DNA of 61,379 nucleotides, the filler included, from Candidatus Aminicenantales bacterium (GTDB taxonomy: Bacteria > Acidobacteriota > Aminicenantia > Aminicenantales > Saccharicenantaceae), in the NCBI GenBank assembly GCA_049512315.1. It is 4 parts of 4 records of this genome, joined end to end, with 100 filler letters (N's around TTAATTAATTAA, not from the genome) between each part and the next. Parts side by side here need not be neighbours in the genome. Positions count along the whole stretch, not along the records: positions 1 to 19,268 come from JBEKXF010000050.1; 3 more parts are not named here. The stretch is one strand, 5' to 3'. Below, one piece after another: positions 1 through 61,379 of this stretch. The notes beneath the pieces were generated by a model, which searched no databases, was not told the origin of the DNA, and worked only from the letters and a program-made list of their open reading frames with translations. Within the stretch, counting starts at the first letter, position 1, and the number at the start of each line of letters is the position of its first letter. The position numbers and the translations under genes are program-made.

Positions 1-40
1 GATTTTTACGCTAGAATCGGCGTCCGGGAAGGAGCGGAGG

Positions 41-136
41 ATGAAGAAGAATCGGTTCAAGGAGGTTAAGATCGCCTTCCACATGCGGAAGGCATACCAC
101 GCTATATATCACATATATGTCATAAAAAATGCTTAA
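41..136 (+). pseudogene. Possible remnant of an IS3-family OrfA N-terminus
   Basis: MKKNRFKEVKIAFHMRKA follows a GGAGG SD and resembles the MKKSRFxEEQIAxxLRxA start of IS3 OrfA proteins. It degenerates after about 18 codons. Confidence 0.25.
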
Positions 137-163
137 ACCCGCCTTCTATGATAGCGAAACGCA

Positions 164-318
164 AGCCCTTTGAGACATTTCTCTTCTCTCTATTTTCATA
201 ACTGCCTCGGCTTCTTGAACCACCCTTCTATCCGCGCCATGATGCGCACCATAACATTCGATTTCGGCTCCTAAACCTAATTCAGAACGCGACCCTCGCG
301 GGCCCGTTAAGGCGGGAC
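164..318 (-). ncRNA. Putative bridge RNA / seekRNA in the IS right end
   Basis: Non-coding region directly after the transposase stop. It contains 7-9 nt matches to both target flanks and a shorter match to the donor junction. RNA boundaries are approximate. Confidence 0.75.
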
Positions 319-1353
319 CTAGGCAGCCGATTGCTTCATGACATCCGGGATATAATCTCTCTTCTCCGTCAGGATGCGATAAATGATGGTCAAGAGCCGG
401 CGGGCCACAGCGATCTTGGCCACGTTCGGTCCTTTTCTCCGGGCCAGCCGGCCGTACATGGTCCGTAGCACGAGGTCCTTCTTGACCGCCGGGTACACCG
501 CTTCCAAAGCCGCCCACCTCAGCCAGCTGCTCCCTTGCTTGGTGATGGACCCGTGATACGTCCTCTCCCCCGATGAGTGCGTCGAAGGTATCAGCCCGGC
601 ATAGGAATGAAGATCTGCCGCCCTCGGAAACCGCTTGACGTCCGCGATCTCGACCGCCACTAAGACCGACAGCGTCTTGCCAAAACCCGGCACGGTGTCG
701 ATCCGTGGCGCCTCTTCCATCTCTCCATAGAGGGTGTTCACCAACCCATCCGACTTCTTGATATGGGTCTGGATCTCTTCGTATCCTTGGACAAGATCCC
801 TTAAAATCTCCTTCTCTCTGCTCTCCAGCGGCAGTTCGGCCACGAACTCTATGCCCTTCGAGCTGAACAGCCCGCTCTCCCGCTTCTCCACCGCCAACCG
901 CACTTCCTCCCTCTGTTGAGCCAACAGCACCCGGATCTTGTTCTTCACTTCGGTCTGCTTGCGAACCCAATAAGCCCGCAGCCTGATCACCCGTTGCGCC
1001 CGCCGGTTCCACTCCTTCCGCTGGTAGACCTCCGGGATGAGATCCGCCCTTAACAGGTGGGCCAACATCCGGGAGTCTCGCTTGTCGGTCTTGATCCGGG
1101 CATGGGCAATCGCCTTGACCTGAAGCGCGTTGGCAATCTTCACCTCGCCGCCCAGCTCCCGAAGCAGGTCCGCCATGACATATGACGAGCGACCGGCCTC
1201 CAATACAGCGGTGAACGGACGGCAGCCGTCTAGGAACCGGTCCACATCCCTCCTGAAGTTGGGGACCCGCCCGTTCTTCCGCTCCTGCCCATCCTCGTCC
1301 AAGACCGTCATCACAGAGACTTGCTTGTGATGGTCCACGCCGATAAAATACAA
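319..1353 (-). CDS. IS110-family (DEDD RuvC-like) transposase/recombinase, 344 aa
   Basis: N-terminal IGVDHHK, LEA, KTDKRDS, PGFG and YAGLIPSTHSSG motifs. TTG start with AAGGAGG SD. Confidence 0.96.
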   Translation of the reverse strand: MYFIGVDHHKQVSVMTVLDEDGQERKNGRVPNFRRDVDRFLDGCRPFTAVLEAGRSSYVMADLLRELGGEVKIANALQVKAIAHARIKTDKRDSRMLAHLLRADLIPEVYQRKEWNRRAQRVIRLRAYWVRKQTEVKNKIRVLLAQQREEVRLAVEKRESGLFSSKGIEFVAELPLESREKEILRDLVQGYEEIQTHIKKSDGLVNTLYGEMEEAPRIDTVPGFGKTLSVLVAVEIADVKRFPRAADLHSYAGLIPSTHSSGERTYHGSITKQGSSWLRWAALEAVYPAVKKDLVLRTMYGRLARRKGPNVAKIAVARRLLTIIYRILTEKRDYIPDVMKQSAA

Positions 1354-1728
1354 CCGCGCACCTCCTTAAGAGATTTTGGTCCGACGAGTAATCTAGCACA
1401 GCATTACCCGTCAAGGAGGTGCGTTTCGCTATCATGTTACCTAATTCTGATTAAAGGTGCTTAAGAGGAAAACGTCGTTCATATGGGGGAAACCAGATTT
1501 TCCCCTGGCAGATGCCGATTCCCATAGGTCATTCCTAATCCGTTTGTCGCCTGTTCGAGTCAGGGCAGGGGCATTTTATTTAATTCACTGATTCTGAAAA
1601 TGTCGGGGAGGGGGCAATAGGTCGGTGATCAGTTGCCCTTCAGCCCGGCCAACGGCGACCTCGATTGATTAAAGAGCAGTGGGTCAACTTAAAAAATCAG
1701 CGTTCGTACTGGAGTATTTTTACAAACT

Positions 1729-1995
1729 TCATTTGTTCTGCTGCTCCTCACTGCCTTTTGTGCAGAAATAGAAATTCTTTAGGCCCGATTTGCTCTTAAG
1801 AGGGCAGGTTCCGCAGATACATCCCTTCTCTTTGATGATGCACTTGCTCTTACCCATGATCAGGCAAAAAGCTTTTTCATGAGTTGCGCCTTGCTTGCTG
1901 CAATCTACGTAGTTTGGACAACCTTCACAAATACACAATTTGATTATTTCCGCATTTTGCATCTCAGGTTTTGCTGGCATTTCTTTTTTCATCAT
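1729..1995 (-). CDS. Small Cys-rich metal-binding protein (DUF2769-like)
   Basis: CICEGCP..C..FC..GKSKCI..GCICGTCP..FC pattern. Confidence 0.75.
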   Translation of the reverse strand: MMKKEMPAKPEMQNAEIIKLCICEGCPNYVDCSKQGATHEKAFCLIMGKSKCIIKEKGCICGTCPLKSKSGLKNFYFCTKGSEEQQNK

Positions 1996-2003
1996 TCTAT
2001 CTC

Positions 2004-2933
2004 CTAATTTGAGTCATAGTCATATTTCCAGTCAGTTCGTTTCGTATTTTTCACCAGCTTCGCAGCATGGATAACATTCTCGGCGATCAATTTCGTTGAG
2101 CCTTCATAACATTCTCCCAGGACTATTTTTTTGTCTGCAAAGGTCGAGTTGCATACAGATGACATGGCATACATGTTGCTGAATGGCGGAAATAGCATGC
2201 CAAAATGATTGAAGGTCATAAATAAGTTTGAGATGACCATTGAAGCACCTTCTTCATGGCCTGTGACGATGACTCCCGCAACCTTACCGATGAATCTTCT
2301 CAGCATACCGCTCCCGGGCACATTATTGTCTGCCGTGAGCTCAACAAACTTCATATGCTTGATATTAAGCTCCTTATCCTTGGGGACTTTTGGGTTGGCT
2401 GGTTTCAGGCTTCCGTCCAGACTGATGCACCTGTCGATAAAAGCTTTCAGCGGCGTCGAGACGTTAAAATTATTCACAGGTGTTGCTATGATCAAACAAT
2501 CTGCTTCCAGGATCTTGTCATATAGAATATTGCTCATATCATCGGCTTTGGGCGTTCCCTTGGGGTAGCAGGAGCAGTAAAAGTGGCATTGCGTGTTGGT
2601 TGTCGAGTAGCACGCCTTGCAATGTTCTATCCGGAACTCCCTCAGTTTGATGAGCTCAGTTTCTGCTCCGAGTTCTTTGCAGTGCTCAAGACAGACTTTT
2701 AGAAGCTCTTCAGAATTTGATTCTTCCTGGGCCATGTCATACTTGTCCCTTGCAGAGCCGGATATGCCAAGGACCTTAATTCTCTTTGTCTCGCTTTTCT
2801 TTACGCCCATCAACTCCGCTTCTTTGACTGTTTCCCTCTGGATTTGCTTAAAGCGTCCCAATGTTTTGGCATCGACTTGAAGAATTTTCATCAGTTTCTG
2901 GTCGGACAACTTCTTGCTCGCCAATTCTTTCAT
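2004..2933 (-). CDS. Flavodoxin family / NADPH-dependent FMN reductase (iron-sulfur flavoprotein-like)
   Basis: VLGISGSAR, CKAC..C..C cluster, ADCLIIATPV, LKAFIDR. Confidence 0.85.
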   Translation of the reverse strand: MKELASKKLSDQKLMKILQVDAKTLGRFKQIQRETVKEAELMGVKKSETKRIKVLGISGSARDKYDMAQEESNSEELLKVCLEHCKELGAETELIKLREFRIEHCKACYSTTNTQCHFYCSCYPKGTPKADDMSNILYDKILEADCLIIATPVNNFNVSTPLKAFIDRCISLDGSLKPANPKVPKDKELNIKHMKFVELTADNNVPGSGMLRRFIGKVAGVIVTGHEEGASMVISNLFMTFNHFGMLFPPFSNMYAMSSVCNSTFADKKIVLGECYEGSTKLIAENVIHAAKLVKNTKRTDWKYDYDSN

Positions 2934-3168
2934 ACTCCCCTCCCTCTTCGACAGCCGGCAAAATCCGGCGCGAAGAAACTAACAACAATGACTCGCAAAA
3001 TAATTTTCTAACCTAAAAAAAGAACCAAATAGGGGAGCGCCTCATCGCCTGTCCGCTCGGCACGAGGCCCCGCTAATTGCAGCGCGACGTCGCAGGCTGG
3101 GCGGCGGCCGAGGCCGCCAGGATAACCGAGAATGCCTTCGAAGCGATGATGACCGCTAGTGCTTTTCC

Positions 3169-3513
3169 TCACGCGGACTTCTCCAAATACTCCTTCAGGG
3201 CGACCGCGTTGTTGTATTTCGTTTCCTTGGCCCCGTAGACGAGCGTCACCGTCCCGCGCTTGGCCTCCGCGAGAAGATCGGCGATTTCCTTCCGACCCTT
3301 CAATTCCCTAAAGTAACGCCGTTTGAATTCGCCCCATTTGTCAGGTTCGTGCCCGAACCATTTTCTCAGGCCGGTCGTGGGGGAGACCTCCTTCGTCCAG
3401 AGGTCGATCTTGGCCTTGTCCTTGGTCAGACCGCGCGGCCAAAGCCTGTCCACCAGCACCCGAAGCCCGTCGCCGGCTTCGGGCTCGTCGTACGCCCTTT
3501 TGATCTTGATCAT
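3169..3513 (-). CDS. DUF488 (YeaO-like) family protein
   Basis: IKRAYD..DGLRVLVDRLWPRG..LRKWFGH..NNAVAL. Confidence 0.92.
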   Translation of the reverse strand: MIKIKRAYDEPEAGDGLRVLVDRLWPRGLTKDKAKIDLWTKEVSPTTGLRKWFGHEPDKWGEFKRRYFRELKGRKEIADLLAEAKRGTVTLVYGAKETKYNNAVALKEYLEKSA

Positions 3514-3525
3514 GGCGCCGTCTCC

Positions 3526-3765
3526 TCAACCGAGGTCCAGAGTCCCGATCTCGGGGATGCGTTCGAGGACTTCCGACCCATGGGGCGCCATGGATTCCAG
3601 GTCCGCCGTCAGGTCCTTTCCGGCCTGATGCAGCCCTTGATGATCGCCGTCCGCCCAGAGGAGGCTCTTCGTAACGTCGTAGATTCTCCCCTTGTAGGCG
3701 ACGAAGGCGGGCTCCCCGTTCTCCCCGTTGTTCTTTGCCAGGTCATCTTGGCTCAAAGTTCTCAT
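3526..3765 (-). CDS. Cytochrome b5-like heme/steroid-binding protein
   Basis: NGENG..AFVAYKGRIYDVT..W..G.H...H.AGKDLT..APHG. Confidence 0.88.
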   Translation of the reverse strand: MRTLSQDDLAKNNGENGEPAFVAYKGRIYDVTKSLLWADGDHQGLHQAGKDLTADLESMAPHGSEVLERIPEIGTLDLG

Positions 3766-4001
3766 GAGATGAGTTTCTTCCCTTCATTGAAGACATGAAT
3801 GCAGGTCACCGGACAGCTTTCGGCGGCCGCGATGTTGCACTTCACGTCGTCCATTTCCAGCTCTTCGTTCTCGCCGACACCGGTCGAGTCGATGAGATGA
3901 GAGAGTCCGTCCCCGGCCATCTCCCAAAATTCGGGACAGATGGCGACGCAATTCTCGCAGGCGATGCACAGGGGCCTTTCGATCTCGACCTTGTAACTCA
4001 T
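3762..4001 (-). CDS. Single-cluster ferredoxin
   Basis: CIACENCVAICP and AAESCPVTCI. ATGA overlap with the next gene. Confidence 0.9.
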   Translation of the reverse strand: MSYKVEIERPLCIACENCVAICPEFWEMAGDGLSHLIDSTGVGENEELEMDDVKCNIAAAESCPVTCIHVFNEGKKLIS

Positions 4002-4027
4002 TTGAGGGCCAGATGTTTATCCCCTGC

Positions 4028-4468
4028 TCAGCCGGTCTTCCTGGCACGCAGAGTGATCGTCGTTCCGGCCAGGGCCCGGGAGACAGGACAGCCCGCCTTG
4101 GCACTTTCGGCCAACGCTTGGAAAGCCTTCTCCTCGATCCCCGGCACGTCCGCCTCGGTGGTCAGGTTCACAGCCGTTATCCTGAAGCCGTCCCCGACCT
4201 TCTCGAGGCCGACCTCGGCCTCCGTCTGGATGCGTTTCGGGGGCGTGCCGGCCTGGGATAGCATCAGCGCGAAGGCCATAGAAAAGCAGCCGGCATGCGC
4301 GGCGGCGAGAAGCTCCTCGGGATTCGTCCCCGGCCCCTGCTCGAACCGGGAGGCGAACGAGTACGGGCCCTCGTAGGCCCCCCGGCCCACTTTCATGCGG
4401 CCCCGTCCGTCCTTGAGCGAGCCTTCCCGTAATCGGAGCGATTGAAATGGTATTCCGGCCCCCGCCAT
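4028..4468 (-). CDS. osmC: OsmC-family peroxiredoxin, N-terminus possibly replaced
   Basis: YSFASRFE..GTNPEELLAAAHAGCFSMA..AKAGCPVSRAL. The first ~13 residues are atypical. Confidence 0.85.
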   Translation of the reverse strand: MAGAGIPFQSLRLREGSLKDGRGRMKVGRGAYEGPYSFASRFEQGPGTNPEELLAAAHAGCFSMAFALMLSQAGTPPKRIQTEAEVGLEKVGDGFRITAVNLTTEADVPGIEEKAFQALAESAKAGCPVSRALAGTTITLRARKTG

Positions 4469-4471
4469 GTG

Positions 4472-6118
4472 TCAAGAACTCAAAGTCCTAAGGGCCCGAG
4501 CTCTTCCTCGATCATCCCCCGGGTTGATCGGAATGCCGAACCCGCCGCCATCGGCGATATATTCCATCATCTCGCGCTCGCAGTCCTCCAACTCTTCCCT
4601 TGCCGCCGACTCCCTTTCGTGCCCGAGGTCCGGGTGCTCGTGCCTGTGGGCGACTAGTCCGGGCGTCGGCTGCCTTGCTACTATTCTTTTGCACACGTGG
4701 TAGATCGCCCCGGCCGCTGCCGAGGCCATGTCGTCATTGGCGTTCTTCGGGTGGTCGATCCTTTCGGCTCCACTGGGCAGCGTCTGGAGTTCGAGCCGCT
4801 TCAGCTGGTCAATCAGCTTTTTGTTGTCCAGAAGGACCACGGCTCCGGCTTGGAGGAGCGCCTTCAGCTTAAGGTAGAACTCCGTCGCGCTGGCCTTGCT
4901 CTGGCTCAGGGCGATTCGGTGCCGCCTGAGTTGGCTCTCTAGCGAGGCGAACGCGTACCTGTCGCCCCAGCACTCGTCGATTCCGTATTCTCGAAGAAGG
5001 CCGGCATATTCGTCGATGACCTGGATGAAGTCGAACGGGGGAACGTTCTCTCGGACAAGGTCTAGATAAACCATTTCGTTGGAGGCGTGGGCGATGGCCA
5101 GCGTCATGCTGTCGGTCTTGCCCGCCGACGCGTCGATGAAGGCAACGTATTTCATGCCCTTTTCAGGCGGTGTTTCTGAGCCCTTGGCCGCGGCCCGGAG
5201 CTTCTCCTCATCGAAGAGCGCCCCAATGTCGTCCCGGAAAACGGCCTCGTATTCGGCCCTGCAGCGTTCGGGGTCCCTTTCCATGTCTCGGGCGATCTTC
5301 CTGTCTGAGAAGGTCGGGTTCAGAAGTTTCGTCGGGGCCTTGAAGACGAGGGTGTCGGCGTCGTCTCGCCCCCAGAACTTTTCATGGAGAACCCAGAGTG
5401 ACCCCGCCTTCCTATTCGGGCTGGAGATTCCTATCAGCCGGCCGCCCGGGATGATCGAGGGCGTCAGGGCCGAAACGAGCTCGTCGACGTTGTCGTTCGG
5501 GAAGAACGCCACCTCGTCGAGGACGACCAGGGCAAGGCGCCAGCCCCTGACCGACCTGAAGTCCGACGCCTTGACCGCGATGTGGGCCCCGTTGGCGAGG
5601 TCGAGCTCGTCGTTCGTCTCGCGCCTGACGAGCCTCTGGAAGGGCTTGAGGAACCGCTTGATGTTGCCGAAGACGATGCCCGCCTGCTCCCGCGTGTCGG
5701 CCAGGCAGAAGATGTTCCACTGTTCGCCCGGGCCGACCTTCTTCTCCCAGCCGCCCAGGGCCGCCTCGTAGGCCGCCACGAAGCCCATCGTCGTGGACTT
5801 CCCGCCCTGCCTCCCGGCGATGATGAAAACCTCCTCGTAGCCCCCGGTCCTGGGGAACATGCGGCCCGTGCAAGTTCGGAAGATTTCGAGCTCGGGCGGG
5901 GTAAGCGGAAGACCGTAGATCGCCTTCAGGCAGACCACCCAGTTCGACCACGTCGCGGGGTCGTGGAACTGCTTCCCGAAGGCCCGCCTGTCGAGCATGG
6001 CCTCGACGATGTTCCCGGGGTGGGTCTTTTCGCTGTGGCGGACGCAGAACAGTTCGCCCCGGAGGGCCTTCATGCCGCAGGGGCGGCCGTCCACGCGGAG
6101 CGCCTGGCATTGGGCCAT
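4472..6118 (-). CDS. Terminase large subunit-like ATPase-nuclease with N-terminal CCCH zinc finger
   Basis: Walker A GRQGGKST, Walker B VVLDEVAF, motif III ISSP, RNase H-like FIDASAG..DS and C-terminal DDMASA. Confidence 0.85.
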   Translation of the reverse strand: MAQCQALRVDGRPCGMKALRGELFCVRHSEKTHPGNIVEAMLDRRAFGKQFHDPATWSNWVVCLKAIYGLPLTPPELEIFRTCTGRMFPRTGGYEEVFIIAGRQGGKSTTMGFVAAYEAALGGWEKKVGPGEQWNIFCLADTREQAGIVFGNIKRFLKPFQRLVRRETNDELDLANGAHIAVKASDFRSVRGWRLALVVLDEVAFFPNDNVDELVSALTPSIIPGGRLIGISSPNRKAGSLWVLHEKFWGRDDADTLVFKAPTKLLNPTFSDRKIARDMERDPERCRAEYEAVFRDDIGALFDEEKLRAAAKGSETPPEKGMKYVAFIDASAGKTDSMTLAIAHASNEMVYLDLVRENVPPFDFIQVIDEYAGLLREYGIDECWGDRYAFASLESQLRRHRIALSQSKASATEFYLKLKALLQAGAVVLLDNKKLIDQLKRLELQTLPSGAERIDHPKNANDDMASAAAGAIYHVCKRIVARQPTPGLVAHRHEHPDLGHERESAAREELEDCEREMMEYIADGGGFGIPINPGDDRGRARALRTLSS

Positions 6119-6126
6119 CGGCGGAC

Positions 6127-6714
6127 TCAGGCCTCCTGGAGACTTGCCCTTACGTCAGTAGGCAAGGCGAGCGGCCGTATCACCCTGGCCTTAACCATCT
6201 CGTCCAGCTTGGCCCTGATCGCCAGGAGGTCCCTCTTCGGCCGCAGTTCCCTGACGGAGACGACCCGCCGTTGCTCCTTCAGATAGCCAGGATGGCAGCC
6301 ATCCTGCATCCTCTCGACGGCTTCCTTGATAATCAGTTTCTTCACCCAAACAAGTGGATCGTCGATGTCCACGGGCGCAAGCCTGGGGACCCCACGATAT
6401 GCCGAGACGCTCTCCTGGTTTATTCTTAGCACTTCGTGCTCGTGGGCCTCGTTCACGATTTCCAGGATCCAGCGGCCTTCCCACGACGGGGGAGGCGCCC
6501 ATTTCGGGTTGACCTTGTGGCTCACGCTGCCGTCCTTCTCGAATACGATCCGGCTGTAGCGGGCATAGCTCGTCGTGGGCGCGATCGAGTGGATCCGCTT
6601 CGTCTCGCCCGGGCCGAGCCTCAGCATCTCCTTCCTGTACTCCAGGACGATCTTTTCCCCGTCGGTCTTGTTGACCAACTCGGTTTCAAACAAGTCATTA
6701 GGGTTTATTTCCAT
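6127..6714 (-). CDS. Hypothetical protein (paralogue of 6861-7385)
   Basis: 195-aa ORF with AGGAG SD. Shares collinear motifs with its neighbour. Confidence 0.8.
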   Translation of the reverse strand: MEINPNDLFETELVNKTDGEKIVLEYRKEMLRLGPGETKRIHSIAPTTSYARYSRIVFEKDGSVSHKVNPKWAPPPSWEGRWILEIVNEAHEHEVLRINQESVSAYRGVPRLAPVDIDDPLVWVKKLIIKEAVERMQDGCHPGYLKEQRRVVSVRELRPKRDLLAIRAKLDEMVKARVIRPLALPTDVRASLQEA

Positions 6715-6860
6715 TTGTTACTCCTAAAAGGGAATGGAGGGCGGGGCGGGAGCACGTTCCGTCAGGAGCAGACCCGGCCGCCCCCGTCCCGCCGCATTCT
6801 TTTGTTGCACCAGGCGATTTGAGAAGAGGAGCAGTTCGAATGAAGCCAGTTTCTGTCCTT

Positions 6861-7385
6861 TCATCTCTCGCTTCCCGCCTTCGCCAGAATCTCGTCAAGC
6901 CTCCTGAGGTCCGCCTCGCCGCGCTCGATCCAGTCGTCCCTGAGGCTCTCCCGCCTATAAGCGTAGCCTCGGAACGTCCTCGACTCGACCCATTCCGCGG
7001 TCACCGCGATGCGGAGCTCCTTGCAGGCGGCGAGCGGGGAGCTGAGCGGGCAGGACACGATGACCGGGATGCCGCGGGGGACATGGACCTCGCCGACGCC
7101 CTCGAGCTCCCTGGTCTCCACGTCCCCGCCGTCCATGTTCCTGAGGACGATGGGCCATTCCCCGAAGGCCGCCTGAGGCATTTCGAAGCCGGGGCGCGGA
7201 GTCAGGACGACGCCGCCGTCGGGCGCCCACTCGACGCGGGAATATCGGCTGTAGAGGGTGCGGGGCGAGACGCTCTCCAGGGTCCTCCTGTTGCCCGGAA
7301 GGATGGCGAAAAGGGGCGGGCCTGTCGTGTCCCAGACCGTGATCGGCCTGCTCGTAGAATTGATAAACTCGGTTTCGTATGTCAT
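6861..7385 (-). CDS. Hypothetical protein (paralogue of 6127-6714)
   Basis: 174-aa ORF with GGAGG SD. Shares collinear motifs with its neighbour. Confidence 0.8.
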   Translation of the reverse strand: MTYETEFINSTSRPITVWDTTGPPLFAILPGNRRTLESVSPRTLYSRYSRVEWAPDGGVVLTPRPGFEMPQAAFGEWPIVLRNMDGGDVETRELEGVGEVHVPRGIPVIVSCPLSSPLAACKELRIAVTAEWVESRTFRGYAYRRESLRDDWIERGEADLRRLDEILAKAGSER

Positions 7386-7587
7386 TTTCGTTCCCTCCGC
7401 ATAGACTAGGGGAAACGGATTCAGTTTCCGGGAGTTTTGGTAAATCGCTGGGGGGAGAGGGGGGCCTAAGGGGAATCGAACCTCTGACCGGAGTCGAAGT
7501 CCATGCGCCGCATGTTCAAATCAAGGCGGGGAGTAGGTCGTTTGTATCGCCAATTCAAGGTAGGTCTGGTGGGTTGATGAGAGAAAA

Positions 7588-10500
7588 TTAGCTGCCTGTC
7601 AGCCCGGCCAGCCGCTTCTTGGCGTCCTCAACCTCGGGCAGGCCGGCATCGGCGTCCTTCCAGAGGTCAAGGAATTTGCGGTAGTTCGTTATGGCCCGCG
7701 CCTTGTCCCCTTGCTGCTCGGCGATTTTGCCTAGCATGTAGAACGCCTTGGCGTAGATATCGCCGGGCCAAACCCTGCCCACTGCCAGCAGCGTGATCTT
7801 CTCGTATTCTTTGCGGGCTTTGTCTAAGGCCCCAGCCCTATAATAAGCCTGGGCCAGGCAATCAAAATAAAGAGCGTGCTCACTACCTACGAAATATTGA
7901 TTAGGAAGGAGAGATATGGCTTCGTTGAAATCATCAACAGCTTTGCTCAGGTTGTTTCTCTTGAGCTCGATTATTCCTTCCACGTTACGGTACATTCTCA
8001 TAAGTTTTTTGTTTAATCCTTTTTCTATCAGGGATCTCAGTTCGACCGCAGCCTGCTGGGCTCTATCTATCTGATTTCTCTCTAGGAATATCATAGCCCT
8101 CCAATAGATACAGCCTCGCTCATGAGCCGAGAAGTCGTTTACAGTGGCAACAGCCCAGGCCTTATCGCATTCTTTCAGGGCCTCTTCATAATTTCCCAAT
8201 TTCAGATGGAGATATGCCAAATATAGATGAAAACGTGATTCATAGGCCCACTGATTGAGCTCCTTCGCCTCATCAATTCCAAGGTCACAATGATTCTTTG
8301 CCACTCCAAATTTTCCCTGAAGCACACATAGAGTGGCCAAGCTATCCCTGCCTCTCAAGTGCACTATCTTTGCTTCTGACTCCAGCAGCGTTTCGAAGTC
8401 TTTTTCGGCCGTACTCAAGTTGCCTTGGCAGAGTGAAATCTGGCCTCTCAACAAGACGCTATCGTTATCACCCGGATTAAGCATGAGTGCCTTTCCCACT
8501 TCAAGGAGGGCAGGGGCGTATTCCCCCTGACAGAGATGGATGAGAGCAAGCTCCTGGCGCATATTGAAATTATCGCCGAAAGTTTTGATGTAGAACTCCT
8601 GAGCTTCTGTCGCTTTTTCGTATTGCCCCTTGGCCATATAATCAGATGCTATATCCGCATAAGGGTATATAGAAGAATCTTTATACTTAATTGCTGCTCC
8701 ACTCCGTTCAATGGCCTTATCCCACTCTTCTAAACCCATATAGAGTTCAGCACCGTTTATATTTCCAATGCGATCATCTGGATAAAGCTGCAGTAGTTTA
8801 TTATAGGTTTCAATAGCTTTGTCGTAGGTTCTTTCTGAGTACCTATAAAAATCACCTTGGATGATATAGCGCTCCCGCTCCGAGACCCGGTCGGACAATT
8901 CGAAGGCTTTTTGACGGTTCTTTTTAGATTCAGAATAATATCCGAACTGATCATAAGCAATAGCTAAGCTCCTGTAGGCCATGGCAAACCCAGGGTCGAT
9001 AGCTATGGCTTTTTCCATCAGCGGTATGCTTTTGCGATACTCATAATTCGTGTGATATCTTCTGGCTTCACTATAATACTTATACGCTTCCGGAGAAGTG
9101 GTTGTGATCTTTCCAACCTCCATATCGTGGTCTGCAGCTATCTGATCCGGCGTGAGGTTCATGTCCGACTTGATTGTCCTGGCCAGCTCATCCACTTTGG
9201 CAAAAATCTCTTTCTCGCCGTTGCATTCAATATTAAGGGGGCTTATGACTTCTCCTGTGCGAGGTTTCTGAAGCGTCAGGGTCATGATGATCGTTTCCCC
9301 GGCTTTCATCAGGCTCCCGCTCAATGTGTAGACAGCCCCTCCTTCGTCGGCCACCTTGACCAGGTCTTCTGTGGAATATTTCTTGGCTTCCTGAAGATTC
9401 AGCCTTCTTAAAATACTGAAGATCCTGTCGCTGCTCAGAACACTGATGAATTTTGATTGGGAGAGCTTTGTAATGAGCAACTCAGTTAGCCCGGTCTTCC
9501 AGGCATCCAGGCTCTTGTCTCCGGAAATGTTTTCAAAGTAGACGATGGCAAGAGAGGGTTTGCCCGAGGGAGGAGGAACGATATGGTGTTTGGGGAGGAA
9601 ACGCCAGATGACCAAGGCAATGAGGGCAAAGGCCGCGACTCCCAGAGCCGGAATCAAGAGCTTCTTTGCCCCAAAGGTCACCGTGATTTGCCTAGAGGTG
9701 AGCGGCTTTCTCTTGGGGATTTCGTGAGCCGTCGTCGGGAGACCCTTTTCTATATTCTCGAGTTCTGATCTCACGTCGTCGGCACTCTGATATCTCTTGC
9801 TCTTGTCCTTCTCCAGGCAGCGAAGGACTAGACGGCTGAGGTCATCCGGAATCTGATCGTTGAACTCTTTGGGATCTTTGGGCTTTTCAGTCTTGTGTTT
9901 CACGGCGATGCTGAGCGGCGTATCGCCTTCGAACGGAGCCCGGCCCGTCAACATCTCGTAAAGAACGATTCCCAGAGAATAAATGTCCGATCGCTGATCC
10001 GCTTCTTTCCCCTCGACCTGCTCCGGGCTCATATATTCTGGCGTCCCGATGACCACACCCTCGCCGGTCAGGCTTTTGCCGTGAAGCGATCTGGCAATCC
10101 CGAAATCCATTATCCGGGCATTGCCCTCCCTGTCGATGATGATGTTGGAGGGTTTGAGATCCCTGTGAATGACTCCCAGCCGATGAGCCTCCGCCAGCCC
10201 CTCGGAGATTTGCTTGGCGATGGCGATTGCTTTCCCGATCGTCAACTGGCCTGTCTGCCTGATCAATCCTCTCAGGTCCTGTCCCGCCACGTATTCCATG
10301 GTGATGAAGTAGGTCCCCTTCTCCTCCCCAAGGTCAAACATGCGGCAGACATTCCTATGGGATATCATCCGGGTCGTTTTCAATTCGTTGCTGAACCGTT
10401 CGATCGTATTCTTATCGGAAGAGATTTCCGGCTTGATAAGCTTCAGGGCGATCTCTGCCTTGATCTTCTTGTCCTCTACCCGGTATACTTTGCCCATCCC

Positions 10501-10698
10501 ACCCCGGCCGAGCTCCTCGATGATCTCGTACCTTCCTGCAATTGTGGTTCCTCTGCTTAACTCATGAACGGGCGTCTGGAGGGTTTCTGTCATGACCGGA
10601 GGGTTAGCCTTGGGCGAAGGTAGCTGGGTGCCACAATCGGCGCAGAACTGCTTGGTTTCTGGATTCTCAGAATGACATTTCGGACACTTGATGGCCAA
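7588..10698 (-). CDS. Zn-ribbon / Hanks-type Ser/Thr kinase / TM / TolB-N-like / TPR receptor kinase, 1036 aa
   Basis: CPKC..CADC, LGRGGMGKVY, ALK, HRDLKPSN, DFG and GTPEYMSPE motifs, one hydrophobic TM segment, then TPR repeats. Confidence 0.95.
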   Translation of the reverse strand: MAIKCPKCHSENPETKQFCADCGTQLPSPKANPPVMTETLQTPVHELSRGTTIAGRYEIIEELGRGGMGKVYRVEDKKIKAEIALKLIKPEISSDKNTIERFSNELKTTRMISHRNVCRMFDLGEEKGTYFITMEYVAGQDLRGLIRQTGQLTIGKAIAIAKQISEGLAEAHRLGVIHRDLKPSNIIIDREGNARIMDFGIARSLHGKSLTGEGVVIGTPEYMSPEQVEGKEADQRSDIYSLGIVLYEMLTGRAPFEGDTPLSIAVKHKTEKPKDPKEFNDQIPDDLSRLVLRCLEKDKSKRYQSADDVRSELENIEKGLPTTAHEIPKRKPLTSRQITVTFGAKKLLIPALGVAAFALIALVIWRFLPKHHIVPPPSGKPSLAIVYFENISGDKSLDAWKTGLTELLITKLSQSKFISVLSSDRIFSILRRLNLQEAKKYSTEDLVKVADEGGAVYTLSGSLMKAGETIIMTLTLQKPRTGEVISPLNIECNGEKEIFAKVDELARTIKSDMNLTPDQIAADHDMEVGKITTTSPEAYKYYSEARRYHTNYEYRKSIPLMEKAIAIDPGFAMAYRSLAIAYDQFGYYSESKKNRQKAFELSDRVSERERYIIQGDFYRYSERTYDKAIETYNKLLQLYPDDRIGNINGAELYMGLEEWDKAIERSGAAIKYKDSSIYPYADIASDYMAKGQYEKATEAQEFYIKTFGDNFNMRQELALIHLCQGEYAPALLEVGKALMLNPGDNDSVLLRGQISLCQGNLSTAEKDFETLLESEAKIVHLRGRDSLATLCVLQGKFGVAKNHCDLGIDEAKELNQWAYESRFHLYLAYLHLKLGNYEEALKECDKAWAVATVNDFSAHERGCIYWRAMIFLERNQIDRAQQAAVELRSLIEKGLNKKLMRMYRNVEGIIELKRNNLSKAVDDFNEAISLLPNQYFVGSEHALYFDCLAQAYYRAGALDKARKEYEKITLLAVGRVWPGDIYAKAFYMLGKIAEQQGDKARAITNYRKFLDLWKDADAGLPEVEDAKKRLAGLTGS

Positions 10699-10796
10699 GC
10701 GAGTTCCCCCTCCTCGAGCCTGGCCTCAGATTAGCAGAGGGATGGGCGGGAAGTCAACCAAAGCGGATTCGAACCCATTCCGATGGGAGTAACAAT

Positions 10797-11663
10797 TTAG
10801 TCCCGGCGAACGTCCCTATTCGCTCTGGCTCCAACGATTTTGCCCGCTTTGCAGCGGACTTCGTCTTCCCGCCTGGCCAGTTCCGCCTCGGCCTCCGCCC
10901 ACAATTCGTCGACCTGGGCCTCGGTCACGGGTTCCGTCGGGGCCTTGCGCTTAAGCATGGAAATGGAAGCCGGAGACAGGCCGAATATCTCGGCCAGCTC
11001 TTTCCCTTCGAAGGTGTCCGTGATGCCGGTCCGCAGGAGCCGCCGGATCAGGATGCGCCTCTGGTCTTTCAGGCTGGGGAGGGTCAGCCTGCGGTCGGCG
11101 TTCTCCAGGGTGACGGCGGCAAAGAAGAGCTCGATGGCCCGGTCGGCGGTCATCCGGCCGGCCTCCACTTCCGCGAAGAGGCGTTTCAAAAAGCGCAGTT
11201 CTTTTGACCCTCGGGCCTCAATCCAGCCCTTGGCCAGGGGAAGGGCCGGGGCTTGCGCTTCGGCGGGCTCTAGGCCCGTCTCGCCGGCCTCCAGCAGGGC
11301 TTCGGGGTTTGCATCTGCGTGCCTTCCGAGCTGAACGCCCTCCGGATAGGCCTCCTCGTTTCCCTCGTTATCTGCTTTGAGCCTGATCTGGCTGGCCCAG
11401 CAGACGGCGGCCTTGTTTTCCTTTAGCCGCCGGTATTTTATGGCCTGGAGGTAGTTCCTCCAGTCGCCCTTGCTCGCGGGCCAGCCGCGCCACCGGCCCG
11501 AGGCGACGAAGTCCTGGATGAGGTCGTCGGCCTCGTAGAGCCCGTCCCTGAGCGTGAGGCAGTCCCTCAAGTCGCGGAGGACCTCGAAGGCCATGACGTT
11601 CATGGCTCGCCTGGCCTCGGGGGACGGTCCCTCGATTGTCATAGGTCTGTTTTGGGTTTCCAT
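10797..11663 (-). CDS. Hypothetical protein with C-terminal helix-turn-helix
   Basis: GKELAEIFGLSPASISMLKRK HTH pattern. Starts 8 nt after the recombinase stop. Confidence 0.65.
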   Translation of the reverse strand: METQNRPMTIEGPSPEARRAMNVMAFEVLRDLRDCLTLRDGLYEADDLIQDFVASGRWRGWPASKGDWRNYLQAIKYRRLKENKAAVCWASQIRLKADNEGNEEAYPEGVQLGRHADANPEALLEAGETGLEPAEAQAPALPLAKGWIEARGSKELRFLKRLFAEVEAGRMTADRAIELFFAAVTLENADRRLTLPSLKDQRRILIRRLLRTGITDTFEGKELAEIFGLSPASISMLKRKAPTEPVTEAQVDELWAEAEAELARREDEVRCKAGKIVGARANRDVRRD

Positions 11664-11671
11664 TTAAATCC

Positions 11672-12283
11672 TCAAAGAAATCTCGCTGACCGCCGTTCCA
11701 TTTCCCTTTCATGTTCGGCGGTGTTCATGTCCGATAAATATCTCTCCGAACTTGCCAAGTTCTTGTGCCTGAGCCACCTGGCGATCTGCACGAGCGAGTC
11801 GCCCTTGGCCGCCATCTGGCTCGCGCAGGTGTGCCGGAGGTCGTGGGGGCTGTGGGGGTTCGCGAGCCCGGCCTTCCCGCAGGTCAGCTGAAACAGCTTC
11901 CACCCCGACTCCTGGGTCATGTGGCCGGTCCTGGGCAGCACCTTTGACGGGAACAGGTGGGGGTTTTCCTTCGCCTCCGGCCGGCCCGCCCTCTCCTTCA
12001 GCCACGCCCTGAGCTTCCTCTCGAGCCTCTCCGGGATGTCGTAGGTCCTCGAGAGCCCGCCCTTCTCCGCCCTGACCGTGATCTGGTGGGCGTCGAGGCC
12101 GACGTCGTCCAGCCGGAGGGAGACGGCCTCGCCGATCCTCATCGCGAAGAAGTACACGAGCGACCAGAGGCAGTCCCACTTCCTCCCGTGCCTCCTGGCC
12201 GCCTTCATGAAGGCCTCGAGCTCTCCGTCGGTGAAGTACCGGACCCGGCCGTTTAGGGCCGTCCCTTTGGGGCGTCCGGCCAT
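11672..12283 (-). CDS. Minimal tyrosine recombinase (catalytic domain only), 203 aa
   Basis: AMRIGE (R), EKGG (K), HDLRH, LRHKN (H), SERY (Y). Confidence 0.92.
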   Translation of the reverse strand: MAGRPKGTALNGRVRYFTDGELEAFMKAARRHGRKWDCLWSLVYFFAMRIGEAVSLRLDDVGLDAHQITVRAEKGGLSRTYDIPERLERKLRAWLKERAGRPEAKENPHLFPSKVLPRTGHMTQESGWKLFQLTCGKAGLANPHSPHDLRHTCASQMAAKGDSLVQIARWLRHKNLASSERYLSDMNTAEHEREMERRSARFL

Positions 12284-12284
12284 C

Positions 12285-12650
12285 CTACTTCCCCTTTTGT
12301 TTGCCGAAGTATTTCAGGTTGTTCGCCTCGAGGATCTTCAGGTCGGCGCGGAATGCCGCATCGCCCTTCCCGGCTTCGTTATTCGCAAGGCCTTGGCACT
12401 CGATGATGAACTCGACCGCCATCTTCCGGTTCCCCTTCGGCGGCTGGCCGGCCCATCGTTCCCGCGCAATGCGCGCGGCGATGCCGGCGATGACTTCGTC
12501 CCCGTGGGACCTGTCGTCCGTCAGGTAGTCGACGGCCTCGGGAAGCGAATCGAGCCCGTGGGCCTCAGCGACCGCCTCGGCACCGGATCTTTTCCCCTCC
12601 TCAGGCTCGGCCTTCGCCTTCGCTTGGGTCTTGACATTGGCTTGTTTCAT
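12285..12650 (-). CDS. Hypothetical protein
   Basis: ATG at 12650 with GAAGGAGG SD. Its stop abuts the recombinase start. Confidence 0.7.
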   Translation of the reverse strand: MKQANVKTQAKAKAEPEEGKRSGAEAVAEAHGLDSLPEAVDYLTDDRSHGDEVIAGIAARIARERWAGQPPKGNRKMAVEFIIECQGLANNEAGKGDAAFRADLKILEANNLKYFGKQKGK

Positions 12651-13146
12651 TCGCGTGCCCTCCTTCAGCACTCGAGAATAGGTATACCGTGAAAAAGTGA
12701 GCTTGCACATAGCCTAACTAAAAAATTTGCAACTCTTGCTTCCTCCCCAGGTATGGCCGGCCTGGGAGGGGGCGCCCAAAATCGGGGCAAAAATTTGCTT
12801 GGGGCACCAAAAGGGCCTTCGGGGCGTCAAAAGACTCGCGCATCGCCCCATACGGCGGCCGCCGGACGGCCCCCGTTCGCCCCAGGTCGCGTCCGGACGG
12901 CCCGGGCAAGCATAGGGCAAGGGCCCGCCCCGCCTTGGGCCCCCTGGGTGATCCGGGGGAGGGGCGTGCGGGCGGGGAGTTATACCCAGGGAAATGTTTT
13001 GATTATGCCTGATTCGGCCATATCGCAGACTCTATTTAATTTGTAGGTTTTACAGGGATCGGCTTGTCTCTTACGGATTTCATTCAGAATTGATTCAAAA
13101 TGGTTCGGCCGGATGTAGACCTTGCAGATAGGTGTTGCCGAGAGAG

Positions 13147-14043
13147 TTACTGCCGCTGTGTTTTAAAAGCGCTGGGGTAAGCTTTAATAAGCCGGCTAGA
13201 ATCATCCCCATCTATTACGCCATAATAAATCGCGGAACCTTCAATTGCCGATTTCGCCCTGGCAAATTCGATCATTTGCTCGACTACCGACTCATGAATT
13301 TGCCCCCAATACTGCACGACAAACACACTTGCGGCACTCTTGAAAAGGCGCTGTATCTGGTCTCCATTCTTTCCCATTTTTTTTGGTGTTAAGATGCCTG
13401 TGGTACCTTTTCCCTTAAATGCAAAAGCTGTCGGCATGCGGCGACTGAGCACGCGCAATCGGGTCGTAAAGAGGTCGTTTCGTTCGCCTCCCCAATCTTG
13501 AAAATCGCCTACCTCGCCCATAATTTTCTTAATGCCTTTCTTGAAACGCTGTTCAGGCATCGGAACATACGCGCCCGGCTCAACACGCATCCCTACAACT
13601 TTGTCGAACGAATCGATATCGTCGATAGTTATGTTGTGGGCAAGAACGCGATTCTGTGCAAAACGAATTTTAATATTACCTTGTTTGTCTACCTTCGGCT
13701 GGGTTTTTGTGGGGAGTTTAGAAAATGCCCGTGGGTTTCTTACATATCTTAGTATTTCGTTCTTCCGGCGCGAGTAAAAACGGTCTTTCTGATAACCCGT
13801 CTGACCGGCTAGCCTGATTTGTTTTACGATTCCATTGTCTGCAAGGACCAATGCTGCGGTTAATACTTGCTTCCTGTCTAACCCGGTAGTTTGGGCAATT
13901 TCATTGACAAACTTAGTGTGCTTTTTGCCCCGGTAAATCGCCTTGAATACTATTAGCCTTTGAGGAGATTTACCTAAGACTTTGACTGCGTGTGCAACTT
14001 GCTCGTTACTATTTGACCGAGCGTCTGAAACGCTGATTGGCAT
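13147..14043 (-). CDS. Winged-HTH plus putative PD-(D/E)XK (Mrr-like) nuclease-fold protein, 298 aa
   Basis: N-terminal VNEIAQTTGLDRKQV..L.DNGIV HTH. C-terminal E..DWGGERNDLF..FAFKG..DQIQRL..IDG pattern. The fold call is inference. Confidence 0.6.
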   Translation of the reverse strand: MPISVSDARSNSNEQVAHAVKVLGKSPQRLIVFKAIYRGKKHTKFVNEIAQTTGLDRKQVLTAALVLADNGIVKQIRLAGQTGYQKDRFYSRRKNEILRYVRNPRAFSKLPTKTQPKVDKQGNIKIRFAQNRVLAHNITIDDIDSFDKVVGMRVEPGAYVPMPEQRFKKGIKKIMGEVGDFQDWGGERNDLFTTRLRVLSRRMPTAFAFKGKGTTGILTPKKMGKNGDQIQRLFKSAASVFVVQYWGQIHESVVEQMIEFARAKSAIEGSAIYYGVIDGDDSSRLIKAYPSAFKTQRQ

Positions 14044-14047
14044 CTAT

Positions 14048-14248
14048 CTATTTTTTTGAAGACCGTTTCACTTTGCGCTTGGCTAACATGCGACTAACAA
14101 CGCTCTCATGAACGCCCAATGCTGAAGCTACGTCTCTGCCCTTGACTCCTGATGTTATGAGTTGGAGGATTAGCAGGCGTTTGATGGCTTCAAGTCCATC
14201 AGCCATTGGATCTCCCTTTGCCTTCTTAGGCTTTCTTTTTGCCGCCAT
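14048..14248 (-). CDS. Small HTH protein
   Basis: GVKGRDVASALGVHESVVSRML; GGAGG SD. Confidence 0.75.
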   Translation of the reverse strand: MAAKRKPKKAKGDPMADGLEAIKRLLILQLITSGVKGRDVASALGVHESVVSRMLAKRKVKRSSKK

Positions 14249-14423
14249 CGCCCTTGCCTCCTTTGGGAATGCCCTTTAAGAGGTCATTCACCCATGCTTT
14301 CTGTTTCCCCACGGTTCTCGCGATTTTATCTTGTGGGGCGCCCATTGAGAATAGTTGAAAGACGAGTATCTTTGTAAGAAGGTTGATGATCTCCTTCTTC
14401 TCTTCGGTTGCTTTCTTTGGCAT
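14226..14423 (-). CDS. Small HTH protein (distant paralogue of 14048-14248)
   Basis: GAPQDKIARTVGKQKAWVNDLL. ATG at 14423 with GGAGG SD. Confidence 0.72.
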   Translation of the reverse strand: MPKKATEEKKEIINLLTKILVFQLFSMGAPQDKIARTVGKQKAWVNDLLKGIPKGGKGDGGKKKA

Positions 14424-14442
14424 TCTTTCCTCCCCCAATATT

Positions 14443-14502
14443 CCTAACTAGATTCTGACCTAACTTATAAATAATCCTAACAAAGTGAAGTTGCTAGTAC
14501 AA
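14443..14502 (-). promoter_or_regulatory. Sigma70-type promoter with three GTTAGG direct repeats (putative operator)
   Basis: TTGTAC (14502-14497), 17 bp, then TAGGAT (14479-14474) preceded by TGn. CCTAAC on + at 14443, 14459 and 14476. Confidence 0.6.
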
Positions 14503-14804
14503 GCCCTTCACAAAGCCAATGAGAAAAAACGGAAATTTCTGCCGTCGATTATTGTGAGGCAAACATCCGCTCAGCGTCCCGCGTTTGAATGGGGAGCGCC
14601 CCCATTTGAACCCGAATGTTCAAGACGGCACCCGGCCCGACCGGCTGCTGACTGGCCGCCGACAAAACCGGGCCAGGGGGGTCTCTTAGCAGTTAGAGGG
14701 CCGTCTGATAGAGAAGGGTAAAGCCCCCTCTAAGGAACTTATTCTCGGCCCGTTTTAGCCGAACTCAAGCGCGGCTGTGCCCTTCCTTGCCCCATGCAAA
14801 GGGG

Positions 14805-14928
14805 AGAAGGTAAGAAAGTAAAAACTTGCTTTCGGGTTCTTCCCCAAAATTCATCTCCTTTTCTACCAGTCAACATGCGACTTTTTGGGCAAGTGTCGGA
14901 AAATACCTTCTTACTTTCTTACTATCTT
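14805..14928. repeat. Inverted octamer iterons, putative replication origin
   Basis: ACCTTCTT/ACTTTCTT/ACTATCTT tandem at 14905-14928 and inverted AGAAGGT-AAGAAAGT at 14805-14819, directly downstream of the primase-helicase. Confidence 0.6.
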
Positions 14929-14937
14929 AGGCTTTCT

Positions 14938-17792
14938 TCAGCTCTTCCTCCCCTCCCTAGGCCATATATCCAGCCAATAGTCCTTGCCGTTTTCTTGCAA
15001 CCCCCAAGCTTCGAGGCCGGCCTTCTCCACCGTTTCGTTCAGCAGGCACGGCAGGTCCTTCGCCTGGCTGGGGTCCATGCCCAGGGCATCCATCAGTTGC
15101 TCTGCCGAGATAAGGAAATCGTGGTCTTGATCCTCTGTGGGGCCTAGTGAGTATTCCCTCTGGTGGTCGGCGCGCGTGAATATATCCATCGTAAATTCGC
15201 GCGCCAGCTCTCCCTTTATGTTCGCCAGGTGCTTGGCCATGGACATGGGGCTCTTGTAGTACTTCTGGAAGTCCTTCAGCTTCATCTCCTCCGCGTTATC
15301 GACCATAAGCTTGTACAAGTCCTGCGGAGACAGGGATCTTATTCTCTCGCGCTTATCGTAGATGACGTAGCGCAGGATAAGATAGAAGTAGTCGTCCTCG
15401 ACGGCGAACAGGTCCTTCTTCTCGTTCATCTTCTGCATGATCAGGCGGAACAGGAACTTGAGGCCCCAGCCGCAAACGGTCCTTCCGAAGCACTCCCGTC
15501 TGCCACCCGCGAGATGCACGTGGGCGGCTCCCAGTCCGGGCCCTGCAGGCGCATGTAATCCTGCTCGGCCCGCAGGATCTTCACCACCGAGTTTAAATTC
15601 ACTAAGGCTTCGGTCATGATTGCCGAACGGCGTTCGAGCAGCGTGCGGACAAGGTAGGCGCGGGGCATGGGATTATCGATCTTCTTCGTGTTGAACAGCA
15701 TCAGCCGGCTCACGAAGTCGTCCCGCTTGAACTTCGGCTCCCGCGAAGTGATGGCGATGAAGCAGTGGGGCGTGGCCCGGACGACATCGATGTCCGTGTA
15801 AAGCTTCCTCTTCTCCACGGTCCCGCCGGTGGCCGCCACGCAGAGCACGTTCAGGACGTCGGCCTCGATGTGCTTGTCGAGGTTGTCGAAAACGACGTAG
15901 TGGTTGCGCACCAGCACCGTCTTGAGGTCCTCGGCCGTGCCCGGCTCGTGGCGGCTCTCGAACCTGTCCCCGAAGAAGATCTTCCCAATCGAGGTCGCGA
16001 TGAAGCTCTTGCCGCTCTCTTTTTGGCCGACGAAGCAGGCGATCGGCTTGTCCCTCATGATGGATTCGAAGAACAGGGAATAGAAGACGATGACGAGCAG
16101 GAACTTCTGCTCCTCCGGGCATAGGGGGTTTTCCTGGTCCTCCGTGAACGAGGCTCGGTCGATGAGGAACTGCTTCAGCAGGCTGCCGTCGCGGCAGAAG
16201 CGTTCGAGCGATAGTCCGAGGCGGCTTGACGAGGGAAACGTTATCTTCGTTCCGCCGACTTCGATGGCCGCCTCGGGCCTGAACGCCTCGAAATAGTTGA
16301 CCGCCTTCTGCTCCGGGTCGAAAGCGAACGGCGCGAGCGTCGGGTCGTATTCGAAGAACACCCCGTCGACGCCGTTCATGTAGCGCTCGACCTTTTCTCC
16401 GTCGAGCCGGTAGACGCCGTTATCATGGTCGCTGATGTACAGGACGAGCTTCTCGGGGTCCCAGTAGGCGAACCGGCGAGGCGTCACCTTCTCCCGCAGC
16501 TTCCAGTTGATGACGGTCTTGATCTCGTCCCGGATCTCGCAGAAGTCCCGCTCAGGGACGCTGTACCGGTTCCTCACGTAAGTGTAGAAATCGGTGCCGT
16601 CGACGCCCATCAGGATCTTCTCCTCGTTGTCGAAGAAGTAGTACAGGTCCTGTTCTCCGTCCTTGAACCCCCTCCCTGCGGCGTTCTCGCTCAGAAGGAG
16701 GTCGGTCGTCACGAAGCGCAGGATCGCCTTCCGCTTTTCATCGGCGGTGAGCCCCTTCTCCCGCCTGATTTCCGAGATGCGGCGCGACCCGGGGGCCTCT
16801 TCCTTGCTCCTCTGCTCGATGTAGGCCAGCCCCTTCCGAACGTCCCATTGCAGGTCGGCCTCGCCTGACGCCATGATCCGGTCCGAGCACCCGAGGAAGG
16901 GGTTGAAAAACACGCTCTTGATCGTCTCGTAGTCGTACCCGCCCGCGGCCAGGGAGCAGATGATTGACATGTCCCTCCCGCTTCGGGTTTTGTCTCCCGC
17001 CTTCGTTTTCAAGAGGGCGCCCGTTAGGATCAGCTTTTTCGTCCTGGACTCGACCTGGAGCCTCTCGACGTCGGCCTTCGCCGCTGCGGCGTCCCTTAGG
17101 CTGACGGTCAGGGTCTTGGTGCCGAAGGCGGGTAGCGGCTCATCGAGTCCGGCGGGCTCCTGGTAGCCGGCGTCCTCGAACCGCTCGAAATCCTCCAGCC
17201 CGTATGCCTGGTCCGTGAGGGCCAGAATCCGGCATGCGATGGGCCCTCCTTCCTTGATGTTCAGGGTGCCAGGAAGCCTGAGGCAGGAGTCGAGGTTCAC
17301 CCTGCTGCGGTCGGCCCCCAGTTCCTTCACGAGCCCGGCAAGGATCCGCTTGAACCGGAACCTCTGTTCACCGGCCAGGCCGATGATCGGTTCGGCTAGT
17401 ACCCAGTAGCAGTGACAACCGTGGCCCGAGTCGACCACGATGGACGGGGCGATTGGGAATCCCTGCACGCGCCGCAGTGCCTCTTCCTTGCCCCCCTCGA
17501 AGTCTTTCCCGTCGACGTCGGCCCACAGGCAGACGATGTCCTTGATGTCGTCTTGTTTCTTGGCTTGGCTGAGGGGCCGGGGGTTCACCCCGAGATAGAC
17601 GTGGCAAGCAGCGTTGCGCTGATTGATTTCGGCCCAATTTTCCTCGCCGACCTCGCCACGGCGGCAGAACTTAGAGACGACGTCTTGGCCGACGAACCTG
17701 AGTTCAACATGGCCATCGTTGTCCTTGAAGTAGTTAGAAAATACGGTCTCGATGAAGCGGTTAGCTTCCAGAAGATTCTTCGTGGTTTCCAT
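14938..17792 (-). pseudogene. RepB-like (AEP) primase fused to helicase-like ATPase, split by a 1-nt frameshift
   Basis: LWADVD, DSGHGCHCYW, LRLPGTLN, Walker A GQKESGKS and VVFDN. Restoring one T between 15497 and 15498 joins the two ORFs as RVADWECFG. Confidence 0.8.
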
Positions 17793-17949
17793 TAGTTTCT
17801 CCCATTAGTTCAAATTTCCGTCCTTGATAGATCTTCCCGTCAAGGGGTTGCCCTGTGCGAAGGTTGTTCACGTAAAGCTGGCGGATGCACAGGAAAGTCA
17901 CGCCATCTTCAGTGATGAGAATTAGTTTGGCTTGATGCTTTGTGTCCAT
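17761..17949 (-). CDS. Hypothetical protein
   Basis: 62-aa ORF with GGAGGT SD, overlapping the primase start. Confidence 0.55.
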   Translation of the reverse strand: MDTKHQAKLILITEDGVTFLCIRQLYVNNLRTGQPLDGKIYQGRKFELMGETNGNHEESSGS

Positions 17950-17962
17950 GACACCTCCCTTT

Positions 17963-18217
17963 TTATTTTTCTTTGAATACCAGGTTGCAAGCCTCGATGC
18001 CTGAGTCTGGGTCGGCCTCTTCCGAGACCACTTGCAGTAGCTCCAGGATTTTGTTGTTGAGCCGGTCTCGCTGTTCGAGACCGCACTGTTTGAAAGCAGC
18101 GCCTATCTCTTCGTGTTTGGCGCTCATCTCGACGAGTTGGGCCTTGACGTTTTCGATGGCCCTCTCCACGTTTGGAGGTTGGAATTCTTCCGAATTCTGG
18201 TCTGAGCGATGATTCAT
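17963..18217 (-). CDS. Hypothetical protein (helical)
   Basis: 84-aa ORF with AAGGAG SD, first gene of the replication operon. Confidence 0.6.
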   Translation of the reverse strand: MNHRSDQNSEEFQPPNVERAIENVKAQLVEMSAKHEEIGAAFKQCGLEQRDRLNNKILELLQVVSEEADPDSGIEACNLVFKEK

Positions 18218-18425
18218 GTCGACTCCTTATAAGTTTATATTTTTATAGGGCAATGGATGCCCTGCGGGTAGACGTCCGGGGTTAGAACTGCGTGGATTCG
18301 ATAGATCAGAGACTGGGTGCTTGGGAGGGAAAGTACTGTTCTAAAATGGCCACAGAAGGCCCGCCAAACCGCAGCACCCGAAACGCAAACCTTTTCGAAG
18401 CCCCTCTTATATTCTAAGAGGGTGT

Positions 18426-18746
18426 AGGGGAGATAAAGATTTAATTATTTCTGAAAAGTGTTTCGGGAACGGTTTTCTCTATTGTGCTTTCTTAAAGTTC
18501 CCCCTTAATGGCGTAAGGGGGATAAGGGGGATTAGGACATCAAAACAAAGTCTTGGGACGCGTCTTTGTTCTTGAAATACCGACCTTTCCAAGCTCCTCA
18601 ATTACAGAGGGGGATAAGGGGGTTAAGATCTAAGAAAAAGGTCTTGAGAGGCGCTTTTGTGGTCCCTCTTGTTCTTTAGGCACGAGTAGGCAGGATTAGG
18701 CAATTTTAGGCGAATTTTGTGACGTACAGGTGACGCGGGTGTGACG
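18426..18746. repeat. ~91-bp degenerate repeats followed by helically phased TAGGC x4 and GTGACG x3
   Basis: AGGGGGATAAGGGGG at 18516 and 18608 (degenerate copy at 18426). TAGGC at 18677/18687/18697/18707. GTGACG at 18719/18730/18741. Confidence 0.75.
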
Positions 18747-19133
18747 CGGTCTGTGCCTGCCGTCCGGGGCCCCCGGGGGTATGGGACCAACGCCGCGATC
18801 GTGCGCGGAAGGGGCGATCGTGACCTCTAAAAATATTCACCATAGTTTTCATTAAAGGGCCCTGTTCTGCTAATACTCCAACGGTCTTACCCTAACTCCC
18901 GACAAGTGATCTATGCACCTGCCAATATGCGACGCCTGGCGAAGCACCTCCCGGGATCTCATCTTTCCGGATTTTTTGGCAATCAACTCATGGAGGCCGG
19001 CCCTTGCCCCTCTTCATCATCCATCCTGTTTTTTATTAATATCTTGATCAGGTCAGGGCACGATCCGGCTTGACGCCGGCGGGAGGATATTCCAGAATGA
19101 GAGGAGGACAAGAGGCGAGGTTCGAGGTCAATA

Positions 19134-19268
19134 ATGCGGATACTGATCATCGAGGACGAAGGCAAGATCGCTGCGTTTCTCAAACGGGGGCTCAAGGAAG
19201 AAGGTTACGCTGTGGATGTGGCTGCCGACGGAGAGCAGGGCTATTTCCTGGCCTCCACCCAGGACTGC
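19134..19268 (+). CDS. OmpR-family response regulator, truncated by contig end
   Basis: MRILIIEDEGKIAAFLKRGLKEEGYAVD. Confidence 0.88.
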
Positions 19269-19368
19269 NNNNNNNNNNNNNNNNNNNNNNNNNNNNNNNN
19301 NNNNNNNNNNNNTTAATTAATTAANNNNNNNNNNNNNNNNNNNNNNNNNNNNNNNNNNNNNNNNNNNN
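19269..19368. other. Artificial contig linker
   Basis: 44 N + TTAATTAATTAA (stops in all frames) + 44 N. Confidence 0.98.
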
Positions 19369-19838
19369 AGGTTGTCGCCCGGGATGTATTCCATGGAGAT
19401 GAAATAGGTCCCCTCGCAGTTCCCGAGGTCGTAGATGCGGCAAACGTTCTTGTGGGAGATGCGGCGGGCCAGTTTGAGCTCGTTCCGGAAGCGCTCGATC
19501 ATCCTCTCGTCGAGGCTGATGTCCGGGCTGAGCAACTTCAGGGCGACGGCTTCGCTGATCTCCCGGTCGATAGCTTTGTAGACGCGGCCCATGCCGCCGC
19601 GGCCGAGCTCGTCGCAGATGCGGTAGCGGCCAGCGAACACGGCCCCGGGGACGATCTCGCCGCAGGGAACGCGCGTGGTTAGGGTCGGGGATGGCGGGGG
19701 AGTGCGGAGGGTCGGGGATAAAGGTCGGGAGGGAGAGGATGGAGGAGCAGCGGCCTGATTGGGATGGAGGGGAGCGGCGCAGTTCCCGCAGAACCGGGTC
19801 TCCGAAACGTTCTCGAACTGGCAATGAGGGCATTTCAT
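19369..19838 (-). CDS. Zn-ribbon Ser/Thr kinase, truncated by contig end (paralogue of 7588-10698)
   Basis: CPHC..CGNC, LGRGGMGRVY, ERFRNELKLARRISHKNVCR. Confidence 0.9.
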
Positions 19839-20005
19839 GAGAAAAATCCCCTCTTAATTAGCAAAATCTTGCCCAACTCCAAGTTGACGATTGCGCGCTG
19901 ACTGAATGGAACTTTATAATAGAAGGGTGGCCCTGTCAAGATGGGCAAAACGGGCGATAAGCTAGCGTTTTCTCTGGGTTGCGGGTGGCCGGGAAGGGAT
20001 GCGGC

Positions 20006-20132
20006 GGAAATTCGGTGACATGATCCAAATCTCTTGATTTGGTGCGTGTCACCATAATTTCCCAGGGTGTATCGTGTCACAGGAGCTTCCCTATATGAAT
20101 TTCGGTAATGAGTTGTGTGTCACCGTAATTCC
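20006..20132. repeat. REP-like palindromic element, copy 1
   Basis: GAAATTCGGTGACA...TGTCACC hairpin plus two further GTGTCAC arms. Confidence 0.8.
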
Positions 20133-20180
20133 CGGTAGGATAAGACGGTTGGCGTCCGATTTGTTTTAGCGAGGTCCGAC

Positions 20181-21200
20181 ATGATGACACGATTCGCTCA
20201 GTCCATTCTTGGTCATCCCGGCCGCCTGGCCATGCCTATCGGCGTATACGCCGGGCTCGAGATCACGGGCGGCACGATCCGCGACATCGTCACCGACCCC
20301 AAGGCCCAGGCCGCGGCGGTCCTCGCCCTGCACGAGAGGCTCCGGACACCCATCCTGCTCACGGCCATGGACCTGAGCGCCGAGTCCGAGGCGTTCGGCT
20401 GCGAGATCCGGATGTCGCCGACCGAGATCCCGACGGTGATCGGCAGGAAAGTCACGGGCCCCGCTGACCTCAAGACCCTGCCGGCGCCTAAGCCGGGTGA
20501 CGCCAGGACCGCCGTCCATCTCGAATCCGCGCGCCTGATCAGGAAGGCGGTCGTCTCGCCGGTCGTGGGCTGCATGATTGGCCCGTTCTCGCTCGCCGGC
20601 CGGATCTTCGGCGTGAGTGAGGCCCTCGAGGCCACGGCCCTGGAGCCCGAGATTATCCTGGCGCTTCTCGAAAATGTTGTGGAATTCCAGATCGCCTACG
20701 CCAGGGCTTTTCGGGAAACAGGGATCTCGGCGGTCATCATTGCGGAACCCGCGGCCGGGTTGCTATCGCCGGCTGGGCTGGGGCGCTTCTCGGCGCCGTT
20801 TGTCAAGCGGATCGTCGAGGGGGCCCAGACCTGGGATTTCGCGGTCATCCTCCACAACTGCGGTGCGAAGCTCATCCACCTGGACAAGGTCCTCGAGTCG
20901 GGCGCCGAAATCTATCACTTCGGGACGCCGATGGACATCGTCGCGGCCCTAGAGCGGGCGGCAGGCCAGGTCATCCTGGGCGGAAATCTCGACCCGGCAG
21001 CCGTCTTCCTCAACGGGACGCCGGACTCCGTGCGGACCGCGACGCTGGCGCTCCTCGACGCGACCAAGGACCACAAGAATTATTTCATTTCGTCCGGATG
21101 CGACATCCCGCCGGGGACGCCGTTGGTGAACCTCGAGGCGTTTTATAAGGCCGTCGCGGACTTCAGCGGCCGCGCCCACACGGCCTACCTACCGTCCTGA
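20181..21200 (+). CDS. Uroporphyrinogen decarboxylase / MtaA-CmuA methyltransferase family protein
   Basis: DLSAESEAFG, GPFSLA, ILHNCG, GNLDP, SSGCDIP (Zn-binding HxC...C). Confidence 0.88.
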   Translation: MMTRFAQSILGHPGRLAMPIGVYAGLEITGGTIRDIVTDPKAQAAAVLALHERLRTPILLTAMDLSAESEAFGCEIRMSPTEIPTVIGRKVTGPADLKTLPAPKPGDARTAVHLESARLIRKAVVSPVVGCMIGPFSLAGRIFGVSEALEATALEPEIILALLENVVEFQIAYARAFRETGISAVIIAEPAAGLLSPAGLGRFSAPFVKRIVEGAQTWDFAVILHNCGAKLIHLDKVLESGAEIYHFGTPMDIVAALERAAGQVILGGNLDPAAVFLNGTPDSVRTATLALLDATKDHKNYFISSGCDIPPGTPLVNLEAFYKAVADFSGRAHTAYLPS

Positions 21201-21210
21201 AATTCGAGGA

Positions 21211-21345
21211 GGAAATTCGGTGACATGAACGAATTCTCTTGAATTCGTATCGTGTCACCTGAATTTCCTGGCGGGTATCGTGTCACCTAAATTTCAACCG
21301 TGTCGCGTCCGTGAATTTCGGTAATTAGTTGTGTGTCACCGAATT
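21211..21345. repeat. REP-like palindromic element, copy 2
   Basis: Direct-orientation copy of 20006-20132 with compensatory stem changes. Confidence 0.8.
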
Positions 21346-22724
21346 TTCGATGAGCCAACCGCCACCGGCGTGATCTCCGACGCCGGCCCGTCGAGCTTGA
21401 GCTCGACCAGCGTATCGATATCCTTCCTGAATTCCTTCGCCACCTTGATGCTGATGCCGTGGCCGTCCTGTTTGACGTCCGCCTGACCGCCCATCAGCGG
21501 CTTCCATGACACGACTTTTTTCCCGACCGGCGGCAGCACAAGACCTCTCTCCGGCCAGTCGAAAACGTGGACGTAGATCGAATCGCCCTTGTATGTACTC
21601 GCGCCCCACGTGCCTGGCTTGAACGGCCCGCCCCGCGTCTCGTAGATCGTCTGACCGTATGCGTCCAGCCACTGTCCGATCTCCTTGAGCCTGTCCACCT
21701 GGCGCGCCTCGATCCGGCCGTCCGGCATGGGGCCGACGTTGAGGAGGAGGTTGCCGTCGCCGCCCGCGCACCGGATGAGGGTCTGTAGGCATTCCTTGAA
21801 GGATTTGAGCTTGTCGTTGGGCTTCCAGGACCACTGCTCGCAGATCGTGATGCACGATTCCCAAGGCCTGTCGTTCTGGAAATTCCCGATTTCCTGCTCG
21901 GGAGTGTCGTAATCGCCCCCGGCGGTCTCCGCGGTGATCGAGCCGTCCTTCCCGGGCCGCTTGGCCGAGCCGACGCGGTTATTGATGATGATGGACGGCT
22001 GGAGCCCGCGGACATAGTTGTAGAGGTCCTGGCCGCGGTCCGGATTCCAGGGCTTCTCCCATTGCCCGTCGAACCACATGATGCCCAGCGGCCCGTAGTT
22101 CCTGATGATCTCGGCCAGCTGGCCTTTAAGGTAGGCGACGTAACGGTCCATGTTGGCGGAGGGTTTCTCGGCCTTGCCGCCCGGGCTGTCCGTGGGATAG
22201 TCCGGATGGTGCCAGTCGAGGATCGAGTGGTAAGTGCTGAAGACAATATCCTGCTTCCGGCAGGCCGCGGCCAGCTCCTTGAGGATGTCGCGGTGGAACG
22301 GCGTGTTCATGATGTTGTAATCGGTGAGTTTCGTGTCCCAGATGCAGAACCCGTCGTGGTGCTTGGAGGTGATGACGATGTATTTCATGCCGGCCTGCTT
22401 GGCGACCCGAACCCAGGCCTCGGCGTCGAAGAGCGTCGGGTTGAACTTCTTGTAGAGCTGGTCGTATTCGGCAGCCGGGACCTCGGCCCCGCGCGACCAG
22501 CCGATCTCCGTGCCCTTGAGAGTGACCGGCCCCCAGTGGATGAACATCCCAAACCGGGCTTCGCGCCACCAGGCCAGGCGTGCCTCACGCTCATTGGGAG
22601 TTTCGCCCGGCGTGAGGCCAGGAGAAGCGCCCGAGGAAGCAGCCGTGGAGAGACTGATCAGCATACCGGCCAGAAATAGAAAGAAAAAAATCCCGAGGCT
22701 GAAAATTCTCCCATGCTTTTTCAT
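21336..22724 (-). CDS. Alpha-L-fucosidase (GH29), secreted
   Basis: WWREARFGMFIHWG, KHHDGF, MWFDG, LLLNVGP; signal peptide. Confidence 0.93.
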   Translation of the reverse strand: MKKHGRIFSLGIFFFLFLAGMLISLSTAASSGASPGLTPGETPNEREARLAWWREARFGMFIHWGPVTLKGTEIGWSRGAEVPAAEYDQLYKKFNPTLFDAEAWVRVAKQAGMKYIVITSKHHDGFCIWDTKLTDYNIMNTPFHRDILKELAAACRKQDIVFSTYHSILDWHHPDYPTDSPGGKAEKPSANMDRYVAYLKGQLAEIIRNYGPLGIMWFDGQWEKPWNPDRGQDLYNYVRGLQPSIIINNRVGSAKRPGKDGSITAETAGGDYDTPEQEIGNFQNDRPWESCITICEQWSWKPNDKLKSFKECLQTLIRCAGGDGNLLLNVGPMPDGRIEARQVDRLKEIGQWLDAYGQTIYETRGGPFKPGTWGASTYKGDSIYVHVFDWPERGLVLPPVGKKVVSWKPLMGGQADVKQDGHGISIKVAKEFRKDIDTLVELKLDGPASEITPVAVGSSKIR

Positions 22725-22981
22725 GTCTCCCCCTCGTCGGCGCATCTTTTTTATCGCTTTTTCGCTGCCGGCCCATTTTCTTCGAAATGATCGGATTTAT
22801 CAAGCACGAGCTGCGCCCCAAATTGTCAACGCCTATCCGTAATGGCCGGCCAACGTGTCTTTACCAAGCTCTTGCCGATTGGCCTTCTCGGGAGGACTCT
22901 CGCTTGATTGCGTTCGAACAAAAAAGGTAGGATGAGGAGGCGAAAAATCCGGGATTGGTATGACAACAGGGAGAATGCGTC

Positions 22982-24559
22982 ATGCTGAAAAGGCGATCAA
23001 CGGATCCGTGGACATGGCTTGCCCGCGCCGGCCTTCTACTCTTTGTCCTGGCCGCGCGCCTGGCCGCCGCGGCCCCGGGATGTAGCACGGTTGTCGTCGG
23101 AAAGAAGGTATCGCTCACGGGCGAGGTCCTGCTCGGTCATAACGAAGACAACGAAGGCCGCCTGGTCGTCGCCTGTTACAGGATGCCCCGGTTGAAGCAC
23201 ACTCCAGGCGAAATAATCGCTCTTGAGGAGGGGAAGGCCAAGATCCCACAGGTCGCGGAGACGGCTGCCTATCTCTGGTGGGAGACCATCGCTGACTGGA
23301 AAGCGTCGTACAGCGACGATTTCATCAACGAGTGGGGCGTCGCTGTGATCAGCGATAGCTGCTGGCCGTCCAAGGAAACCGAGGGGGAGCTCGTTGAAGG
23401 GGGGATCGGCTACGGATTGAGGCGCATCATTGTCGAGAGGGCGAGGACGGCCCGGGAAGGAGTCGATATCGCGGCGGGGCTCGTCGACCGTTATGGCTAT
23501 GCCGATTCGGGTCGGACCTATATCATCGCCGACAAGAACGAGGGCTGGCTGTTCGAGGTCGTCATGGGCAAGCATTACGTGGCCCGGCGCGTCGCCGACG
23601 ATGAGGTCGCCTTCATCCCGAACTGGTACACGATCCGGGAAGTGGATTTCAAGGACAAGGAGCAGTGGGTCGTCTCGCCGGATCTCGTTTCGTACGCGGT
23701 GCAGCGCGGCTGGTTCGTGCCTAAGGTGCCGGGAGATACGAGCGATTTCGTTTTCGCCAAGGCCTACATGAGCCCAGAGATGTACGATACGAACTGGAAA
23801 GTGACCCAGGACCCACGGCGGGACTACAATGTTCTTCGACACAAATATGCCCTGGAGATGATCACGGGCGGGAGTTTCGGATACGGCCGGGACTATCCGT
23901 TCGCCGTGAAGCTGGCCCGGAAGATGGGCCCGGAAGACCTCATGGCGCTGTTCAGGACACACTATGAGGGGAAGCCGGATTACCGCACGACAAGCCCGGC
24001 GAATTCTCCGCATTCCCTGGCCACGATCTGCGCCTCTGAGACCCAGGAGAGCCTGATCTTCCAGTTCCGGGAGAACCCGGATTTCACGGCCGTCTGGTGG
24101 ACCGCGGGGAGGCCCTGCACGAGCGCCTATGTTCCCTGGTATTTGGGGATCCAGCGGGTTCCGGAAGGGTATGGCTGGAAGGACCCGGTCGAGGCAATGG
24201 CGAGTCATTTCAAGCCGTCGGAGGACGATCTGAGTCGCAATCCTGATCGGGCCTGGTGGGCGTTTATGGACCTACAGAACGGGCTCGAGCCGCGATATTT
24301 CGGGGACGATAAGGAGCGGGAGGCGGGAGCGTACGCCGGGCGGGACGTGCTCAGGGTCCAGAAGAGGTGGGGGGAGTTGGAGAAGCTTTGGCTGGGCCGT
24401 CAGAAAGCCGTGGAGGCTGAGGCCAATGCGTTGGAGAAGAAGGGCGCTGAGGCAGTTCGCGAATACCTGACCCGTTACACCTCAGACCAGGCCAAGAAGG
24501 CCTCGGCAGCCGCTAGAGAGATGGCCGGGGTTTTAGGCTCAGAAAAAGGCAAGAAATAG
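22982..24559 (+). CDS. C69-family dipeptidase (Ntn hydrolase)
   Basis: Signal peptide followed by CSTVVVGKK..TG..LLGHNED; INEWGV; ERARTAREG. Confidence 0.88.
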   Translation: MLKRRSTDPWTWLARAGLLLFVLAARLAAAAPGCSTVVVGKKVSLTGEVLLGHNEDNEGRLVVACYRMPRLKHTPGEIIALEEGKAKIPQVAETAAYLWWETIADWKASYSDDFINEWGVAVISDSCWPSKETEGELVEGGIGYGLRRIIVERARTAREGVDIAAGLVDRYGYADSGRTYIIADKNEGWLFEVVMGKHYVARRVADDEVAFIPNWYTIREVDFKDKEQWVVSPDLVSYAVQRGWFVPKVPGDTSDFVFAKAYMSPEMYDTNWKVTQDPRRDYNVLRHKYALEMITGGSFGYGRDYPFAVKLARKMGPEDLMALFRTHYEGKPDYRTTSPANSPHSLATICASETQESLIFQFRENPDFTAVWWTAGRPCTSAYVPWYLGIQRVPEGYGWKDPVEAMASHFKPSEDDLSRNPDRAWWAFMDLQNGLEPRYFGDDKEREAGAYAGRDVLRVQKRWGELEKLWLGRQKAVEAEANALEKKGAEAVREYLTRYTSDQAKKASAAAREMAGVLGSEKGKK

Positions 24560-24571
24560 CCGCCTTAACCC

Positions 24572-26830
24572 CTATTCCGGCTTGGAGTACTGGTAATACT
24601 GCTTGGCGTAGTAGCCGTCCTGTTCGACCAAGTCGACGCCGTTCAAAATAACGCCGAGACATTTGAGCTTGTGCGCATCCATCTTCTGCTTGGCCTGCTT
24701 CAGCGCGGGGACCGGTGTCTGCCCCCCGCGGACGACGAGAATGACCCCGTCGATGATCGGTCCCAAAGCCAGGGCATCGGAAACCGCGAGAAGTGGCGGT
24801 GCGTCGAGCAGGATGTAATCATAGTTCCGTTTTAAAAACGCGAGCAGATAGTCCATTTTATCGGAAGTGAGGAGTTCGATGGGATTGGAGGGGAGAGGCC
24901 CGCTGCCGATAAGAAAGAGGTTCGGAACCTGGGTGGGCCTCACCAGGTCCGCCGCATCCATTTCGGAACTCACATAGTGCGTCAGTCCCCAGCCGCTGTT
25001 GAGGCCGAAGATCCTGCTCTGTTTGGGCTTTCGGAGGTCGGCATCGACAATAACGACACGCTTGTTGGCTTGGGACAGGGCGACTCCCAGGTTGGCGACC
25101 GTTGCCGATTTTCCTTCCCGAGCCAGGGGACTCGTGATGAGAATCGCCTTGATTTTCCCCGGGGGAGAAGAAACGAGGAGGGTTGTCCGGATGGACCGAT
25201 AGCTTTCCGCCTGGATCGAATGGGGTTCACGCGTGGGAATCAGCTCGATGCTGTCTTTTAATGGCGCCCGGCTAAGTTGGCCCGTTTTGTCTGCCAGGAT
25301 ACGGACGTCGCCTTTATGGGAACGCGCTTTGATCTTTTTCGTTTCGCCTTTCCCGGATAAAATGTTGGAGAGCTTAGCGTATTCGGATTTCGGTCCTTTG
25401 GGATTGATCTCCGCGTCGAACGAGGGAATGACCCCCAGGGTCGGAAGACCCGTAGAGACGGTCACCTCTTTCGAGGTTTTCACGGTGTTATTCATGTGTT
25501 CCAAAAGGAAGGCCAACCCGATGCCGCCGGCCAGGCCGGCCAAGAGCCCCATGAGAAGGTTCTTTTTCTTGTTGGGCGATGTCGGCGCCAGAGGAAGATT
25601 CGCCCTGTCGACGATCCATATGTTCGCGGCTTCATAGCTCTTGAGCCGGGAGGAGAGATCGGTTTCGCTCTGCCTTTTGGAGAGGGATTCGAGTAGGGCT
25701 TTTTTGTTGTCGACTTCGATCCTCAGACTGCTGTAAACGATGGAACTGCTGTTGGCCTTGAACGCCTCCGTCCTCAGCTGTTCGAGCAGTCCCCTGAGGG
25801 ATTGTTCTTTGTTGAGCGCGGCCTGATAATCGGCATACGCGGTATCGGTCATCTTCGCTGATTCCATCTGGAGTGTCTCTTTGACGGAGTCGATCTCCGA
25901 TTTCAAGCGCTGCATCTCCGGGTACTCAGGCCTCAGCGTGGCCAGCCTTCGGGCATATTCCTGGCTGAGCGTCGCGTATCGATCGCGAAGGCCTTGAACG
26001 GGGCTGGGACTGCCGTTTGAGCTTCCGGGAATGTCCGCAATCGCGCCCGATTTGAGCTGATTGTAAAAATCATACTTGTTGACCCTGTTGATCGTCGCGT
26101 CCGTCAGGGCTTTGTTGACTTCCGAAAGCCTGGTGATGGTGGGAGTCTCCGCGGCGGTCAAAGGAAGGATATTCTTTGCCGATCCATATTCGCTGAGCTT
26201 TTTCTCGCCCTCTTCGATCTCGGCTCGGACGGCCGTGATCTGTTCTTTCAGGAACTGGGTGGCCCTTGCCGAGGCCTCGTACCTTTGATTGATGATCATG
26301 GCGATGTATTCGTCGAAGAGCGTGTTCAAAGTCTCGGAAGCAAACCTAGGGTCACGATTGGTGAATGTCACCTCCAGCAGTCTCGTCCGCTCGATGGGCC
26401 GGACGGAAATGCTGTCCTGAAATTTTAGGATCAGCTTCTCCATGAAGACCCGGTCCGAGGGGCCGGGGAGCTTTTCCCCTTTCTGGGGTTTCCCGGCGAA
26501 GAGAGGGTTTTCGTAAAGCTTGAGCTTTTCGATGACTTTGGCGGCTAAGGCCCGGCTTTGGAGCAATTGAGAGTAGCTCTGGGGGGAGGAACTCGTGGAA
26601 TCGAACCTTTGGACATCTTCGAAGGGCAGGATATTCATCTGTTCTTCGACCCATATGCTCCCGCTGGCCGTATAGCTCCGCGGGATCAGAAAGGTAAAAA
26701 GGGCGACCCCTCCGACAACCGCGAGGAAGAACAATAGAGTGGTCCACTTCCATTTGCGCACAATGTGCAAATAATGCTGAATCGAAATAGCCGGCTTGTT
26801 GTCGATATTCGTGCTTGGATCCATCACCAT
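24572..26830 (-). CDS. Polysaccharide co-polymerase / tyrosine autokinase (Wzc/GumC-like)
   Basis: Two TMs, coiled coil, ESYRSIRT, Walker A REGKS, DADLRKP, C-terminal Tyr cluster GYYAKQYYQY. Confidence 0.93.
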   Translation of the reverse strand: MVMDPSTNIDNKPAISIQHYLHIVRKWKWTTLLFFLAVVGGVALFTFLIPRSYTASGSIWVEEQMNILPFEDVQRFDSTSSSPQSYSQLLQSRALAAKVIEKLKLYENPLFAGKPQKGEKLPGPSDRVFMEKLILKFQDSISVRPIERTRLLEVTFTNRDPRFASETLNTLFDEYIAMIINQRYEASARATQFLKEQITAVRAEIEEGEKKLSEYGSAKNILPLTAAETPTITRLSEVNKALTDATINRVNKYDFYNQLKSGAIADIPGSSNGSPSPVQGLRDRYATLSQEYARRLATLRPEYPEMQRLKSEIDSVKETLQMESAKMTDTAYADYQAALNKEQSLRGLLEQLRTEAFKANSSSIVYSSLRIEVDNKKALLESLSKRQSETDLSSRLKSYEAANIWIVDRANLPLAPTSPNKKKNLLMGLLAGLAGGIGLAFLLEHMNNTVKTSKEVTVSTGLPTLGVIPSFDAEINPKGPKSEYAKLSNILSGKGETKKIKARSHKGDVRILADKTGQLSRAPLKDSIELIPTREPHSIQAESYRSIRTTLLVSSPPGKIKAILITSPLAREGKSATVANLGVALSQANKRVVIVDADLRKPKQSRIFGLNSGWGLTHYVSSEMDAADLVRPTQVPNLFLIGSGPLPSNPIELLTSDKMDYLLAFLKRNYDYILLDAPPLLAVSDALALGPIIDGVILVVRGGQTPVPALKQAKQKMDAHKLKCLGVILNGVDLVEQDGYYAKQYYQYSKPE

Positions 26831-26857
26831 CGCCTCTTTTGAAATATGAACCTGCCC

Positions 26858-27739
26858 TTAGGGGATGATTATGACGTCACCTTCTTCAAGGAGGATGTTG
26901 GAAGTCTTCCCGGAGATAACGTCCTTGAGGTTGACATAGATCTTCATCTCTTTGCCGGGTCCGCCGGCTTTCCGGGTGATCGCCACGCGTGATTTCGACG
27001 CCCACTCGGTCGGGCCCCCCGCCTGGGCGATGGCCTGCAGGAGAGTGATTTTCTGCGATTGTTTGAATTGGATCGCCCCCGGGCTCTTGACCTCTCCATA
27101 GACATAGACCGTGAGGATTCGATCCACGGGGATGTTGACCACGTCGTTCGGCTGGAGATCGATATTCAGGGCCTGCTCCCCCTTGAGGATCAGATCGTCC
27201 AGATTGATAATAACTTTTGTTTTCTGCCCGTCCGGGCCCTGCCGGAAGACATAGATCTCTTTCATGGCTTCAGCCGTCAATCCTCCGGCCTGTGAAATGA
27301 CCTGAAGGATGGTCGTGGGTCCGACCAATTCGTAGTTTCCCGGCTTTCCGACGGCCCCTAAGATGGCGACTTTCTGATATTCCTTGATGAAGACCGTGAC
27401 GTGGGCGCCCTTCGTGTATTTTTGATCCAGGATCGAGGCCAGGTTCTTTTCCAGTTCCTGTGAGGTCAAACCCGCGACTCCCACTTTCCCGATCAGCGCG
27501 AGACTTACGGAGCCGTCTTCGGCGACCCGGACGGTCTGATTGAGCTCGGGAAGTTCGAAGACCCTGATCTCGAGCAGGTCCTTGGTCCCGATCTTGTAAT
27601 CATTGACGGGAAGAGTCTGTCCTTCCTGCTGGGCGAGGATGTCCATGGGGAGAAATCCGAAAAGAAGGAGAGTCAGGCCTGCCAGAGAGACAAGACTCGG
27701 GAAACTATTCTTGCGTGGATTCTTTTGACTCTTCTTCAT
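26858..27739 (-). CDS. Polysaccharide export protein (Wza/SLBB domains)
   Basis: YKIGTKDLLEIRVF, GAVGKPG, LLQAIAQAGG. Confidence 0.9.
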   Translation of the reverse strand: MKKSQKNPRKNSFPSLVSLAGLTLLLFGFLPMDILAQQEGQTLPVNDYKIGTKDLLEIRVFELPELNQTVRVAEDGSVSLALIGKVGVAGLTSQELEKNLASILDQKYTKGAHVTVFIKEYQKVAILGAVGKPGNYELVGPTTILQVISQAGGLTAEAMKEIYVFRQGPDGQKTKVIINLDDLILKGEQALNIDLQPNDVVNIPVDRILTVYVYGEVKSPGAIQFKQSQKITLLQAIAQAGGPTEWASKSRVAITRKAGGPGKEMKIYVNLKDVISGKTSNILLEEGDVIIIP

Positions 27740-27833
27740 CGGATTCCCTTTTTTGCCCGTATCGACAGCCTTTATTCATAACATATAATCATAACTCTGG
27801 CAATATTCTGAATCCAGGCCTTTCCTGCGATCT

Positions 27834-29156
27834 TTATCGAGAAACCGGCCCCGACGGCATGGCCAGCCCGCCCGGGGAGTACCCATACGTCAGGCTGAAC
27901 CCGATAAAGTAGCGCCGGCTGTCCGTCCGGGGGGCGAACCGGGAATTCCTGCTGCCGAGGTTTGCCATCAGGCTGAGACCGAGATCCCTCTGCAACTGGA
28001 AATTCAGGTTGAGCGCATGCGTCATGTAACGGTCAGCCGGCACTCCTGACGAGGAGCCGCCGGCGATTTCTCCGGCGGGGTACTTATTCCGGCTATACGA
28101 GAAGTCATATGATAACATGATCTTTCTTGAGAGAGACCGGGCGAGACCGGCGCCATAGAGCGTCTGAAGATAATACGTCACGCCGGAATAGACGGAGAAT
28201 TGGGGTCCGATGGAAAAGAAAAGATGGAGCGAAGTCAATTTTATGATTTCCCAGGAGACGTCGGTGTTTCCGGACAGGCCGGAATAATCGTTCTGCAGGG
28301 GGTCGAGGACGTGGAAGAGCTGATACCCTATGTTGATGCGCCCGCGGATTCCGGCCGTCTGACTCGCGTATTCAGCCGCGGGCGGCACGAATTCGACCCC
28401 CCCATAAACGCTATAAGACCGGGAGTCTTTATAGCTCGAAATTTTTTCCATAAATGCATAAGACCCGTATTGGGCATCCAGGTAAAACCTTGTCTTCGCC
28501 TGGTGCTGGAGGAAGGCCATGACGTCTATGTAGTTTTCCGTTCGGTTGAGATTCTCACTGATGTTGGCCGTTCCGGAAGTCGTGTTTTCGTACCTAAAGA
28601 CTGATCTCTGATATTGAAGCGCGAGAGAGGTCCCCTCCGAAACCTGCCATAAGGCCAGCCCGTTTATGGAGTCTTCTTTAAGCCGGACATTGATATTGAG
28701 CTCCGTGCTTAACCTTTGCTTGGCGTTGGTCAATGCGGCCCCGGCCTGGATATAGAATCTATCGAAGATAAAGTGCGCCTGGCCCGTGAACGAGTTGTTG
28801 AGGGTCCGCTCCCGGCGAGTGTCTAGAAAAAACACATACCGGGGCGATTCAGAAATGGCGAAAACGATTTTCTTCTCCAGGGGAAGCAATATTTGGATAT
28901 CAGGTCCTGCGGTGAACGTATAATCGGGGATGGGGTTAGCCAGCGTGCCGAAGTAGATATCCGAATCATAACCGGCGTTGCCCAGCTGAAAGGCTCCGGT
29001 ATACCTGAATGGGCCCGCTTTCCAACGCGCCGCGCTGACCATCGCTTCCAGGCCCGCCCCCATCCACGTGCTTCCCCAGGCGAAAACCCGGCCCTGGATG
29101 GAGGCCAACAGGACAACGAGGGACAAACAGGTGAATTTTGTTCTGCTCATTGGCAT
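27834..29156 (-). CDS. EPS-associated outer-membrane beta-barrel protein
   Basis: Signal peptide, alternating aromatic/hydrophobic strands, position between the sugar transferase and the wza-like gene. Confidence 0.7.
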   Translation of the reverse strand: MPMSRTKFTCLSLVVLLASIQGRVFAWGSTWMGAGLEAMVSAARWKAGPFRYTGAFQLGNAGYDSDIYFGTLANPIPDYTFTAGPDIQILLPLEKKIVFAISESPRYVFFLDTRRERTLNNSFTGQAHFIFDRFYIQAGAALTNAKQRLSTELNINVRLKEDSINGLALWQVSEGTSLALQYQRSVFRYENTTSGTANISENLNRTENYIDVMAFLQHQAKTRFYLDAQYGSYAFMEKISSYKDSRSYSVYGGVEFVPPAAEYASQTAGIRGRINIGYQLFHVLDPLQNDYSGLSGNTDVSWEIIKLTSLHLFFSIGPQFSVYSGVTYYLQTLYGAGLARSLSRKIMLSYDFSYSRNKYPAGEIAGGSSSGVPADRYMTHALNLNFQLQRDLGLSLMANLGSRNSRFAPRTDSRRYFIGFSLTYGYSPGGLAMPSGPVSR

Positions 29157-29203
29157 TCGATGAAACAAATTGTAAACCTTATTGCTTCGCGGGGCCAGGA
29201 GTC

Positions 29204-30658
29204 TCAGTAGGCCCCGATGCCGAAAAGAACGACCGGGACGGTCTTGATCATGATTTTCATATCGAGCCATAACGACCAATTATCCAGGTATTCGAGGTCG
29301 AGCTTCATCCAGTCTTCAAAACCGATGTTGTTCCGCCCGTTGACCTGCCACAGACACGTGATTCCCGGCTTCATCGAGAACCTTCGCCGTTGCCAGGCCT
29401 TATATTGTTCGACCTCGTCGGGAACGGTCGGCCGGGGCCCGATGAGGCTCATGTGACCGATGAGCACGTTGAAAAACTGGGGCAGTTCGTCAAGGCTGAA
29501 CTTCCTCATGACCCGCCCGAGGGGCGTTATCCACTTCGTCTTTTTTTCCCGGAATTCAGGGGTGTCCATCTCGGCCACGTCATTGACCTTGGGAAGGGCA
29601 TCCTGAGCACCCTGGCGCATGGTCCTGAACTTGTAAAGGGTGAACTTCCGGCCATGATAGCCGAGGCGCTGCTGCTTGAAAAAGACCGGGCCCGGCGAGC
29701 TCAGCTTGATGAGAAGAGCGAGAAGAGCCAGAAAAGGCCCCATAAGAGCCATGATCAAGCCGGAAATGACGATGTCGATAAACCGTTTAACCAGGAGCTC
29801 CCATTCGTTGATTTTTATCGTATGAAAGCTGAGGAGAGGGATGCCATCGATTTCCGAGACGGCGGACTTGGCGATCTGCATGTCGAAGAGGTCCACGGTG
29901 ATGGTCGTTACCACTCCCTCGGTCTCGCAGTCATGAAGCGCCCCTTCGACGTGGCTCAGCCGGGACCTGGGGATAACGAAAACGATCTCGTCGACCGCGT
30001 CGCTATGGAGGATCTTGGGGATGTCATCGAGGACGCCTATGATATCGACGCCATCCACTTTTTTGATTCCCCTCCCGGGTTCGTCGTCGATGGCGCCCAG
30101 GATATGGAAGCCCCATTCCGGGTGGGCCTTGATTCTGCGGATGAACGCGGCGGCCCTGGGTCCCGTCCCAACAATGAGCAGGCGCCGGAAGCTTCGCCCT
30201 CTCCTGCGGACGTAATGCATAGCCATGTAAGCTATCGTTTTTTCAACCATGATCAGCACCAAGCTGGTCACCGCGAACAGCACGAAAAAGAAGCGGCTCA
30301 CGAACGTCGTCTTTATTAAGAACAGGAAGGCGCCGAAACCGAGAGAGGTCATGAACACGGACTTGCAGACAATCGAGACGATGCTGAGGTAGGAGAGTGT
30401 CCGGATGGAACGGTACATGCCATTGAAATACAGCATCCAGCACCCAAGGGGCGCCGCAACGGCCAAGAATCCGATATATCGGCTGAAGGTGAGACTGTAG
30501 TCGGCTGTCGCGTGGGAAAGGACCGGCCACCCCGAACTCGCGAGCTCCAGCCCGACTTTCTTCCTTAGGATAAAAGCGACGAGGTAGGCCAGGGAGACGA
30601 CGAGGATGTCGATGAAGACGAGAAAAGCCCTGGTGATGGCCTCTCTTTCTTTCAGCAT
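29204..30658 (-). CDS. Polyprenyl-phosphate sugar phosphotransferase (WcaJ-like)
   Basis: KRFIDI, KFRTM, SLDELPQFFNVL.G.MSLIGPRP, KPGITCLWQV. Confidence 0.94.
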   Translation of the reverse strand: MLKEREAITRAFLVFIDILVVSLAYLVAFILRKKVGLELASSGWPVLSHATADYSLTFSRYIGFLAVAAPLGCWMLYFNGMYRSIRTLSYLSIVSIVCKSVFMTSLGFGAFLFLIKTTFVSRFFFVLFAVTSLVLIMVEKTIAYMAMHYVRRRGRSFRRLLIVGTGPRAAAFIRRIKAHPEWGFHILGAIDDEPGRGIKKVDGVDIIGVLDDIPKILHSDAVDEIVFVIPRSRLSHVEGALHDCETEGVVTTITVDLFDMQIAKSAVSEIDGIPLLSFHTIKINEWELLVKRFIDIVISGLIMALMGPFLALLALLIKLSSPGPVFFKQQRLGYHGRKFTLYKFRTMRQGAQDALPKVNDVAEMDTPEFREKKTKWITPLGRVMRKFSLDELPQFFNVLIGHMSLIGPRPTVPDEVEQYKAWQRRRFSMKPGITCLWQVNGRNNIGFEDWMKLDLEYLDNWSLWLDMKIMIKTVPVVLFGIGAY

Positions 30659-30705
30659 GTCATTCCCCGCTTCGCTCAGTTCGGCTTAACCCGATTATTA
30701 TAGCC

Positions 30706-31191
30706 TTATGGCCTTTTCCGTTCAATATTCCTCAGGACCTTTGCCGGATTTCCCGCCACGATCGTCCAGGGAGCGACGTCCTTTGTGACAACGGCTCCGG
30801 CCCCGACGATCGCCCCCTCGCCGACGGTCACCCCCGCCAGGATGGTCGCGCTCGATCCGACAGAAGCCCCTTTTCGAATGAAGGTCGGGACGACCTTCCA
30901 GTCGGCTTCTGTCTGAAGGCCCCCGCCGGCGGCCGTCGACCGGGGGTACATGTCGTTGATAAACGTTACGTTATGGCCGATAAAGACATCGTCCTCGACC
31001 GTCACGCCTTCGCAAATGAAGGTGTGCGAGGAAATCTTACAGTTTTGGCCGATGAACGCGCCTTTCTGGATCTCGACAAAGGTCCCGACCTTGGTATGAT
31101 CGCCGATGGCGCAGCCGTAGAGGTTGACGAACGCGAATATCTTGACATTCTTGCCCAGCTTGACGTCGGGAGCGATACGGCAATATTCCAC
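30706..31191 (-). CDS. Hexapeptide-repeat N-acetyltransferase (WbpD/WxcM-like)
   Basis: Left-handed beta-helix repeats, FINDMYPR, VAGNPAK. Confidence 0.9.
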   Translation of the reverse strand: MEYCRIAPDVKLGKNVKIFAFVNLYGCAIGDHTKVGTFVEIQKGAFIGQNCKISSHTFICEGVTVEDDVFIGHNVTFINDMYPRSTAAGGGLQTEADWKVVPTFIRKGASVGSSATILAGVTVGEGAIVGAGAVVTKDVAPWTIVAGNPAKVLRNIERKRP

Positions 31192-31202
31192 GGGGGTCTC
31201 CT

Positions 31203-32222
31203 TTACAGCTCGATTCTCCGGCCGCCTTTTTTGAGGGATTCGTCGGCGGCTTCCAGGAGGCGAACGACCTGGAGCCCGGCCTGGCCGTTGTTAAAGGGTT
31301 CCTCGTTTTTCTCGAGGCATTGGACGAAATATTGGACCTCGGTCTTCAGGGCTTCGGCCCCATCCAGCTTCGGGATATGCACGTCCCCGGACCTGTAGCT
31401 CACCAGCAGATCGTGGATCCCGTTCTTGCCCCCGTTGGCGCTCTTGATGTCGACGCCGCGGTCGTAGATCTTGACCTTCTCGTCGGCGTCGATGTCGTCC
31501 CAGACGAGCATCTTCTTGTCGCCGCTGATCAGGGTTTTCCGGATCTTGACGGGACTGAGCCAGTTGACATGGAAATGGGCGATGAAGCCATTGCCAGCGA
31601 ACTCGATCGATACGTAGGCGATGTCCTCAAACCCGCCCTCAAAATGGACAGAGCCATGGGCCGAAAGGGCGACCGGTTTGTTTTTGATGAGATGGGCCAT
31701 GACGGACAGGTCATGCGGGGCCAGGTCCCAGATGACGTTGATATCGTGCTGGAAAAGGCCCAGGTTGACCCGGACGGAATCGTAAAAAAGAAGCCGGCCC
31801 AGCTCACCGGCGTTGATGATCTCTTTGATCTTCTTCACGGCGCCGGTGAAGAGGAACGTGTGGTCGACCATGATTTTGAGGCCCTTTTTGGCCGCCAGGT
31901 CGATGAGCTCTTTGGCCTGGGAGCTGGTGGAGGTAAACGGCTTTTCTACGAAGATATGCTTCCCCGCGAGGAGCGCTTCCCTGGCCATCTCGTAATGGGC
32001 GAAGACCGGCGTGACGATGGCCACGGCGTCGACGTCCGTGGACCGGATGAGGTCCAGCGGATCCTTCATCCCCTTGATGAAGGGATAGTGATTTTGAGCC
32101 AAGCCGAGGCGTTTCTCCGATATATCGCTGACCGCGGTCAGCTTGACTCCGGAGGCCGAGTGAAAATTCCGGGCCACGTTGGGCCCCCAGTACCCGTACC
32201 CGATGACACCGATATTAACCAT
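31203..32222 (-). CDS. Gfo/Idh/MocA oxidoreductase (WbpB-like)
   Basis: IGYGYWG, VEKP, WDLAPHD. Confidence 0.9.
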   Translation of the reverse strand: MVNIGVIGYGYWGPNVARNFHSASGVKLTAVSDISEKRLGLAQNHYPFIKGMKDPLDLIRSTDVDAVAIVTPVFAHYEMAREALLAGKHIFVEKPFTSTSSQAKELIDLAAKKGLKIMVDHTFLFTGAVKKIKEIINAGELGRLLFYDSVRVNLGLFQHDINVIWDLAPHDLSVMAHLIKNKPVALSAHGSVHFEGGFEDIAYVSIEFAGNGFIAHFHVNWLSPVKIRKTLISGDKKMLVWDDIDADEKVKIYDRGVDIKSANGGKNGIHDLLVSYRSGDVHIPKLDGAEALKTEVQYFVQCLEKNEEPFNNGQAGLQVVRLLEAADESLKKGGRRIEL

Positions 32223-32327
32223 TTTTCCCGCTCCCTAATTTTTTACACATGCCCCTACGAAAGCCTCTTGGCGAAAGACCATTCGTAGGTCATATTTTAG
32301 CACACCTTTGTCATTGGCGCAAGAGCC

Positions 32328-33431
32328 CTATTTCCCGTAAAACTCCTTGATCGAATCCGCGACGTAAGCGATCTGTTCGTCCGTCAGCTCCGGATACATC
32401 GGAAGAGACAGGATCTCGTCCTGGTATTCGTAGGCGACCGGGAAGTCTGAAGGGCGGTGCTTCAAATAGCGATAGGCCGGCATGAAGGGAAGGGCCGTCG
32501 GATAATGAATGCCGGTGGAGACCCCCTTGGACTTGAGGAAGGCGGCCAGGTCGTCCCTCCGGGAAGCCCGGATGACGTAAAGGTGGAAGATGTGAAAGCT
32601 GTTGGCCCGGAATTTCGGGCACTTGACTTCGTCCAGGCCGCTGAGGAGGGCGTTGTAGGTCAAGGCGTGGCTGTTTCTCGCCCGGTTCCACTCGTCGATG
32701 TGCTTGAGCTTGGCATGAAGCACCGCGGCCTGGAGGGCGTCCATGCGGCTGTTGATGCCCTCGATCTCATGGATATGCTTCTGGAGAGAGCCATGATTGG
32801 CGAAAAGCCGGGCATTCCTGGCGAATTCGTCGTCGTTCGTAACGATCGCCCCGGCGTCCCCGTAGGCCCCGAGGTTTTTCCCCGGATAGAAGCTGAAGGT
32901 TCCGGCCTTGCCGAAGGTCCCGGTTTTCTGACCGTGGAATGTGGCGAAATGGGACTGGGCGCAGTCTTCGATGAGGGTGAGCTTGTGCTTCTCGCAGATC
33001 TGCTTCACGGCTTTGATGTCCGCCGGCTGGCCGAAGAGATGGACGGCGATAACGGCCTTGGTTTTTTTCGTGATCTTCTCCTCGATCTTCGAGGGGTCGA
33101 TGTGGAAATACTCGTCGATGTCCACGAAAACGGGCCTGGCGCCCGCCTGGGTGATCGTTTCGGAGGTCGAGATCCAGCTGTTGGCGACGGTGATGACCTC
33201 GTCTCCGGGCCCGATGCCCAGGGCTTTGAGCGTCACGTAGATGGCGTCGGTTCCGTTGGCGCAGCTGACGCAGTGCTTCAGGCCGTATTTTTCGGCATAC
33301 GCTTTCTCGAAGGCCTCGACGTGCTTGCCGCCGATAAAGGCCGTCTCGCTGATGACGGACTGGATGGCGGGGTCGATCTCGGACTTGAGGGCGAGGTATT
33401 GGGCTTTGAGGTCGACGAAGGGGACGTTCAT
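32328..33431 (-). CDS. DegT/DnrJ/EryC1/StrS aminotransferase (WbpE-like)
   Basis: VPFVDL, EDCAQSH, SFYPGKNLGAYGDAG. Confidence 0.94.
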   Translation of the reverse strand: MNVPFVDLKAQYLALKSEIDPAIQSVISETAFIGGKHVEAFEKAYAEKYGLKHCVSCANGTDAIYVTLKALGIGPGDEVITVANSWISTSETITQAGARPVFVDIDEYFHIDPSKIEEKITKKTKAVIAVHLFGQPADIKAVKQICEKHKLTLIEDCAQSHFATFHGQKTGTFGKAGTFSFYPGKNLGAYGDAGAIVTNDDEFARNARLFANHGSLQKHIHEIEGINSRMDALQAAVLHAKLKHIDEWNRARNSHALTYNALLSGLDEVKCPKFRANSFHIFHLYVIRASRRDDLAAFLKSKGVSTGIHYPTALPFMPAYRYLKHRPSDFPVAYEYQDEILSLPMYPELTDEQIAYVADSIKEFYGK

Positions 33432-34184
33432 GATGATGTATGACTCCTTTTTATTTCGCTGCAGTCTTATTATAGGACACACATATATCGCTCGTCATCT
33501 TGGCACCAGAGTAAAGGCCGCCCCTCCCCTCTGCAATCACCCGTGAGGGCCATTTCAGGGGTGATATTTTTGGACCCTATCTCACCCCTAAGGGTGAGAG
33601 GGCGACCCTATTCTTAGAGGCTCTCGAGATCGGCTCTTATTATTTGTTTTTCGATCGCCACGCCCGTTCTCTGCACGGACTAGATTATACTTTCTTGCTG
33701 ACCCCCTCGGCAATGACCGGGGCCTTCTGCCTTTTTTCAAATCTGTTGACGTTTTCGCGGATATATTCTCCCTGATTATCTTTAACATGGCTTTTGCTAA
33801 ATCCAGGTTTTTTGAGGGGACAAAGTGTGAATCAGGAAGGTAGTTGCGCGGGTCATTGGGGGGCATATTTCGTGCGAGCTCAGAAAAAGGATTTTTTGAG
33901 CGGAAAGAGTGGGCTCTAATATCCTATAAAGATAATCGCCCATGAAAACATTATTCACTATCTAGATGATAGGAAGTGAATTATTGTGCCGCGCATCATC
34001 TGCAAAAAGTTCTATAATTGACAGAAGTGTCTTCACTTCCTCAGAATTGGCATTAAACCCATGGAGCCTCACCCGAAAACTGGTCCAGCCAAAAATGGAG
34101 TTTTTTGGCTTCTTAAGCTGCTCTTGTATTTATCAACGAACTGCCGTGGCGTCAAGTCTCCAAGCGAACTGTGCGGCCGGAACT

Positions 34185-34284
34185 NNNNNNNNNNNNNNNN
34201 NNNNNNNNNNNNNNNNNNNNNNNNNNNNTTAATTAATTAANNNNNNNNNNNNNNNNNNNNNNNNNNNNNNNNNNNNNNNNNNNN
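34185..34284. other. Artificial contig linker
   Basis: Same N/TTAATTAATTAA/N spacer. Confidence 0.98.
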
Positions 34285-34556
34285 CATCCTTGGAAGGTTT
34301 ACAGAGACCGGTTCGCAAGCGAACTACCCGAGAGACCCTAGGTGATGACAAAAGCGGAAAGATTCACGTTGCCCAGGACCGGAAGTATTCACGTTGCCTT
34401 GACAGCCCGGGATTGACGCTCCTCGCCGTCGGTGTTATCCTTTGGCCAAGGGACCGAAGAAGGGAACATGGCGTTGAAGCCCCCGCATTCATTCCCGAGG
34501 AATGGACGGCCCGAAGTCCGACCCATGACCGAGGCATCCGAGCCAAAGGAGGAGTC

Positions 34557-36008
34557 ATGTCTTTACGGAAACAAGCCACCCTGGTTCTGGCGATCCTTCT
34601 GACCTCAAGCGCCCTGGCGGCCGCCGAGGTCCAGCTGACGGCGCTGCAGGTGCCCACGGGGCAATCTTTTGACATCGCGTTCAACAGGACCAGCCGGGCC
34701 CCATCGAAAGCGGAGCTCCGCGCGTCCATCATCTTCGAGAAGCGGCAGGGCTCCATCCTCCTGAGCTTCCAAAAGATGGAGCCGGCGATCCTCTTCAGCG
34801 GCGACATCACATCCTACGTCCTTTGGGCGGTGGGCGTCGACGGCACGGCAGACAACCTCGGCGAGGTGCCCATCGACCGGAAGAGCTGCTCCGGCTCCCA
34901 GCAATACTACGCGAGCAAGAAGATCTTCGCCCTGATGATGACGGCCGAGCCGGTGGCGGGGGTCAGCCGGCCGTCGGTTCTCGTCCTCTTTACCTCAGGT
35001 GAACTCAGAATGCCGAATGTGCTCAACACTCCCTTCACCTTCACCAATTTTCAGGAGGGGGCCAAGCCGGCCCTGGAGAGCATCGCCGGATTCCAGTACA
35101 GCGACGACACGCCGGTGGCTTATATCCAGGCGCAGCGGGTGCTCGAAAAGGCCGAGAAGATGAACGCGGCCGCAGTGAATCCGACCGCGATGCGCAACGC
35201 CAAGACTGCCTTTGACAATGCCAGTAAGGCGGTCCAGGCCAGGAGCGGCAAGAGCGAGATCGCGGCGTTCTCCCGGCAGGCCCTGCAGCTGGCCTCCCAG
35301 GCCGTCATGGACACGATCCGGGCCAACGAAGCCCGGGCGGCCGCGGAAGCCGAGGCCAAGCGACAGGCCGAAAAGGCGGCCCTCGAACACCGCGCCAGCG
35401 TGGCCGAGACCGAGGCCCAGCGGATCTCCCGGGAGCTGAAAGAGGTGGAGACCCAGCGGGCGGCCCTGGCCCAGGAATCCAAGGAGATAGCCCAGCAGAG
35501 GGACGCTTTCGCCGCCGACAGGGATAGGGTCGCGGCGGAGCGGGACAAGGTGGCCACTGAGCGCGAGGCGATCAAAAAGGAAAGGGACGACTTGGCCGGA
35601 ATGCTGAAGGGCGCCCTGTCCAAGGTGGCCGAGACGAACGAGACCGCCCGCGGGGTCATCGTCAGCCTGCCCGGCATCCTGTTCGACGTGAACAAGGCGA
35701 CGTTGAAGTTCCCCTCGCAGTTCACGGTCGCCAAGCTGGCCGGCATCCTGACCGTCTTCCAGAACATGAACCTGAGCATCGAGGGCTACACCGACTCCAC
35801 CGGCACGGACGAGATCAACATGAAGCTGTCTGCGGACCGGGCCAGGGCGGTCTATGATTTCCTACGGGACCAGGGGATCCCCGAAAGCCGGATGAGGTAC
35901 CAGGGCTTTGGCCCGGCCAACCCGGTCGCCCCCAACGACACCGAGTTCAACCGGGCCAAGAACCGCCGGGTGGAGGTGGTGCTCACCCAGGCCGCGAAAA
36001 CCCCGTGA
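34557..36008 (+). CDS. OmpA/MotB-domain protein with coiled coil
   Basis: ATG at 34557 after AAGGAGGAG, signal peptide, ILFDVNKATL, IEGYTDSTG, NRRVEV. Confidence 0.9.
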   Translation: MSLRKQATLVLAILLTSSALAAAEVQLTALQVPTGQSFDIAFNRTSRAPSKAELRASIIFEKRQGSILLSFQKMEPAILFSGDITSYVLWAVGVDGTADNLGEVPIDRKSCSGSQQYYASKKIFALMMTAEPVAGVSRPSVLVLFTSGELRMPNVLNTPFTFTNFQEGAKPALESIAGFQYSDDTPVAYIQAQRVLEKAEKMNAAAVNPTAMRNAKTAFDNASKAVQARSGKSEIAAFSRQALQLASQAVMDTIRANEARAAAEAEAKRQAEKAALEHRASVAETEAQRISRELKEVETQRAALAQESKEIAQQRDAFAADRDRVAAERDKVATEREAIKKERDDLAGMLKGALSKVAETNETARGVIVSLPGILFDVNKATLKFPSQFTVAKLAGILTVFQNMNLSIEGYTDSTGTDEINMKLSADRARAVYDFLRDQGIPESRMRYQGFGPANPVAPNDTEFNRAKNRRVEVVLTQAAKTP

Positions 36009-36009
36009 G

Positions 36010-36936
36010 AGAGCGCCGATCGCCCGACCCGAGTTCCTGACCGAGAGCCGGCTGTCCGAGTCCGGGCGGGCCGCCGCATTCCGGGAAAAGATCATCGACG
36101 AGATCTTTTATGCCCTCGGCCTTTCGAGAACGGGCCCGGGGCGCCGGCTCCTGGGGCCCGTCTTCCGGCCCGTGGCCGGCCGCTTCAGCAGGATCGCCGC
36201 CCGCGCCGACGGCGAAGTCCTTTCGTCGGGCTTGAGCGGCGGCGCCCGCCGGATCCTTCCCGATCTTTCACTCCACCCCGCCCCGCGGGGCGCGGAAACC
36301 ATTCCCCGGGACGGGCCCCTGCTCCTCGTTGCGAACCATCCCGGCGGGTTCGATTCCGTGGCCGTCCTGGCCTCGGTCCCCCGGAAGGACATGAAGGTTT
36401 TCATCTCCGACGGCCCCTTCACCCGGGCCTTCCCCTTCGCCAAACGATACTTCATCTATACTCCCATGACCGTCGTGGGCGGCCAGGCAGCCCTCCGGTC
36501 GGGGGTCGAGCATCTCCAGGGCGGAGGGGCGCTCCTGATCTTCCCCCACCACGAGGTTGAGCCCGACCCCGAGCTGGGCCCGGGCGCGGCCGAGGCCATC
36601 GGGGATTGGTCCCGGAGCGTCGAGATCATGCTGCGCCGCGTCCCGCAGACCCGGCTCCAGGCGGTGATCGCGAGCGGCGTCCTCATGCCGAAATTCCTGC
36701 GAAACCCCCTGCTCAGGATCCGGAAGGAGCCAGCCCGGCGGCAGAAGCTGGCCGAGGTCATGCAGATCGTCCGGCAGATGCTTTTCCCGAGGAGTGTCCG
36801 CGTCGACATCCATGTCTCGTTCGGCCGGCCAGTCGAGGCGACGGCCCTGGCCCAGGACGAGCTGATGGCCGACGTCATTCGGATCGCGCGCGGCCTCCTG
36901 GACGACCATATGGCCTCCTTGAGGACATCTTCATGA
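36010..36936 (+). CDS. PlsC-like (lysophospholipid) acyltransferase; start codon unresolved
   Basis: VANHPGGFD (NHx4D) and LLIFP motifs. Confidence 0.75.
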   Translation, partial: RAPIARPEFLTESRLSESGRAAAFREKIIDEIFYALGLSRTGPGRRLLGPVFRPVAGRFSRIAARADGEVLSSGLSGGARRILPDLSLHPAPRGAETIPRDGPLLLVANHPGGFDSVAVLASVPRKDMKVFISDGPFTRAFPFAKRYFIYTPMTVVGGQAALRSGVEHLQGGGALLIFPHHEVEPDPELGPGAAEAIGDWSRSVEIMLRRVPQTRLQAVIASGVLMPKFLRNPLLRIRKEPARRQKLAEVMQIVRQMLFPRSVRVDIHVSFGRPVEATALAQDELMADVIRIARGLLDDHMASLRTSS

Positions 36937-37085
36937 ACCCGATCTGAGGCCTGTTCGATCCGCCCTCGCGGCGGCCGGGAGCGGTCCCGAATGATTGTGA
37001 AACCGGGGCGTTCGGGCTATAATGAGCGGCTCGAGCATGCCCGGCCGGCCTCCGTTCCGGCGGCGGCCGGGTCGCTCCGGGCAGA

Positions 37086-37877
37086 ATGGAGACCGAATCG
37101 TTGAAAGGCGTGGTCATCGCGGCGGGTAGAGGCAGCCGTTTCCAGGGAACGCGCGAGAGCAAGCCCCTTTCCCCCGTAAACGGCAGGGCCCTCATCGAGT
37201 GGGTCATCTTGGCGGCCCATCAGGCCGGGATCCGTGATTTCGTCGTGGTGACCGGCTATGCCCGGGAAAAGCTCGAGCCCTATCTCGAGAAATTGTCCCG
37301 GGAAAAGAAGATCCCGATCTCCTTCGTCTTCAACAACGAATGGGAAAAGGAGAACGGGCTGTCCGTCTACAAGGCCCGGGAGCTCGCCGGAGAGAAGTTC
37401 GTCCTCCTGATGTCCGATCACATCTTCGACCCGGAGATCCTCGTCCGGCTGATGGGCCGGCCCATCGGGGAGGACGAGGTCATCCTGGCCGTCGATCCGA
37501 ACGTCGTGGACCACCCTACGGCGGACCTCGAGGACGTGACCAAGGTCCAGGTCGAGGACGGGAGGATCGCCGCGATCGGAAAAACGATCGCGGCTTATAA
37601 CGCCTTTGACACGGGGATCTTTCTCTGCACCTCCGCACTCTTCCGGGCCCTCGAAGAAAGCCAGAAGAAGGGGGATTTCAGTCTCTCGGGCGGATTGAGG
37701 CTGATGGGGGAGCGTCGGAAGGCCAAAGTGATGGACATCGGCCGCGCCTTTTGGATTGACGTCGACGATGAGATGGCTTTGGCACGAGCGGAGGGACTCC
37801 TGGCCCGCCGCGGTGATCCCGGGCCCGGGGCCGTCCCCGCCGTCACGCACCGGAAGACCGATGGCCGTAGATCTTAA
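37086..37877 (+). CDS. Nucleotidyltransferase (IPCT/LicC-like cytidylyltransferase)
   Basis: IAAGRGSRF..KPL, ENGLS, LLMSDH, DTGIF, WIDVD. Confidence 0.88.
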   Translation: METESLKGVVIAAGRGSRFQGTRESKPLSPVNGRALIEWVILAAHQAGIRDFVVVTGYAREKLEPYLEKLSREKKIPISFVFNNEWEKENGLSVYKARELAGEKFVLLMSDHIFDPEILVRLMGRPIGEDEVILAVDPNVVDHPTADLEDVTKVQVEDGRIAAIGKTIAAYNAFDTGIFLCTSALFRALEESQKKGDFSLSGGLRLMGERRKAKVMDIGRAFWIDVDDEMALARAEGLLARRGDPGPGAVPAVTHRKTDGRRS

Positions 37878-38868
37878 ATCGCCCAGGAGCTGGATCAAGG
37901 CCGGCCTGACGGCCGTCGGGATCCTCCTCTTCCTTTATCTCATCCGCCGGATCGGCCTCCGGACTCTGGAGGCCAATCTCGCCCGGTTCGGACCCTGGTT
38001 CCTTCTGACGTCCGCGATCGCCGCAGGCTGGCTCCTGTGCCAGGCCGGCGCCTGGTGGTTCATCCAGGACGCCTTCTTCCAGAGGGTGCCATTCGGCCTC
38101 CTCTTCCGCATCAAGATCATCAGCGACACCTTCAACCTGATCCTTCCCTCGGCGAGCCTGGGGGGGGACGCTATGCGGGCCTTCATGATCAAGGAGGACG
38201 TCCCCCTAAGAGACGGGATCCCCAGCGTCCTCTTCGACAAGACCATCGAGTTTATCGGGTCCCTGATCTTCCTGATCAGCGGCCTTTTCCTGGGGCTCGT
38301 ATCGCTCCGGCTCCCGAGGACCCTGACCATTTCGGTGGCCATCAGCCTGGGCCTCATGGCCGCGGGGATCATCGTCATCGTCGTCGTCCAGAAGAGAGGC
38401 CTGACCCTGACCCTGATGAATCTGGGCCGCCTGTTCCCCCGGGCCAAGGGCTGGGCCTTGAAACATGAAAGCCAATTCGCGGCCATGGACGAGAGCTTCC
38501 GGCTTCTGTACAGCCGCTCGAACACCAGGGCCGTCCTGCCCATCGCCCTTCAGATCCTCGCCCGTCTCATCGGCACCCTCGAGGTCATGGTCATCCTGGC
38601 GGTCCTGAAGGCCCCGGTCAGCTTCATCCAGGCCCTTTTCATCTCTACGGTCGTGGCGGCGGGCAATTTCGTCTTTTTCCTCCTTCCCGGCCAGTGGGGA
38701 GTGATGGAAGGCGTTCACGTCATCGTCGTTCAGAGCCTGGGATATCCGGCGGCCATCGGCCTGAGCCTGTCGGTCATCCGGAGGATCCGCAAGCTCCTGT
38801 TCGCCGGGCTGGGATTGCTCCTGTTCGCTTCGCTGAAGAAAAGGTCGTCCGTGGGCGGGGGGTCATGA
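37861..38868 (+). CDS. Lysylphosphatidylglycerol synthase TM / flippase-like membrane protein
   Basis: Multi-TM, PSASLGGD, PGQWGVMEG, RRIR. Confidence 0.82.
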   Translation: MAVDLKSPRSWIKAGLTAVGILLFLYLIRRIGLRTLEANLARFGPWFLLTSAIAAGWLLCQAGAWWFIQDAFFQRVPFGLLFRIKIISDTFNLILPSASLGGDAMRAFMIKEDVPLRDGIPSVLFDKTIEFIGSLIFLISGLFLGLVSLRLPRTLTISVAISLGLMAAGIIVIVVVQKRGLTLTLMNLGRLFPRAKGWALKHESQFAAMDESFRLLYSRSNTRAVLPIALQILARLIGTLEVMVILAVLKAPVSFIQALFISTVVAAGNFVFFLLPGQWGVMEGVHVIVVQSLGYPAAIGLSLSVIRRIRKLLFAGLGLLLFASLKKRSSVGGGS

Positions 38869-40271
38869 TATCCGTGGACCGGGCCGTCATACTCCTTCTC
38901 CGGGAGGGGACGGTTTCCTCAGGCTTGAAGGGGCCGACCGCCGGGAAACTTCTCGGGCTGACGCTTCTCGAGCGGGTGGTCCTGGCCGCCTCCCGATCCG
39001 GCGTCAGGGATTTTATCCTCGTCGGAGACGCGGGGACCGATGGAGAGAAAACAGTCGCCGGGCTGAGGAGAGACGCCCGGATCAGGGGTTTGGATCTCCG
39101 TCTCGAGCTCGTGCCCGTTTCGGAGATGGGCCGGTTCGTTGACGAAGGAAGATCCGACCGGCCTTTCTGGCTGATCCCGGCGGACCTCGTCTTCGATCCC
39201 CAGGCGCTCGCGGACGCGGCCCAGGCCGCTCCCGGGGATGACACTCTGCTCCATCTGGTGGACTGCCATTCCCGGGCCGGCCGGCAGGGCGACGATGGGA
39301 TCGGCCTGACGATCGATAAAGGGACCGGCCGGGCTGCGGCTTTCGTCACGGGCTCTGAGCCGCGTCCGGCGGCCTACGCGTGGATCAGTCTTTGCCCGGC
39401 GGCGGTTTTTTCGAGGCTGGGCGTCGTGTTCGCCGACAAGGGCGGCATCCGCATGGACGCCGATACGCTGAATGCGGCCCTCCTGCGTTCGGGGTCCCCT
39501 GTCGTCGATGCCGGTGTATTCTGCGGCAGGGTCACGACGAGCGCCTCTCTCAAAGAAGCCCGCCGTTACCTGATAGGCACCGCCAGGAAGCCTACGGACG
39601 CCTTTTTCGCCCGCCATATCAACCGTCCCATCTCCCTCCTCATGACCCGGTTTTTCCTTCGGCTGGGAATCTCCCCGAACCCGCTCAGCATCATCTGCCT
39701 GGCGATCGGGCTCGTCAGCGGCGGGCTCATCGCCCAGGGCGGGTATCTCCATTCCCTCCTGGGCGCGTTCCTGTTCGAGTTCGCCTCGGTCTTCGACGGC
39801 TGCGACGGGGAGATCGCTCGGCTGACATTCCGGACCTCCAAACTCGGCGGCTTCCTCGATATGGTCGGGGATGCGGTCATCTTTGTCCTGTTCTTCCTGT
39901 GCCTGCCCGTCGGTCTTTATCGGAGCTCGCATCGGCCCATCTGGCTGGTCCTCGGCGTCCTGGCACTTCTGTCGATGGGGGCTTTCTATCTCCAGCTCTC
40001 GGCCTTCATGAAAAAGGCGAAGCTCGGCAACCTGGTGGTCGGGGTGGTCAAGGACATCGAGCAGAGCGCGGGCTGGCCAGGCTTCACCGGCCGCCTGGAT
40101 GGGCTGGCCGCCAAGGTCGCCTTCATCTACCGCCGGGACTTCTTCTCCACGGTCGCCTTCGTCATCATCGGGCTGGGCGGGGCCGCGGTCCTCATGGGCC
40201 TGCTGGCGGTCTTCTTGCCCTTGGAGCCCGTCTACATGTATCTCTATTCGAGAAGGCGCTTCCGGACCTAG
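38865..40271 (+). CDS. CDP-alcohol phosphatidyltransferase with degenerate N-terminal NTP-transferase domain (DIPPS-like)
   Basis: NRPIS, SPN, DGCDGEIAR..GGFLDMVGD signature; ATGA overlap. Confidence 0.88.
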   Translation: MISVDRAVILLLREGTVSSGLKGPTAGKLLGLTLLERVVLAASRSGVRDFILVGDAGTDGEKTVAGLRRDARIRGLDLRLELVPVSEMGRFVDEGRSDRPFWLIPADLVFDPQALADAAQAAPGDDTLLHLVDCHSRAGRQGDDGIGLTIDKGTGRAAAFVTGSEPRPAAYAWISLCPAAVFSRLGVVFADKGGIRMDADTLNAALLRSGSPVVDAGVFCGRVTTSASLKEARRYLIGTARKPTDAFFARHINRPISLLMTRFFLRLGISPNPLSIICLAIGLVSGGLIAQGGYLHSLLGAFLFEFASVFDGCDGEIARLTFRTSKLGGFLDMVGDAVIFVLFFLCLPVGLYRSSHRPIWLVLGVLALLSMGAFYLQLSAFMKKAKLGNLVVGVVKDIEQSAGWPGFTGRLDGLAAKVAFIYRRDFFSTVAFVIIGLGGAAVLMGLLAVFLPLEPVYMYLYSRRRFRT

Positions 40272-41842
40272 AACCGGCCCCGGACCGGCGCCGGCGCGTT
40301 CGGGTCGAAGAATTTCCTCGGCATCTTCTCGTCCCGCATGGCCGTGTTGTAGACGAACCAAGCCATGACCGTCGCCGCCTGCATCAGGTCCCCTCGCGAC
40401 AGGTGGTCGTAGACGTCCATGTTCGAATGATGGGTGAGCGAACCATATTCCAGTTCATCCTGGATAAACTGAAATCCCGGCAGGCCGATGCCGTCGAACG
40501 ACAGGTGGTCCGTGCCGCCCGTGTTGCGGATCGTCACGGTCGCCGCCCCGAGGTCGTGGAAGGGCTTCAGCCACTCCTCGAAGATCGGCACCGCGGCGTT
40601 GTTTCCCTGGGCGTAGATGCCGCGGACCTTGCCGCTGCCGTTGTCAAGGTTGAAGTAGGCCGAGAGCTTGTCGTATTCCGGCTTTTTTTCCTTCTTGGCC
40701 CGGTCGAAGAAATGGTTCGTGACATACCCCCGGGAGCCGATGAATCCCTGTTCTTCGCCGTCCCAGAGAGCGACCCGGATCGTGCGGCGGGGCTGGATGC
40801 CGATGGCCTTGAGGATCCTCACGGCCTCCATGGCCACGGCGCTGCCGGCGCCGTTATCCGTGGCCCCGGTGCCCGCGTGCCAGCTGTCGAAATGGCCGCC
40901 CAACATGACGATTTCGTCCTTCAGCTTCTTGTCCACACCCGGGATTTCAGCGACGATATCGTAACCCTGAAGGTCATCCTCGGTGAAGCGGGCCTGAACC
41001 TCGACCTCGATGGTGACCGGGACCTCTTTCTGGACGATGCGGACGATCCGGTTGTACTGTTCGACCGAAACGACGACCGACGGCAGGACGGCCGGAGCGT
41101 CTTTGGCCTGGGACCCTCCACTCGCGACAAAAACCGTCCCGTCCTTCCCCCGGCTGGCCTCGAGAAGCACGGCCGCCCCTTCGTCCTTCAGGAATTTGTT
41201 CACCGCCTGCTGGAGCTGCTGGCGGGCCATCATGTCCTCCATCCGGAACGCGAATGCCGGCCGGGCACCGGGCTCGGGGGCCAGGGCCAGCTTTTTCAGC
41301 TCGTCCTCGGTCAGCCTTGAGGCGGCGGGGTCGAAGGAGATATCGAGCGGCTGTTCGCCCTGGGTGAGGACGATGGCGTCCTTGAGCTTGCCCTTGTACT
41401 TATCGAGGTCGGCAATTTTTTTGACATCGAGCAGGACCGGATTCCCCTTGATGACGCCGTTCGTTCCGGGCGTCCAGGCCTTCGGGTAGGCGATGAACGG
41501 CATGTACTGCGGAGCGGTCATGGCAGCATAAAACTTCTGAAGCTCCCAGCCCCGCCCGTATGTGCCGTATGGCTCCATCTTCGCGTTGATCAGGCCGATC
41601 TCCTTGAGCTTGCCCACGGCCCACTCCCCCGCCTTGCGATACTGGGGGGACTCTGCGAGACGCGGGCCGTAAACGTCGCAGAGATAGATCAAGAGGTCGG
41701 TTATTTTGGAATTCTCCAGACCCTCTTTGCGGATGCGTTGCACGAGCTGGAGGTCGACCTTTTCCTGGGCGGCGACCTGGATGACAAAGAGAAGGGCCAG
41801 GACCGCCACGATCACAGAACGCCTGATCGGATTCTTGCTCAT
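40268..41842 (-). CDS. M28-family metallopeptidase, secreted
   Basis: GGHFDSW, GATDNGAG, GEEQG, GGTDH. Confidence 0.92.
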   Translation of the reverse strand: MSKNPIRRSVIVAVLALLFVIQVAAQEKVDLQLVQRIRKEGLENSKITDLLIYLCDVYGPRLAESPQYRKAGEWAVGKLKEIGLINAKMEPYGTYGRGWELQKFYAAMTAPQYMPFIAYPKAWTPGTNGVIKGNPVLLDVKKIADLDKYKGKLKDAIVLTQGEQPLDISFDPAASRLTEDELKKLALAPEPGARPAFAFRMEDMMARQQLQQAVNKFLKDEGAAVLLEASRGKDGTVFVASGGSQAKDAPAVLPSVVVSVEQYNRIVRIVQKEVPVTIEVEVQARFTEDDLQGYDIVAEIPGVDKKLKDEIVMLGGHFDSWHAGTGATDNGAGSAVAMEAVRILKAIGIQPRRTIRVALWDGEEQGFIGSRGYVTNHFFDRAKKEKKPEYDKLSAYFNLDNGSGKVRGIYAQGNNAAVPIFEEWLKPFHDLGAATVTIRNTGGTDHLSFDGIGLPGFQFIQDELEYGSLTHHSNMDVYDHLSRGDLMQAATVMAWFVYNTAMRDEKMPRKFFDPNAPAPVRGRF

Positions 41843-42056
41843 CGATTCCTCCTCGGAAAATATCGGCCCCCATCTTACATCAAAAGCCCCGGCTCAGCCA
41901 ATCTCCTTGTGCTTCGGAGGATGCCGGGATCAACCTCCGGCCCCAGGCCGGCGCGATCGAGATGGACAAGTACGGGTCCGCGCCCAAAATCCTCATCCAG
42001 GCCAGCCACGCGAAATAAGCCCGGAGCGGTTCCGACGAGCGGTCGGTCCGCCTCGG

Positions 42057-42962
42057 TCAGGCGCCATTTTTGACGTGCAGGTCTTCCGAAACCTCGTGCC
42101 TGGCGAGGAAATCGTAGCTGATCGCCCCGAACTTGCAGGAATCGACGCATTTCAGGCACCGGACGCAGTCGGGGCTATTGGCCGATTCGTAGATCTTGAT
42201 GTCCACCGGGCAGTCGTTGCGGCACTTGTCGCAGAGCGTGCATTTCTCGTCGTCAACGGCCATCCGGAAAAGGCTCCCCTTGTTGAACAGTCCCAGGATC
42301 GCACCCAGCGGGCAGACGGCCCGGCAGAAGGGGCGCTTGCTGACGGTCATCCAGCCGAGAAAAAAGACGAGGAGGGCGACTTTCCAAAAATACATGAAGC
42401 CGACGAGGCCCCTAAGTCCCTCGTTCAGGAGGACGAGGGGGATCCCCGCCTCCAGCGTCCCGGCCGGGCAGACCCACTTGCAGAACCAGGTCTGGCCGAA
42501 GCCCATCTGGTCGACGATGAGGAGCGGCAGGGCGACAACGAGGACGGCCAGGAAGACATAGCGGAAATAGGAGAAGAACCGCGGCACCCGGAGTTTGGGT
42601 GTCGGGATCTTGTGCATGAGCTCCTGGATGAAGCCGAAGGGGCAGAGCCAGCCGCAGGGCATGCGGCCGATGGCACTGCCCACGGTCCCGAGAAGGCCGA
42701 TGACGTAGAGCCCGAACTTCTTTTCGGCGACCGAGAGGTTGAAGCGCAGGCCGCCGAAGAACGTCTGCATGGAGCCGATGGGGCAGGCGCCCAGTGCCGA
42801 AGGGCAGGAGTAGCAGTTCAGGACGGGGACGCAGACCCCCTTGACATTCCCCTGGAAGATCTGTCCCGAGAGCCAGTTCGGCAGCCAGGCGTTGATCGCC
42901 AGGGCGCCGAAGGCCTGATACCAGGCCCTTTTTCGCCGGGGCTTCGTCAGGAATCCCACCAT
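42057..42962 (-). CDS. Membrane 4Fe-4S binding protein
   Basis: LNCYSCP..ACPIG, CGWLCPFG, FCKWVCPAG, CTLCDKC..CP, CVRCLKC..C. Confidence 0.9.
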   Translation of the reverse strand: MVGFLTKPRRKRAWYQAFGALAINAWLPNWLSGQIFQGNVKGVCVPVLNCYSCPSALGACPIGSMQTFFGGLRFNLSVAEKKFGLYVIGLLGTVGSAIGRMPCGWLCPFGFIQELMHKIPTPKLRVPRFFSYFRYVFLAVLVVALPLLIVDQMGFGQTWFCKWVCPAGTLEAGIPLVLLNEGLRGLVGFMYFWKVALLVFFLGWMTVSKRPFCRAVCPLGAILGLFNKGSLFRMAVDDEKCTLCDKCRNDCPVDIKIYESANSPDCVRCLKCVDSCKFGAISYDFLARHEVSEDLHVKNGA

Positions 42963-42969
42963 CCGTGCC

Positions 42970-43104
42970 TCAGCCGATCCCGATGCAGTCCAGGCAGACA
43001 GTGACGGCCTTCTCCAGGACGATCTTGTACTCACCGAGAAGGAGTCCCGCGACCATCAGGGCGAGAAAAATGGTCAGCAGGACCCAGGGCAGTTTGCGCT
43101 TCAT
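42970..43104 (-). CDS. 44-aa membrane CXXC microprotein (CD1871A-like), absent from the ORF track
   Basis: MKRKLPWVLLTIFLALMVAGLLLGEYKIVLEKAVTVCLDCIGIG*; ATGA overlap with the TlpA gene. Confidence 0.85.
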   Translation of the reverse strand: MKRKLPWVLLTIFLALMVAGLLLGEYKIVLEKAVTVCLDCIGIG

Positions 43105-43730
43105 CCTTTCCCTCCGGCCAGGCACTTTTTCACGGCCGCTTCGAGCTCAACGATGTGTTCCGGCTTGAAGCCTTGGTGGACATGGACGATCGTCCCCGTC
43201 GCGTCGATCAGGTAGACGACGGGGATGGTAGCGGCGTCGTAGGGTTTTTTCATATCCTGGGCCGTGCGGAGGATCCCATCGGACCCGGGGCCGGCGGTCG
43301 CGTCGGCGAGCATAGGATAAGTGATCTGGAGCTTAGCGTAGAACGGCCTGACGACCTTGGACCCCCGCTCGTCCAGGGCGATCCCGAAGAGCCTCAGGCC
43401 GCCTTGTTCCTGGTCCTCGCCGGGCTTATATTTTTCGTGGAGCTTCTGCATGTATGGCATGGCCGCCCGGCAGGGCACGCACCAGGTTGCCCAGAAATCA
43501 ATGAGGACGGCGGCCGGGTGGGTCCTGCGGACCTGACTCTTCCCGGCCACGATCTCGCTGACGATCAGGGTCAGCCGGCCGTCCTCCATCTTGACGGTGT
43601 ATTCCTTGTCGTCGATATTTTTCAAGGAGAAAGGGAGGAACTGCTGGCCCGGCTTCATGAGGGCGGAAGCCGAAGGGGCCGCGAGAAGCAGGACAAGGAA
43701 GCCGGCCGCGATTCTCAGGCTTGTTTTCAT
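43101..43730 (-). CDS. TlpA-family thiol-disulfide oxidoreductase
   Basis: LIDFWATWCVPC, cis-Pro IP motif, signal peptide. Confidence 0.9.
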   Translation of the reverse strand: MKTSLRIAAGFLVLLLAAPSASALMKPGQQFLPFSLKNIDDKEYTVKMEDGRLTLIVSEIVAGKSQVRRTHPAAVLIDFWATWCVPCRAAMPYMQKLHEKYKPGEDQEQGGLRLFGIALDERGSKVVRPFYAKLQITYPMLADATAGPGSDGILRTAQDMKKPYDAATIPVVYLIDATGTIVHVHQGFKPEHIVELEAAVKKCLAGGKG

Positions 43731-43811
43731 CGGCGCTCCTTAGATTCGGCTAACAGATTTCTAGTTTAGTCCGCACTCCTTGCTTTTTCAAGGAGAGCAA
43801 GCGGGCGCCTC

Positions 43812-44375
43812 TCAGAACCGGACGGCGAGGCCGAGTCCGCCCTGAAGGCCGCCGAGGTCGGTCGTCAGAGGATCCGTCTCTCCGGCTTTATTACGGAAGG
43901 ACGTATAGCGGCCGTGGAAGTCGACGGACAGCGGCCCCGTGATCCTGACGAGGAGGCCGATCTGGCCGAGCAGGCCGACCTTCGAGCCGCTGACCGTACC
44001 GATGACGTTCGTCTCTTTGTACAGGAAGTATCCAGCGGCGAGAGCCGCATAGGGCCTGACCTTGGCGGATAAGGATTGGAGCTTGAGCCCCGCGAACAGC
44101 GGGACGACCCGCAGGGTCGTGTCTTCCAAGGTATAGGTGAGCTTTCCCTTTTTATGATAATAATCGGCGCCGGCCCAGAGGCCGAGGCCTTTCCATAAGG
44201 GGACCGTGAGGTCCGCGCCGAATACCGGGCCGTTCTTGTAGACGTCCCGGACGTCCTGTGAATTCGGCCGGAGATACCCCATCCTCGCCTCGACCGTCGC
44301 CGCAGAGCTCCAGGCCGTCCCGGCCAAACAGATCATCGACAATGCGGGGCCGATCCAGGCCGCGATCCTCTTCAT
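43812..44375 (-). CDS. Small outer-membrane beta-barrel protein
   Basis: Signal peptide, amphipathic strands, C-terminal Phe. Confidence 0.78.
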   Translation of the reverse strand: MKRIAAWIGPALSMICLAGTAWSSAATVEARMGYLRPNSQDVRDVYKNGPVFGADLTVPLWKGLGLWAGADYYHKKGKLTYTLEDTTLRVVPLFAGLKLQSLSAKVRPYAALAAGYFLYKETNVIGTVSGSKVGLLGQIGLLVRITGPLSVDFHGRYTSFRNKAGETDPLTTDLGGLQGGLGLAVRF

Positions 44376-44560
44376 GCGTTTCTCTCCTCCCCCCGAACGC
44401 CCGCCGCTCCCGACGGTCCTCGAGCGAGGATTGATTCTAGGAGAGTTCTCCGGCCGGTGTCAAGGCAAGCCGACATTGACAGCTCTCCCGGGGTCTCTTA
44501 CAATAAGGCAAACCTTAGCCGATCGATCACCGATCTTGCTCCAGGCGTCTGAGGTGAAAG

Positions 44561-46078
44561 ATGTATGCCGTCGGCATTGATTCCGGAACGCAGGGAACGA
44601 AAGCCCTGGTCGTCGATTTCAAGACCGGGCAGGTCCTGGGCAAAGGGCATGCTCCCCACGAAATGGTCCCCGGCCTGCCGCCGGGCGCGAGCGAACAGGA
44701 TCCGGCAACCTGGGTGAAGGCCATGGAGAGCGCGCTCGCCGCCGCTATCAAGGAATCCCGGGTGGACCCGAAGAAGGTCGTTTCCCTCGGCATATCGGGC
44801 CAGCAGCACGGTTTCGTGCCGCTCGATCGCCGGGGCCGGCCCATCCGGCCGGCCAAGCTCTGGAACGACACCTCGACGATCGAGGAAACGGAGATGATCG
44901 TCGGCCGCCTCGGCGGGGCCAAGGAATTCATCCGCAAGCTCGGGATCAGCCTGGCCGTCGGCTTCACGGCCTCGAAGATCCTCTGGCTCAAGAGGCACGA
45001 GCCCGAAAACTTTGAAAAGCTCGCGACCGTCCTTCTCCCCCACAACTACCTGAATCACCACCTGACAGGGCGGGCCCACATGGAATACGGCGACGCATCC
45101 GGCACGGGCCTCATGGACATCAGGAATCTCCGTTGGAGCGAGGAAGCCGTGGGCGCCGTCGACCCCGGTCTGTCCGGAAAGCTCCCGGCCCTCAGCCACC
45201 CCCGCGAGCCCGTCGGCTTCGTGCGGAAGGCCGTCGCCGCCCGGTTCGGGCTGGGCAGGGTCCTCGTCTCGGGTGGCGGCGGCGACAACATGATGGGCGC
45301 CATCGGGACGGGGAACGTGAGGCCCGGTGTCTCGACCCTCAGCCTCGGCACTTCGGGCACGATCTATTCCCACTCCGGCCGGGCGGTCGTGGACCCGGAG
45401 GGCGAGATCGCCGCCTTCTGCGACAGCACCGGCGGCTGGTTGCCCCTCCTTTGCACGATGAACGTCACGAACACGACCGAGATCTTCAAGTCCGTCTTCA
45501 AGCTCAATAACCGGACCCTAGAGGCGCTGGCCGCGAAGGCCGGGCCAGGATCCGGCGGCCTCCTCTTCCTGCCCTTCGTCGACGGCGAGAGGGTTCCCGT
45601 CCTCCCCTACCCAAGCGCCGTCTTTTTCGGCCTCAACCGGGGAACGTTCGACTCCGCCCATCTGGCCCGGTCGGTGATGGAAGGGACGATCCTCAACCTG
45701 GGCTACGGCTTCGCCAGGATGCGGGCGCTCGGGCTCAAGCCGGACGAGATCCGGGCCACGGGCGGCGGGTCGAAAAGCCGGCTTTGGCTCCAGATCGTGG
45801 CCGACATCCTCCGGACCCCGGTCGTGACCCTGAGGGAACAGGAGGCGGCGGCCTACGGCGGGGCGCTCCAATCGGTCTGGTGCTGGCACCTTGAAAAAGG
45901 CGAAAAGGTGCGCATCGGGGAGATCACGGGATCGCGCGTGGCCCTGAACAGGCTCCCCGCGGCGCCGGACCCGAAAAGCTCGGGCGTCTACGAAGTCCTT
46001 CAGGAAAGGTTCAATTCCCTCTGGAAGACGCTCGAGCCGGAATTCAAGGCCCAGAAGAGGGCGTCTGGCAGCTTCTGA
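44561..46078 (+). CDS. xylB: Xylulokinase (FGGY family)
   Basis: GIDSGTQGTK, SGQQHG, KLWND, GGGDNMMGA, LGTSG. Confidence 0.88.
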   Translation: MYAVGIDSGTQGTKALVVDFKTGQVLGKGHAPHEMVPGLPPGASEQDPATWVKAMESALAAAIKESRVDPKKVVSLGISGQQHGFVPLDRRGRPIRPAKLWNDTSTIEETEMIVGRLGGAKEFIRKLGISLAVGFTASKILWLKRHEPENFEKLATVLLPHNYLNHHLTGRAHMEYGDASGTGLMDIRNLRWSEEAVGAVDPGLSGKLPALSHPREPVGFVRKAVAARFGLGRVLVSGGGGDNMMGAIGTGNVRPGVSTLSLGTSGTIYSHSGRAVVDPEGEIAAFCDSTGGWLPLLCTMNVTNTTEIFKSVFKLNNRTLEALAAKAGPGSGGLLFLPFVDGERVPVLPYPSAVFFGLNRGTFDSAHLARSVMEGTILNLGYGFARMRALGLKPDEIRATGGGSKSRLWLQIVADILRTPVVTLREQEAAAYGGALQSVWCWHLEKGEKVRIGEITGSRVALNRLPAAPDPKSSGVYEVLQERFNSLWKTLEPEFKAQKRASGSF

Positions 46079-46111
46079 TCCCTCCAGGCACGCGGGCCCA
46101 CAGGGGGCCGG

Positions 46112-47683
46112 TCAGTGCTTGTGAAGGTCCTTGTGCATGATCTTGCGGATCTCGTGAAGCCGGTCGTGGGCCGGAAGCCCCGCCAGCTGCTTGTTCATGA
46201 ACTCGTCGTTTTCGGCCTGGAGCATGCGAGCGACGTAGTCGATGACAGCCGGCGGAAAAACGCCGTCCCGCTCGTAAAGGTCCCTCTTCTGAAGAAGGAG
46301 CCGGCTCGACTCGACGCAGCTCGCGGGCAGGACGGGGAGCTTCTTGAGGAGCTCCTTGTCCGAGAAGATATTCCCCTTGACGTAGAGCTTCTCCGCGAGC
46401 TCCAGGGGCCCGCGCTCTTTGAAAAGGGATGGGTCCCCGCCGAAGGCCCAATTCGCGGCCATGGTGATGCCCGCCAGCACGAGGTGGATGAGGGCGCTGC
46501 CGTCGGGGCTCCGCAGCTCCACCGTCTGCCGTCCGCCTGGGACCCCCTTGAAATCCTCGGCCTGCCGGGGATTGACCTTTTTCGCCAGGTTGGAGAGGTT
46601 CGTCCAGCCCAGCGGGACCCGGATCAGGGCGCTCCGGTTGAGGTCGCTCCAGCAAACCCGGGTCGGGGCTTCGTGGTTCGGGACCAGCCGGAGGTAGGCT
46701 GAGGAGACGGTGTTTCCGAAGGCCGTCAGGGAATCGGCATATTCGCACAGGCCGCCGATGAGCTTCCGGGCGGCCTCGGACAGCCGGCCGTCCGGACCGG
46801 TCATGAGACCCTTGCCGTCCTTTTCGAGCTCGATATGAAAATGGAGGCCGTTCCCGGCGATGTCTTCCTCGAGCTTCGGGGTGAAGGTGGCGACGGAGCC
46901 GTGCCGGTACGCCGTGCTCCGGATGATCCAGCGGCCGAGGACGAGGGCATCGGCCATCTCCTCCACCGGCCGGGGCAAGTACTCGATCTCGAGCTGCTCG
47001 GCGCGCCGGCCCTGGATCTCTTCGACGTCGCTCCGGACGCTTTCGATGAGACCGACCTCGCTGTGGGCGTACTTGACCGCCCCGGTGACCTGGGTGATAT
47101 GGCGCAGCATCTCGTTCAGGACCGGTCCGCTCTTGATGAACGGCATGGAGCCGTGGTAGCCGTCCTGTCCCGAGACCGAATAGGTTTTCTCGGCAGGCGG
47201 GCTCAGGAGGAAAAACTCCAGCTCCCCCAGCGCGTTGAGCTCGAAACCCGTGGCCGAACGGAAGAGCCCGGCGGCCCTGGCGAGGATGTTGTCGAGGGTG
47301 AAGGGGGCCGGGCTCCCGTCCTTGGCGAGATAACGGCAAATGAAATCGAGGCTTCCCTCATCAAAGGGGTTGAGGAAAGCCGTGCTGTACTGGGGGACGA
47401 CGTAGAGGTCGGAGAGGGCCATGTCCACCATCCCCTTGAAGAGCGAGGATCCGTCCGCCCTCTCGCCTTCGGCCAGGATGGTCTCGACCTGGGAGCGTGT
47501 CGAGACCGGAATCTTGAGCTCCTTAAGCTTGCCGTCCAGGGCCGTATAATGGAACGTGAGGCGCTCGACCTGCCGCTTTTCGATGACTTTCAGGATGTCG
47601 GCCCGGAGGAAATCCCGGGGGGATTTATCGAGGATCAGGGACAAGGGATTGGCCTGGACCAACGGCGCGGGCTGGTTTGTCAT
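46112..47683 (-). CDS. Glutamine synthetase family protein
   Basis: DGSSLF, ELEF, HSEVG, AGNGLHFH, LRLVPNHEAP, NRSALIRVP, ELRSPDG. Confidence 0.9.
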   Translation of the reverse strand: MTNQPAPLVQANPLSLILDKSPRDFLRADILKVIEKRQVERLTFHYTALDGKLKELKIPVSTRSQVETILAEGERADGSSLFKGMVDMALSDLYVVPQYSTAFLNPFDEGSLDFICRYLAKDGSPAPFTLDNILARAAGLFRSATGFELNALGELEFFLLSPPAEKTYSVSGQDGYHGSMPFIKSGPVLNEMLRHITQVTGAVKYAHSEVGLIESVRSDVEEIQGRRAEQLEIEYLPRPVEEMADALVLGRWIIRSTAYRHGSVATFTPKLEEDIAGNGLHFHIELEKDGKGLMTGPDGRLSEAARKLIGGLCEYADSLTAFGNTVSSAYLRLVPNHEAPTRVCWSDLNRSALIRVPLGWTNLSNLAKKVNPRQAEDFKGVPGGRQTVELRSPDGSALIHLVLAGITMAANWAFGGDPSLFKERGPLELAEKLYVKGNIFSDKELLKKLPVLPASCVESSRLLLQKRDLYERDGVFPPAVIDYVARMLQAENDEFMNKQLAGLPAHDRLHEIRKIMHKDLHKH

Positions 47684-47782
47684 CGTGTCTCGCTCCTTCA
47701 TCGGGGGTCTCCGGTCCGAGGACGGGAGGGAACCCTGATTTCGCCGGAAAGACGTTCATTTTAAAGGAAAAGGATGGCCAGG

Positions 47783-48098
47783 TCAATAAAGGAGATAGGG
47801 CTTGCGGAGCTCGATGAAAGCGGCGAGCCCGGGCCCGAGTCCTTCGACGATCGTCCGGACCGCGGTCCCGGCCTCGAGCGCCTCGCGGACCCGGTGTGTT
47901 CCCATGACCTTGTCGAAGTAGTCCTTATGGAATTCGAACTTGTCAGGGTATGTGTCGCGGATGGCCTTGAGGATATGGAGGAACGTCTCGAACGACCTGT
48001 AGCGGGAGCGGTCGGTCACGTGAATCTGGCAGCCCCCGCAGAGCTGGCCCTGGAACTTGGAAAAGGTCGGCGTGAACCAGGCTTCCCGGAAGACGACC
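47783..48098 (-). CDS. namZ: Exo-beta-N-acetylmuramidase NamZ (DUF1343) C-terminal part, truncated by contig end
   Basis: FREAWFTPTFSKFQGQLCGGCQIHVTD..FDKVMGT..R.PYLLY*. Confidence 0.78.
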
Positions 48099-48198
48099 NN
48101 NNNNNNNNNNNNNNNNNNNNNNNNNNNNNNNNNNNNNNNNNNTTAATTAATTAANNNNNNNNNNNNNNNNNNNNNNNNNNNNNNNNNNNNNNNNNNNN
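48099..48198. other. Artificial contig linker
   Basis: Same N/TTAATTAATTAA/N spacer. Confidence 0.98.
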
Positions 48199-48230
<32 letters not shown>

Positions 48231-48234
48231 GAAA

Positions 48235-48317
48235 TGGGCAGGGAAGGATTCGAACCTCCGAAGCGTTTCCGCAGCGGGTTTACAGCCCGCCCCATTTGGC
48301 CACTCTGGAACCTGCCC
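48235..48317 (-). tRNA. tRNA-Tyr(GTA)
   Basis: GGGCAGG/CCTGCCC acceptor stem, CTGTAAA anticodon loop, long variable arm, GGTTCGAATCC; no encoded CCA. Confidence 0.95.
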
Positions 48318-48421
48318 AGCGCATGAACCATCCTCGAAAGCCTCGATTGTCTGAAATGAACATCCATCCGTCGCGGTAAGGTTATTCCGCCGTCCGATCA
48401 CCCGTTCAATCGCCGCTGCTA

Positions 48422-48494
48422 AGCCAGCGAAGGGATTCGAACCCCTGACCCGCTGATTACAAATCAGCCGCTCTACCTGCTGAGCTACGCTGGC
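48422..48494 (-). tRNA. tRNA-Thr(TGT)
   Basis: GCCAGCG/CGCTGGC acceptor stem, TTTGTAA anticodon loop, GGTTCGAATCC. Confidence 0.95.
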
Positions 48495-48638
48495 GTGCCG
48501 TCATTCGTGACAAACTCCGTCGTGCGCGTTCGCGTGGAAGTACAGAAGAAGAGCTGAAAAATAAAAAAAATTTCTCCTCGAGCTCGAAGTTGTTCTTTTT
48601 CAGATAGTTAGTCTGAAATAGACAGAACCGCCATGGCT

Positions 48639-48667
48639 ATGTTATAGGAATCCCCGTTTCTTGTCAA
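48639..48667 (-). promoter_or_regulatory. Sigma70 promoter for the tRNA operon
   Basis: TTGACA, 17 bp, TAACAT on the minus strand. Confidence 0.55.
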
Positions 48668-48676
48668 GACCTTACG

Positions 48677-49165
48677 TTAATTTTTCCCCCTGATCTGCCG
48701 GACCCGGTTGAGCTTCTCCCCTAGCCCCCTGGCAAAATCCACCAGGAAGATGAGATAGCGGCCCTTCTGGACCGGAGTCAAGTTCTCGTCGAGCAGGGCC
48801 TCGAGCTCCTCGTCTTTCTGCTGAACCGACTGCCGTATCTCCTTGACCCTCCGGACGAGGACCAGGATATCCGCGTCCTGGACCGGGCTTTTGTCGAGGG
48901 CCGCCCGGAGGTCCCGGATCTCGACCCCCATCCGCCGCTGGAGCTCGGCCTTCTCCTTTTCGATCCGGTTCAGGGCGGGGAACAGCCTGGCCGTCTGGGC
49001 CTCCGTCAGATCGAGGGCCTCGGTCATCCGCAGGAGCCGGAGAGTGTTGATGTTCTCCCTGAGCCTGGCCCGGGTTTGAGGGTCGCCCTGGAGAGGACGG
49101 GCGGCAGCCCAGGTCGGCAAAGCAAGGCACGCCAAGAGCAAAATGATGACCCTCTTCGTTCTCAT
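48677..49165 (-). CDS. Periplasmic Spy/CpxP-like (LTxxQ) protein
   Basis: Signal peptide, LDLTEAQ and LTPVQ motifs, third gene of the ECF module. Confidence 0.72.
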   Translation of the reverse strand: MRTKRVIILLLACLALPTWAAARPLQGDPQTRARLRENINTLRLLRMTEALDLTEAQTARLFPALNRIEKEKAELQRRMGVEIRDLRAALDKSPVQDADILVLVRRVKEIRQSVQQKDEELEALLDENLTPVQKGRYLIFLVDFARGLGEKLNRVRQIRGKN

Positions 49166-49809
49166 ATCCGACCTCCATGACCTTGTTCTTTCCGCAATTC
49201 GGATTCGATGAAGCGCAGGTCCTCTTCGCTCATCCCCTCCCAGAACAAGGGATTATCGTCGAAGCGGATGGCGCTCGTTTCGGGCTGATCCCCCACGGCT
49301 TCGTTGATCGAGACGACGATCTCTCTGTTGAACGAGCGGTCGAGCTCGGGGTCCGGCCCGATCTCGCCGATGACCTGCGCGACGGAATCCTCAAAAGAAA
49401 TGGATGCCGGCTCCTGGCCGCGGCGGGGACGCAGGACCGCGAAATACGTCACGACGAAAGCTAGGAGGAGGAAGCCCACCCCGGCCCGGGCCCAGGCCCA
49501 AGAGGCGGGCGGGTGCGCCATGGCCCGAGCATCTCCCCGTTCGTCATCCCGGCGGCCGCCGGCCTCACGGGATGCCGAGGCTGCGGCCAGCCGGGCTCCC
49601 AGCCTGCGGCCGAAATCCTCCCACTCCCCGGGAGCCAACCCGGAGTCGGCCAGGCCTTTGGCCCCCTTCCCCAGCCGGTCCAGGTCATCCCTGTAAGCGC
49701 GGCAGGAGACGCATTCCTCGAGATGGCGCTCAAGCCTGACGGCCCGTTTCCCGGACAGGGCTCCGTCCTGGGCGTCGGAGATCCGTTTCTTCCATATCCC
49801 GCAGCTCAT
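49162..49809 (-). CDS. zf-HC2 anti-sigma factor
   Basis: MSC..DGAL..HLEECVSC, single TM; ATGA overlap with the sigma gene. Confidence 0.85.
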   Translation of the reverse strand: MSCGIWKKRISDAQDGALSGKRAVRLERHLEECVSCRAYRDDLDRLGKGAKGLADSGLAPGEWEDFGRRLGARLAAASASREAGGRRDDERGDARAMAHPPASWAWARAGVGFLLLAFVVTYFAVLRPRRGQEPASISFEDSVAQVIGEIGPDPELDRSFNREIVVSINEAVGDQPETSAIRFDDNPLFWEGMSEEDLRFIESELRKEQGHGGRI

Positions 49810-50381
49810 GATCCGACCTCGTCCAAGAAAGGCTTGAGCCTGGCCTGGAGCATCTTCCGGGCCTTGTGCATCCGCCAGGAGACCGTATTTTCCGAACAGC
49901 CGAGGGCCCGGGCGGCTTCCGCATGGCTCAGACCCTGGTCCGCGACCAGGAGGAACGAAGCCTTGAAGTGCGGCGGAAGGGACCCAACGGCGTCCTCGAT
50001 GCGATCCTGAAGCTCGTTGCTGACCGCGCTCATCTCCGGCGATGAGGCAGCGGCCTTCCTCCCGTCTCTTTCGGGGAGGTTCTCGTGAAACCCAGCCCGC
50101 GCCCTCTCCCGGTCGCGCTTCTTCAGAAAATTCAGCGAGGCGTTGACGGCGATCCGGTAGACCCACGTGGAGAAGCTCGATCTCCCGTGGAAGCCCGGGA
50201 TCGATCTGAAGGCCGTCAAGAATACCTCCTGGCACAGGTCATCGGCGTCCGAGCGGTTCCTCGTCATGCCATAGATGAGACCGTAAATCCTTTGCTGATG
50301 GCGCCTGGCGAGCTCGGAGAAGGCCTCCCTTTTCCCCCGGCGGGCCTCCTCCACGAGGACATCGTCCGGACGCTCATCCAT
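49806..50381 (-). CDS. ECF RNA polymerase sigma factor
   Basis: DADDLCQEVF, FSTWVYRIAVN, ENTVSWRMHKARK. Confidence 0.93.
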   Translation of the reverse strand: MDERPDDVLVEEARRGKREAFSELARRHQQRIYGLIYGMTRNRSDADDLCQEVFLTAFRSIPGFHGRSSFSTWVYRIAVNASLNFLKKRDRERARAGFHENLPERDGRKAAASSPEMSAVSNELQDRIEDAVGSLPPHFKASFLLVADQGLSHAEAARALGCSENTVSWRMHKARKMLQARLKPFLDEVGS

Positions 50382-50523
50382 CTCATCCTCATATCTTTAG
50401 ACATCCATTATACCTAAAGCTTAGCGCCCTGGAGAGCCTTCCATGAAATCTGCCCTGATTTCATTGACAAGGCCTTCGAGGTGCTGCTATGATTCAGCCT
50501 TCCCCTTGGAGAGGTATGAGGTC

Positions 50524-51825
50524 ATGATCGAACGCTACACCCGCCCCGAGATGGGCGCCGTCTGGACGGATGATAACAAGTACCGGAAATGGCTGGAAGT
50601 CGAGATCGCCGTCTGCGAGGCCTGGGCCCGCTTGGGGAAGATCCCCAAACCCGCCCTGCGGGACATCCGGCGCAAGGCCGGATTCTCGGTCGCCCGGATC
50701 GACGAGATCGAGAAGGTCCTCAAGCACGACGTCGTCGCGTTCCTGTCCTCGGTCGCGGAAAGGGTCGGGCCGAGCTCCCGGTATATCCACCTCGGCCTGA
50801 CGTCCTATGACATCGTCGACACCGCCCTTTCGCTCCTCATCCGCGAATCCCTCGAAAAGATCCTCCGCGAGCTCCGGGAGCTCCGGGGGCTCTTGAAGAG
50901 ACAAGCGATCAAGTTCAAGAAAACGGCCTGCATCGGCCGGACCCACGGCATCCATGCCGAGCCGGTGTCGTTCGGCTTCAAGATCCTCGTCTGGCACGAA
51001 GAGGTCAAGCGGCACACCCGGCGCCTGGAGGAAGCCGTCCGCGTGATCTCGGTCGGCCGGATCTCCGGCTCCGTCGGGACGTACATTCACCTGGATCCCC
51101 GGGTGGAGATCCTGGCTCTCCGGAAACTCAAGCTGGAGCCCGCCAAGGTCTCGACCCAGGTCCTCCAGCGGGACCGCCATGCGGAAGTTCTGTCCGCCCT
51201 CGCCCTCCTCGCCTCCTCGGTCGAAAAATTCGCCGTCGAGATCCGCCATCTGCAGAGGACGGAAGTCGGGGAGGTCGAAGAGCCCTTCACCAAGGGCCAG
51301 AAGGGGTCCTCCTCCATGCCCCACAAAAAGAACCCCGTCCGCTCCGAGAGGATCTCAGGCCTGGCCCGGCTCATCAGGGCCAACGCCCAGGTCGGGTTCG
51401 AGAACGTGGTCCTCTGGCACGAGAGGGACATCTCCCATTCCTCGGCTGAGCGCGTCGTTTTCCCCGACTCCTTTATCCTGACCGATTTCCTTCTGGCCGA
51501 GATCATCGACATCATCAGGAACTGGAACGTCCACCCCGACCGGATGAGGGCCAACATCGACGCCACTCGCGGCCTCATCTTCTCCCAAAGCGTCCTCTTG
51601 GCCCTGACCAAGAAAGGGATGACCCGGGAGGACGCCTACCAGGTCGTCCAGAGGAACAGCCTCCGGGCCTGGAACGAGGGCCGCGATTTCCGCGAGCTCA
51701 TCGCCTCCGACCCCGACGTGACCCGGGTCCTCAGGCCGTCGGACATCGCCCGCTGTTTCTCGCTCGTTCCCTACCTCGACAAGATCGATTACATTTTTGA
51801 AAGGGTTTTCGCCGATGAGAGTTAG
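50524..51825 (+). CDS. purB: Adenylosuccinate lyase
   Basis: MIERY, KHDVVAF, GRTHGIHAEP, GSSSMPHKKNP. Confidence 0.96.
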   Translation: MIERYTRPEMGAVWTDDNKYRKWLEVEIAVCEAWARLGKIPKPALRDIRRKAGFSVARIDEIEKVLKHDVVAFLSSVAERVGPSSRYIHLGLTSYDIVDTALSLLIRESLEKILRELRELRGLLKRQAIKFKKTACIGRTHGIHAEPVSFGFKILVWHEEVKRHTRRLEEAVRVISVGRISGSVGTYIHLDPRVEILALRKLKLEPAKVSTQVLQRDRHAEVLSALALLASSVEKFAVEIRHLQRTEVGEVEEPFTKGQKGSSSMPHKKNPVRSERISGLARLIRANAQVGFENVVLWHERDISHSSAERVVFPDSFILTDFLLAEIIDIIRNWNVHPDRMRANIDATRGLIFSQSVLLALTKKGMTREDAYQVVQRNSLRAWNEGRDFRELIASDPDVTRVLRPSDIARCFSLVPYLDKIDYIFERVFADES

Positions 51826-52072
51826 GATCCTCGTTTCGTTCAAGGACAGCGTCCTCGACCCCCAGGGCCAGACCGTCAAGAACGCCCTCCACACCATGGG
51901 CTACGCCGCCGTCAAGGACGTCCGGCAGGGCAAGGTCTTCGAGATCGAGCTCGACGGAGTCGGGAGGAAAGAGGCCGAGGCGGTCGTGGCCGAGATCACC
52001 CACAAGGTCCTGGCCAACCCGATCATCGAAAAGTACACCTGGGAGTTCATCAAGGCCCCGTCGGGGAAATGA
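51815..52072 (+). CDS. purS: FGAM synthase subunit PurS
   Basis: VLDPQG, VRQGK, LANPIIE. Confidence 0.95.
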
Positions 52073-52815
52073 CCATGAGGTTCGGCGTCGTCCAATTCCC
52101 CGGATCCAATTGCGACTTCGACACGTTCCATGTCCTCAAGAACGTCATGAAGCAAGATACGGTCATGCTCTGGCACAAGGACCACGACCTCCAGGAGGTG
52201 AGCTGCGTCGTGCTGCCCGGCGGGTTCTCCTACGGCGACTATCTCCGGTCCGGCGCCATCGCCCGCTTCTCCCCTCTCATGAAAGAGGTCAAGGCCTTCG
52301 CCCGCAAGGGAGGGCTCGTCCTAGGCATCTGCAACGGCTTCCAGGTCCTCCTCGAGCTCGGCCTTCTCCCCGGCGCCATGCTCCGGAACAAGAACCTGAA
52401 GTTCCTCTGCCAGCACGTCCACATCCGGGTCGAGAACGACCGGACGGCGTTCACCCGGGCCGGGAAAGCTGGCCAGATCCTCCGGATCCCGATCGCCCAT
52501 TTCGACGGCAACTACTACGCCCCGCCCCGGACGCTCGCCGGCATCGAGAAGAACCGGCAGGTGGTCTTCCGCTATTGCGACGCCGGCGGGAACGTGACCG
52601 ACGAGGCCAACGTCAACGGCTCCCTCCACAATATCGCGGGGCTCGCGAACAAAGAGGGCAACGTCCTGGGGCTTATGCCCCATCCGGAGAGGGCCTCCGA
52701 GGCCCTGCTCGGCAGCGAGGACGGCCGCGTCATCTTCGAATCCCTCGTCCGGAGTCTCAGCGCCCGGCGGTCGCCTCGGGCCAAAGCCGCCGGGAAAAAG
52801 GCCCGCCATGATTGA
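52069..52815 (+). CDS. purQ: FGAM synthase glutaminase subunit
   Basis: [30 protein letters not shown]. Confidence 0.96.
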
Positions 52816-55030
52816 CCCCAAGACCATCGCCCAGCACAACCTGACCGAAGAGGAGTACCGGCGGATCGTCGAGTTCATCGGCAAAGAGCCGAACCTGACC
52901 GAGCTCGGCATCTTCTCCGTCATGTGGTCCGAGCACTGCGGCTACAAGAGCTCCAAGGTCCACCTCAGGAAACTCCCGACCGAGGGCCGGCACGTCGTCC
53001 AGGGGCCCGGCGAGAACGCCGGCGTCCTGGACATCGGCGACAGTCAGGTCATCGTCTTCAAGATCGAGTCCCACAACCACCCGTCCTATATCGAGCCCTA
53101 CCAGGGCGCGGCCACGGGCGTCGGCGGGATCCTCAGGGACATTTTCACCATGGGCGCCAGGCCCATCGCGGTCCTCGACTCCCTCCGGTTCGGTCCGCTG
53201 AGCGACCCGAAGAACCGGGCTATCATGGAGGGTGTCGTCTCGGGCATCGCGGGCTACGGGAACTCCATCGGCGTCCCCACGGTCGGCGGGGAAGTCTATT
53301 TCAACGAATGCTACGCCGCCAACCCCCTGGTCAACGTTTTCTGCCTGGGGCTGGCCAAAAAGGACAGGATCTTCTTTGCCAAGGCTGAGGGCGTCGGAAA
53401 CCCGGTCCTCTACGTCGGGGCCAAGACCGGCCGGGACGGGATCCACGGCGCGACCATGGCCTCGGCGGAATTCGGCAAGGAAACCGAACAAAAAAGGCCG
53501 AACGTCCAGGTCGGCGACCCCTTCAAGGAGAAGCTCCTCATCGAGGCCTGCCTGGAGGTCATGGACAGGGGCCTCATTCTCGGCATCCAGGACATGGGGG
53601 CGGCCGGGTTGACCTGCTCGACGACCGAGATGGCCGCCAAGAGCGGGCTGGGCATCGAGATCGACCTCGACCTCGTCCCCCAGCGGGAAGCCGGGATGAC
53701 GCCGTACGAGATCATGCTCTCGGAATCCCAGGAGCGCATGGTTCTCGTCTGCACGAAGGAGAACGTCAAGAAGGTCCAGGAGGTCTTCGCGAAGTGGGAC
53801 CTCGACGCCCCGATCATCGGCCACGTCACCGCGGGCGGGCAGGCCCGGGTCCGTTTCAAGGGAGAGGTCGTCGTCGACATCCCCGTCGACGCGGTCGTCA
53901 ACCTCTGCCCGGTTTACCGGAGGCCGAGCCGGCCGCCCGTCCGTCCCCCTTCGAGCGCCAGGCTGCCTCTGCTTCCCGTCCCGGCCGATATCGAGGACGT
54001 CTTTTTCCGGCTCCTGTCTTCGCCGACGATCGCGGATAAGGAATGGGTTTTCCGCCAGTACGACCACATGGTCCAGGTCAACACCGTGCTCCTGCCCGGG
54101 GCGGACGCCGCGGTCCTGAGGATCAAGGGCTCGAAGAAGGCCATCGCCATGACCCTGGACTCCAATTCCCTCTATGCTTCTCTCGACCCGAACACGGGCG
54201 CGAAGATCGCCGTCGCCGAGGCCTGCCGAAACCTGGCCTGCGTCGGGGCCCGGCCGATCGGCGTCACGAACTGCCTGAACTTCGGGAATCCCGAAAAGCC
54301 GGAGATCATGTGGCAGTTCGAGCAGGTCATCGACGGCCTGGCGGAAGGCTGCCGGGCGTTCGGGATCCCAGTCACGGGCGGCAACGTGAGCTTCTACAAC
54401 GACACCGACGGCGTGTCCATCTTCCCGACCCCCGTCCTGGGGATCGTCGGCATCATCGACGACGTCCGGAAAGTCGTCAGCCCCGGCTTCAAGGCCGAGG
54501 GCGACCTCGTCCTCCTCGTCGGTGAAAACAGGGAGGAGCTCGGCGGCACGGAATACGTGAGGGTCGTCCATCGGGTCGAGACGGGGACGCCGCCGCGCAT
54601 CGACCTCGAGGGTGAGAAACGCGTCCAGGAGTTCTGCCTGGAGGCGATCGAGGCCGGCCTCGTCCGGTCGGCCCATGACCTTTCGGAGGGTGGACTGGCC
54701 ATCGCTCTGGCCGAGTGCGCCTTCCATAGCCAGGGACGCACCGGCTGCGCCGTCGAGCTCGAAGACCCGATCCGGCCGGACGCGCTGGCCTTCGGCGAGA
54801 CCCAATCCCGCATCCTCATGACCTGCCGCCCGGCGGACCTGGACAGGCTGAGCGGGCTGGCCCGGACGACCGGGGTCAAGCTCGCGGCCATCGGTCGGAC
54901 GGGCGGGGCGGACATCGTCCTTCGCCACCGCGGGCGGGACCTCATCCGCGTTCCGGTCGAGGACGCGTTCCGGCGCTGGAAAGACGGCATCCCGAAATTT
55001 TACAGGGTTCGTGGCCAGGAGGGACGATGA
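52808..55030 (+). CDS. purL: FGAM synthase synthetase subunit
   Basis: [38 protein letters not shown]. Confidence 0.96.
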
Positions 55031-55662
55031 GCGAGGTCGCATTCAGGAGCCCGAAGAAGCGGGGCCGGGTCGCCGTTTTTCTCTCCGGCCGGGGTACCAA
55101 TTTCATGGCCATCCAGGAGGCCATTCGGCACGCCGCGATCAATGCGGAGGTCGGCCTGGTCCTCAGCAACAAGGAGGACGCGCCCGGCCTCCTCAAAGCG
55201 AAGGAATGGGGCCTCGAGACGTCGTTCCTCAACCCGAAGCTGTTCGCGACCCGTGAAGAGTACGATCAGGCCGCCGGGCGGGAGGTTGAGAAAAGGGGGA
55301 TCGACCTCATCTGCCTCGCCGGATATATGAAGGTCCTGACGTTGCAGTTCTGCAACGCCTACAAATACCGGATCGTCAATATCCATCCGGCCCTCCTCCC
55401 CTCTTTTCCGGGTCTCCACGTCCAGCAGAAGGCCATCGACTGGGGAGTCCGGTTCTCGGGCTGCACCGTCCATTTCGTCGCCGCCGAGGTCGACATGGGC
55501 CCGATCATCCTCCAGGCCGCCGTCCCGGTCCTCCAGGACGACACCGAGGAAACGCTGGCAGCCAGGATCCTCACCGAGGAGCACAAGATCTACCCCGAGG
55601 CCGTCCGGTTCTACTTCGAGGGCCGGATCGAGGTCCGTGGGCGCCGCGTTTTCATTGTCTAA
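55027..55662 (+). CDS. purN: Phosphoribosylglycinamide formyltransferase
   Basis: [33 protein letters not shown]. Confidence 0.96.
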
Positions 55663-55979
55663 GTTCAGCTACATAACTCCACTCATCTCCTCTCCCGCTT
55701 TGGTTGGAGTAAGTACCCGCCAATCAAAAATGGCTAAGACTCGTTTCAACTATTTACCAGATGTGCGGCTTCGAGCCGCTCCGCCGCACTTCTGCTGGTC
55801 GCTCCTCAGAATTCGCTCCCTGCCGGTCCCCTTCCGCTACGGGGCTTTCGGACGGCCATCATCCCCGCCTGGAGCCCGTCACCTCGCTGACGGGACTCCC
55901 TTGCTATTCCTGCCCATTCGGCCATTTGACCGGCCGCCGCGCGGCTGCAATAATAATAAGGTTCATTAAGGAGGGACCC

Positions 55980-56624
55980 ATGAAAATCGGAATACTGGGA
56001 TCCGGGGGCGTAGGACAGGACCTAGGCCTCGGCTTCATCGGCCTCGGCCACGAAGTCAAGATGGGAAGCCGGAGCCCGGCTAAGGACGAGATCAAAGCCT
56101 GGCTGGCCAAGGCCGGGAAGAAGGCTTCAGCCGGGACCTTCGGCGAAGCCGCGGCTTTCGGCGACATGGCCATCCTGGCGACCAAGTGGTCAGGGACGGA
56201 AAACGCGATCAGACTGGCCGGACCGGACAACCTCGCCGGTAAGCTAGTGATCGATACGACCAATCCCCTCCTCGTTCGGCCGAAGGCCCTGCCCGGGCTG
56301 GCCGTCGGCGGCCAGGATTCGGCCGGGGAACAGGTCCAACGGTGGCTTCCCAAGGCCCGGGTCGTCAAGGCCTTCAATACCGTCAACCACGCCCATATGT
56401 TCAAGCCCTCATTCCCGGGAGGGCCTCCCGACATGTTCATCTGCGGGAACGACGGGGAGGGAAAGAAGCTCGTGGCAGGGATCTGCCGCGACTTCGGCTG
56501 GGGCGTCATCGAAATGGGCGGGATCGAAGCGGCCCGCCTGATCGAGCCGCTGGCCCTGATCTACATCCAGAACGCGATCCGGACAGACAACTGGAACTAT
56601 GCCTTCAAGCTGCTGAAGAAATAG
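55980..56624 (+). CDS. NADP oxidoreductase, F420-dependent family
   Basis: MKIGILGSGGVG, IDTTNP, VVKAFN. Confidence 0.88.
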   Translation: MKIGILGSGGVGQDLGLGFIGLGHEVKMGSRSPAKDEIKAWLAKAGKKASAGTFGEAAAFGDMAILATKWSGTENAIRLAGPDNLAGKLVIDTTNPLLVRPKALPGLAVGGQDSAGEQVQRWLPKARVVKAFNTVNHAHMFKPSFPGGPPDMFICGNDGEGKKLVAGICRDFGWGVIEMGGIEAARLIEPLALIYIQNAIRTDNWNYAFKLLKK

Positions 56625-56627
56625 GCC

Positions 56628-58130
56628 CTACTCGAAGATCTTCGGCGGGGCCATTTTCGGGGGAGCCCCGAAGACCCGGGCGTAGAGCCCGGGATAGGCA
56701 TCCTTGCCCCCGAGGAGAAGGCCGGCGAGCGGCATGACCCTTTTCGCCAGCCGGGACATCTCCGCGGTCACGGCCCGGATCTCCCACTGGGCCGAGGCGT
56801 CCTCGCGAAGCCGCGAGACGTGATAGAGCTCGCGGACATTCACCTTGAGAAGAGCGCGGCGCCGGTGGGCGTTGGTGAGGACATAATCCGCGGCGGGGCC
56901 GACGGCCTTCTCCAGGGCGGCGTGGGTCTCATTCGTCCGGTCGATCATCTTCAGGAATTCGCTCTCGACGCCTATTTCCTGGAGAGAGGGGGGAACCGTC
57001 ACGCCAAGGGAGGGGTCATAGCGCTGCTGAGTCAGGGTCGCCATCCGGTGGCGCTTGAGCTGGGCGAAGCAGGACGCGGAGATGACGAGGTCGTAGGTCA
57101 GGTCGGCATGCTCGAATTCCCGGAGCGGGAAATCGTAGAATTCCATGCGGCGGAAAGCGCTCCGGATGATCGCCTTTCGTTCCCGGGGCTTCGCTGTCTT
57201 GACGATGTCGAGGCACTCGGCCTGCGAGCGACGGGAGACCGAGTGAAGGAGGGCGGCGAGGATCCGGGGGTCGCCGTCGGGCGAGTGGCCCGCGAGGGTG
57301 ACCCTTGTTCGGGAGGGTTTCCCCGGGCGCCCTTTCCTGCCGGAGCCGAAGACGTCGGCGGCCGCCCGCTCAATATCATCGTACGCCAGGGCGTCGAAAT
57401 CCGACGCCTCCGTGAAGAGGATGATGGACGGGGCGACTTCCCTGGCCAGGGCATAGAGCCTTCCGTTGAGGTCCTTGATCTCTTGGCTCTCTTTGGCGGC
57501 GAAGCGACGGATGAGAAGCTCGAGGTTTCTGGCGTTCGTCGTCAGCCCCAGCTGTCCCTGCGTCGCCAGGCTCACAATGTAGCGGGCATCCTCTTTGGCC
57601 CAGCCGTCGAGCACGGAATGGTTCTTCGGGTTCGCCGCGTGCTCCTTGAATTTCTCGAAAACAACGGGCCGAAGACGGTCGTAGAACTTGTGGTACAGAA
57701 CGTTCTGGGCCTTGACCGTGGCCGTGAAGAGGCCCTCAAGCCCGGCGCGCCTGATCTCCTCCGGCACGATGAAGTCCTCGCCGAGGGTGATGTAGCGCTG
57801 GGATTTTTCCGTGAACGAGCAGAGCCGGAAGCGCTCGATCTCCTCGATGACGAGCCGGCTGACGCCGATGATGTCGAAGTTGAAGACCGCGTGCTCGGCC
57901 ACCGAGTGATGGCCCATCTTGAAGATGATCGTCTGGTTCGAGCGGCGGGTCCGGTCGACCTCGGCCCGGGCCGCGGCCCGGAGCTCGTCGACCGGACGGG
58001 GGTCCCTCGAGATCCGGGCGTAGGAAGCCGACAAGGTCTCGGGCGTCACGTCCTCGCGCGGCGGAGATTTCTTCTTGAGCTCGTCGAGGACGGTGCTGTC
58101 GACGTTGTAGCCGGCCAGGATGACTCTCAT
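56628..58130 (-). CDS. thyX: FAD-dependent thymidylate synthase, tandem two-domain form
   Basis: ARISR, GHHSVAEH and EKSQRY in domain 1; FEH and QLKRHR in domain 2. Confidence 0.85.
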   Translation of the reverse strand: MRVILAGYNVDSTVLDELKKKSPPREDVTPETLSASYARISRDPRPVDELRAAARAEVDRTRRSNQTIIFKMGHHSVAEHAVFNFDIIGVSRLVIEEIERFRLCSFTEKSQRYITLGEDFIVPEEIRRAGLEGLFTATVKAQNVLYHKFYDRLRPVVFEKFKEHAANPKNHSVLDGWAKEDARYIVSLATQGQLGLTTNARNLELLIRRFAAKESQEIKDLNGRLYALAREVAPSIILFTEASDFDALAYDDIERAAADVFGSGRKGRPGKPSRTRVTLAGHSPDGDPRILAALLHSVSRRSQAECLDIVKTAKPRERKAIIRSAFRRMEFYDFPLREFEHADLTYDLVISASCFAQLKRHRMATLTQQRYDPSLGVTVPPSLQEIGVESEFLKMIDRTNETHAALEKAVGPAADYVLTNAHRRRALLKVNVRELYHVSRLREDASAQWEIRAVTAEMSRLAKRVMPLAGLLLGGKDAYPGLYARVFGAPPKMAPPKIFE

Positions 58131-58227
58131 GGGCGCCTCTAAGGTAAGAGCCGGCGCGCGAAATGTCAACCGGGAATCATTGAATCCCTGCCGGTCTTGG
58201 GCTAATCTAGAGCCGAGGGGAAATCTG

Positions 58228-59934
58228 ATGAAAAATAGGGAGATCGCCGATCTTCTCGACCGGATCGCCGACGCCCTGGAGATCAAGGGCGAATTAGGCT
58301 TCAAGGTCGTAGCCTACCGGAAGGCCTCCCGCATTCTCCAGGACATGACCGAGGACATCGAAAGTGTCACCCGCGATGGACGGCTGGAAACGATCCCCGG
58401 CATCGGCAGCGGCCTGGCGGGAAAGATCAAGGAATACGTCGAGACGGGAAAGATGACCAAGTATCAAAAGGTCATGAAAGACGTCCCGGAAGGCCTCCTC
58501 GGGCTCCTGGAGATCCAGGGTCTCGGCGGGAAGACCATCCACCTGATGCACGAGGAGCTCGGGGTCAACGGCCTCGACGACCTCAAGCGCGTGATCGCCG
58601 ACGGCTCCCTCACCGGCCTCCGCGGCATGGGCGAGAAGAAAGTCGAGAACATCCGGAAAGCCATCGAGGCCCGGGCCCGCGTCAGCGAGCGGATCTCGAT
58701 CGCCGAGGCCTCGCTCATTGCCGACGAGGTCATCGCCTATCTTTCGAAGGCCCCCGGGATCAGCCGGGTCTCCGCCGCCGGGTCCCTCCGCCGGATGAAA
58801 GAGACGGTCGGCGATATCGACATCCTCGCCTGTGGGAAGAGCGGCGCCGCGATCATCGACTATTTCGCCCGTTTCCCGGGAACGGTCCGCATCCTGGCCG
58901 GGGGAGAGACCAAGGGTACCATCGTCGTCCGAGCGGAGGGCATCGAACGCCAAGTCGACCTCCGGATCGTCGCCGAACCGGAATACGGGGCTGCTCTCCT
59001 CTATTTCACCGGGTCGAAGGCCCACAACATCAAGCTCCGCGGCCTGGCCAAGGAGAGGGGCCTCAAGATCTCCGAATACGGCGTCTTCCGGGGCTTGAAG
59101 AGACTGGCCGGACGGGAGGAGGAAGGCTGCTACAAGGTCCTCGACATGCCCTGGATCCCACCCGAGATGCGCGAGGACCGGGGAGAAGTGGAGCTGGCCA
59201 TTGAAGATCGGCTCCCCCGCCTCGTCGAGCCATCGGACATCCTCGGCGATCTCCATGTCCTCACCAAAGCGAGCGACGGGAACATGTCGCTCGAAGAGAT
59301 CGTCGAAAAGGCCCGGGAGATGGGATATGCCTACGTAGCGGTCTGCGACCATTCCAAGGCTGCCCACTACGCCCACGGTCTGAGCGAGGGGCGCCTCCTC
59401 GATCAGGCCGGGGAGATCGACGCCCTCAACCGGAGGTTCAGGGGTTTCCGGATCCTGAAGGGGGCCGAGGTCGACATCCTGCCCGACGGCTCCCTGGATT
59501 TCCCGGACGGCCTGCTCGCCAAACTCGACTTCGTGGTCGCGGCGATTCACTCAGGGTTCAAGAAGAACGTGACGGCGCGTATCCTTAAGGCCCTCGAGAA
59601 CCCTTATGTCCGGACGATCGCCCATCCGTCCGGGCGGCTCATTTCGGGCCGGGAAGGCTACGACGTGGACCTCGATCGGGTCATCGAGGGCGCGGCCAGG
59701 ACGGGGAAGGCGTTGGAGCTGAATGCGTTCTACGACCGGCTGGACCTCGACGAACTCCACCTCAAGAAGGCCAAGGAGCACGGCGTCAAGATCAGCCTCG
59801 GGACCGACACCCATTTCGCCGCGGGGCTGGCCATGATGCGCTTCGGCGTCGGGATCGCCCGCCGAGCCTGGCTCGGGAAAGAGGACATCCTGAACAGTCA
59901 GCCGGTCGAGAAGCTCCTGGTCCGGCCGGCTTGA
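58228..59934 (+). CDS. polX: DNA polymerase X / PHP 3'-5' exonuclease
   Basis: AYRKA, HhH IPGIG, GSLRR..GDID, VDLR, YFTGSK.HN, PHP domain. Confidence 0.94.
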   Translation: MKNREIADLLDRIADALEIKGELGFKVVAYRKASRILQDMTEDIESVTRDGRLETIPGIGSGLAGKIKEYVETGKMTKYQKVMKDVPEGLLGLLEIQGLGGKTIHLMHEELGVNGLDDLKRVIADGSLTGLRGMGEKKVENIRKAIEARARVSERISIAEASLIADEVIAYLSKAPGISRVSAAGSLRRMKETVGDIDILACGKSGAAIIDYFARFPGTVRILAGGETKGTIVVRAEGIERQVDLRIVAEPEYGAALLYFTGSKAHNIKLRGLAKERGLKISEYGVFRGLKRLAGREEEGCYKVLDMPWIPPEMREDRGEVELAIEDRLPRLVEPSDILGDLHVLTKASDGNMSLEEIVEKAREMGYAYVAVCDHSKAAHYAHGLSEGRLLDQAGEIDALNRRFRGFRILKGAEVDILPDGSLDFPDGLLAKLDFVVAAIHSGFKKNVTARILKALENPYVRTIAHPSGRLISGREGYDVDLDRVIEGAARTGKALELNAFYDRLDLDELHLKKAKEHGVKISLGTDTHFAAGLAMMRFGVGIARRAWLGKEDILNSQPVEKLLVRPA

Positions 59935-59936
59935 TA

Positions 59937-61358
59937 TTACCCCTTCATGACCCCGACGGGCACGACCTTGGCGACGAGGCGCCCGATCCCGACTTCTTGC
60001 GATACGCGGACAACCTCGTCCACGTCCTTGTAGGCGGCCGAGGCTTCTTCGGCGACGCCTTTCCAGCTCGTTGACTTGAGCTCGATCCCCTGGCGGGCCA
60101 GGTCGTCCCGGATTTGCTCGCCGCGGAACCGTCGGAGGGCCTCGTGGCGGGACATGACCCGGCCGGCCCCGTGGGCCGTGGAGCCGAAGCTCAGCTCCTC
60201 GGCCTCCGGCGTCCCCACCAGGATAAAAGAGGCGGTCCCCATGCTTCCGGGGATGATGACGGGCTGGCCCGCGGACCTGTAGGCCTCCGGAATCTCGGGC
60301 CGCCCCGGCCCGAAGCTTCGTGTCGCGCCCTTGCGGTGGACACAGAGGTCCCTGAGCTCCCCGCCGACGACATGTTTCTCGACTTTGGCCACGTTGTGGC
60401 AGACGTCATAAACCTGCCTCATCCCCTTGGAGCTTCCGAGGACCTTGGCAAAGACATCCCGGACCCAATGGGCGATCATCTGCCGGTTGGCGAAGGCGAA
60501 GTTCACGGCCGCCGACATCGCCCGATAATAGCGCCGGCCGAGCTCGGAGCGGAAGGGCGCGTTGACCAGCTCGCGGTCCGGGAGCCCTTCTATGCCGAAC
60601 TTGTTCCCCATGAGCTCGATGTAGTCGGTCGCGACCTGGTGGCCGAGGCCGCGGCTGCCGCAGTGGATCATGACCAGGATCTGGCCCTCGGTCTCGATCC
60701 CGAAGGCCGCGGCCGCCGACTTGTCGAAGATCTCCCGGACCTTCTGGATCTCCAGGAAGTGGTTTCCGGCGCCGAGCGTCCCGAGCTGCGGGATCCCCCG
60801 CTCCATGGCCCGGTCGGACACGGCGGCTGCGTCCGCATCCCTCATCCGGCCGTATTCCTCCGTGCGCTCGAGGTCTTCTTTCATGCCGTAGCCGTTCTCG
60901 ACAGCCCATTCCGCCCCTTTGATCAGGATTTCCTTGAGGACATTCCGGCTGAGCTTGGTGACCCCTCCCTTCCCCACCCCGGCCGGGACCTCCTTGAAGA
61001 TCTCCGCAAGGAGCTCTTTCCTCCGGGCCGTCACATCCTTCTCCGTATAATCCGTCCTGAGGAGCCGCACGCCGCAATTGATGTCGTAGCCGACGCCGCC
61101 TGGGGAGATGATGCCTTCGTCGAGGTCGAAGGCCGCGACTCCCCCGATCGGGAAACCGTAGCCCTGGTGGGCGTCGGGCATGACATAGGACATGCGCTGG
61201 ATGCCGGGCAGGCAGGCCACGTTCCGGGCCTGGTCGAGGGTCATGTCATGCTTGATGTCGGCCAGGAGCTTCGCGGACGCATAGATGAGGGCCGGGACTC
61301 TCATCCCTCCCTGCTTCGGAATCTCCCAGACGTAATCGCCGATCTTCCGGAGCTCCAT
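59937..61358 (-). CDS. rtcB: RtcB RNA-splicing ligase
   Basis: MPDAHQGYGFPIG, DINCG, GNHFLE, HCGSRG, HRKGAT, HGAGR. Confidence 0.96.
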   Translation of the reverse strand: MELRKIGDYVWEIPKQGGMRVPALIYASAKLLADIKHDMTLDQARNVACLPGIQRMSYVMPDAHQGYGFPIGGVAAFDLDEGIISPGGVGYDINCGVRLLRTDYTEKDVTARRKELLAEIFKEVPAGVGKGGVTKLSRNVLKEILIKGAEWAVENGYGMKEDLERTEEYGRMRDADAAAVSDRAMERGIPQLGTLGAGNHFLEIQKVREIFDKSAAAAFGIETEGQILVMIHCGSRGLGHQVATDYIELMGNKFGIEGLPDRELVNAPFRSELGRRYYRAMSAAVNFAFANRQMIAHWVRDVFAKVLGSSKGMRQVYDVCHNVAKVEKHVVGGELRDLCVHRKGATRSFGPGRPEIPEAYRSAGQPVIIPGSMGTASFILVGTPEAEELSFGSTAHGAGRVMSRHEALRRFRGEQIRDDLARQGIELKSTSWKGVAEEASAAYKDVDEVVRVSQEVGIGRLVAKVVPVGVMKG

Positions 61359-61366
61359 CGCGCGCC

Positions 61367-61379
61367 TCACATGTCCACG
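61367..61379 (-). CDS. Possible 3' end of an archease gene
   Basis: Only ..VDM* is visible upstream of rtcB. Archease commonly precedes rtcB and ends in xD(V/I). Confidence 0.25.

What the first reader, a model, noticed from the sequence alone, without database searches (positions are those of the whole stretch)
138..1447. IS1111-group element whose right-end RNA visibly encodes guides for its own target and donor (bridge/seek RNA)
Removing the element at the duplicated core gives an empty site, on the element strand, of TCAGAATT-AG-AAGGCGGG. The non-coding RNA after the transposase stop contains four matches in order. CCCGCCTT (316-309) is the exact reverse complement of the right flank 138-145. 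GAATTAG (283-277) is identical to the left flank plus core 1447-1441. ATGTTAT (257-251) is complementary to left-end GTAACAT with one G:U. ATAG (231-228) matches the right end plus core, weakly. These matches are seen directly. IS110/IS1111 recombinases are known to be RNA-guided. Assigning the matches to target and donor loops is inference. This is an intact, potentially reprogrammable recombinase from a probably uncultured lineage.
Basis: partly seen in the sequence, partly recalled or inferred. Interest (0 to 1): 0.8.

Follow-up and report, generated by a model that had tools for sequence, protein, structure and literature searches.

The report
IS1111-type insertion sequence with bridge RNA
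This is an intact jumping gene of a known RNA-guided kind (IS110/IS1111 family) from an uncultured peat bacterium, and relatives show that its small RNA spells out both its landing site and its own ends; it is a clear example but not a new kind of system.

Summary
The four matches are real and sit at the stated coordinates. The interpretation (IS1111-group element with a 3' bridge/seekRNA) holds. The recombinase (319-1353, minus strand) carries both IS110-family domains, the DEDD residues and the GL-P----SG motif.

Across 31 distinct guide pairs from relatives, almost all from Candidatus Aminicenantes MAGs, the guides covary with their own flanks. Cognate versus non-cognate matches are 5.5 vs 2.1 of 7 and 4.5 vs 1.9 of 7, with 0 of 20,000 permutations reaching either value. 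The donor guides covary with the element ends. A consensus fold supported by covariation places all four guides in two internal loops.

One correction is needed. The element is GTAAC...CATAGA (1440-145), flanked by AG cores, so the empty site is TCAGAATT-AG-GCGGG. That exact site occurs in three related genomes. Two metagenome contigs skip exactly 1,298 bases here. With this boundary the "weak" fourth match becomes an exact 7-mer.

The target lies in a roughly 117-nt repeat module. No RNA data are available. Verdict: a new member of a known kind, of modest interest.

The parts
145..1440 (-). The insertion sequence proper, GTAACATG...CTATCATAGA, 1296 bp. It is 1298 bp if one AG core copy is counted with it, as in the Hall-lab convention of a 7-bp left extension.
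   Evidence: Ends were fixed by the empty site in L032 versus the occupied L005. They are supported by 41 distinct insertions, by exact empty sites in relatives and by the 1298-base skip in metagenome contigs.
1441..1442 (-). Left copy of the core dinucleotide AG (CT on the plus strand).
   Evidence: AG is present at the left junction in 40 of 41 distinct insertions.
143..144 (-). Right copy of the core dinucleotide AG.
   Evidence: AG is present at the right junction in 37 of 41 insertions. The 4 with AA are among the 5 elements whose guide has UU instead of CU opposite the core; the fifth, L009, keeps AG.
1443..1450 (-). Left target half, TCAGAATT.
   Evidence: Sequence. It matches guide 286-279 at 7 of 8 positions. 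The C14 copy's guide matches it at 8 of 8.
131..142 (-). Right target half, GCGGG, followed by TTTAAGC of the repeat module.
   Evidence: Sequence. GCGGG is the reverse complement of guide 316-312.
319..1353 (-). Recombinase gene, 344 aa, with a TTG start and an AAGGAGGT ribosome-binding site at 1367-1360.
   Evidence: Pfam PF01548 (58.8 bits) and PF02371 (68.3 bits). NCBIfam NF033542 'IS110 family RNA-guided transposase', 211 bits against a cutoff of 140. PDB relatives are ISCro4 and IS621. D7, E52, D90, D93, S261 and G262 are invariant in 9 relatives.
1420..1435 (-). Left subterminal inverted repeat, ATGATAGCGAAACGCA, 5 nt in from the end.
   Evidence: A 16-nt exact inverted repeat was found by script.
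148..163 (-). Right subterminal inverted repeat, TGCGTTTCGCTATCAT, 3 nt in from the end.
218..330 (-). Bridge/seekRNA core. It starts inside the last codons of the gene, and the stop codon lies within helix P1.
- P1: 330-320 pairs with 273-264.
- P2: 308-300 pairs with 295-286, with a GCGA loop.
- P3: 263-260 pairs with 221-218.
- P4: 248-244 pairs with 237-233.
   Evidence: RNAalifold on 32 distinct RNAs. Pair counts show 95.9% of cells paired against 34-44% when the partners are slid, and 55 double-change cells against 19.7 in shuffles, 0 of 500 reaching the observed value.
309..316 (-). Target guide 1: CCCGC, then CU (pairs with the core), then U. It is complementary to the sense strand of core plus right flank. 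The final U matches the last A of the right end.
   Evidence: Cognate 5.48 of 7 against non-cognate 2.13 of 7 across 31 guide pairs, with 0 of 20000 permutations reaching this. It lies in the loop between P1 and P2.
275..286 (-). Target guide 2: UC(U)GAAUU, then AG, then GU. It is identical to left flank plus core plus the first two bases of the left end.
   Evidence: Cognate 4.52 of 7 against non-cognate 1.94 of 7, with 0 of 20000 permutations. The base after the core equals the first base of the left end in 29 of 30 cases, including 3 with A.
251..257 (-). Donor guide 1: AUGUUAU, complementary to the left end GTAACAT with one G:U pair.
   Evidence: It matches 4-7 of 7 positions in 23 of the 24 distinct combinations and changes with variant left ends, for example GTTATAT with ACATAAC and ATAACAT with ATATTAT. 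The degenerate-ended L010 matches only 3 of 7.
224..231 (-). Donor guide 2: AUAGA, then AG, then G. It is identical to the last 5 nt of the right end plus the core plus the first base of the right flank.
   Evidence: Exact 7 of 7 in 23 of 24 distinct combinations; the one miss reflects my own boundary error in L092. It covaries with the right end (ATAAA gives AUAAAAG; ATGGG gives AUGGGAG). The next base equals the first flank base in 22 of 30 cases, with 11 of 20000 permutations reaching this.

Best explanation
This is a 1296-bp IS1111-group insertion sequence of the IS110 family. It encodes a DEDD/serine recombinase and, overlapping the end of that gene and running into the right end, a bridge RNA (also called seekRNA).

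The RNA has two internal-loop modules. In the first loop, CCCGC-CU pairs with the sense strand of core plus right flank, and GAAUU-AG pairs with the antisense strand of left flank plus core. Together these specify the roughly 15-bp site TCAGAATT-AG-GCGGG. In the second loop, AUGUUAU pairs with the left end and AUAGA-AG pairs with the antisense strand of right end plus core. Together these specify the joined ends of the excised circle.

By analogy with IS621 and ISEc11, a recombinase tetramer holding both loops would exchange strands at the shared AG (CT) core. The element would then enter without a target duplication.

Shown here: the anatomy, the RNA structure by covariation, guide/flank and guide/end covariation, the precise ends, and the existence of empty sites.

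Inferred: that the RNA is made (probably co-transcribed with the gene and then processed), that it binds the protein, and the chemistry of strand exchange.
For: Protein. Both Pfam domains are present. NCBIfam names it an IS110 family RNA-guided transposase. The PDB relatives are ISCro4 and IS621. The catalytic D, E, D, D and SG residues are invariant in the alignment. The sequence GLIPSTHSSG fits the IS1111 motif GL-P----S(t)G (translation; motif from PMC11187229 section 6).

Architecture. There are 16-nt subterminal inverted repeats. The non-coding stretch after the gene is 174 nt, against 87 nt before it.

Target guides. Across 31 distinct guide pairs, cognate matches exceed non-cognate matches (5.48 vs 2.13 and 4.52 vs 1.94 of 7; 0 of 20000 permutations each). 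Examples: L006 matches 10 of 10, L005 9 of 9 and L007 9 of 9. The core pairing also covaries: the four insertions with AA at the right junction are among the five elements whose guide has UU there.

Donor guides. They follow variant ends.

Structure. Four helices are supported, with 95.9% of cells paired against 34-44% when slid, and 55 double-change cells against 19.7 in shuffles. All four guides lie in the internal loops. G:U pairs are frequent in P3 and P4 (for example UG in 29 of 32 sequences at columns 94/129), which fits an RNA read from the sense strand.

Other insertions. The C14 copy is 86% identical and has left flank TCAGAATTAG with guide UCAGAAUUAG (10 of 10). Its right flank matches at 6 of 7. 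Loose ends of metagenome contigs share only GAATTAG and AGGCG with the window's flanks.

Ends., as detailed in the observation check.

Literature. IS1111 seekRNAs carry the top-strand match 5' of the bottom-strand match, and the two matches overlap in the target (PMC11187229 section 9). That is the arrangement seen here.
Against: - No RNA run holds this sequence, so expression, RNA ends and processing are unknown.
- A single-sequence fold of the RNA region is no better than shuffles (z = 0.20; z = -0.40). It differs from the consensus, pairing the first target guide with the second donor guide region.
- Helix P3 has only 4 pairs and no double compensatory change.
- Left-flank matches are weaker than right-flank matches (4.5 of 7). 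A few elements (L006, L012, L023, L073) need a 1-nt shift or match poorly.
- The guide for the left end is not followed by bases that pair with the core, unlike IS621.
- No Rfam family matched.
- No promoter-like site for the RNA was found on the element's strand.
- The own genome has no perfect empty site, only one intact copy, and a second copy that is degenerate. Present-day activity is therefore not shown.
- Related sequences are not independent, so the permutation counts overstate significance somewhat.
Confidence: 0.9

Rival explanations
1. The matches are relics and not guides. On this view the non-coding region contains leftover copies of old junctions, for example a former right end ATAGAAGG and a former left junction GAATTAGGT. 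Site choice would be made by the protein reading the subterminal repeats and the target DNA directly.
For: Two of the matching stretches (GAATTAG+GT at 283-275 and ATAGAAG+G at 231-224) read exactly like the present left and right junctions. Duplicated junctions would look the same.
Against: The matching positions change in step with 31 different targets, while the surrounding scaffold stays conserved. They sit in the loops of a structure supported by compensatory changes. Half of the guides are reverse complements and not copies. Relics would decay rather than track new targets. Experiments on other IS1111 members show that the RNA is required and reprogrammable (PMC11187229, abstract and sections read).
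Confidence: 0.03
2. The element is a dead fossil. The RNA-guided design is real, but this copy no longer moves, so it is not a usable recombinase.
For: - Only two copies exist in the genome. They differ by 14%, and the second has lost 6 codons in the catalytic serine loop and gained a stop codon.
- All 7 empty modules in the own genome have an AA core that mismatches the guide.
- No clean circle junction was seen. The one head-to-tail contig has 12 extra bases between the ends.
Against: - The window copy has an open 344-aa frame with all catalytic residues, a strong ribosome-binding site, perfect 16-nt repeats and guides that fit its own flanks.
- Metagenome contigs both with and without the element at this site exist in peat samples, so presence is polymorphic.
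Confidence: 0.25
3. The guide-bearing region acts as folded single-stranded DNA, for example during replication, and not as RNA.
For: Nothing in the sequence alone proves transcription. No RNA data exist here.
Against: Conserved G:U pairs in P3 and P4 would be C:A mismatches on the other strand and are weak in DNA. In the family's studied members the RNA co-purifies with the protein and is seen in cryo-EM structures (PMC11187229 and PMC11208158, passages read).
Confidence: 0.02

Closest known systems
IS1111-family seekRNA elements ISEc11, ISKpn4, ISPa11 and ISPst6 (Siddiquee et al. 2024, PMC11187229)
   Same: - DEDD recombinase of 330-350 aa with the GL-P----S(t)G motif.
- Subterminal inverted repeats with short terminal extensions. 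The 7-bp left extension of that convention corresponds here to AG + GTAAC.
- A long non-coding region after the gene.
- The top-strand match lies 5' of the bottom-strand match, and the two overlap in the target.
- No target duplication.
   Different: - The hosts are uncultured Aminicenantes.
- The best tblastn match in the PLSDB plasmid collection, which comes largely from cultured bacteria, is only 41% identical.
- The target is different: a repeat module next to a tRNA-like piece.
- There is no experimental evidence for this element.
- I did not compare its RNA directly with theirs, because their sequences were not fetched.
IS621 bridge RNA system (Durrant et al. 2024, PMC11208160; Hiraizumi et al. 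2024, PMC11208158)
   Same: - Two internal loops, each with one guide for the bottom strand and one for the top strand, meeting at a 2-nt core.
- The core here is CT when read on the strand opposite the gene, the same dinucleotide as in IS621.
- In that frame the 5' guide of each loop is sense and the 3' guide is antisense.
- The 3' guides are followed by 1-2 bases that match the partner DNA after exchange, like the handshake guides of IS621.
   Different: - The RNA lies after the gene, in the right end, not before it.
- The subterminal repeats are long (16 nt) instead of 2-3 bp.
- The guide for the left end lacks core pairing.
- The protein match is weak (E = 7.9e-8, C-terminal domain only).
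IS4321/IS5075 and the attC-targeting IS1111 members (Partridge & Hall 2003; Post & Hall 2009; seen only as citations in PMC11208160, otherwise recalled)
   Same: These are IS1111 members that land at one fixed position in a conserved sequence present in many copies and belonging to other mobile DNA.
   Different: The target here is a module of unknown nature found near integrase and defence genes. Whether it is part of a mobile element is not shown.

Membership tests
IS110 family, IS1111 group | N-terminal RuvC-like DEDD domain (PF01548) | tested here: met
   One search gives 58.8 bits against a cutoff of 29. D7, E52, D90 and D93 are invariant in 9 relatives and align with ISCro4.
IS110 family, IS1111 group | C-terminal Tnp domain (PF02371) with the motif GL-P----S(t)G | tested here: met
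   One search gives 68.3 bits. GLIPSTHSSG lies at residues 253-262. S261 and G262 are invariant.
IS110 family, IS1111 group | Subterminal inverted repeats of 7-17 bp with short terminal extensions | tested here: met
   A 16-nt exact repeat at 1435-1420 and 163-148. The extensions are 5 nt (7 with the core) on the left and 3 nt on the right.
IS110 family, IS1111 group | The longer non-coding region lies downstream of the gene | tested here: met
   174 nt (318-145) after the stop codon against 87 nt (1440-1354) before the start.
IS110 family, IS1111 group | Site-specific insertion with no target duplication beyond the shared core | tested here: met
   The exact empty site is found in relatives. 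Metagenome contigs skip 1298 bases, which equals the element plus one core copy. 41 insertions show the AG cores.
IS110 family, IS1111 group | Circular intermediate with abutted ends that forms a junction promoter | tested here: inconclusive
   By eye, TTGCGT (164-159) and TAACAT (1439-1434) would lie 17 nt apart across an RE-AG-LE joint. The one head-to-tail contig found has 12 extra bases between the ends. No direct test was possible.
Bridge RNA / seekRNA | Structured RNA with two internal loops flanked by conserved helices | tested here: met
   P1, P2 and P4 show compensatory changes. P3 shows only one-sided changes.
Bridge RNA / seekRNA | One loop carries guides for both strands of the target, overlapping at the core | tested here: met
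   (31 guide pairs; 0 of 20000 permutations).
Bridge RNA / seekRNA | The other loop carries guides for the two element ends | tested here: met
   The right-end guide is exact in 23 of 24 combinations and covaries with the end. The left-end guide matches 4-7 of 7 positions in 23 of 24 combinations and covaries with the end.
Bridge RNA / seekRNA | The RNA is expressed and bound by the recombinase | not testable with these tools
   No RNA run is listed for this sequence.
Bridge RNA / seekRNA | Changing the guides retargets recombination | not testable with these tools
   Only the natural proxy is available: relatives sharing one scaffold carry different guides and sit in matching sites.

The most novel reading that the evidence does not exclude
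This Aminicenantes clade is a natural reprogramming series. About 30 guide sets sit on two closely related RNA scaffolds, and each is found at its matching site. Read on the strand opposite the gene, the clade follows the IS621 rules exactly: a CT core, a sense guide 5', an antisense guide 3', and handshake bases after the 3' guides. If so, the 'reversed order' reported for IS1111 RNAs would be only a flip of the DNA frame. In addition, the host's own 7 copies of the target module all carry an AA core that mismatches the guide and all are unoccupied. This hints that a single core change protects sites from this element.
Probability: 0.35. Interest if true: 0.45.

Novelty: new member of a known kind. 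Interest (0 to 1): 0.3.

Why it matters
It adds a well-documented natural example of RNA-guided recombination from a phylum with no cultured members. Its ends are fixed to the base. Its RNA structure is supported by covariation. About 30 natural guide/target pairs could help in designing or benchmarking bridge recombinases of the IS1111 type, which are less studied than IS621. It also shows how easily the ends of such elements are misplaced by a few bases when only one copy is read. It does not reveal a new mechanism.

Tried and rejected
- Rfam on window 1-2000 at E up to 10 gave only two chance-level hits (sR52, RAGATH-8) and no family for this RNA.
- Single-sequence folds of 138-330 and 196-338 were not better than shuffles and did not show the consensus structure.
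- tRNA scans of the flanks with ARAGORN found none, although Rfam calls a partial tRNA beside one repeat copy.
- The promoter/terminator scan of 100-1500 found one plus-strand promoter-like site, at chance level, and no terminator.
- Sequencing runs: no RNA holder is listed, so expression could not be examined.
- I considered that the ~117-nt target module is a tRNA promoter, an att arm of integrative islands, or a MITE-like inverted pair. I could not decide among them.
- I did not scan the joined RE-LE sequence for a promoter, because that would need a joined sequence. The two hexamers were read by eye only.
- Not used: structure prediction, complex prediction, and the large protein searches (search for homologous proteins, the search of protein representatives).
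Full report
WHAT IS THERE

On the minus strand of the window lies a compact element. It begins GTAACATGATAGCGAAACGCA at 1440 and ends TGCGTTTCGCTATCATAGA at 145. It holds one long gene, 319-1353, 344 aa, with a TTG start and an AAGGAGGT ribosome-binding site.

The protein carries both IS110-family domains: PF01548 at 58.8 bits and PF02371 at 68.3 bits. It exceeds the cutoff of NCBIfam NF033542, 'IS110 family RNA-guided transposase', with 211 bits against 140. Its only solved relatives are the bridge recombinases ISCro4 (E = 1.4e-11) and IS621 (E = 7.9e-8).

D7, E52, D90, D93, S261 and G262 are invariant in an alignment with eight relatives of 54-80% identity. The stretch GLIPSTHSSG fits the IS1111 motif GL-P----S(t)G described in PMC11187229 (section 6 read).

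The ends carry a perfect 16-nt inverted repeat set 5 nt in from the left end and 3 nt in from the right end. The non-coding stretch after the gene (174 nt) is twice the length of the one before it (87 nt). These are the hallmarks of the IS1111 group.

THE OBSERVATION

The reconstructed empty site, however, is wrong by 3 nt.

Four independent results place the right end after CATAGA (position 145), followed by the core AG (144-143):
- The left flank of a sister element (L032) contains an unoccupied site, TTTAGTATG-AG-TACTGC. In L005 the same site is occupied as TTAGTATG-AG-[GTAAC...CATAGA]-AG-TACTGC.
- Among 41 distinct insertions with definable ends, AG precedes the left end in 40 and follows CATAGA-type right ends in 37.
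- The predicted empty site TCAGAATTAGGCGGGTTTA occurs verbatim at 5 places in 3 related genomes (G006, G012, G014), with near matches in 4 more, and none for the reversed control pattern.
- Contigs from two peat/soil metagenome runs join position 141 to 1440, skipping exactly 1298 bases. That equals 1296 for the element plus 2 for one core copy. The joint has a 3-base ambiguity because the base after each AG also happens to be G.

With these ends, CCCGCCTT (316-309) is five guide bases, two bases pairing the core, and one base matching the last A of the element. The 'weak' ATAG becomes ATAGAAG (231-225), an exact copy of the last five bases of the right end plus the core.

COVARIATION

I collected relatives from 61 related genomes (17 had a match) and from the GTDB species genomes (211 relatives, 80 kept). 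Nearly all are titled Candidatus Aminicenantes MAGs. A minority are labelled Eubacteriales, Chloroflexi/Dehalococcoidales or Desulfaltia. The more distant ones (archaea, Polyangiaceae) were not usable.

Fifty-eight elements had definable ends, and 41 of these were distinct insertions. Forty had the RNA anchors; L085 was dropped for lacking them. These gave 31 distinct guide pairs.

The seven guide bases next to the core match their own right flank at 5.48 of 7 on average, against 2.13 of 7 for other elements' flanks. For the left flank the figures are 4.52 against 1.94. In both cases 0 of 20,000 permutations reached the observed mean. Relatives are not independent, so these counts are generous. 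The individual cases are still plain: L006 matches 10 of 10, L005 9 of 9, L007 9 of 9 and L013 10 of 10. A few cases fit poorly or need a one-base shift (L006 left, L012 left, L023, L073).

The core pairing also covaries. The four insertions with AA after the right end (L010, L011, L064, L071) are among the five elements whose guide has UU instead of CU there; the fifth, L009, has UU opposite AG.

The donor guides follow the ends:
- The right-end guide is exact in 23 of 24 distinct combinations. The one miss is my own boundary error in L092. The guide changes with the end: ATAAA gives AUAAAAG, and ATGGG gives AUGGGAG.
- The left-end guide matches 4-7 of 7 positions in 23 of 24 combinations and changes with variant ends: GTTATAT pairs with ACATAAC, ATAACAT with ATATTAT, and GTAGCAT with ACGCUAU. 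L010, whose left end is degenerate, matches only 3 of 7.

RNA STRUCTURE

An alignment of 32 distinct RNAs gives a consensus of four helices. In window coordinates they are:
- P1: 330-320 with 273-264. It includes the stop codon, so the RNA begins inside the gene.
- P2: 308-300 with 295-286, capped by GCGA.
- P3: 263-260 with 221-218.
- P4: 248-244 with 237-233.

In this structure 95.9% of cells form standard pairs, against 34-44% when the 3' partners are slid by 1-3 columns. There are 55 double-change cells against 19.7 in shuffles, with 0 of 500 shuffles reaching that number. P1, P2 and P4 have compensatory changes. P3 has only one-sided changes and is the weakest helix.

The two target guides lie in the internal loop between P1 and P2. 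The two donor guides lie in the loop between P3 and P4.

A fold of the single sequence does not show this structure and is no better than shuffles. No Rfam family matches.

OTHER INSERTIONS OF THE SAME ELEMENT

The genome holds a second copy on contig C14, 86% identical. Its gene is degenerate. It has three in-frame deletions, one of which removes LIPSTH from the catalytic loop, and a premature stop. Its RNA region is nevertheless 96% identical over 120 nt.

Its left flank is TCAGAATTAG and its guide reads UCAGAAUUAG (10 of 10). Its right flank AGGGGGG fits the guide at 6 of 7.

In the metagenome contigs, loose ends show further insertions that share only GAATTAG on the left and AGGCG on the right with the window's flanks.

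THE TARGET

Both copies sit in a roughly 117-nt module that occurs about ten times in this genome and also in related genomes.

The module lies beside a partial tRNA-like sequence (Rfam tRNA, 37.6 bits, model positions 10-63). It is found near genes for a tyrosine integrase, GmrSD, a Shedu SduA-like protein and a Ser/Thr kinase. In G012 two modules flank the tRNA-like piece as an inverted pair. What the module is remains open.

All 7 unoccupied copies in the own genome read TCAGAATT-AA-GCG(C/G)G. Their core mismatches the guide, and most have a second mismatch as well.

MECHANISM

By analogy with IS621 (PMC11208158, passages read) and ISEc11 (PMC11187229), a recombinase tetramer would hold target and donor through the two loops and exchange strands at the shared core.

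Read on the strand opposite the gene, the core is CT, as in IS621. In that frame each loop has its sense guide 5' and its antisense guide 3', also as in IS621. In the same frame the bases just after the 3' guides behave like IS621's handshake guides:
- The base after GAAUUAG equals the first base of the left end in 29 of 30 distinct cases, including three with A (19 of 20,000 permutations reach this).
- The base after AUAGAAG equals the first base of the right flank in 22 of 30 cases (11 of 20,000 permutations).

This frame-flip reading is my inference.

The RNA has no promoter-like site of its own. In studied IS1111 members it is co-transcribed with the gene from a promoter formed at the circle joint and then processed (PMC11187229, discussion passage read). 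Here TTGCGT (164-159) and TAACAT (1439-1434) would lie 17 nt apart across an RE-AG-LE joint. I read these two hexamers by eye and did not scan the joined sequence.

WHAT IS NOT SHOWN

Expression of the RNA, its ends, binding to the protein, circle formation and present-day activity are all unshown. No RNA run holds the sequence.

NOVELTY

Bridge RNAs in the right end were predicted for 93% of ISfinder IS1111 elements (PMC11208160, passages read) and demonstrated for four of them (PMC11187229). This element is a clean new member from an uncultured phylum. Its protein is at most 41% identical to anything in the plasmid collection. It is not a new kind of system. I searched the paper library only for 'IS1111' with 'bridge RNA' and for 'seekRNA'. 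I did not search for Aminicenantes elements specifically, and I did not open any supplements.

Noticed in passing
L002 (G000:C14:7449-8692, minus strand): The second copy of the element is 86% identical. Its gene has three in-frame deletions, one removing LIPSTH beside the catalytic serine, and a premature stop. Its RNA region is 96% identical over 120 nt. Its left flank is the repeat module but its right flank is not, which suggests a later rearrangement.
   Followed up: partly
window 109-142 and 1442-1520; G000 C24:8330-8480, C26 (2 copies), C27, C34 (2 copies), C39, C8, C30, C15: A ~117-nt repeat module is the target of the element. It contains two direct TGTGACA repeats and lies beside a partial tRNA-Arg(CCG)-like sequence. 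Copies sit near an integrase, GmrSD, a Shedu SduA-like gene and a Ser/Thr kinase. In G012 (L128:1300-1560) two modules form an inverted pair around the tRNA-like piece. It could be an att arm of integrative islands or a small mobile element.
   Followed up: partly
G000 C24, C26, C27, C34, C39 (7 places): All unoccupied target modules in the own genome have AA where the guide expects AG. Related genomes carry the AG form unoccupied. A single core change may keep sites free of this element.
   Followed up: no
window 1354-1432, minus strand: The 5' leader folds into a strong hairpin in which GCACCUCCUU (1422-1413) pairs with the ribosome-binding site AAGGAGGUGC (1367-1358). The energy is -34.5 kcal/mol with z = -3.5. 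The two halves are conserved in all relatives printed. This is a likely brake on translation.
   Followed up: partly
window 159-164 and 1434-1439, minus strand: TTGCGT near the right end and TAACAT at the left end would be 17 nt apart in an RE-AG-LE circle, forming a sigma-70-like promoter. The same spacing holds in the 55%-identity group (TTGCAT ... TAACAT). This was read by eye only.
   Followed up: no
run X4, 252-nt contig laid on window 1323-1442 and 143-262: A head-to-tail joint of the element's ends has 12 extra bases between the two AG cores. It could be two tandem copies a few bases apart, or an unusual circle.
   Followed up: no
window 1530-1598: A second tRNA-like 3' fragment in the left flank is repeated on C24 (2 copies), C28 (6 copies), C27 and C34. 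ARAGORN calls no tRNA here.
   Followed up: no
window 19269-19368, 34185-34284, 48099-48198: The window is several contigs joined by runs of N. Only 1-19268 is contig C50. The element lies 145 nt from that contig's end, and contig C77 overlaps the first 122 bases at 100% identity.
   Followed up: no
L005 (G039), between the ribosome-binding site and the start codon: This sister element carries about 35 extra bases in its leader. They resemble the target sequence of another sister element from the same genome (L021, L028, L032). All of these sit beside REP-like hairpins.
   Followed up: no
L094 and L083: The left side of these elements abuts the inverted right end of another copy, a head-to-head arrangement. 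They were left out of the counts.
   Followed up: no
window 1729-2933, minus strand: The neighbouring genes are AT-rich compared with the 61% GC genome. One is a DUF2769 protein and the other an FMN reductase-like protein with a long N-terminal extension.
   Followed up: no

Follow-up and report, generated by a model that had tools for sequence, protein, structure and literature searches.

Each described phage satellite either borrows the packaging motor of its helper or brings a complete set of motor, portal and capsid. The island family treated here, from an uncultured bacterium of peat and from relatives of this bacterium, can be set beside these systems. With PICIs and SaPIs, the islands share a 10-16 kb backbone, a primase-helicase, regulators, defence cargo and probably helper-dependent packaging; PICIs, however, supply TerS and borrow TerL, whereas the islands carry TerL and no known TerS was found in them (PMC10085698). 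The cf-PICIs of the same source are likewise integrated, with their own replication module, their own TerL and no tail or lysis genes, and their capsid and protease genes have counterparts in some sister islands. The islands differ from cf-PICIs in that no portal, head-tail adaptor or connector was found in them and no capsid in this lineage, in their two recombinases, a short one and a large serine recombinase (LSR) that occupies the far end, in a new protein family (orfA/orfB), and in the T4-type head genes of the closest sister islands, where cf-PICIs have HK97-type heads. The Vibrio cholerae PLE also replicates on its own and encodes capsid-directed proteins without a portal, but needs the helper TerL, which is manipulated by Gpi, GpsA and GpsB (10.1101/2024.04.22.590561, in the part available), while the islands own theirs; the PLE serine integrase (PMC9618062, in part) is a further shared feature. 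Tycheposons and marine VEIMEs are similarly cargo-rich and tRNA-targeted and leave partial tRNAs behind, and some VEIME groups combine a serine with a tyrosine recombinase, as here (PMC9618062); in the available text, their packaging genes are TerS or MCP and TerL is presumed to be helper-derived, unlike here (10.1101/2020.12.28.424599; PMC9618062). The closest analogy in logic comes from pSSVx and SRCE satellites, which have a virus-type ATPase without a capsid protein, but these are archaeal, plasmid-derived and equipped with a spindle-virus AAA+ ATPase, and no homology is implied (10.1101/2025.02.15.638363, in part). Portal-less HK97 'twilight' mini-genomes are also small integrase-bearing elements with a capsid gene and no portal, but in the excerpted source they are without a terminase, unlike the islands (PMC13669383).

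The sequence-only reading of the locus had set its organization outside the known classes, and the definitions of PICI, cf-PICI, P4 and PLE, as given in the available parts of these sources, indeed do not describe it. We found no TerL-bearing, portal-less island family in the literature, where the supplements of PMC10085698 and PMC9618062 might list such variants. On sequence grounds, we think it probable, by a modest margin over even, that the islands form an undescribed satellite family which has its own intact TerL and no recognizable portal and which would dock its motor on helper-phage proheads.

The locus lies in a window of 61,379 nt (the whole stretch of DNA analysed, filler included). 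The co-oriented gene map proposed earlier holds, with 100% of the backbone ORFs on the minus strand. Two small leader genes of 62 and 84 aa (17761..18217, minus strand), kept in siblings, precede a primase-helicase gene recognized with PHROG profiles (14938..17792, minus strand), which a frameshift near 15497 splits into ORFs of 783 and 193 aa; ORF 15441-17792 matches phrog_2478 (1e-11) and phrog_47 (5e-6). The gene is unsplit in the C5 and C2 siblings (954 and 969 aa), and one contig in each of three sequencing runs spans the frameshift without difference. A candidate origin lies 3' of the primase gene (14805..14927), consisting of an imperfect inverted repeat of 45 nt, 73% complementary, within an AT-rich stretch. 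Next comes a low-GC accessory cassette (13147..14438, minus strand), in which a 298-aa gene is joined by two small genes of the HTH type; in siblings this position holds restriction-modification and candidate defence genes. It is followed by a small backbone gene (121-141 aa; 12285..12710, minus strand) that is 87% identical to the C5 copy and has a homologue in G021.

The minimal recombinase of the earlier reading was confirmed as a 203-aa, catalytic-domain-only tyrosine recombinase (11672..12283, minus strand; Pfam Phage_integrase, 5e-25) with R-K-H-R-H-Y motifs and a dN/dS of 0.15-0.16, indicating purifying selection, but the family's integrase is the LSR instead. No spaced, perfect inverted repeat that could serve the short enzyme was found; a conserved 30-mer lies upstream of its operon. 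The enzyme is likely an accessory resolvase rather than an integrase. The adjacent 288-aa gene (10797..11663, minus strand; dN/dS 0.28-0.33) encodes a sigma-factor-like/HTH protein, based on ESM Atlas feature matches of 0.92-0.94 to viral HTH/sigma clusters, which are a lead only. A Mor/C-type activator occupies its position in relatives; the 288-aa protein shows no sequence similarity to it and does not align to the Mor-type activator of G166. The protein is likely a late-gene activator. Between this gene and orfB is a variable slot, filled in the window by a Ser/Thr kinase-TPR gene identified with Pfam (7588..10698, minus strand). This gene is swappable cargo, and the C5 and C2 siblings have other genes in the same slot. 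At the right edge of the slot lies a degenerate tRNA-Arg(CCG) 3' half (7464..7503, minus strand; 77% over 43 nt, E 0.048), and window 7398-7503 matches C43:8150-8262, a segment with an intact tRNA half. The series ends with orfB (174 aa; 6861..7385), orfA (195 aa; 6127..6714), directly 5' of TerL, and TerL itself (548 aa; 4472..6118), all on the minus strand.

Compared feature by feature, the window element has the terL of a cf-PICI and lacks a recognizable portal, major capsid protein or adaptor/connector. It has the primase-replicase of a PICI in frameshifted form, lacks an end integrase and does not borrow TerL; its own TerL also sets it apart from the helper-TerL dependence of PLE, for which capR, nixI and repA are further markers. 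P4-like satellites are marked by Psu, Sid, Delta and alpha, for which the element ORFs gave no Pfam or PHROG match.

The locus in the window belongs to an island family that recurs, and this copy of it is damaged. An IS91-family transposase remnant end (4446..4523, minus strand; 86% to C16:69264-69341, beside an upstream C16 frame with a Pfam Y2_Tnp match at 6.5e-6) replaces the natural sequence 3' of TerL, and the last ~15 TerL codons derive from it. The flanks had been described as host-like on both sides, yet they are made up of cargo from islands, of repeats and of the end of a contig rather than of core host genes. The left side carries an IS110 gene, the 3' half of a tRNA-Arg at 1531-1573, and a block that shares 91-98% identity with contig C16. 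On the right, similarity to the C5 sibling reaches its upstream limit at 18218..18367 (minus strand), where the att-end motif of complete siblings is absent; the stretch 18380..18863 lies outside the element and comprises a dispersed repeat at 18380-18660 and, at 18674-18863, an arm that elsewhere sits just 3' of tRNA 3' ends. On this side, 323 nt are common to the end of C58, and the contig stops at 19268, beyond which lies an N gap. Nor is the element complete: the downstream LSR and both att ends are missing and the primase is frameshifted. Thus, this copy is likely unable to move by itself.

Complete relatives show how the family integrates. In these, the gene 3' of TerL encodes an LSR and runs up to the 3' end of a tRNA, and this LSR is the family's integrase, inserting at tRNA 3' ends. 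An empty site is present in G001 and G002 at tRNA-Leu(CAG), and the C5/C38 sibling provides both junctions, with attL in C5 and attR in C38, behind the LSR. With an empty target and two junctions sharing a short common core, this sibling is an LSR-integrated island. The join between C5 and C38 crosses a short repeat and a segment present in two copies. The window copy lacks both ends and has only the internal 203-aa recombinase, with no integrase at the element end, and for the C2 island no empty site was found. Flanking direct repeats of at least 13 nt were not found near TerL for C50, C5 or C2, a result accounted for by how short the LSR core is and how far away the right end lies. A circle-closing joint of the window element was absent from the contigs of four sequencing runs; since contigs drop rare forms, this is no evidence either way. 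Between their att sites, two siblings that differ in cargo are 39,909 and 39,875 bp long. A fixed family size of 40 kb was rejected, since a G003 sibling has ~33 kb and other orfA/B islands have 14-16 kb.

The gene set recurs, as the earlier reading had asked to be checked. This genome has six TerL copies (86-91% identity) on different contigs, three with the whole backbone, and four of the six island copies are broken or partial. TerL matches were obtained in 21 of 61 genomes searched, and among 246 genomes from the order, 12 have orfA/B. The backbone starts with the primase/helicase, continues with cargo, the short recombinase, the activator and the slot, and closes with orfB, orfA and TerL; the same compact arrangement is found at different tRNA sites in six families. 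Among 13 orfA/B islands of relatives, a count that leaves out a 78-aa fragment in G009, TerL is present in 11 and without a match in two, and a phrog_207 protease of the T4-gp21 type and an LSR are present in 10 each. This protease was lost in the present genome. The gp23-type capsid gene phrog_138 occurs in four sister islands only (G021, G164, G188 and G100), all with TerL and protease; their available DNA, which for G100 stops at a contig end, contained no orfA/B match and no portal-sized ORF.

No portal, capsid, tail or lysis gene was matched among the element ORFs (14 against Pfam; 13 against PHROG, the kinase being left out), consistent with what had been read from the sequence, and PHROG connectors (head-tail adaptor/connector) gave no match among them. 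PF04860, phrog_138, phrog_146, phrog_12 and phrog_10 were unmatched in this genome; the phrog_138 and phrog_146 controls were silent everywhere. The lone unassigned backbone ORF near portal size is the 288-aa gene, which looks sigma-like (a lead). Six narrow portal profiles, built from phages with related TerLs, matched 30 of 60 viral loci with related TerL and 1 of 79 GTDB loci, but none of the 45 TerL loci of this order, at least eight of which sit at contig ends. The PHROG scan of relatives covered 220 proteins, chosen mostly from their islands. Portal or capsid genes in homologues would have made this copy a deletion derivative: capsid genes turned up in part, in the four sister islands, and portal genes did not.

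These data bear on the view that every copy is a phage stripped of its portal, head and tail genes after integration. The damage to the window copy fits such decay, as do tape-measure or neck genes in some other TerL islands of the order and the true, portal-bearing phages to which the related TerLs belong. However, a compact order recurring at different tRNA sites in six families, purifying selection, the absence of a portal from all 45 loci and complete, att-bounded islands with no space for head and tail genes all argue against it. We consider decay very unlikely, and for the family this explanation is already largely ruled out.

TerL matches phrog_2 (E 7e-30) and, above cut-off, Pfam TerL_ATPase and Terminase_6N, and its AlphaFold model (pLDDT 87.5) matches T4 gp17 (E 5e-20) as well as the HK97, Sf6 and D6E TerLs. 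A PDB sequence search with TerL alone gave a chance match only, and the TerL alignment as query recovered terminases; neither in GTDB nor in IMG/VR did a pattern scan with the TerL of the window bring up a relative. Sequence and model predict the hallmarks of a large terminase, an ATPase with Walker A/B motifs (GRQGGKST, LVVLDE) and an RNase H nuclease with an acidic triad (D329, D336, D463). TerL residues 1-30 contain a CxxC..C..H zinc finger that is fused to TerL in the window copy and encoded in relatives by a separate small gene at the TerS position, with a weak, below cut-off match to HGGxSTG. TerS itself had no Pfam, PHROG or NCBIfam match. Over 15 pairs among the six genome copies, TerL dN/dS is 0.10-0.15 at dS 0.43-0.63, and the catalytic residues are kept. 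The window copy's TerL is thus predicted to be an intact phage DNA-packaging motor.

Such a protein might act mainly against phages, jamming or cutting at foreign packaging motors and protecting the host while the island spreads by transduction or vesicles. Restriction-modification cargo and the missing portal even in capsid-bearing sisters would suit this role, and satellites that target packaging are known (10.1101/2024.04.22.590561, in the part available). It nevertheless appears unlikely, because the ATPase and nuclease sites are both conserved, which is needless for a decoy, and because TerL shares its operon with the protease, the capsid gene or orfA/B, and with the TerS-position gene.

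orfA and orfB are paralogs (26% over 141 aa, E 7e-13) under purifying selection. They are not the orphans they were taken for: their new beta-rich family (F3) has 203 clusters at 50% identity and occurs in pairs and as tandem fusions. Neither matched Pfam, PHROG, NCBIfam or PADLOC, a pattern scan of IMG/VR with the orfA/B alignment found no relative, and the best ESM Atlas value for orfB (0.77) gave no lead. The orfA model (pLDDT 91.5) is a small beta-sandwich with one terminal helix, without a BFVD or PDB match at E<=0.001, which does not establish a new fold. In the VIA search the best Z was 6.0, restricted to residues 3-73 and at background level; no fold match points to function. HK97 capsid and helical portal folds are unlike this model, which speaks against the idea that orfA/B are a new shell or a portal substitute, making an own particle from unrecognized parts with no need of a helper head. 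That idea gains from the pairing and tandem fusion of orfA/B, from the confident model and from islands in which orfA/B never accompany the gp23-type capsid gene (0/13) and the protease is kept (10/13). The protease has been lost in this genome, though, and the sisters with a capsid gene and neither orfA/B nor portal imply that orfA/B cannot be a general portal substitute; we regard an own particle as improbable.

The orfA N-domain bears a weak resemblance (Z 6 or less) to the small beta-sandwiches seen in membrane-associated proteins, which would suit a motor co-opted for non-virion DNA export by vesicle loading or a membrane channel, with orfA/B linking motor and membrane; tycheposons do occur in vesicles (10.1101/2020.12.28.424599, in part). 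Since these Z-scores are at background level, the backbone is without a conserved membrane gene and the protease and capsid genes of relatives suggest heads, we give this export route very little credence.

We therefore return to a satellite packaged by a helper phage. An intact TerL without a recognizable portal or shell gene makes it likely that the islands travel in helper-phage heads. Helper infection would lead to excision of the island by the LSR and copying by the primase-helicase, and the sigma-like protein may switch on orfB-orfA-TerL. The zinc finger (the TerS-position gene in relatives) could confer DNA specificity while TerL cuts island DNA and pumps it through a borrowed portal. 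orfA/B may adapt or remodel the helper head, a role suggested by the genes found with them, which include the gp21-type protease but never the gp23-type capsid gene; by analogy, they could play the part of the capsid-remodelling pairs of PICIs and SaPIs. The short recombinase might resolve concatemers or close incoming DNA. TerL-portal pairs are usually specific, and this satellite reading presumes that TerL functions with a foreign portal. If it is true, strong selection on TerL in a family that has no portal indicates that this specificity can be crossed or adapted, and the long-standing question of motor-portal compatibility becomes directly testable. The undescribed class first proposed is supported by recurrence, purifying selection and the lack of a portal in relatives, but "TerL-only" is too narrow, as most relatives add a prohead protease, a major capsid protein is present in some, and the TerS position is taken by a small gene. 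Such islands would escape current satellite models and be miscalled as dead prophages. Siblings carry defence-type cargo, and the islands seem to transport sizeable blocks of cargo in uncultured bacteria of peat and sediment.

More tentatively, and with somewhat less than even confidence, the islands may belong to a cross-phylum satellite class that has its own motor and never a portal and that docks this motor on foreign portals, with the head tuned by a T4-type capsid protein or by an orfA/B pair replacing it; those in this genus would now be ~40-kb carriers of cargo, with a size dictated by the helper head. The window TerL clade was placed as sister to a planctomycete clade by FastTree (support 0.99), a relation that IQ-TREE, run as a quick search on 63 rows, did not recover, and the planctomycete TerL clade is therefore treated as a parallel lineage. 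This parallel portal-less TerL architecture is represented by 17 loci, mostly planctomycete.

The element lies on contig C50 (window 1-19268) of the Candidatus Aminicenantales genome G000 (GCA_049512315.1; 3.55 Mb, 96.6% complete), and an N gap follows the contig. Its minus-strand genes run, from right to left, through two small leader genes, a primase-helicase, a low-GC cassette, a small gene, a 203-aa tyrosine recombinase (short recombinase), a 288-aa gene, a kinase-TPR gene, the paralogues orfB (6861..7385) and orfA (6127..6714), and the large terminase TerL (4472..6118). The TerL assignment is firm: the gene matches PHROG (7e-30) and Pfam (above cut-off), its predicted two-domain model matches T4 gp17 at 5e-20, and Walker A, Walker B and the nuclease aspartates are all conserved. 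OrfA has a confident fold prediction. Pfam and PHROG scans of the element ORFs gave no match to portal, capsid, tail or lysis families, in agreement with the sequence-only reading. Searches of G000 with five portal/capsid families also gave no match, with controls silent in two of the five. Close TerL relatives with named records are mostly Candidatus Aminicenantes, and peat metagenomes account for the three sequencing runs in which most of the stretch is present. Upstream of the recombinase operon, a 30-nt stretch with a short inverted repeat (window ~12700-12735), invariant in three copies, is a possible operator or recombination site.

The family is real and recurrent; recurrence of the gene set was a check proposed in the sequence-only reading. 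G000 encodes five further TerL genes with 86-91% identity, plus one more at 32%. The whole backbone is present on contigs C5 and C2, where the same two slots are filled with different cargo; C72, C59 and C43 have parts of it. The TerL copies show dN/dS of 0.10-0.15 at dS 0.43-0.63 (15 pairs), and values among copies are 0.07-0.15 for orfA, 0.20-0.39 for orfB and 0.15-0.16 for the short recombinase. We therefore infer that the copies are old, separately evolving and under selection, rather than recent duplicates of one ruin. A decayed prophage, the alternative raised from the sequence and one to which damage in the window copy might be ascribed, is very unlikely. TerL matches were obtained in 21 of the 61 genomes searched, and orfA/B in 12 of 246 genomes belonging to the order, spread over six families. 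The orfA/B family comprises 203 clusters at 50% identity, tandem fusions among them.

Thirteen orfA/B islands in relatives (one 78-aa fragment was left out) follow a common order: helicase or primase, cargo, short tyrosine recombinase, activator, orfB-like gene, prohead protease, small gene, orfA-like gene, zinc finger, TerL, RNA-binding (RRM) gene and large serine recombinase (LSR), the integrase of the family. TerL is present in 11 of the 13, the phrog_207 protease and the LSR in 10 each, and a capsid gene in none. The RRM gene regularly adjoins TerL (loci L032, L036, L052, L061, L065, L068, L081, L083). In two orfA/B islands a different TerL type, phrog_979, has been swapped in (L068:10456-11973, L076:10129-11748); the motor is therefore exchangeable. 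In four other islands the protease is accompanied by a gp23-type capsid gene, and orfA/B are absent. A second island type in the order combines a full tyrosine integrase, a DnaB-like helicase and TerL, and some examples add tape-measure or neck genes or an HK97-type capsid. Tape-measure-like genes, and in one case a neck gene, are present in some members that have neither portal nor capsid (L030, L039, L097, L098, L100); L045/L046 (G000:C1, 77-86 kb), with the full integrase and DnaB-like helicase, is a second TerL island of the same genome, PICI-like and capsid-less.

An alignment of related TerLs, used as the scan query, retrieved 60 IMG/VR and 79 GTDB loci. In the viral loci, large genes beside TerL were often portals of several PHROG families (58 proteins chosen from 80 cluster representatives), and from these we built six portal profiles. 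The profiles matched 30 of the 60 viral loci and 1 of the 79 GTDB loci; the order's 45 TerL loci (38 in relatives, 7 in G000) gave no match, with narrow profiles, PHROG applied to 220 selected proteins and at least 8 of the 45 loci lying at contig ends. Of the portal and capsid genes that the sequence-only reading had proposed to seek in homologues, capsid genes occur in the four other islands, and no portal was found in the 45 loci. A particle that the islands make themselves from unrecognised parts is improbable. Seventeen mostly planctomycete loci show a similar plan: short recombinase (14/17), small gene in the TerS position (17/17), TerL, an unknown gene (17/17) and LSR (14/17). Different trees give conflicting answers as to a sister relation between this clade and the window TerL clade, so we treat the plan as parallel. 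The planctomycete TerL islands L223 and L227 are embedded in arrays of 20-24 tRNA genes.

In relatives the LSR runs up to the 3' end of an opposite-strand tRNA (Arg, Asp, Gln, His, Asn, Leu, Ser or Glu). The empty site in relatives G001 and G002 reads radical SAM gene, tRNA-Leu(CAG), 381-aa gene; in G000, C5 bears the left junction, and C38, whose start overlaps the end of C5, bears the right one after the LSR; the two junctions share a GTGCG core. Other family members occupy the same tRNA-Leu(CAG) site in G003 and G188, and the C2 island, too, closes with an LSR at half of a tRNA-Arg. In the C2 and the C5/C38 island alike, ~20 kb of cargo separates TerL from the LSR. These att-bounded siblings (G000:C2:3764-43673; C5:134156 to C38:11287) measure 39,909 and 39,875 bp, 34 bp apart with different cargo; their near-equal size is a lead only, because the 39,875 bp depends on joining C5 to C38 across a repeat and a two-copy segment, the left core of C2 is imperfect, and the sizes of other members span 14-33 kb. 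One of the two has a methionine-biosynthesis gene block as cargo. The C2 cargo includes a double DNA methyltransferase, an HNH nuclease, Vsr and a PDC-M34B candidate defence gene (L043:8147-12822), with LexA-like and Cas4-like genes directly upstream.

For a family with this gene content, under selection, with LSR-type integration in the siblings and no detectable portal, we favour, on balance, a satellite scheme. Helper infection would lead to excision and replication of the island, and late expression would come under a sigma-like gene, whose assignment is a lead. The zinc finger, a weak HGGxSTG match in relatives, may recognise the DNA, which would be pumped through a borrowed portal; orfA/B would adapt the head and the short recombinase resolve concatemers. 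A selected TerL could also act in interference with phages, which we hold to be unlikely, or in non-virion export, which seems more doubtful still. For SatelliteFinder, TerL is a marker of cf-PICIs alongside the portal and head-tail genes, and TerS is found in PICIs (PMC10085698). A motor of their own is missing from most satellites (10.1101/2024.04.22.590561); TerS or MCP is what VEIMEs and tycheposons bring (PMC9618062; 10.1101/2020.12.28.424599); pSSVx has an ATPase and no capsid protein (10.1101/2025.02.15.638363); and portal-less HK97 mini-genomes lack terminase (PMC13669383). The element would be satellite-like in its working but falls outside each named family compared, which bears out the earlier view that its organisation fits none of PICIs, cf-PICIs and P4. 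The family is apparently new to the literature: the main texts searched held no description of a TerL-bearing, portal-less island family.

The window copy is a damaged family member. It has no LSR, the genome's two LSRs both being accounted for, and no att-end motif. The tail of TerL runs into an IS91-type end, which replaces 40-115 nt common to the siblings, and the primase is split by a frameshift that is borne out by contigs of three runs, one of which may be the source. Host-like genes had been reported on both sides; the left flank is instead cargo that is duplicated on contig C16 and accompanied by an IS110 gene and half of a tRNA, and the right flank is repeats and then the contig end. 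The IS110-family transposase occupies window 319-1353, and a joint skipping 141-1440 in one run is consistent with an empty site. A dispersed GGGGGATAAGGGGG-type repeat (window 18380-18660) also occurs in other genomes of the genus. The kinase slot has a tRNA-Arg half at its edge, and the equivalent slot on C5 is bounded by a 17-nt direct repeat. The kinase has 48 tblastn matches in G000. Dozens of tRNA 3' halves, mostly tRNA-Arg(CCG/CCT), lie genome-wide between cargo genes, many of them kinase-TPR genes (for example window 1531-1573 and 7464-7503, and contigs C24, C26, C27, C28, C34 and C55).

Follow-up and report, generated by a model that had tools for sequence, protein, structure and literature searches.

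A widespread, unnamed array of small HTH genes with a putative nuclease of Mrr-like architecture, in minimal form in a Candidatus Aminicenantales bacterium

A three-gene operon of a Candidatus Aminicenantales bacterium (assembly GCA_049512315.1) appears to represent, in minimal form, a conflict-type module that is widespread and has no name; the module is probably a nuclease for defence or addiction that works without a methylase and is governed by small regulators of its own. It lies in the window, by which is meant the whole stretch of DNA that was analysed (61,379 nucleotides, four parts of the genome joined by filler). Two small genes for helix-turn-helix (HTH) proteins are followed there by a gene for a 298-aa protein, and structure models of the latter support an N-terminal winged helix and a C-terminal domain of restriction-endonuclease fold, in which the residues of a candidate active site are conserved.

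Translation of the stretch gives three co-oriented, coupled ORFs on the minus strand between 13147 and 14423 (Table 1), and the compact AT-rich three-gene operon of which an earlier note on this DNA had spoken is borne out, GC being 0.463 over 13147-14438, whereas the flanks have 0.640 and 0.600 and the host contig 0.556 (positions 1-19268 of the stretch). For the distal small gene the ATG is at 14423, 5-6 nt past a GGAGG, with the mechanical ORF reaching to a TTG at 14438. The proximal small gene overlaps the distal one by 23 nt and has AAGGAGG 8 nt 5′ of its start; its 66-aa long form is backed by relatives, in which the basic N-terminus is kept and the internal Met is absent. The gene for the 298-aa protein starts 4 nt past the proximal-gene stop and lacks a separate Shine-Dalgarno sequence, an arrangement that suggests coupled translation and, as far as the sequence goes, a single operon of all three genes. 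The six sequencing runs listed for the operon are of peat or wetland metagenomes, and none is recorded as RNA.

Table 1. Features of the operon and its upstream region (positions along the window)
Feature	Position	Strand	Basis
Distal small HTH gene, 65 aa, subfamily B	14226-14423 (including stop codon)	-	ORF; subfamily B HMM
Proximal small HTH gene, 66 aa, subfamily A	14048-14248	-	ORF; HTH_23 6.9e-5
298-aa winged-helix and PD-(D/E)XK-fold protein, putative endonuclease effector	13147-14043	-	ORF; homologues; structure models
N-terminal winged-helix domain, residues about 11-105	13729-14013	-	
C-terminal PD-(D/E)XK-fold domain, residues about 161-294	13162-13563	-	Invariant E164, E187, D190, K210, Q229
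Three direct GTTAGG repeats, candidate operator/promoter region	14443-14481	-	

Just 5′ of the first Shine-Dalgarno sequence of the operon, GTTAGG occurs three times in 39 nt, with spacings of 17 and 16 nt, and this cluster accounts for three of the eight GTTAGG sites in the 61 kb. The repeats are direct and form no palindrome. The triple pattern has one match in the window versus none in 100 shuffles, for a pattern picked after being seen, and no GTTAGG turned up ahead of the arrays in six relatives.

Two structure models bear on the 298-aa protein, one of the whole protein and one of its C-terminal 159 residues, which were folded alone with 56 sequences since the list of structural matches to the whole model was filled by the winged helix. 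The model of the C-terminal domain has a pLDDT of 93 and a pTM of 0.88. Compared with PDB structures, its top matches are the type IV enzymes MspJI (PDB 4f0q; 6.9) and AspBHI (PDB 4oc8; 6.1); AF1548 (PDB 1y88), whose entry title assigns no function, and the FokI cleavage domain (2fok) have 7-10% identity to the present protein, and RPB5-type non-catalytic REase-like domains are also among the matches. The best matches in BFVD, which are weak, bear the names ‘Restriction endonuclease’ or Mrr. Foldseek against the PDB gave no match at E<=0.001 for either the whole model or the domain model, and single-sequence and profile searches of the PDB with the 298-aa protein gave matches to the winged helix only.

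Seven residues, E164, E187, D190, K210, G211, G224 and Q229, are invariant in an alignment of 46 diverse relatives having 32-53% identity to the window's protein, and in the same alignment A208 is kept in 42 and D281 in 43. E164 opens the first helix of the C-terminal model, and E187, in the stretch DWGGE, and D190 lie where the first core strand begins or just ahead of it. The next strand ends with K210, and D228/Q229 are on the helix that comes after. The winged helix and the E..D..(A)xK..Q nuclease motif that the earlier note had read from the sequence are thus both present, and so is the oddity that it had remarked on: where the canonical signature is (Q/E)xK, or more broadly (D/E/Q)-x-K, A208-x-K210 stands in its place, the second acidic residue of the motif being Ala in 42 of the 46. 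E187 or D228/Q229 may make up for it. Mean pairwise identity is 45% in the nuclease domain versus 29% in the winged helix, the faster divergence of the latter being the pattern expected if specificity diversifies. The pI of the putative nuclease is 10.3.

No model for the 298-aa protein exists in Pfam, NCBIfam or PADLOC-DB v2.0.0, and searches of these and of PHROGs gave only weak matches in the winged-helix region. The PADLOC check, which the earlier note had proposed, yielded no component match beyond weak ones of this type (Csa3, 1e-4, residues 11-123; CARF3, 0.0028, for a small protein). A Pfam match to ERp29_N (6.9e-5; 4 of the 46 members) was judged spurious. Longer, fused versions of the nuclease domain were sought and none turned up, which is weak evidence.

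The family is large. At E<=0.001 there are 1417 homologues, all ‘hypothetical’ and none with a Pfam domain. Clusters at 50% identity number 1082, 167 of these at E<=1e-30. Close relatives are 59-96% identical to the window's protein, and 80 genome loci encode proteins 36-75% identical to it, though L006 and L007 are overlapping contig ends of one locus so that the independent loci number 79. Bacterial loci come from Acidobacteriota, Verrucomicrobiota, Planctomycetota, Nitrospirota, Actinomycetota, Bacteroidota, Chloroflexota, Proteobacteria and several CPR lineages, and archaeal ones from Thaumarchaeota, Halobacteria, Bathyarchaeia and Woesearchaeota, mostly uncultured organisms of soil, peat and groundwater. 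Isolates account for just two of the 80 loci: Chryseolinea serpens DSM 24574 (L033) and a Leptospira. IMG/VR contigs gave no relative of the protein, and phage and plasmid collections gave one and two partial C-terminal matches, respectively, annotated as hypothetical or not at all.

The unexpected feature of the module is the set of small genes that precedes the nuclease gene. At 72 of the 80 loci, one to six small genes for proteins with sigma-region-4-like HTHs are on the same strand as the nuclease gene and at most 1.3 kb upstream of it, and they fall into three mutually related subfamilies, A, B and C. When all 6,890 small ORFs of the 80 loci were scanned with three subfamily HMMs, 194 matches were in that upstream 1.3 kb (4.8% of strand-bases) versus 66 elsewhere; the HMM seeds came from the same 80 loci, making the upstream count partly one of construction, with the scarcity elsewhere as the control. 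Nearly all of the 66 are just further upstream, just downstream or divergent. The usual order is one or more C, one or more B, then A and the nuclease gene, with A, which has a P-x-R-K-V-K tail, usually closest to the nuclease gene, and C being longer. The number per locus ranges from zero to six or more; the window has two, and L001, L002 and L022, its closest relatives, show the same B-then-A form. Relatives of the distal protein are also upstream of the nuclease gene in other loci. Conversely, the nuclease gene adjoins in seven of the eight metagenome loci found by the proximal protein alone, one of the seven being a 100% identical copy of the window's module and another having the nuclease gene convergent. 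The trio proposed in the earlier note therefore stands as a widely recurring gene set and not as a fixed threesome, since the general form is a variable array of one to six small HTH genes of which the window has the reduced B-A version.

As to the small proteins themselves, the HTH claimed earlier is there (Table 1) and the basic tails are visible in the translations, the pI of the proximal protein being 11.2. Their paralogy needs qualification: BLASTP of the distal against the proximal protein gives no match, and it is at the level of profiles that subfamilies A and B are related (hhalign probability 97%, E 9e-11, 45 columns). Pfam sees generic tri-helical HTHs, with HTH_23 in 54, Sigma70_r4_2 in 48, GerE in 17 and HTH_3 in 13 of 147 family members scanned, and there are weak matches to the transposase/resolvase-type models HTH_23, HTH_38, HTH_7 and HTH_28. 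The 575 profile relatives of A-type proteins (53-91 aa) are annotated at most as ‘predicted transcriptional regulator’ or, wrongly, as ‘IS30 transposase’. Some arrays also hold small winged-helix (wHTH) proteins of about 100 aa, and some hold HEPN genes, Ymh in L008, L034, L046, L060, L071 and L078, and Swt1-like in L022 and L061, together with seven BLAST-cluster relatives. The Ymh and Abi2/Swt1 HEPN families are linked to R-M operons in the part of the literature consulted here (PMC3710099).

On one side the operon is flanked by a primase-helicase gene and on the other by a gene for a tyrosine integrase (PF00589, 5e-25). The former is frameshifted, with ORFs of 783 and 193 aa versus 905-969 aa in its paralogues, and a TerL-like gene is at 4472-6118, 7 kb away from the operon. 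The genome has two more such primase elements. One paralogous element has in the same slot a LexA-like gene and a gene for a 663-aa C5-methylase, and others have unrelated genes there; such differing cargo at one position supports a variable cargo slot of a phage-related integrative element. From the earlier proposal, a cargo slot beside the origin of a satellite, the slot survives, and with it an element having integrase, primase-helicase and TerL-like genes; adjacency to an origin and satellite identity find no support here. The element has no methyltransferase gene, in agreement with the earlier argument that a classical R-M system is not involved.

Further afield, the scan took in 387 neighbours, each within 3 kb and not shorter than 110 aa, the ORFs being from a simple ORF caller, and a DNA methyltransferase is within that distance in only four of the 80 loci (L008, L038, L043 and L052). 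The neighbours are heterogeneous. At many loci they are housekeeping genes, and at others toxin, Abi or R-M genes (PIN, HigB, Gp49, AbiEii, Ymh and Swt1 HEPN, GmrSD_N, Fic, putAbiC, NYN, and type I and ISP R-M) or integrases, serine recombinases and transposases (L022, L030, L038, L041, L050, L051, L076 and L079). When the neighbours were clustered, no large partner gene proved to be shared by most loci; the leading cluster, ABC ATPases, is present at 11 of the 80.

Of described systems, Mrr has the same layout. Mrr consists of Pfam Mrr_N and Mrr_cat, a winged helix with a PD-(D/E)XK domain, and shares with the present protein a length of about 300 aa, the N-terminal winged helix, the C-terminal PD-(D/E)XK domain and a stand-alone state without methyltransferase. 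By eye, against 11 Mrr_cat domains, the motifs follow one another in parallel order, from an acidic G-rich loop through a beta-hairpin and x-x-K to a helix with (D/E)-I-Q. A difference is the Ala, instead of Q/E/S, two residues before the Lys. At the level of sequence the likeness is lost: Mrr_cat (PF04471) has no match to the window's protein at E<=0.1; neither it nor Mrr_N is among the 25 families listed of the 55 matched by the 46 members at E<=1; hhalign against the 11 Mrr_cat domains, which are from related genomes, gives probabilities of 0.2-0.5%; and a six-frame search of the bacterium's own genome with PF04471 gave no match. The protein, Mrr by architecture but not by sequence, is accordingly read as Mrr-like in its working and is not filed as a member of Mrr. 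We know of no described Mrr feature that corresponds to the upstream array of small HTH genes.

Restriction genes regulated by C proteins, of the C.PvuII and C.AhdI type with Xre-like HTHs and palindromic C-boxes, are similar in having a small HTH gene directly upstream of, and co-transcribed with, the gene for a restriction-fold nuclease, and in having repeats at the promoter. In contrast to them, the present operon is without a methyltransferase, the HTHs are sigma-r4/HTH_23-like and not Xre-like (HTH_3 in only 13 of 147), up to six paralogues take the place of a single HTH gene, and the repeats are direct and not palindromic. FokI, whose cleavage domain is among the structural relatives, belongs to an R-M system with methyltransferases. 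Type II toxin-antitoxin modules offer another parallel in their small upstream DNA-binding gene coupled to an enzyme gene, in being compact mobile cassettes, and in TA-rich neighbourhoods, but here the small genes vary in number and are often many, there is no bicistronic pair, both partners are basic, and the ‘toxin’ has a winged helix of its own.

A keyword search of open-access text found no paper describing the module. The closest published kind found is that of modification-dependent endonucleases with a fused winged helix (wH), DpnI, FcyTI, Psp4BI, HhiV4I and others (Helbrecht et al. 2024, PMC11037411). In the parts of that paper drawn on here, these enzymes likewise have a winged-helix reader, which in the DpnI type recognises 6mA, and a nuclease domain, are modular, and rarely have methyltransferase genes nearby; those with a PD-(D/E)XK domain differ in that the winged helix is C-terminal and not N-terminal, and the same parts describe no small HTH genes such as form the present arrays. 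The earlier view that the architecture belongs to no named system is therefore right insofar as Pfam, NCBIfam and PADLOC have no model, and too strong insofar as a winged helix with PD-(D/E)XK is the layout of Mrr and, in those parts of PMC11037411, of the wH-fusion type IV enzymes.

Putting sequence comparisons and models together, the explanation preferred, and given about an even chance, is that the module encodes a methylase-independent DNA endonuclease of Mrr architecture, type IV-like or an abortive effector, controlled by the small HTH proteins. The winged helix would select DNA and the PD-(D/E)XK domain would cut it, E164, E187, D190, K210 and D228/Q229 providing the candidate site. 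There being no partner methyltransferase, the target would be either modified or otherwise foreign DNA, as in type IV-like restriction, or any DNA once the nuclease is released, as in abortive infection or addiction. The small proteins, co-transcribed and translationally coupled with the nuclease gene, would be its transcriptional controllers, binding the repeat-bearing promoter region and holding the nuclease low.

The C-terminal fold, the invariant candidate active site and the recurrence of the array argue for this Mrr-like endonuclease, as do the heterogeneous neighbours, so often toxin, Abi, R-M or mobile genes, the low GC of the window's operon relative to its flanks, the LexA-like and C5-methylase cargo in the same slot of the paralogous element, and the triple GTTAGG at the promoter. 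So does the rarity of methyltransferases nearby, the logic by which the wH-fusion enzymes are called type IV in the parts of PMC11037411 used. On the other side are the Ala at the middle acidic position of (D/E)xK and the failure of Mrr_cat membership at the sequence level. A single controller would suffice, and simple repression does not account for as many as six paralogues; the repeats are direct, were noticed post hoc and are absent upstream in the relatives examined. Also counting against it are the basic character of both the nuclease and the small protein, and a distribution in which the family was not found in IMG/VR contigs and is nearly absent from phage and plasmid sets, with many loci set amid housekeeping genes.

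Three other explanations divide the same evidence differently. Were the module a toxin-antitoxin system, which is unlikely, the nuclease would be a toxin held inactive by direct binding of at least one small HTH protein that also autoregulates the operon, and loss of the labile small proteins would free it. Small DNA-binding genes upstream of, and overlapping or coupled with, the gene for a larger enzyme are what a type II-like layout entails, and the compactness of the cassette, its variable contexts, often by the TA genes PIN, HigB, AbiEii and Gp49, and the tight converse association (7/8) also fit. Zero to six or more small genes in three subfamilies are, however, unlike one-to-one pairs, and a strongly basic toxin with a DNA-binding domain of its own, partnered by strongly basic small proteins, is a further difficulty. 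Less probable again is that the nuclease is a selfish or housekeeping one of mobile DNA, that is a free-standing homing-type or recombination/resolution endonuclease spreading its own cassette, with the small HTHs as site-recognition or excision-type accessory factors. Frequent transfer is indicated by the scatter of relatives 59-96% identical and of the 80 loci over many phyla, CPR and archaea; in one case (L017) the module, together with an AbiEii gene, is placed between pheS and pheT; several loci adjoin integrases, serine recombinases or transposases; and the weak transposase/resolvase-type HTH matches are pertinent. Yet terminal repeats and target duplications were looked for around the cassette and none was found, the genome has a single copy of the family, most loci have no recombinase nearby, and in two Chryseolinea species (L033 and L035) the module is syntenic and vertically kept at 87-89% DNA identity.

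The least probable of the three, though by little, is a transcription factor with a degenerate nuclease fold, its PD-(D/E)XK domain serving only for dimerisation or ligand sensing and the array being a multi-layer regulatory cascade. The missing acidic residue at A208, the RPB5-type non-catalytic domains among the structural matches, and the fact that each gene of the array encodes a DNA binder would then be accounted for, but invariance of E164, E187, D190, K210 and Q229 in 46 members is hard to explain without catalysis, and no conserved target genes adjoin the module, its neighbours being so heterogeneous.

None of the readings so far considered explains well why the small genes are so many and so diverse in an ordered way, and this is the basis of a further one, held tentatively and with clearly less weight than the Mrr-like endonuclease but more than the three just dealt with. 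It is that of an HTH-array conflict system, in which fast-diversifying tandem mini-HTHs (C, B and A plus the small wHTH type) would be combined with interchangeable effectors, Mrr-architecture nucleases in some arrays and Swt1/Ymh HEPN RNases in others, and which would be distributed over uncultured bacteria, CPR and archaea. The small proteins would then be functional parts, for example combinatorial sensors, decoys or targeting adaptors, and not plain repressors.

Whichever applies, the question is raised of why up to six paralogous mini-HTH genes precede the nuclease gene and why HEPN RNases join the arrays, and for this the cultured carrier, Chryseolinea serpens DSM 24574, is relevant. With more than 1000 sequence clusters that have no Pfam, NCBIfam or PADLOC model, and with most members in uncultured organisms, the family is missed by current defence-system censuses. 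If the preferred reading of a methylase-independent endonuclease is true, it would add to them a methylase-free nuclease class of Mrr architecture whose sequence is unrecognisable as such.

The small-HTH and nuclease operon of the window is cargo of a phage-related integrative element, of which the primase-helicase is one of three paralogues (48-64% identity) in the same genome, the others being on contigs C2 (locus L105) and C5 (locus L106) in addition to C50, the contig of the window. The genes downstream of the primase gene differ among all three elements. On C2 the cargo comprises a gene for a LexA-like S24 protein, one for a 663-aa C5 DNA methylase with two methylase stretches, and three unassigned genes of 231, 254 and 365 aa. 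The window has further genes (see table), including one for a protein resembling the phage terminase large subunit, whose homologues adjoin primase elements in two other loci, L108 and L109.

The primase-helicase gene of the window is in two ORFs, while each of its paralogues, in this and related genomes, is a single undivided ORF of 905-969 aa; the split reflects either a true frameshift or a fault in the assembly. The distal small gene and the promoter region upstream of it fall within a 0.7-kb segment that has an exact copy of a 14-nt direct repeat at each end, and the repeat may be a scar of recombination or duplication.

Features of the integrative element in the window
Feature	Position	Strand	Remarks
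Terminase large subunit-like protein, 548 aa	4472-6118	minus	phrog_2 match, 7e-30
Kinase/TPR-like ORF, 1036 aa	7588-10698		between terminase-like and integrase genes
14-nt direct repeat, copy 1	14224-14237		exact; at stop of distal small gene
14-nt repeat, copy 3	14414-14427		86% identical
14-nt direct repeat, copy 2	14925-14938		exact; at stop of primase C-terminal ORF
Primase-helicase gene, both ORFs	14938-17792	minus	
Primase-helicase, C-terminal ORF, 193 aa	14938-15519	minus	overlaps 783-aa ORF
Primase-helicase, main ORF, 783 aa	15441-17792	minus	

Elsewhere, layout and gene content of the module vary. Entire small-HTH arrays are divergent from the nuclease gene, on the opposite strand, in loci L008, L010 and L056, and in L116 a small gene and the nuclease gene are convergent. 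The arrays contain or adjoin HEPN genes, either of the Ymh family (PF09509) or Swt1-like, in L008, L022, L034, L046, L060 (where one lies between the B and the A gene), L061, L071 and L078, and also in L004, L006, L009, L029, L051, L056 and L065; a helical N-terminal extension is common to several of these array-associated genes. Another small protein type, winged-helix-like and of 95-145 aa, is also encoded in arrays (L012, L018, L019, L024, L043-L046, L063, L078) and had no Pfam match at 1e-8; an A-C-D-G motif is conserved within one group, and the gene is sometimes immediately upstream of that for the nuclease.

The ~340-aa proteins, annotated as hypothetical, of a Rhodococcus plasmid (L094) and Gordonia pKB1 (L095) have only the C-terminal nuclease-fold domain in common with the nuclease (31-33% identity) and a different N-terminus, and their genes are near helicase-related and MobF genes. 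The module, as a C-C-C or C-B-C array plus nuclease gene, is present in Chryseolinea serpens DSM 24574 (L033) and a Chryseolinea MAG (L035), flanked in both by DUF2264 and peptidase M13 genes. This synteny, at 87-89% DNA identity, shows that inheritance of the module is stable in these two, of which C. serpens DSM 24574 provides a cultured carrier.
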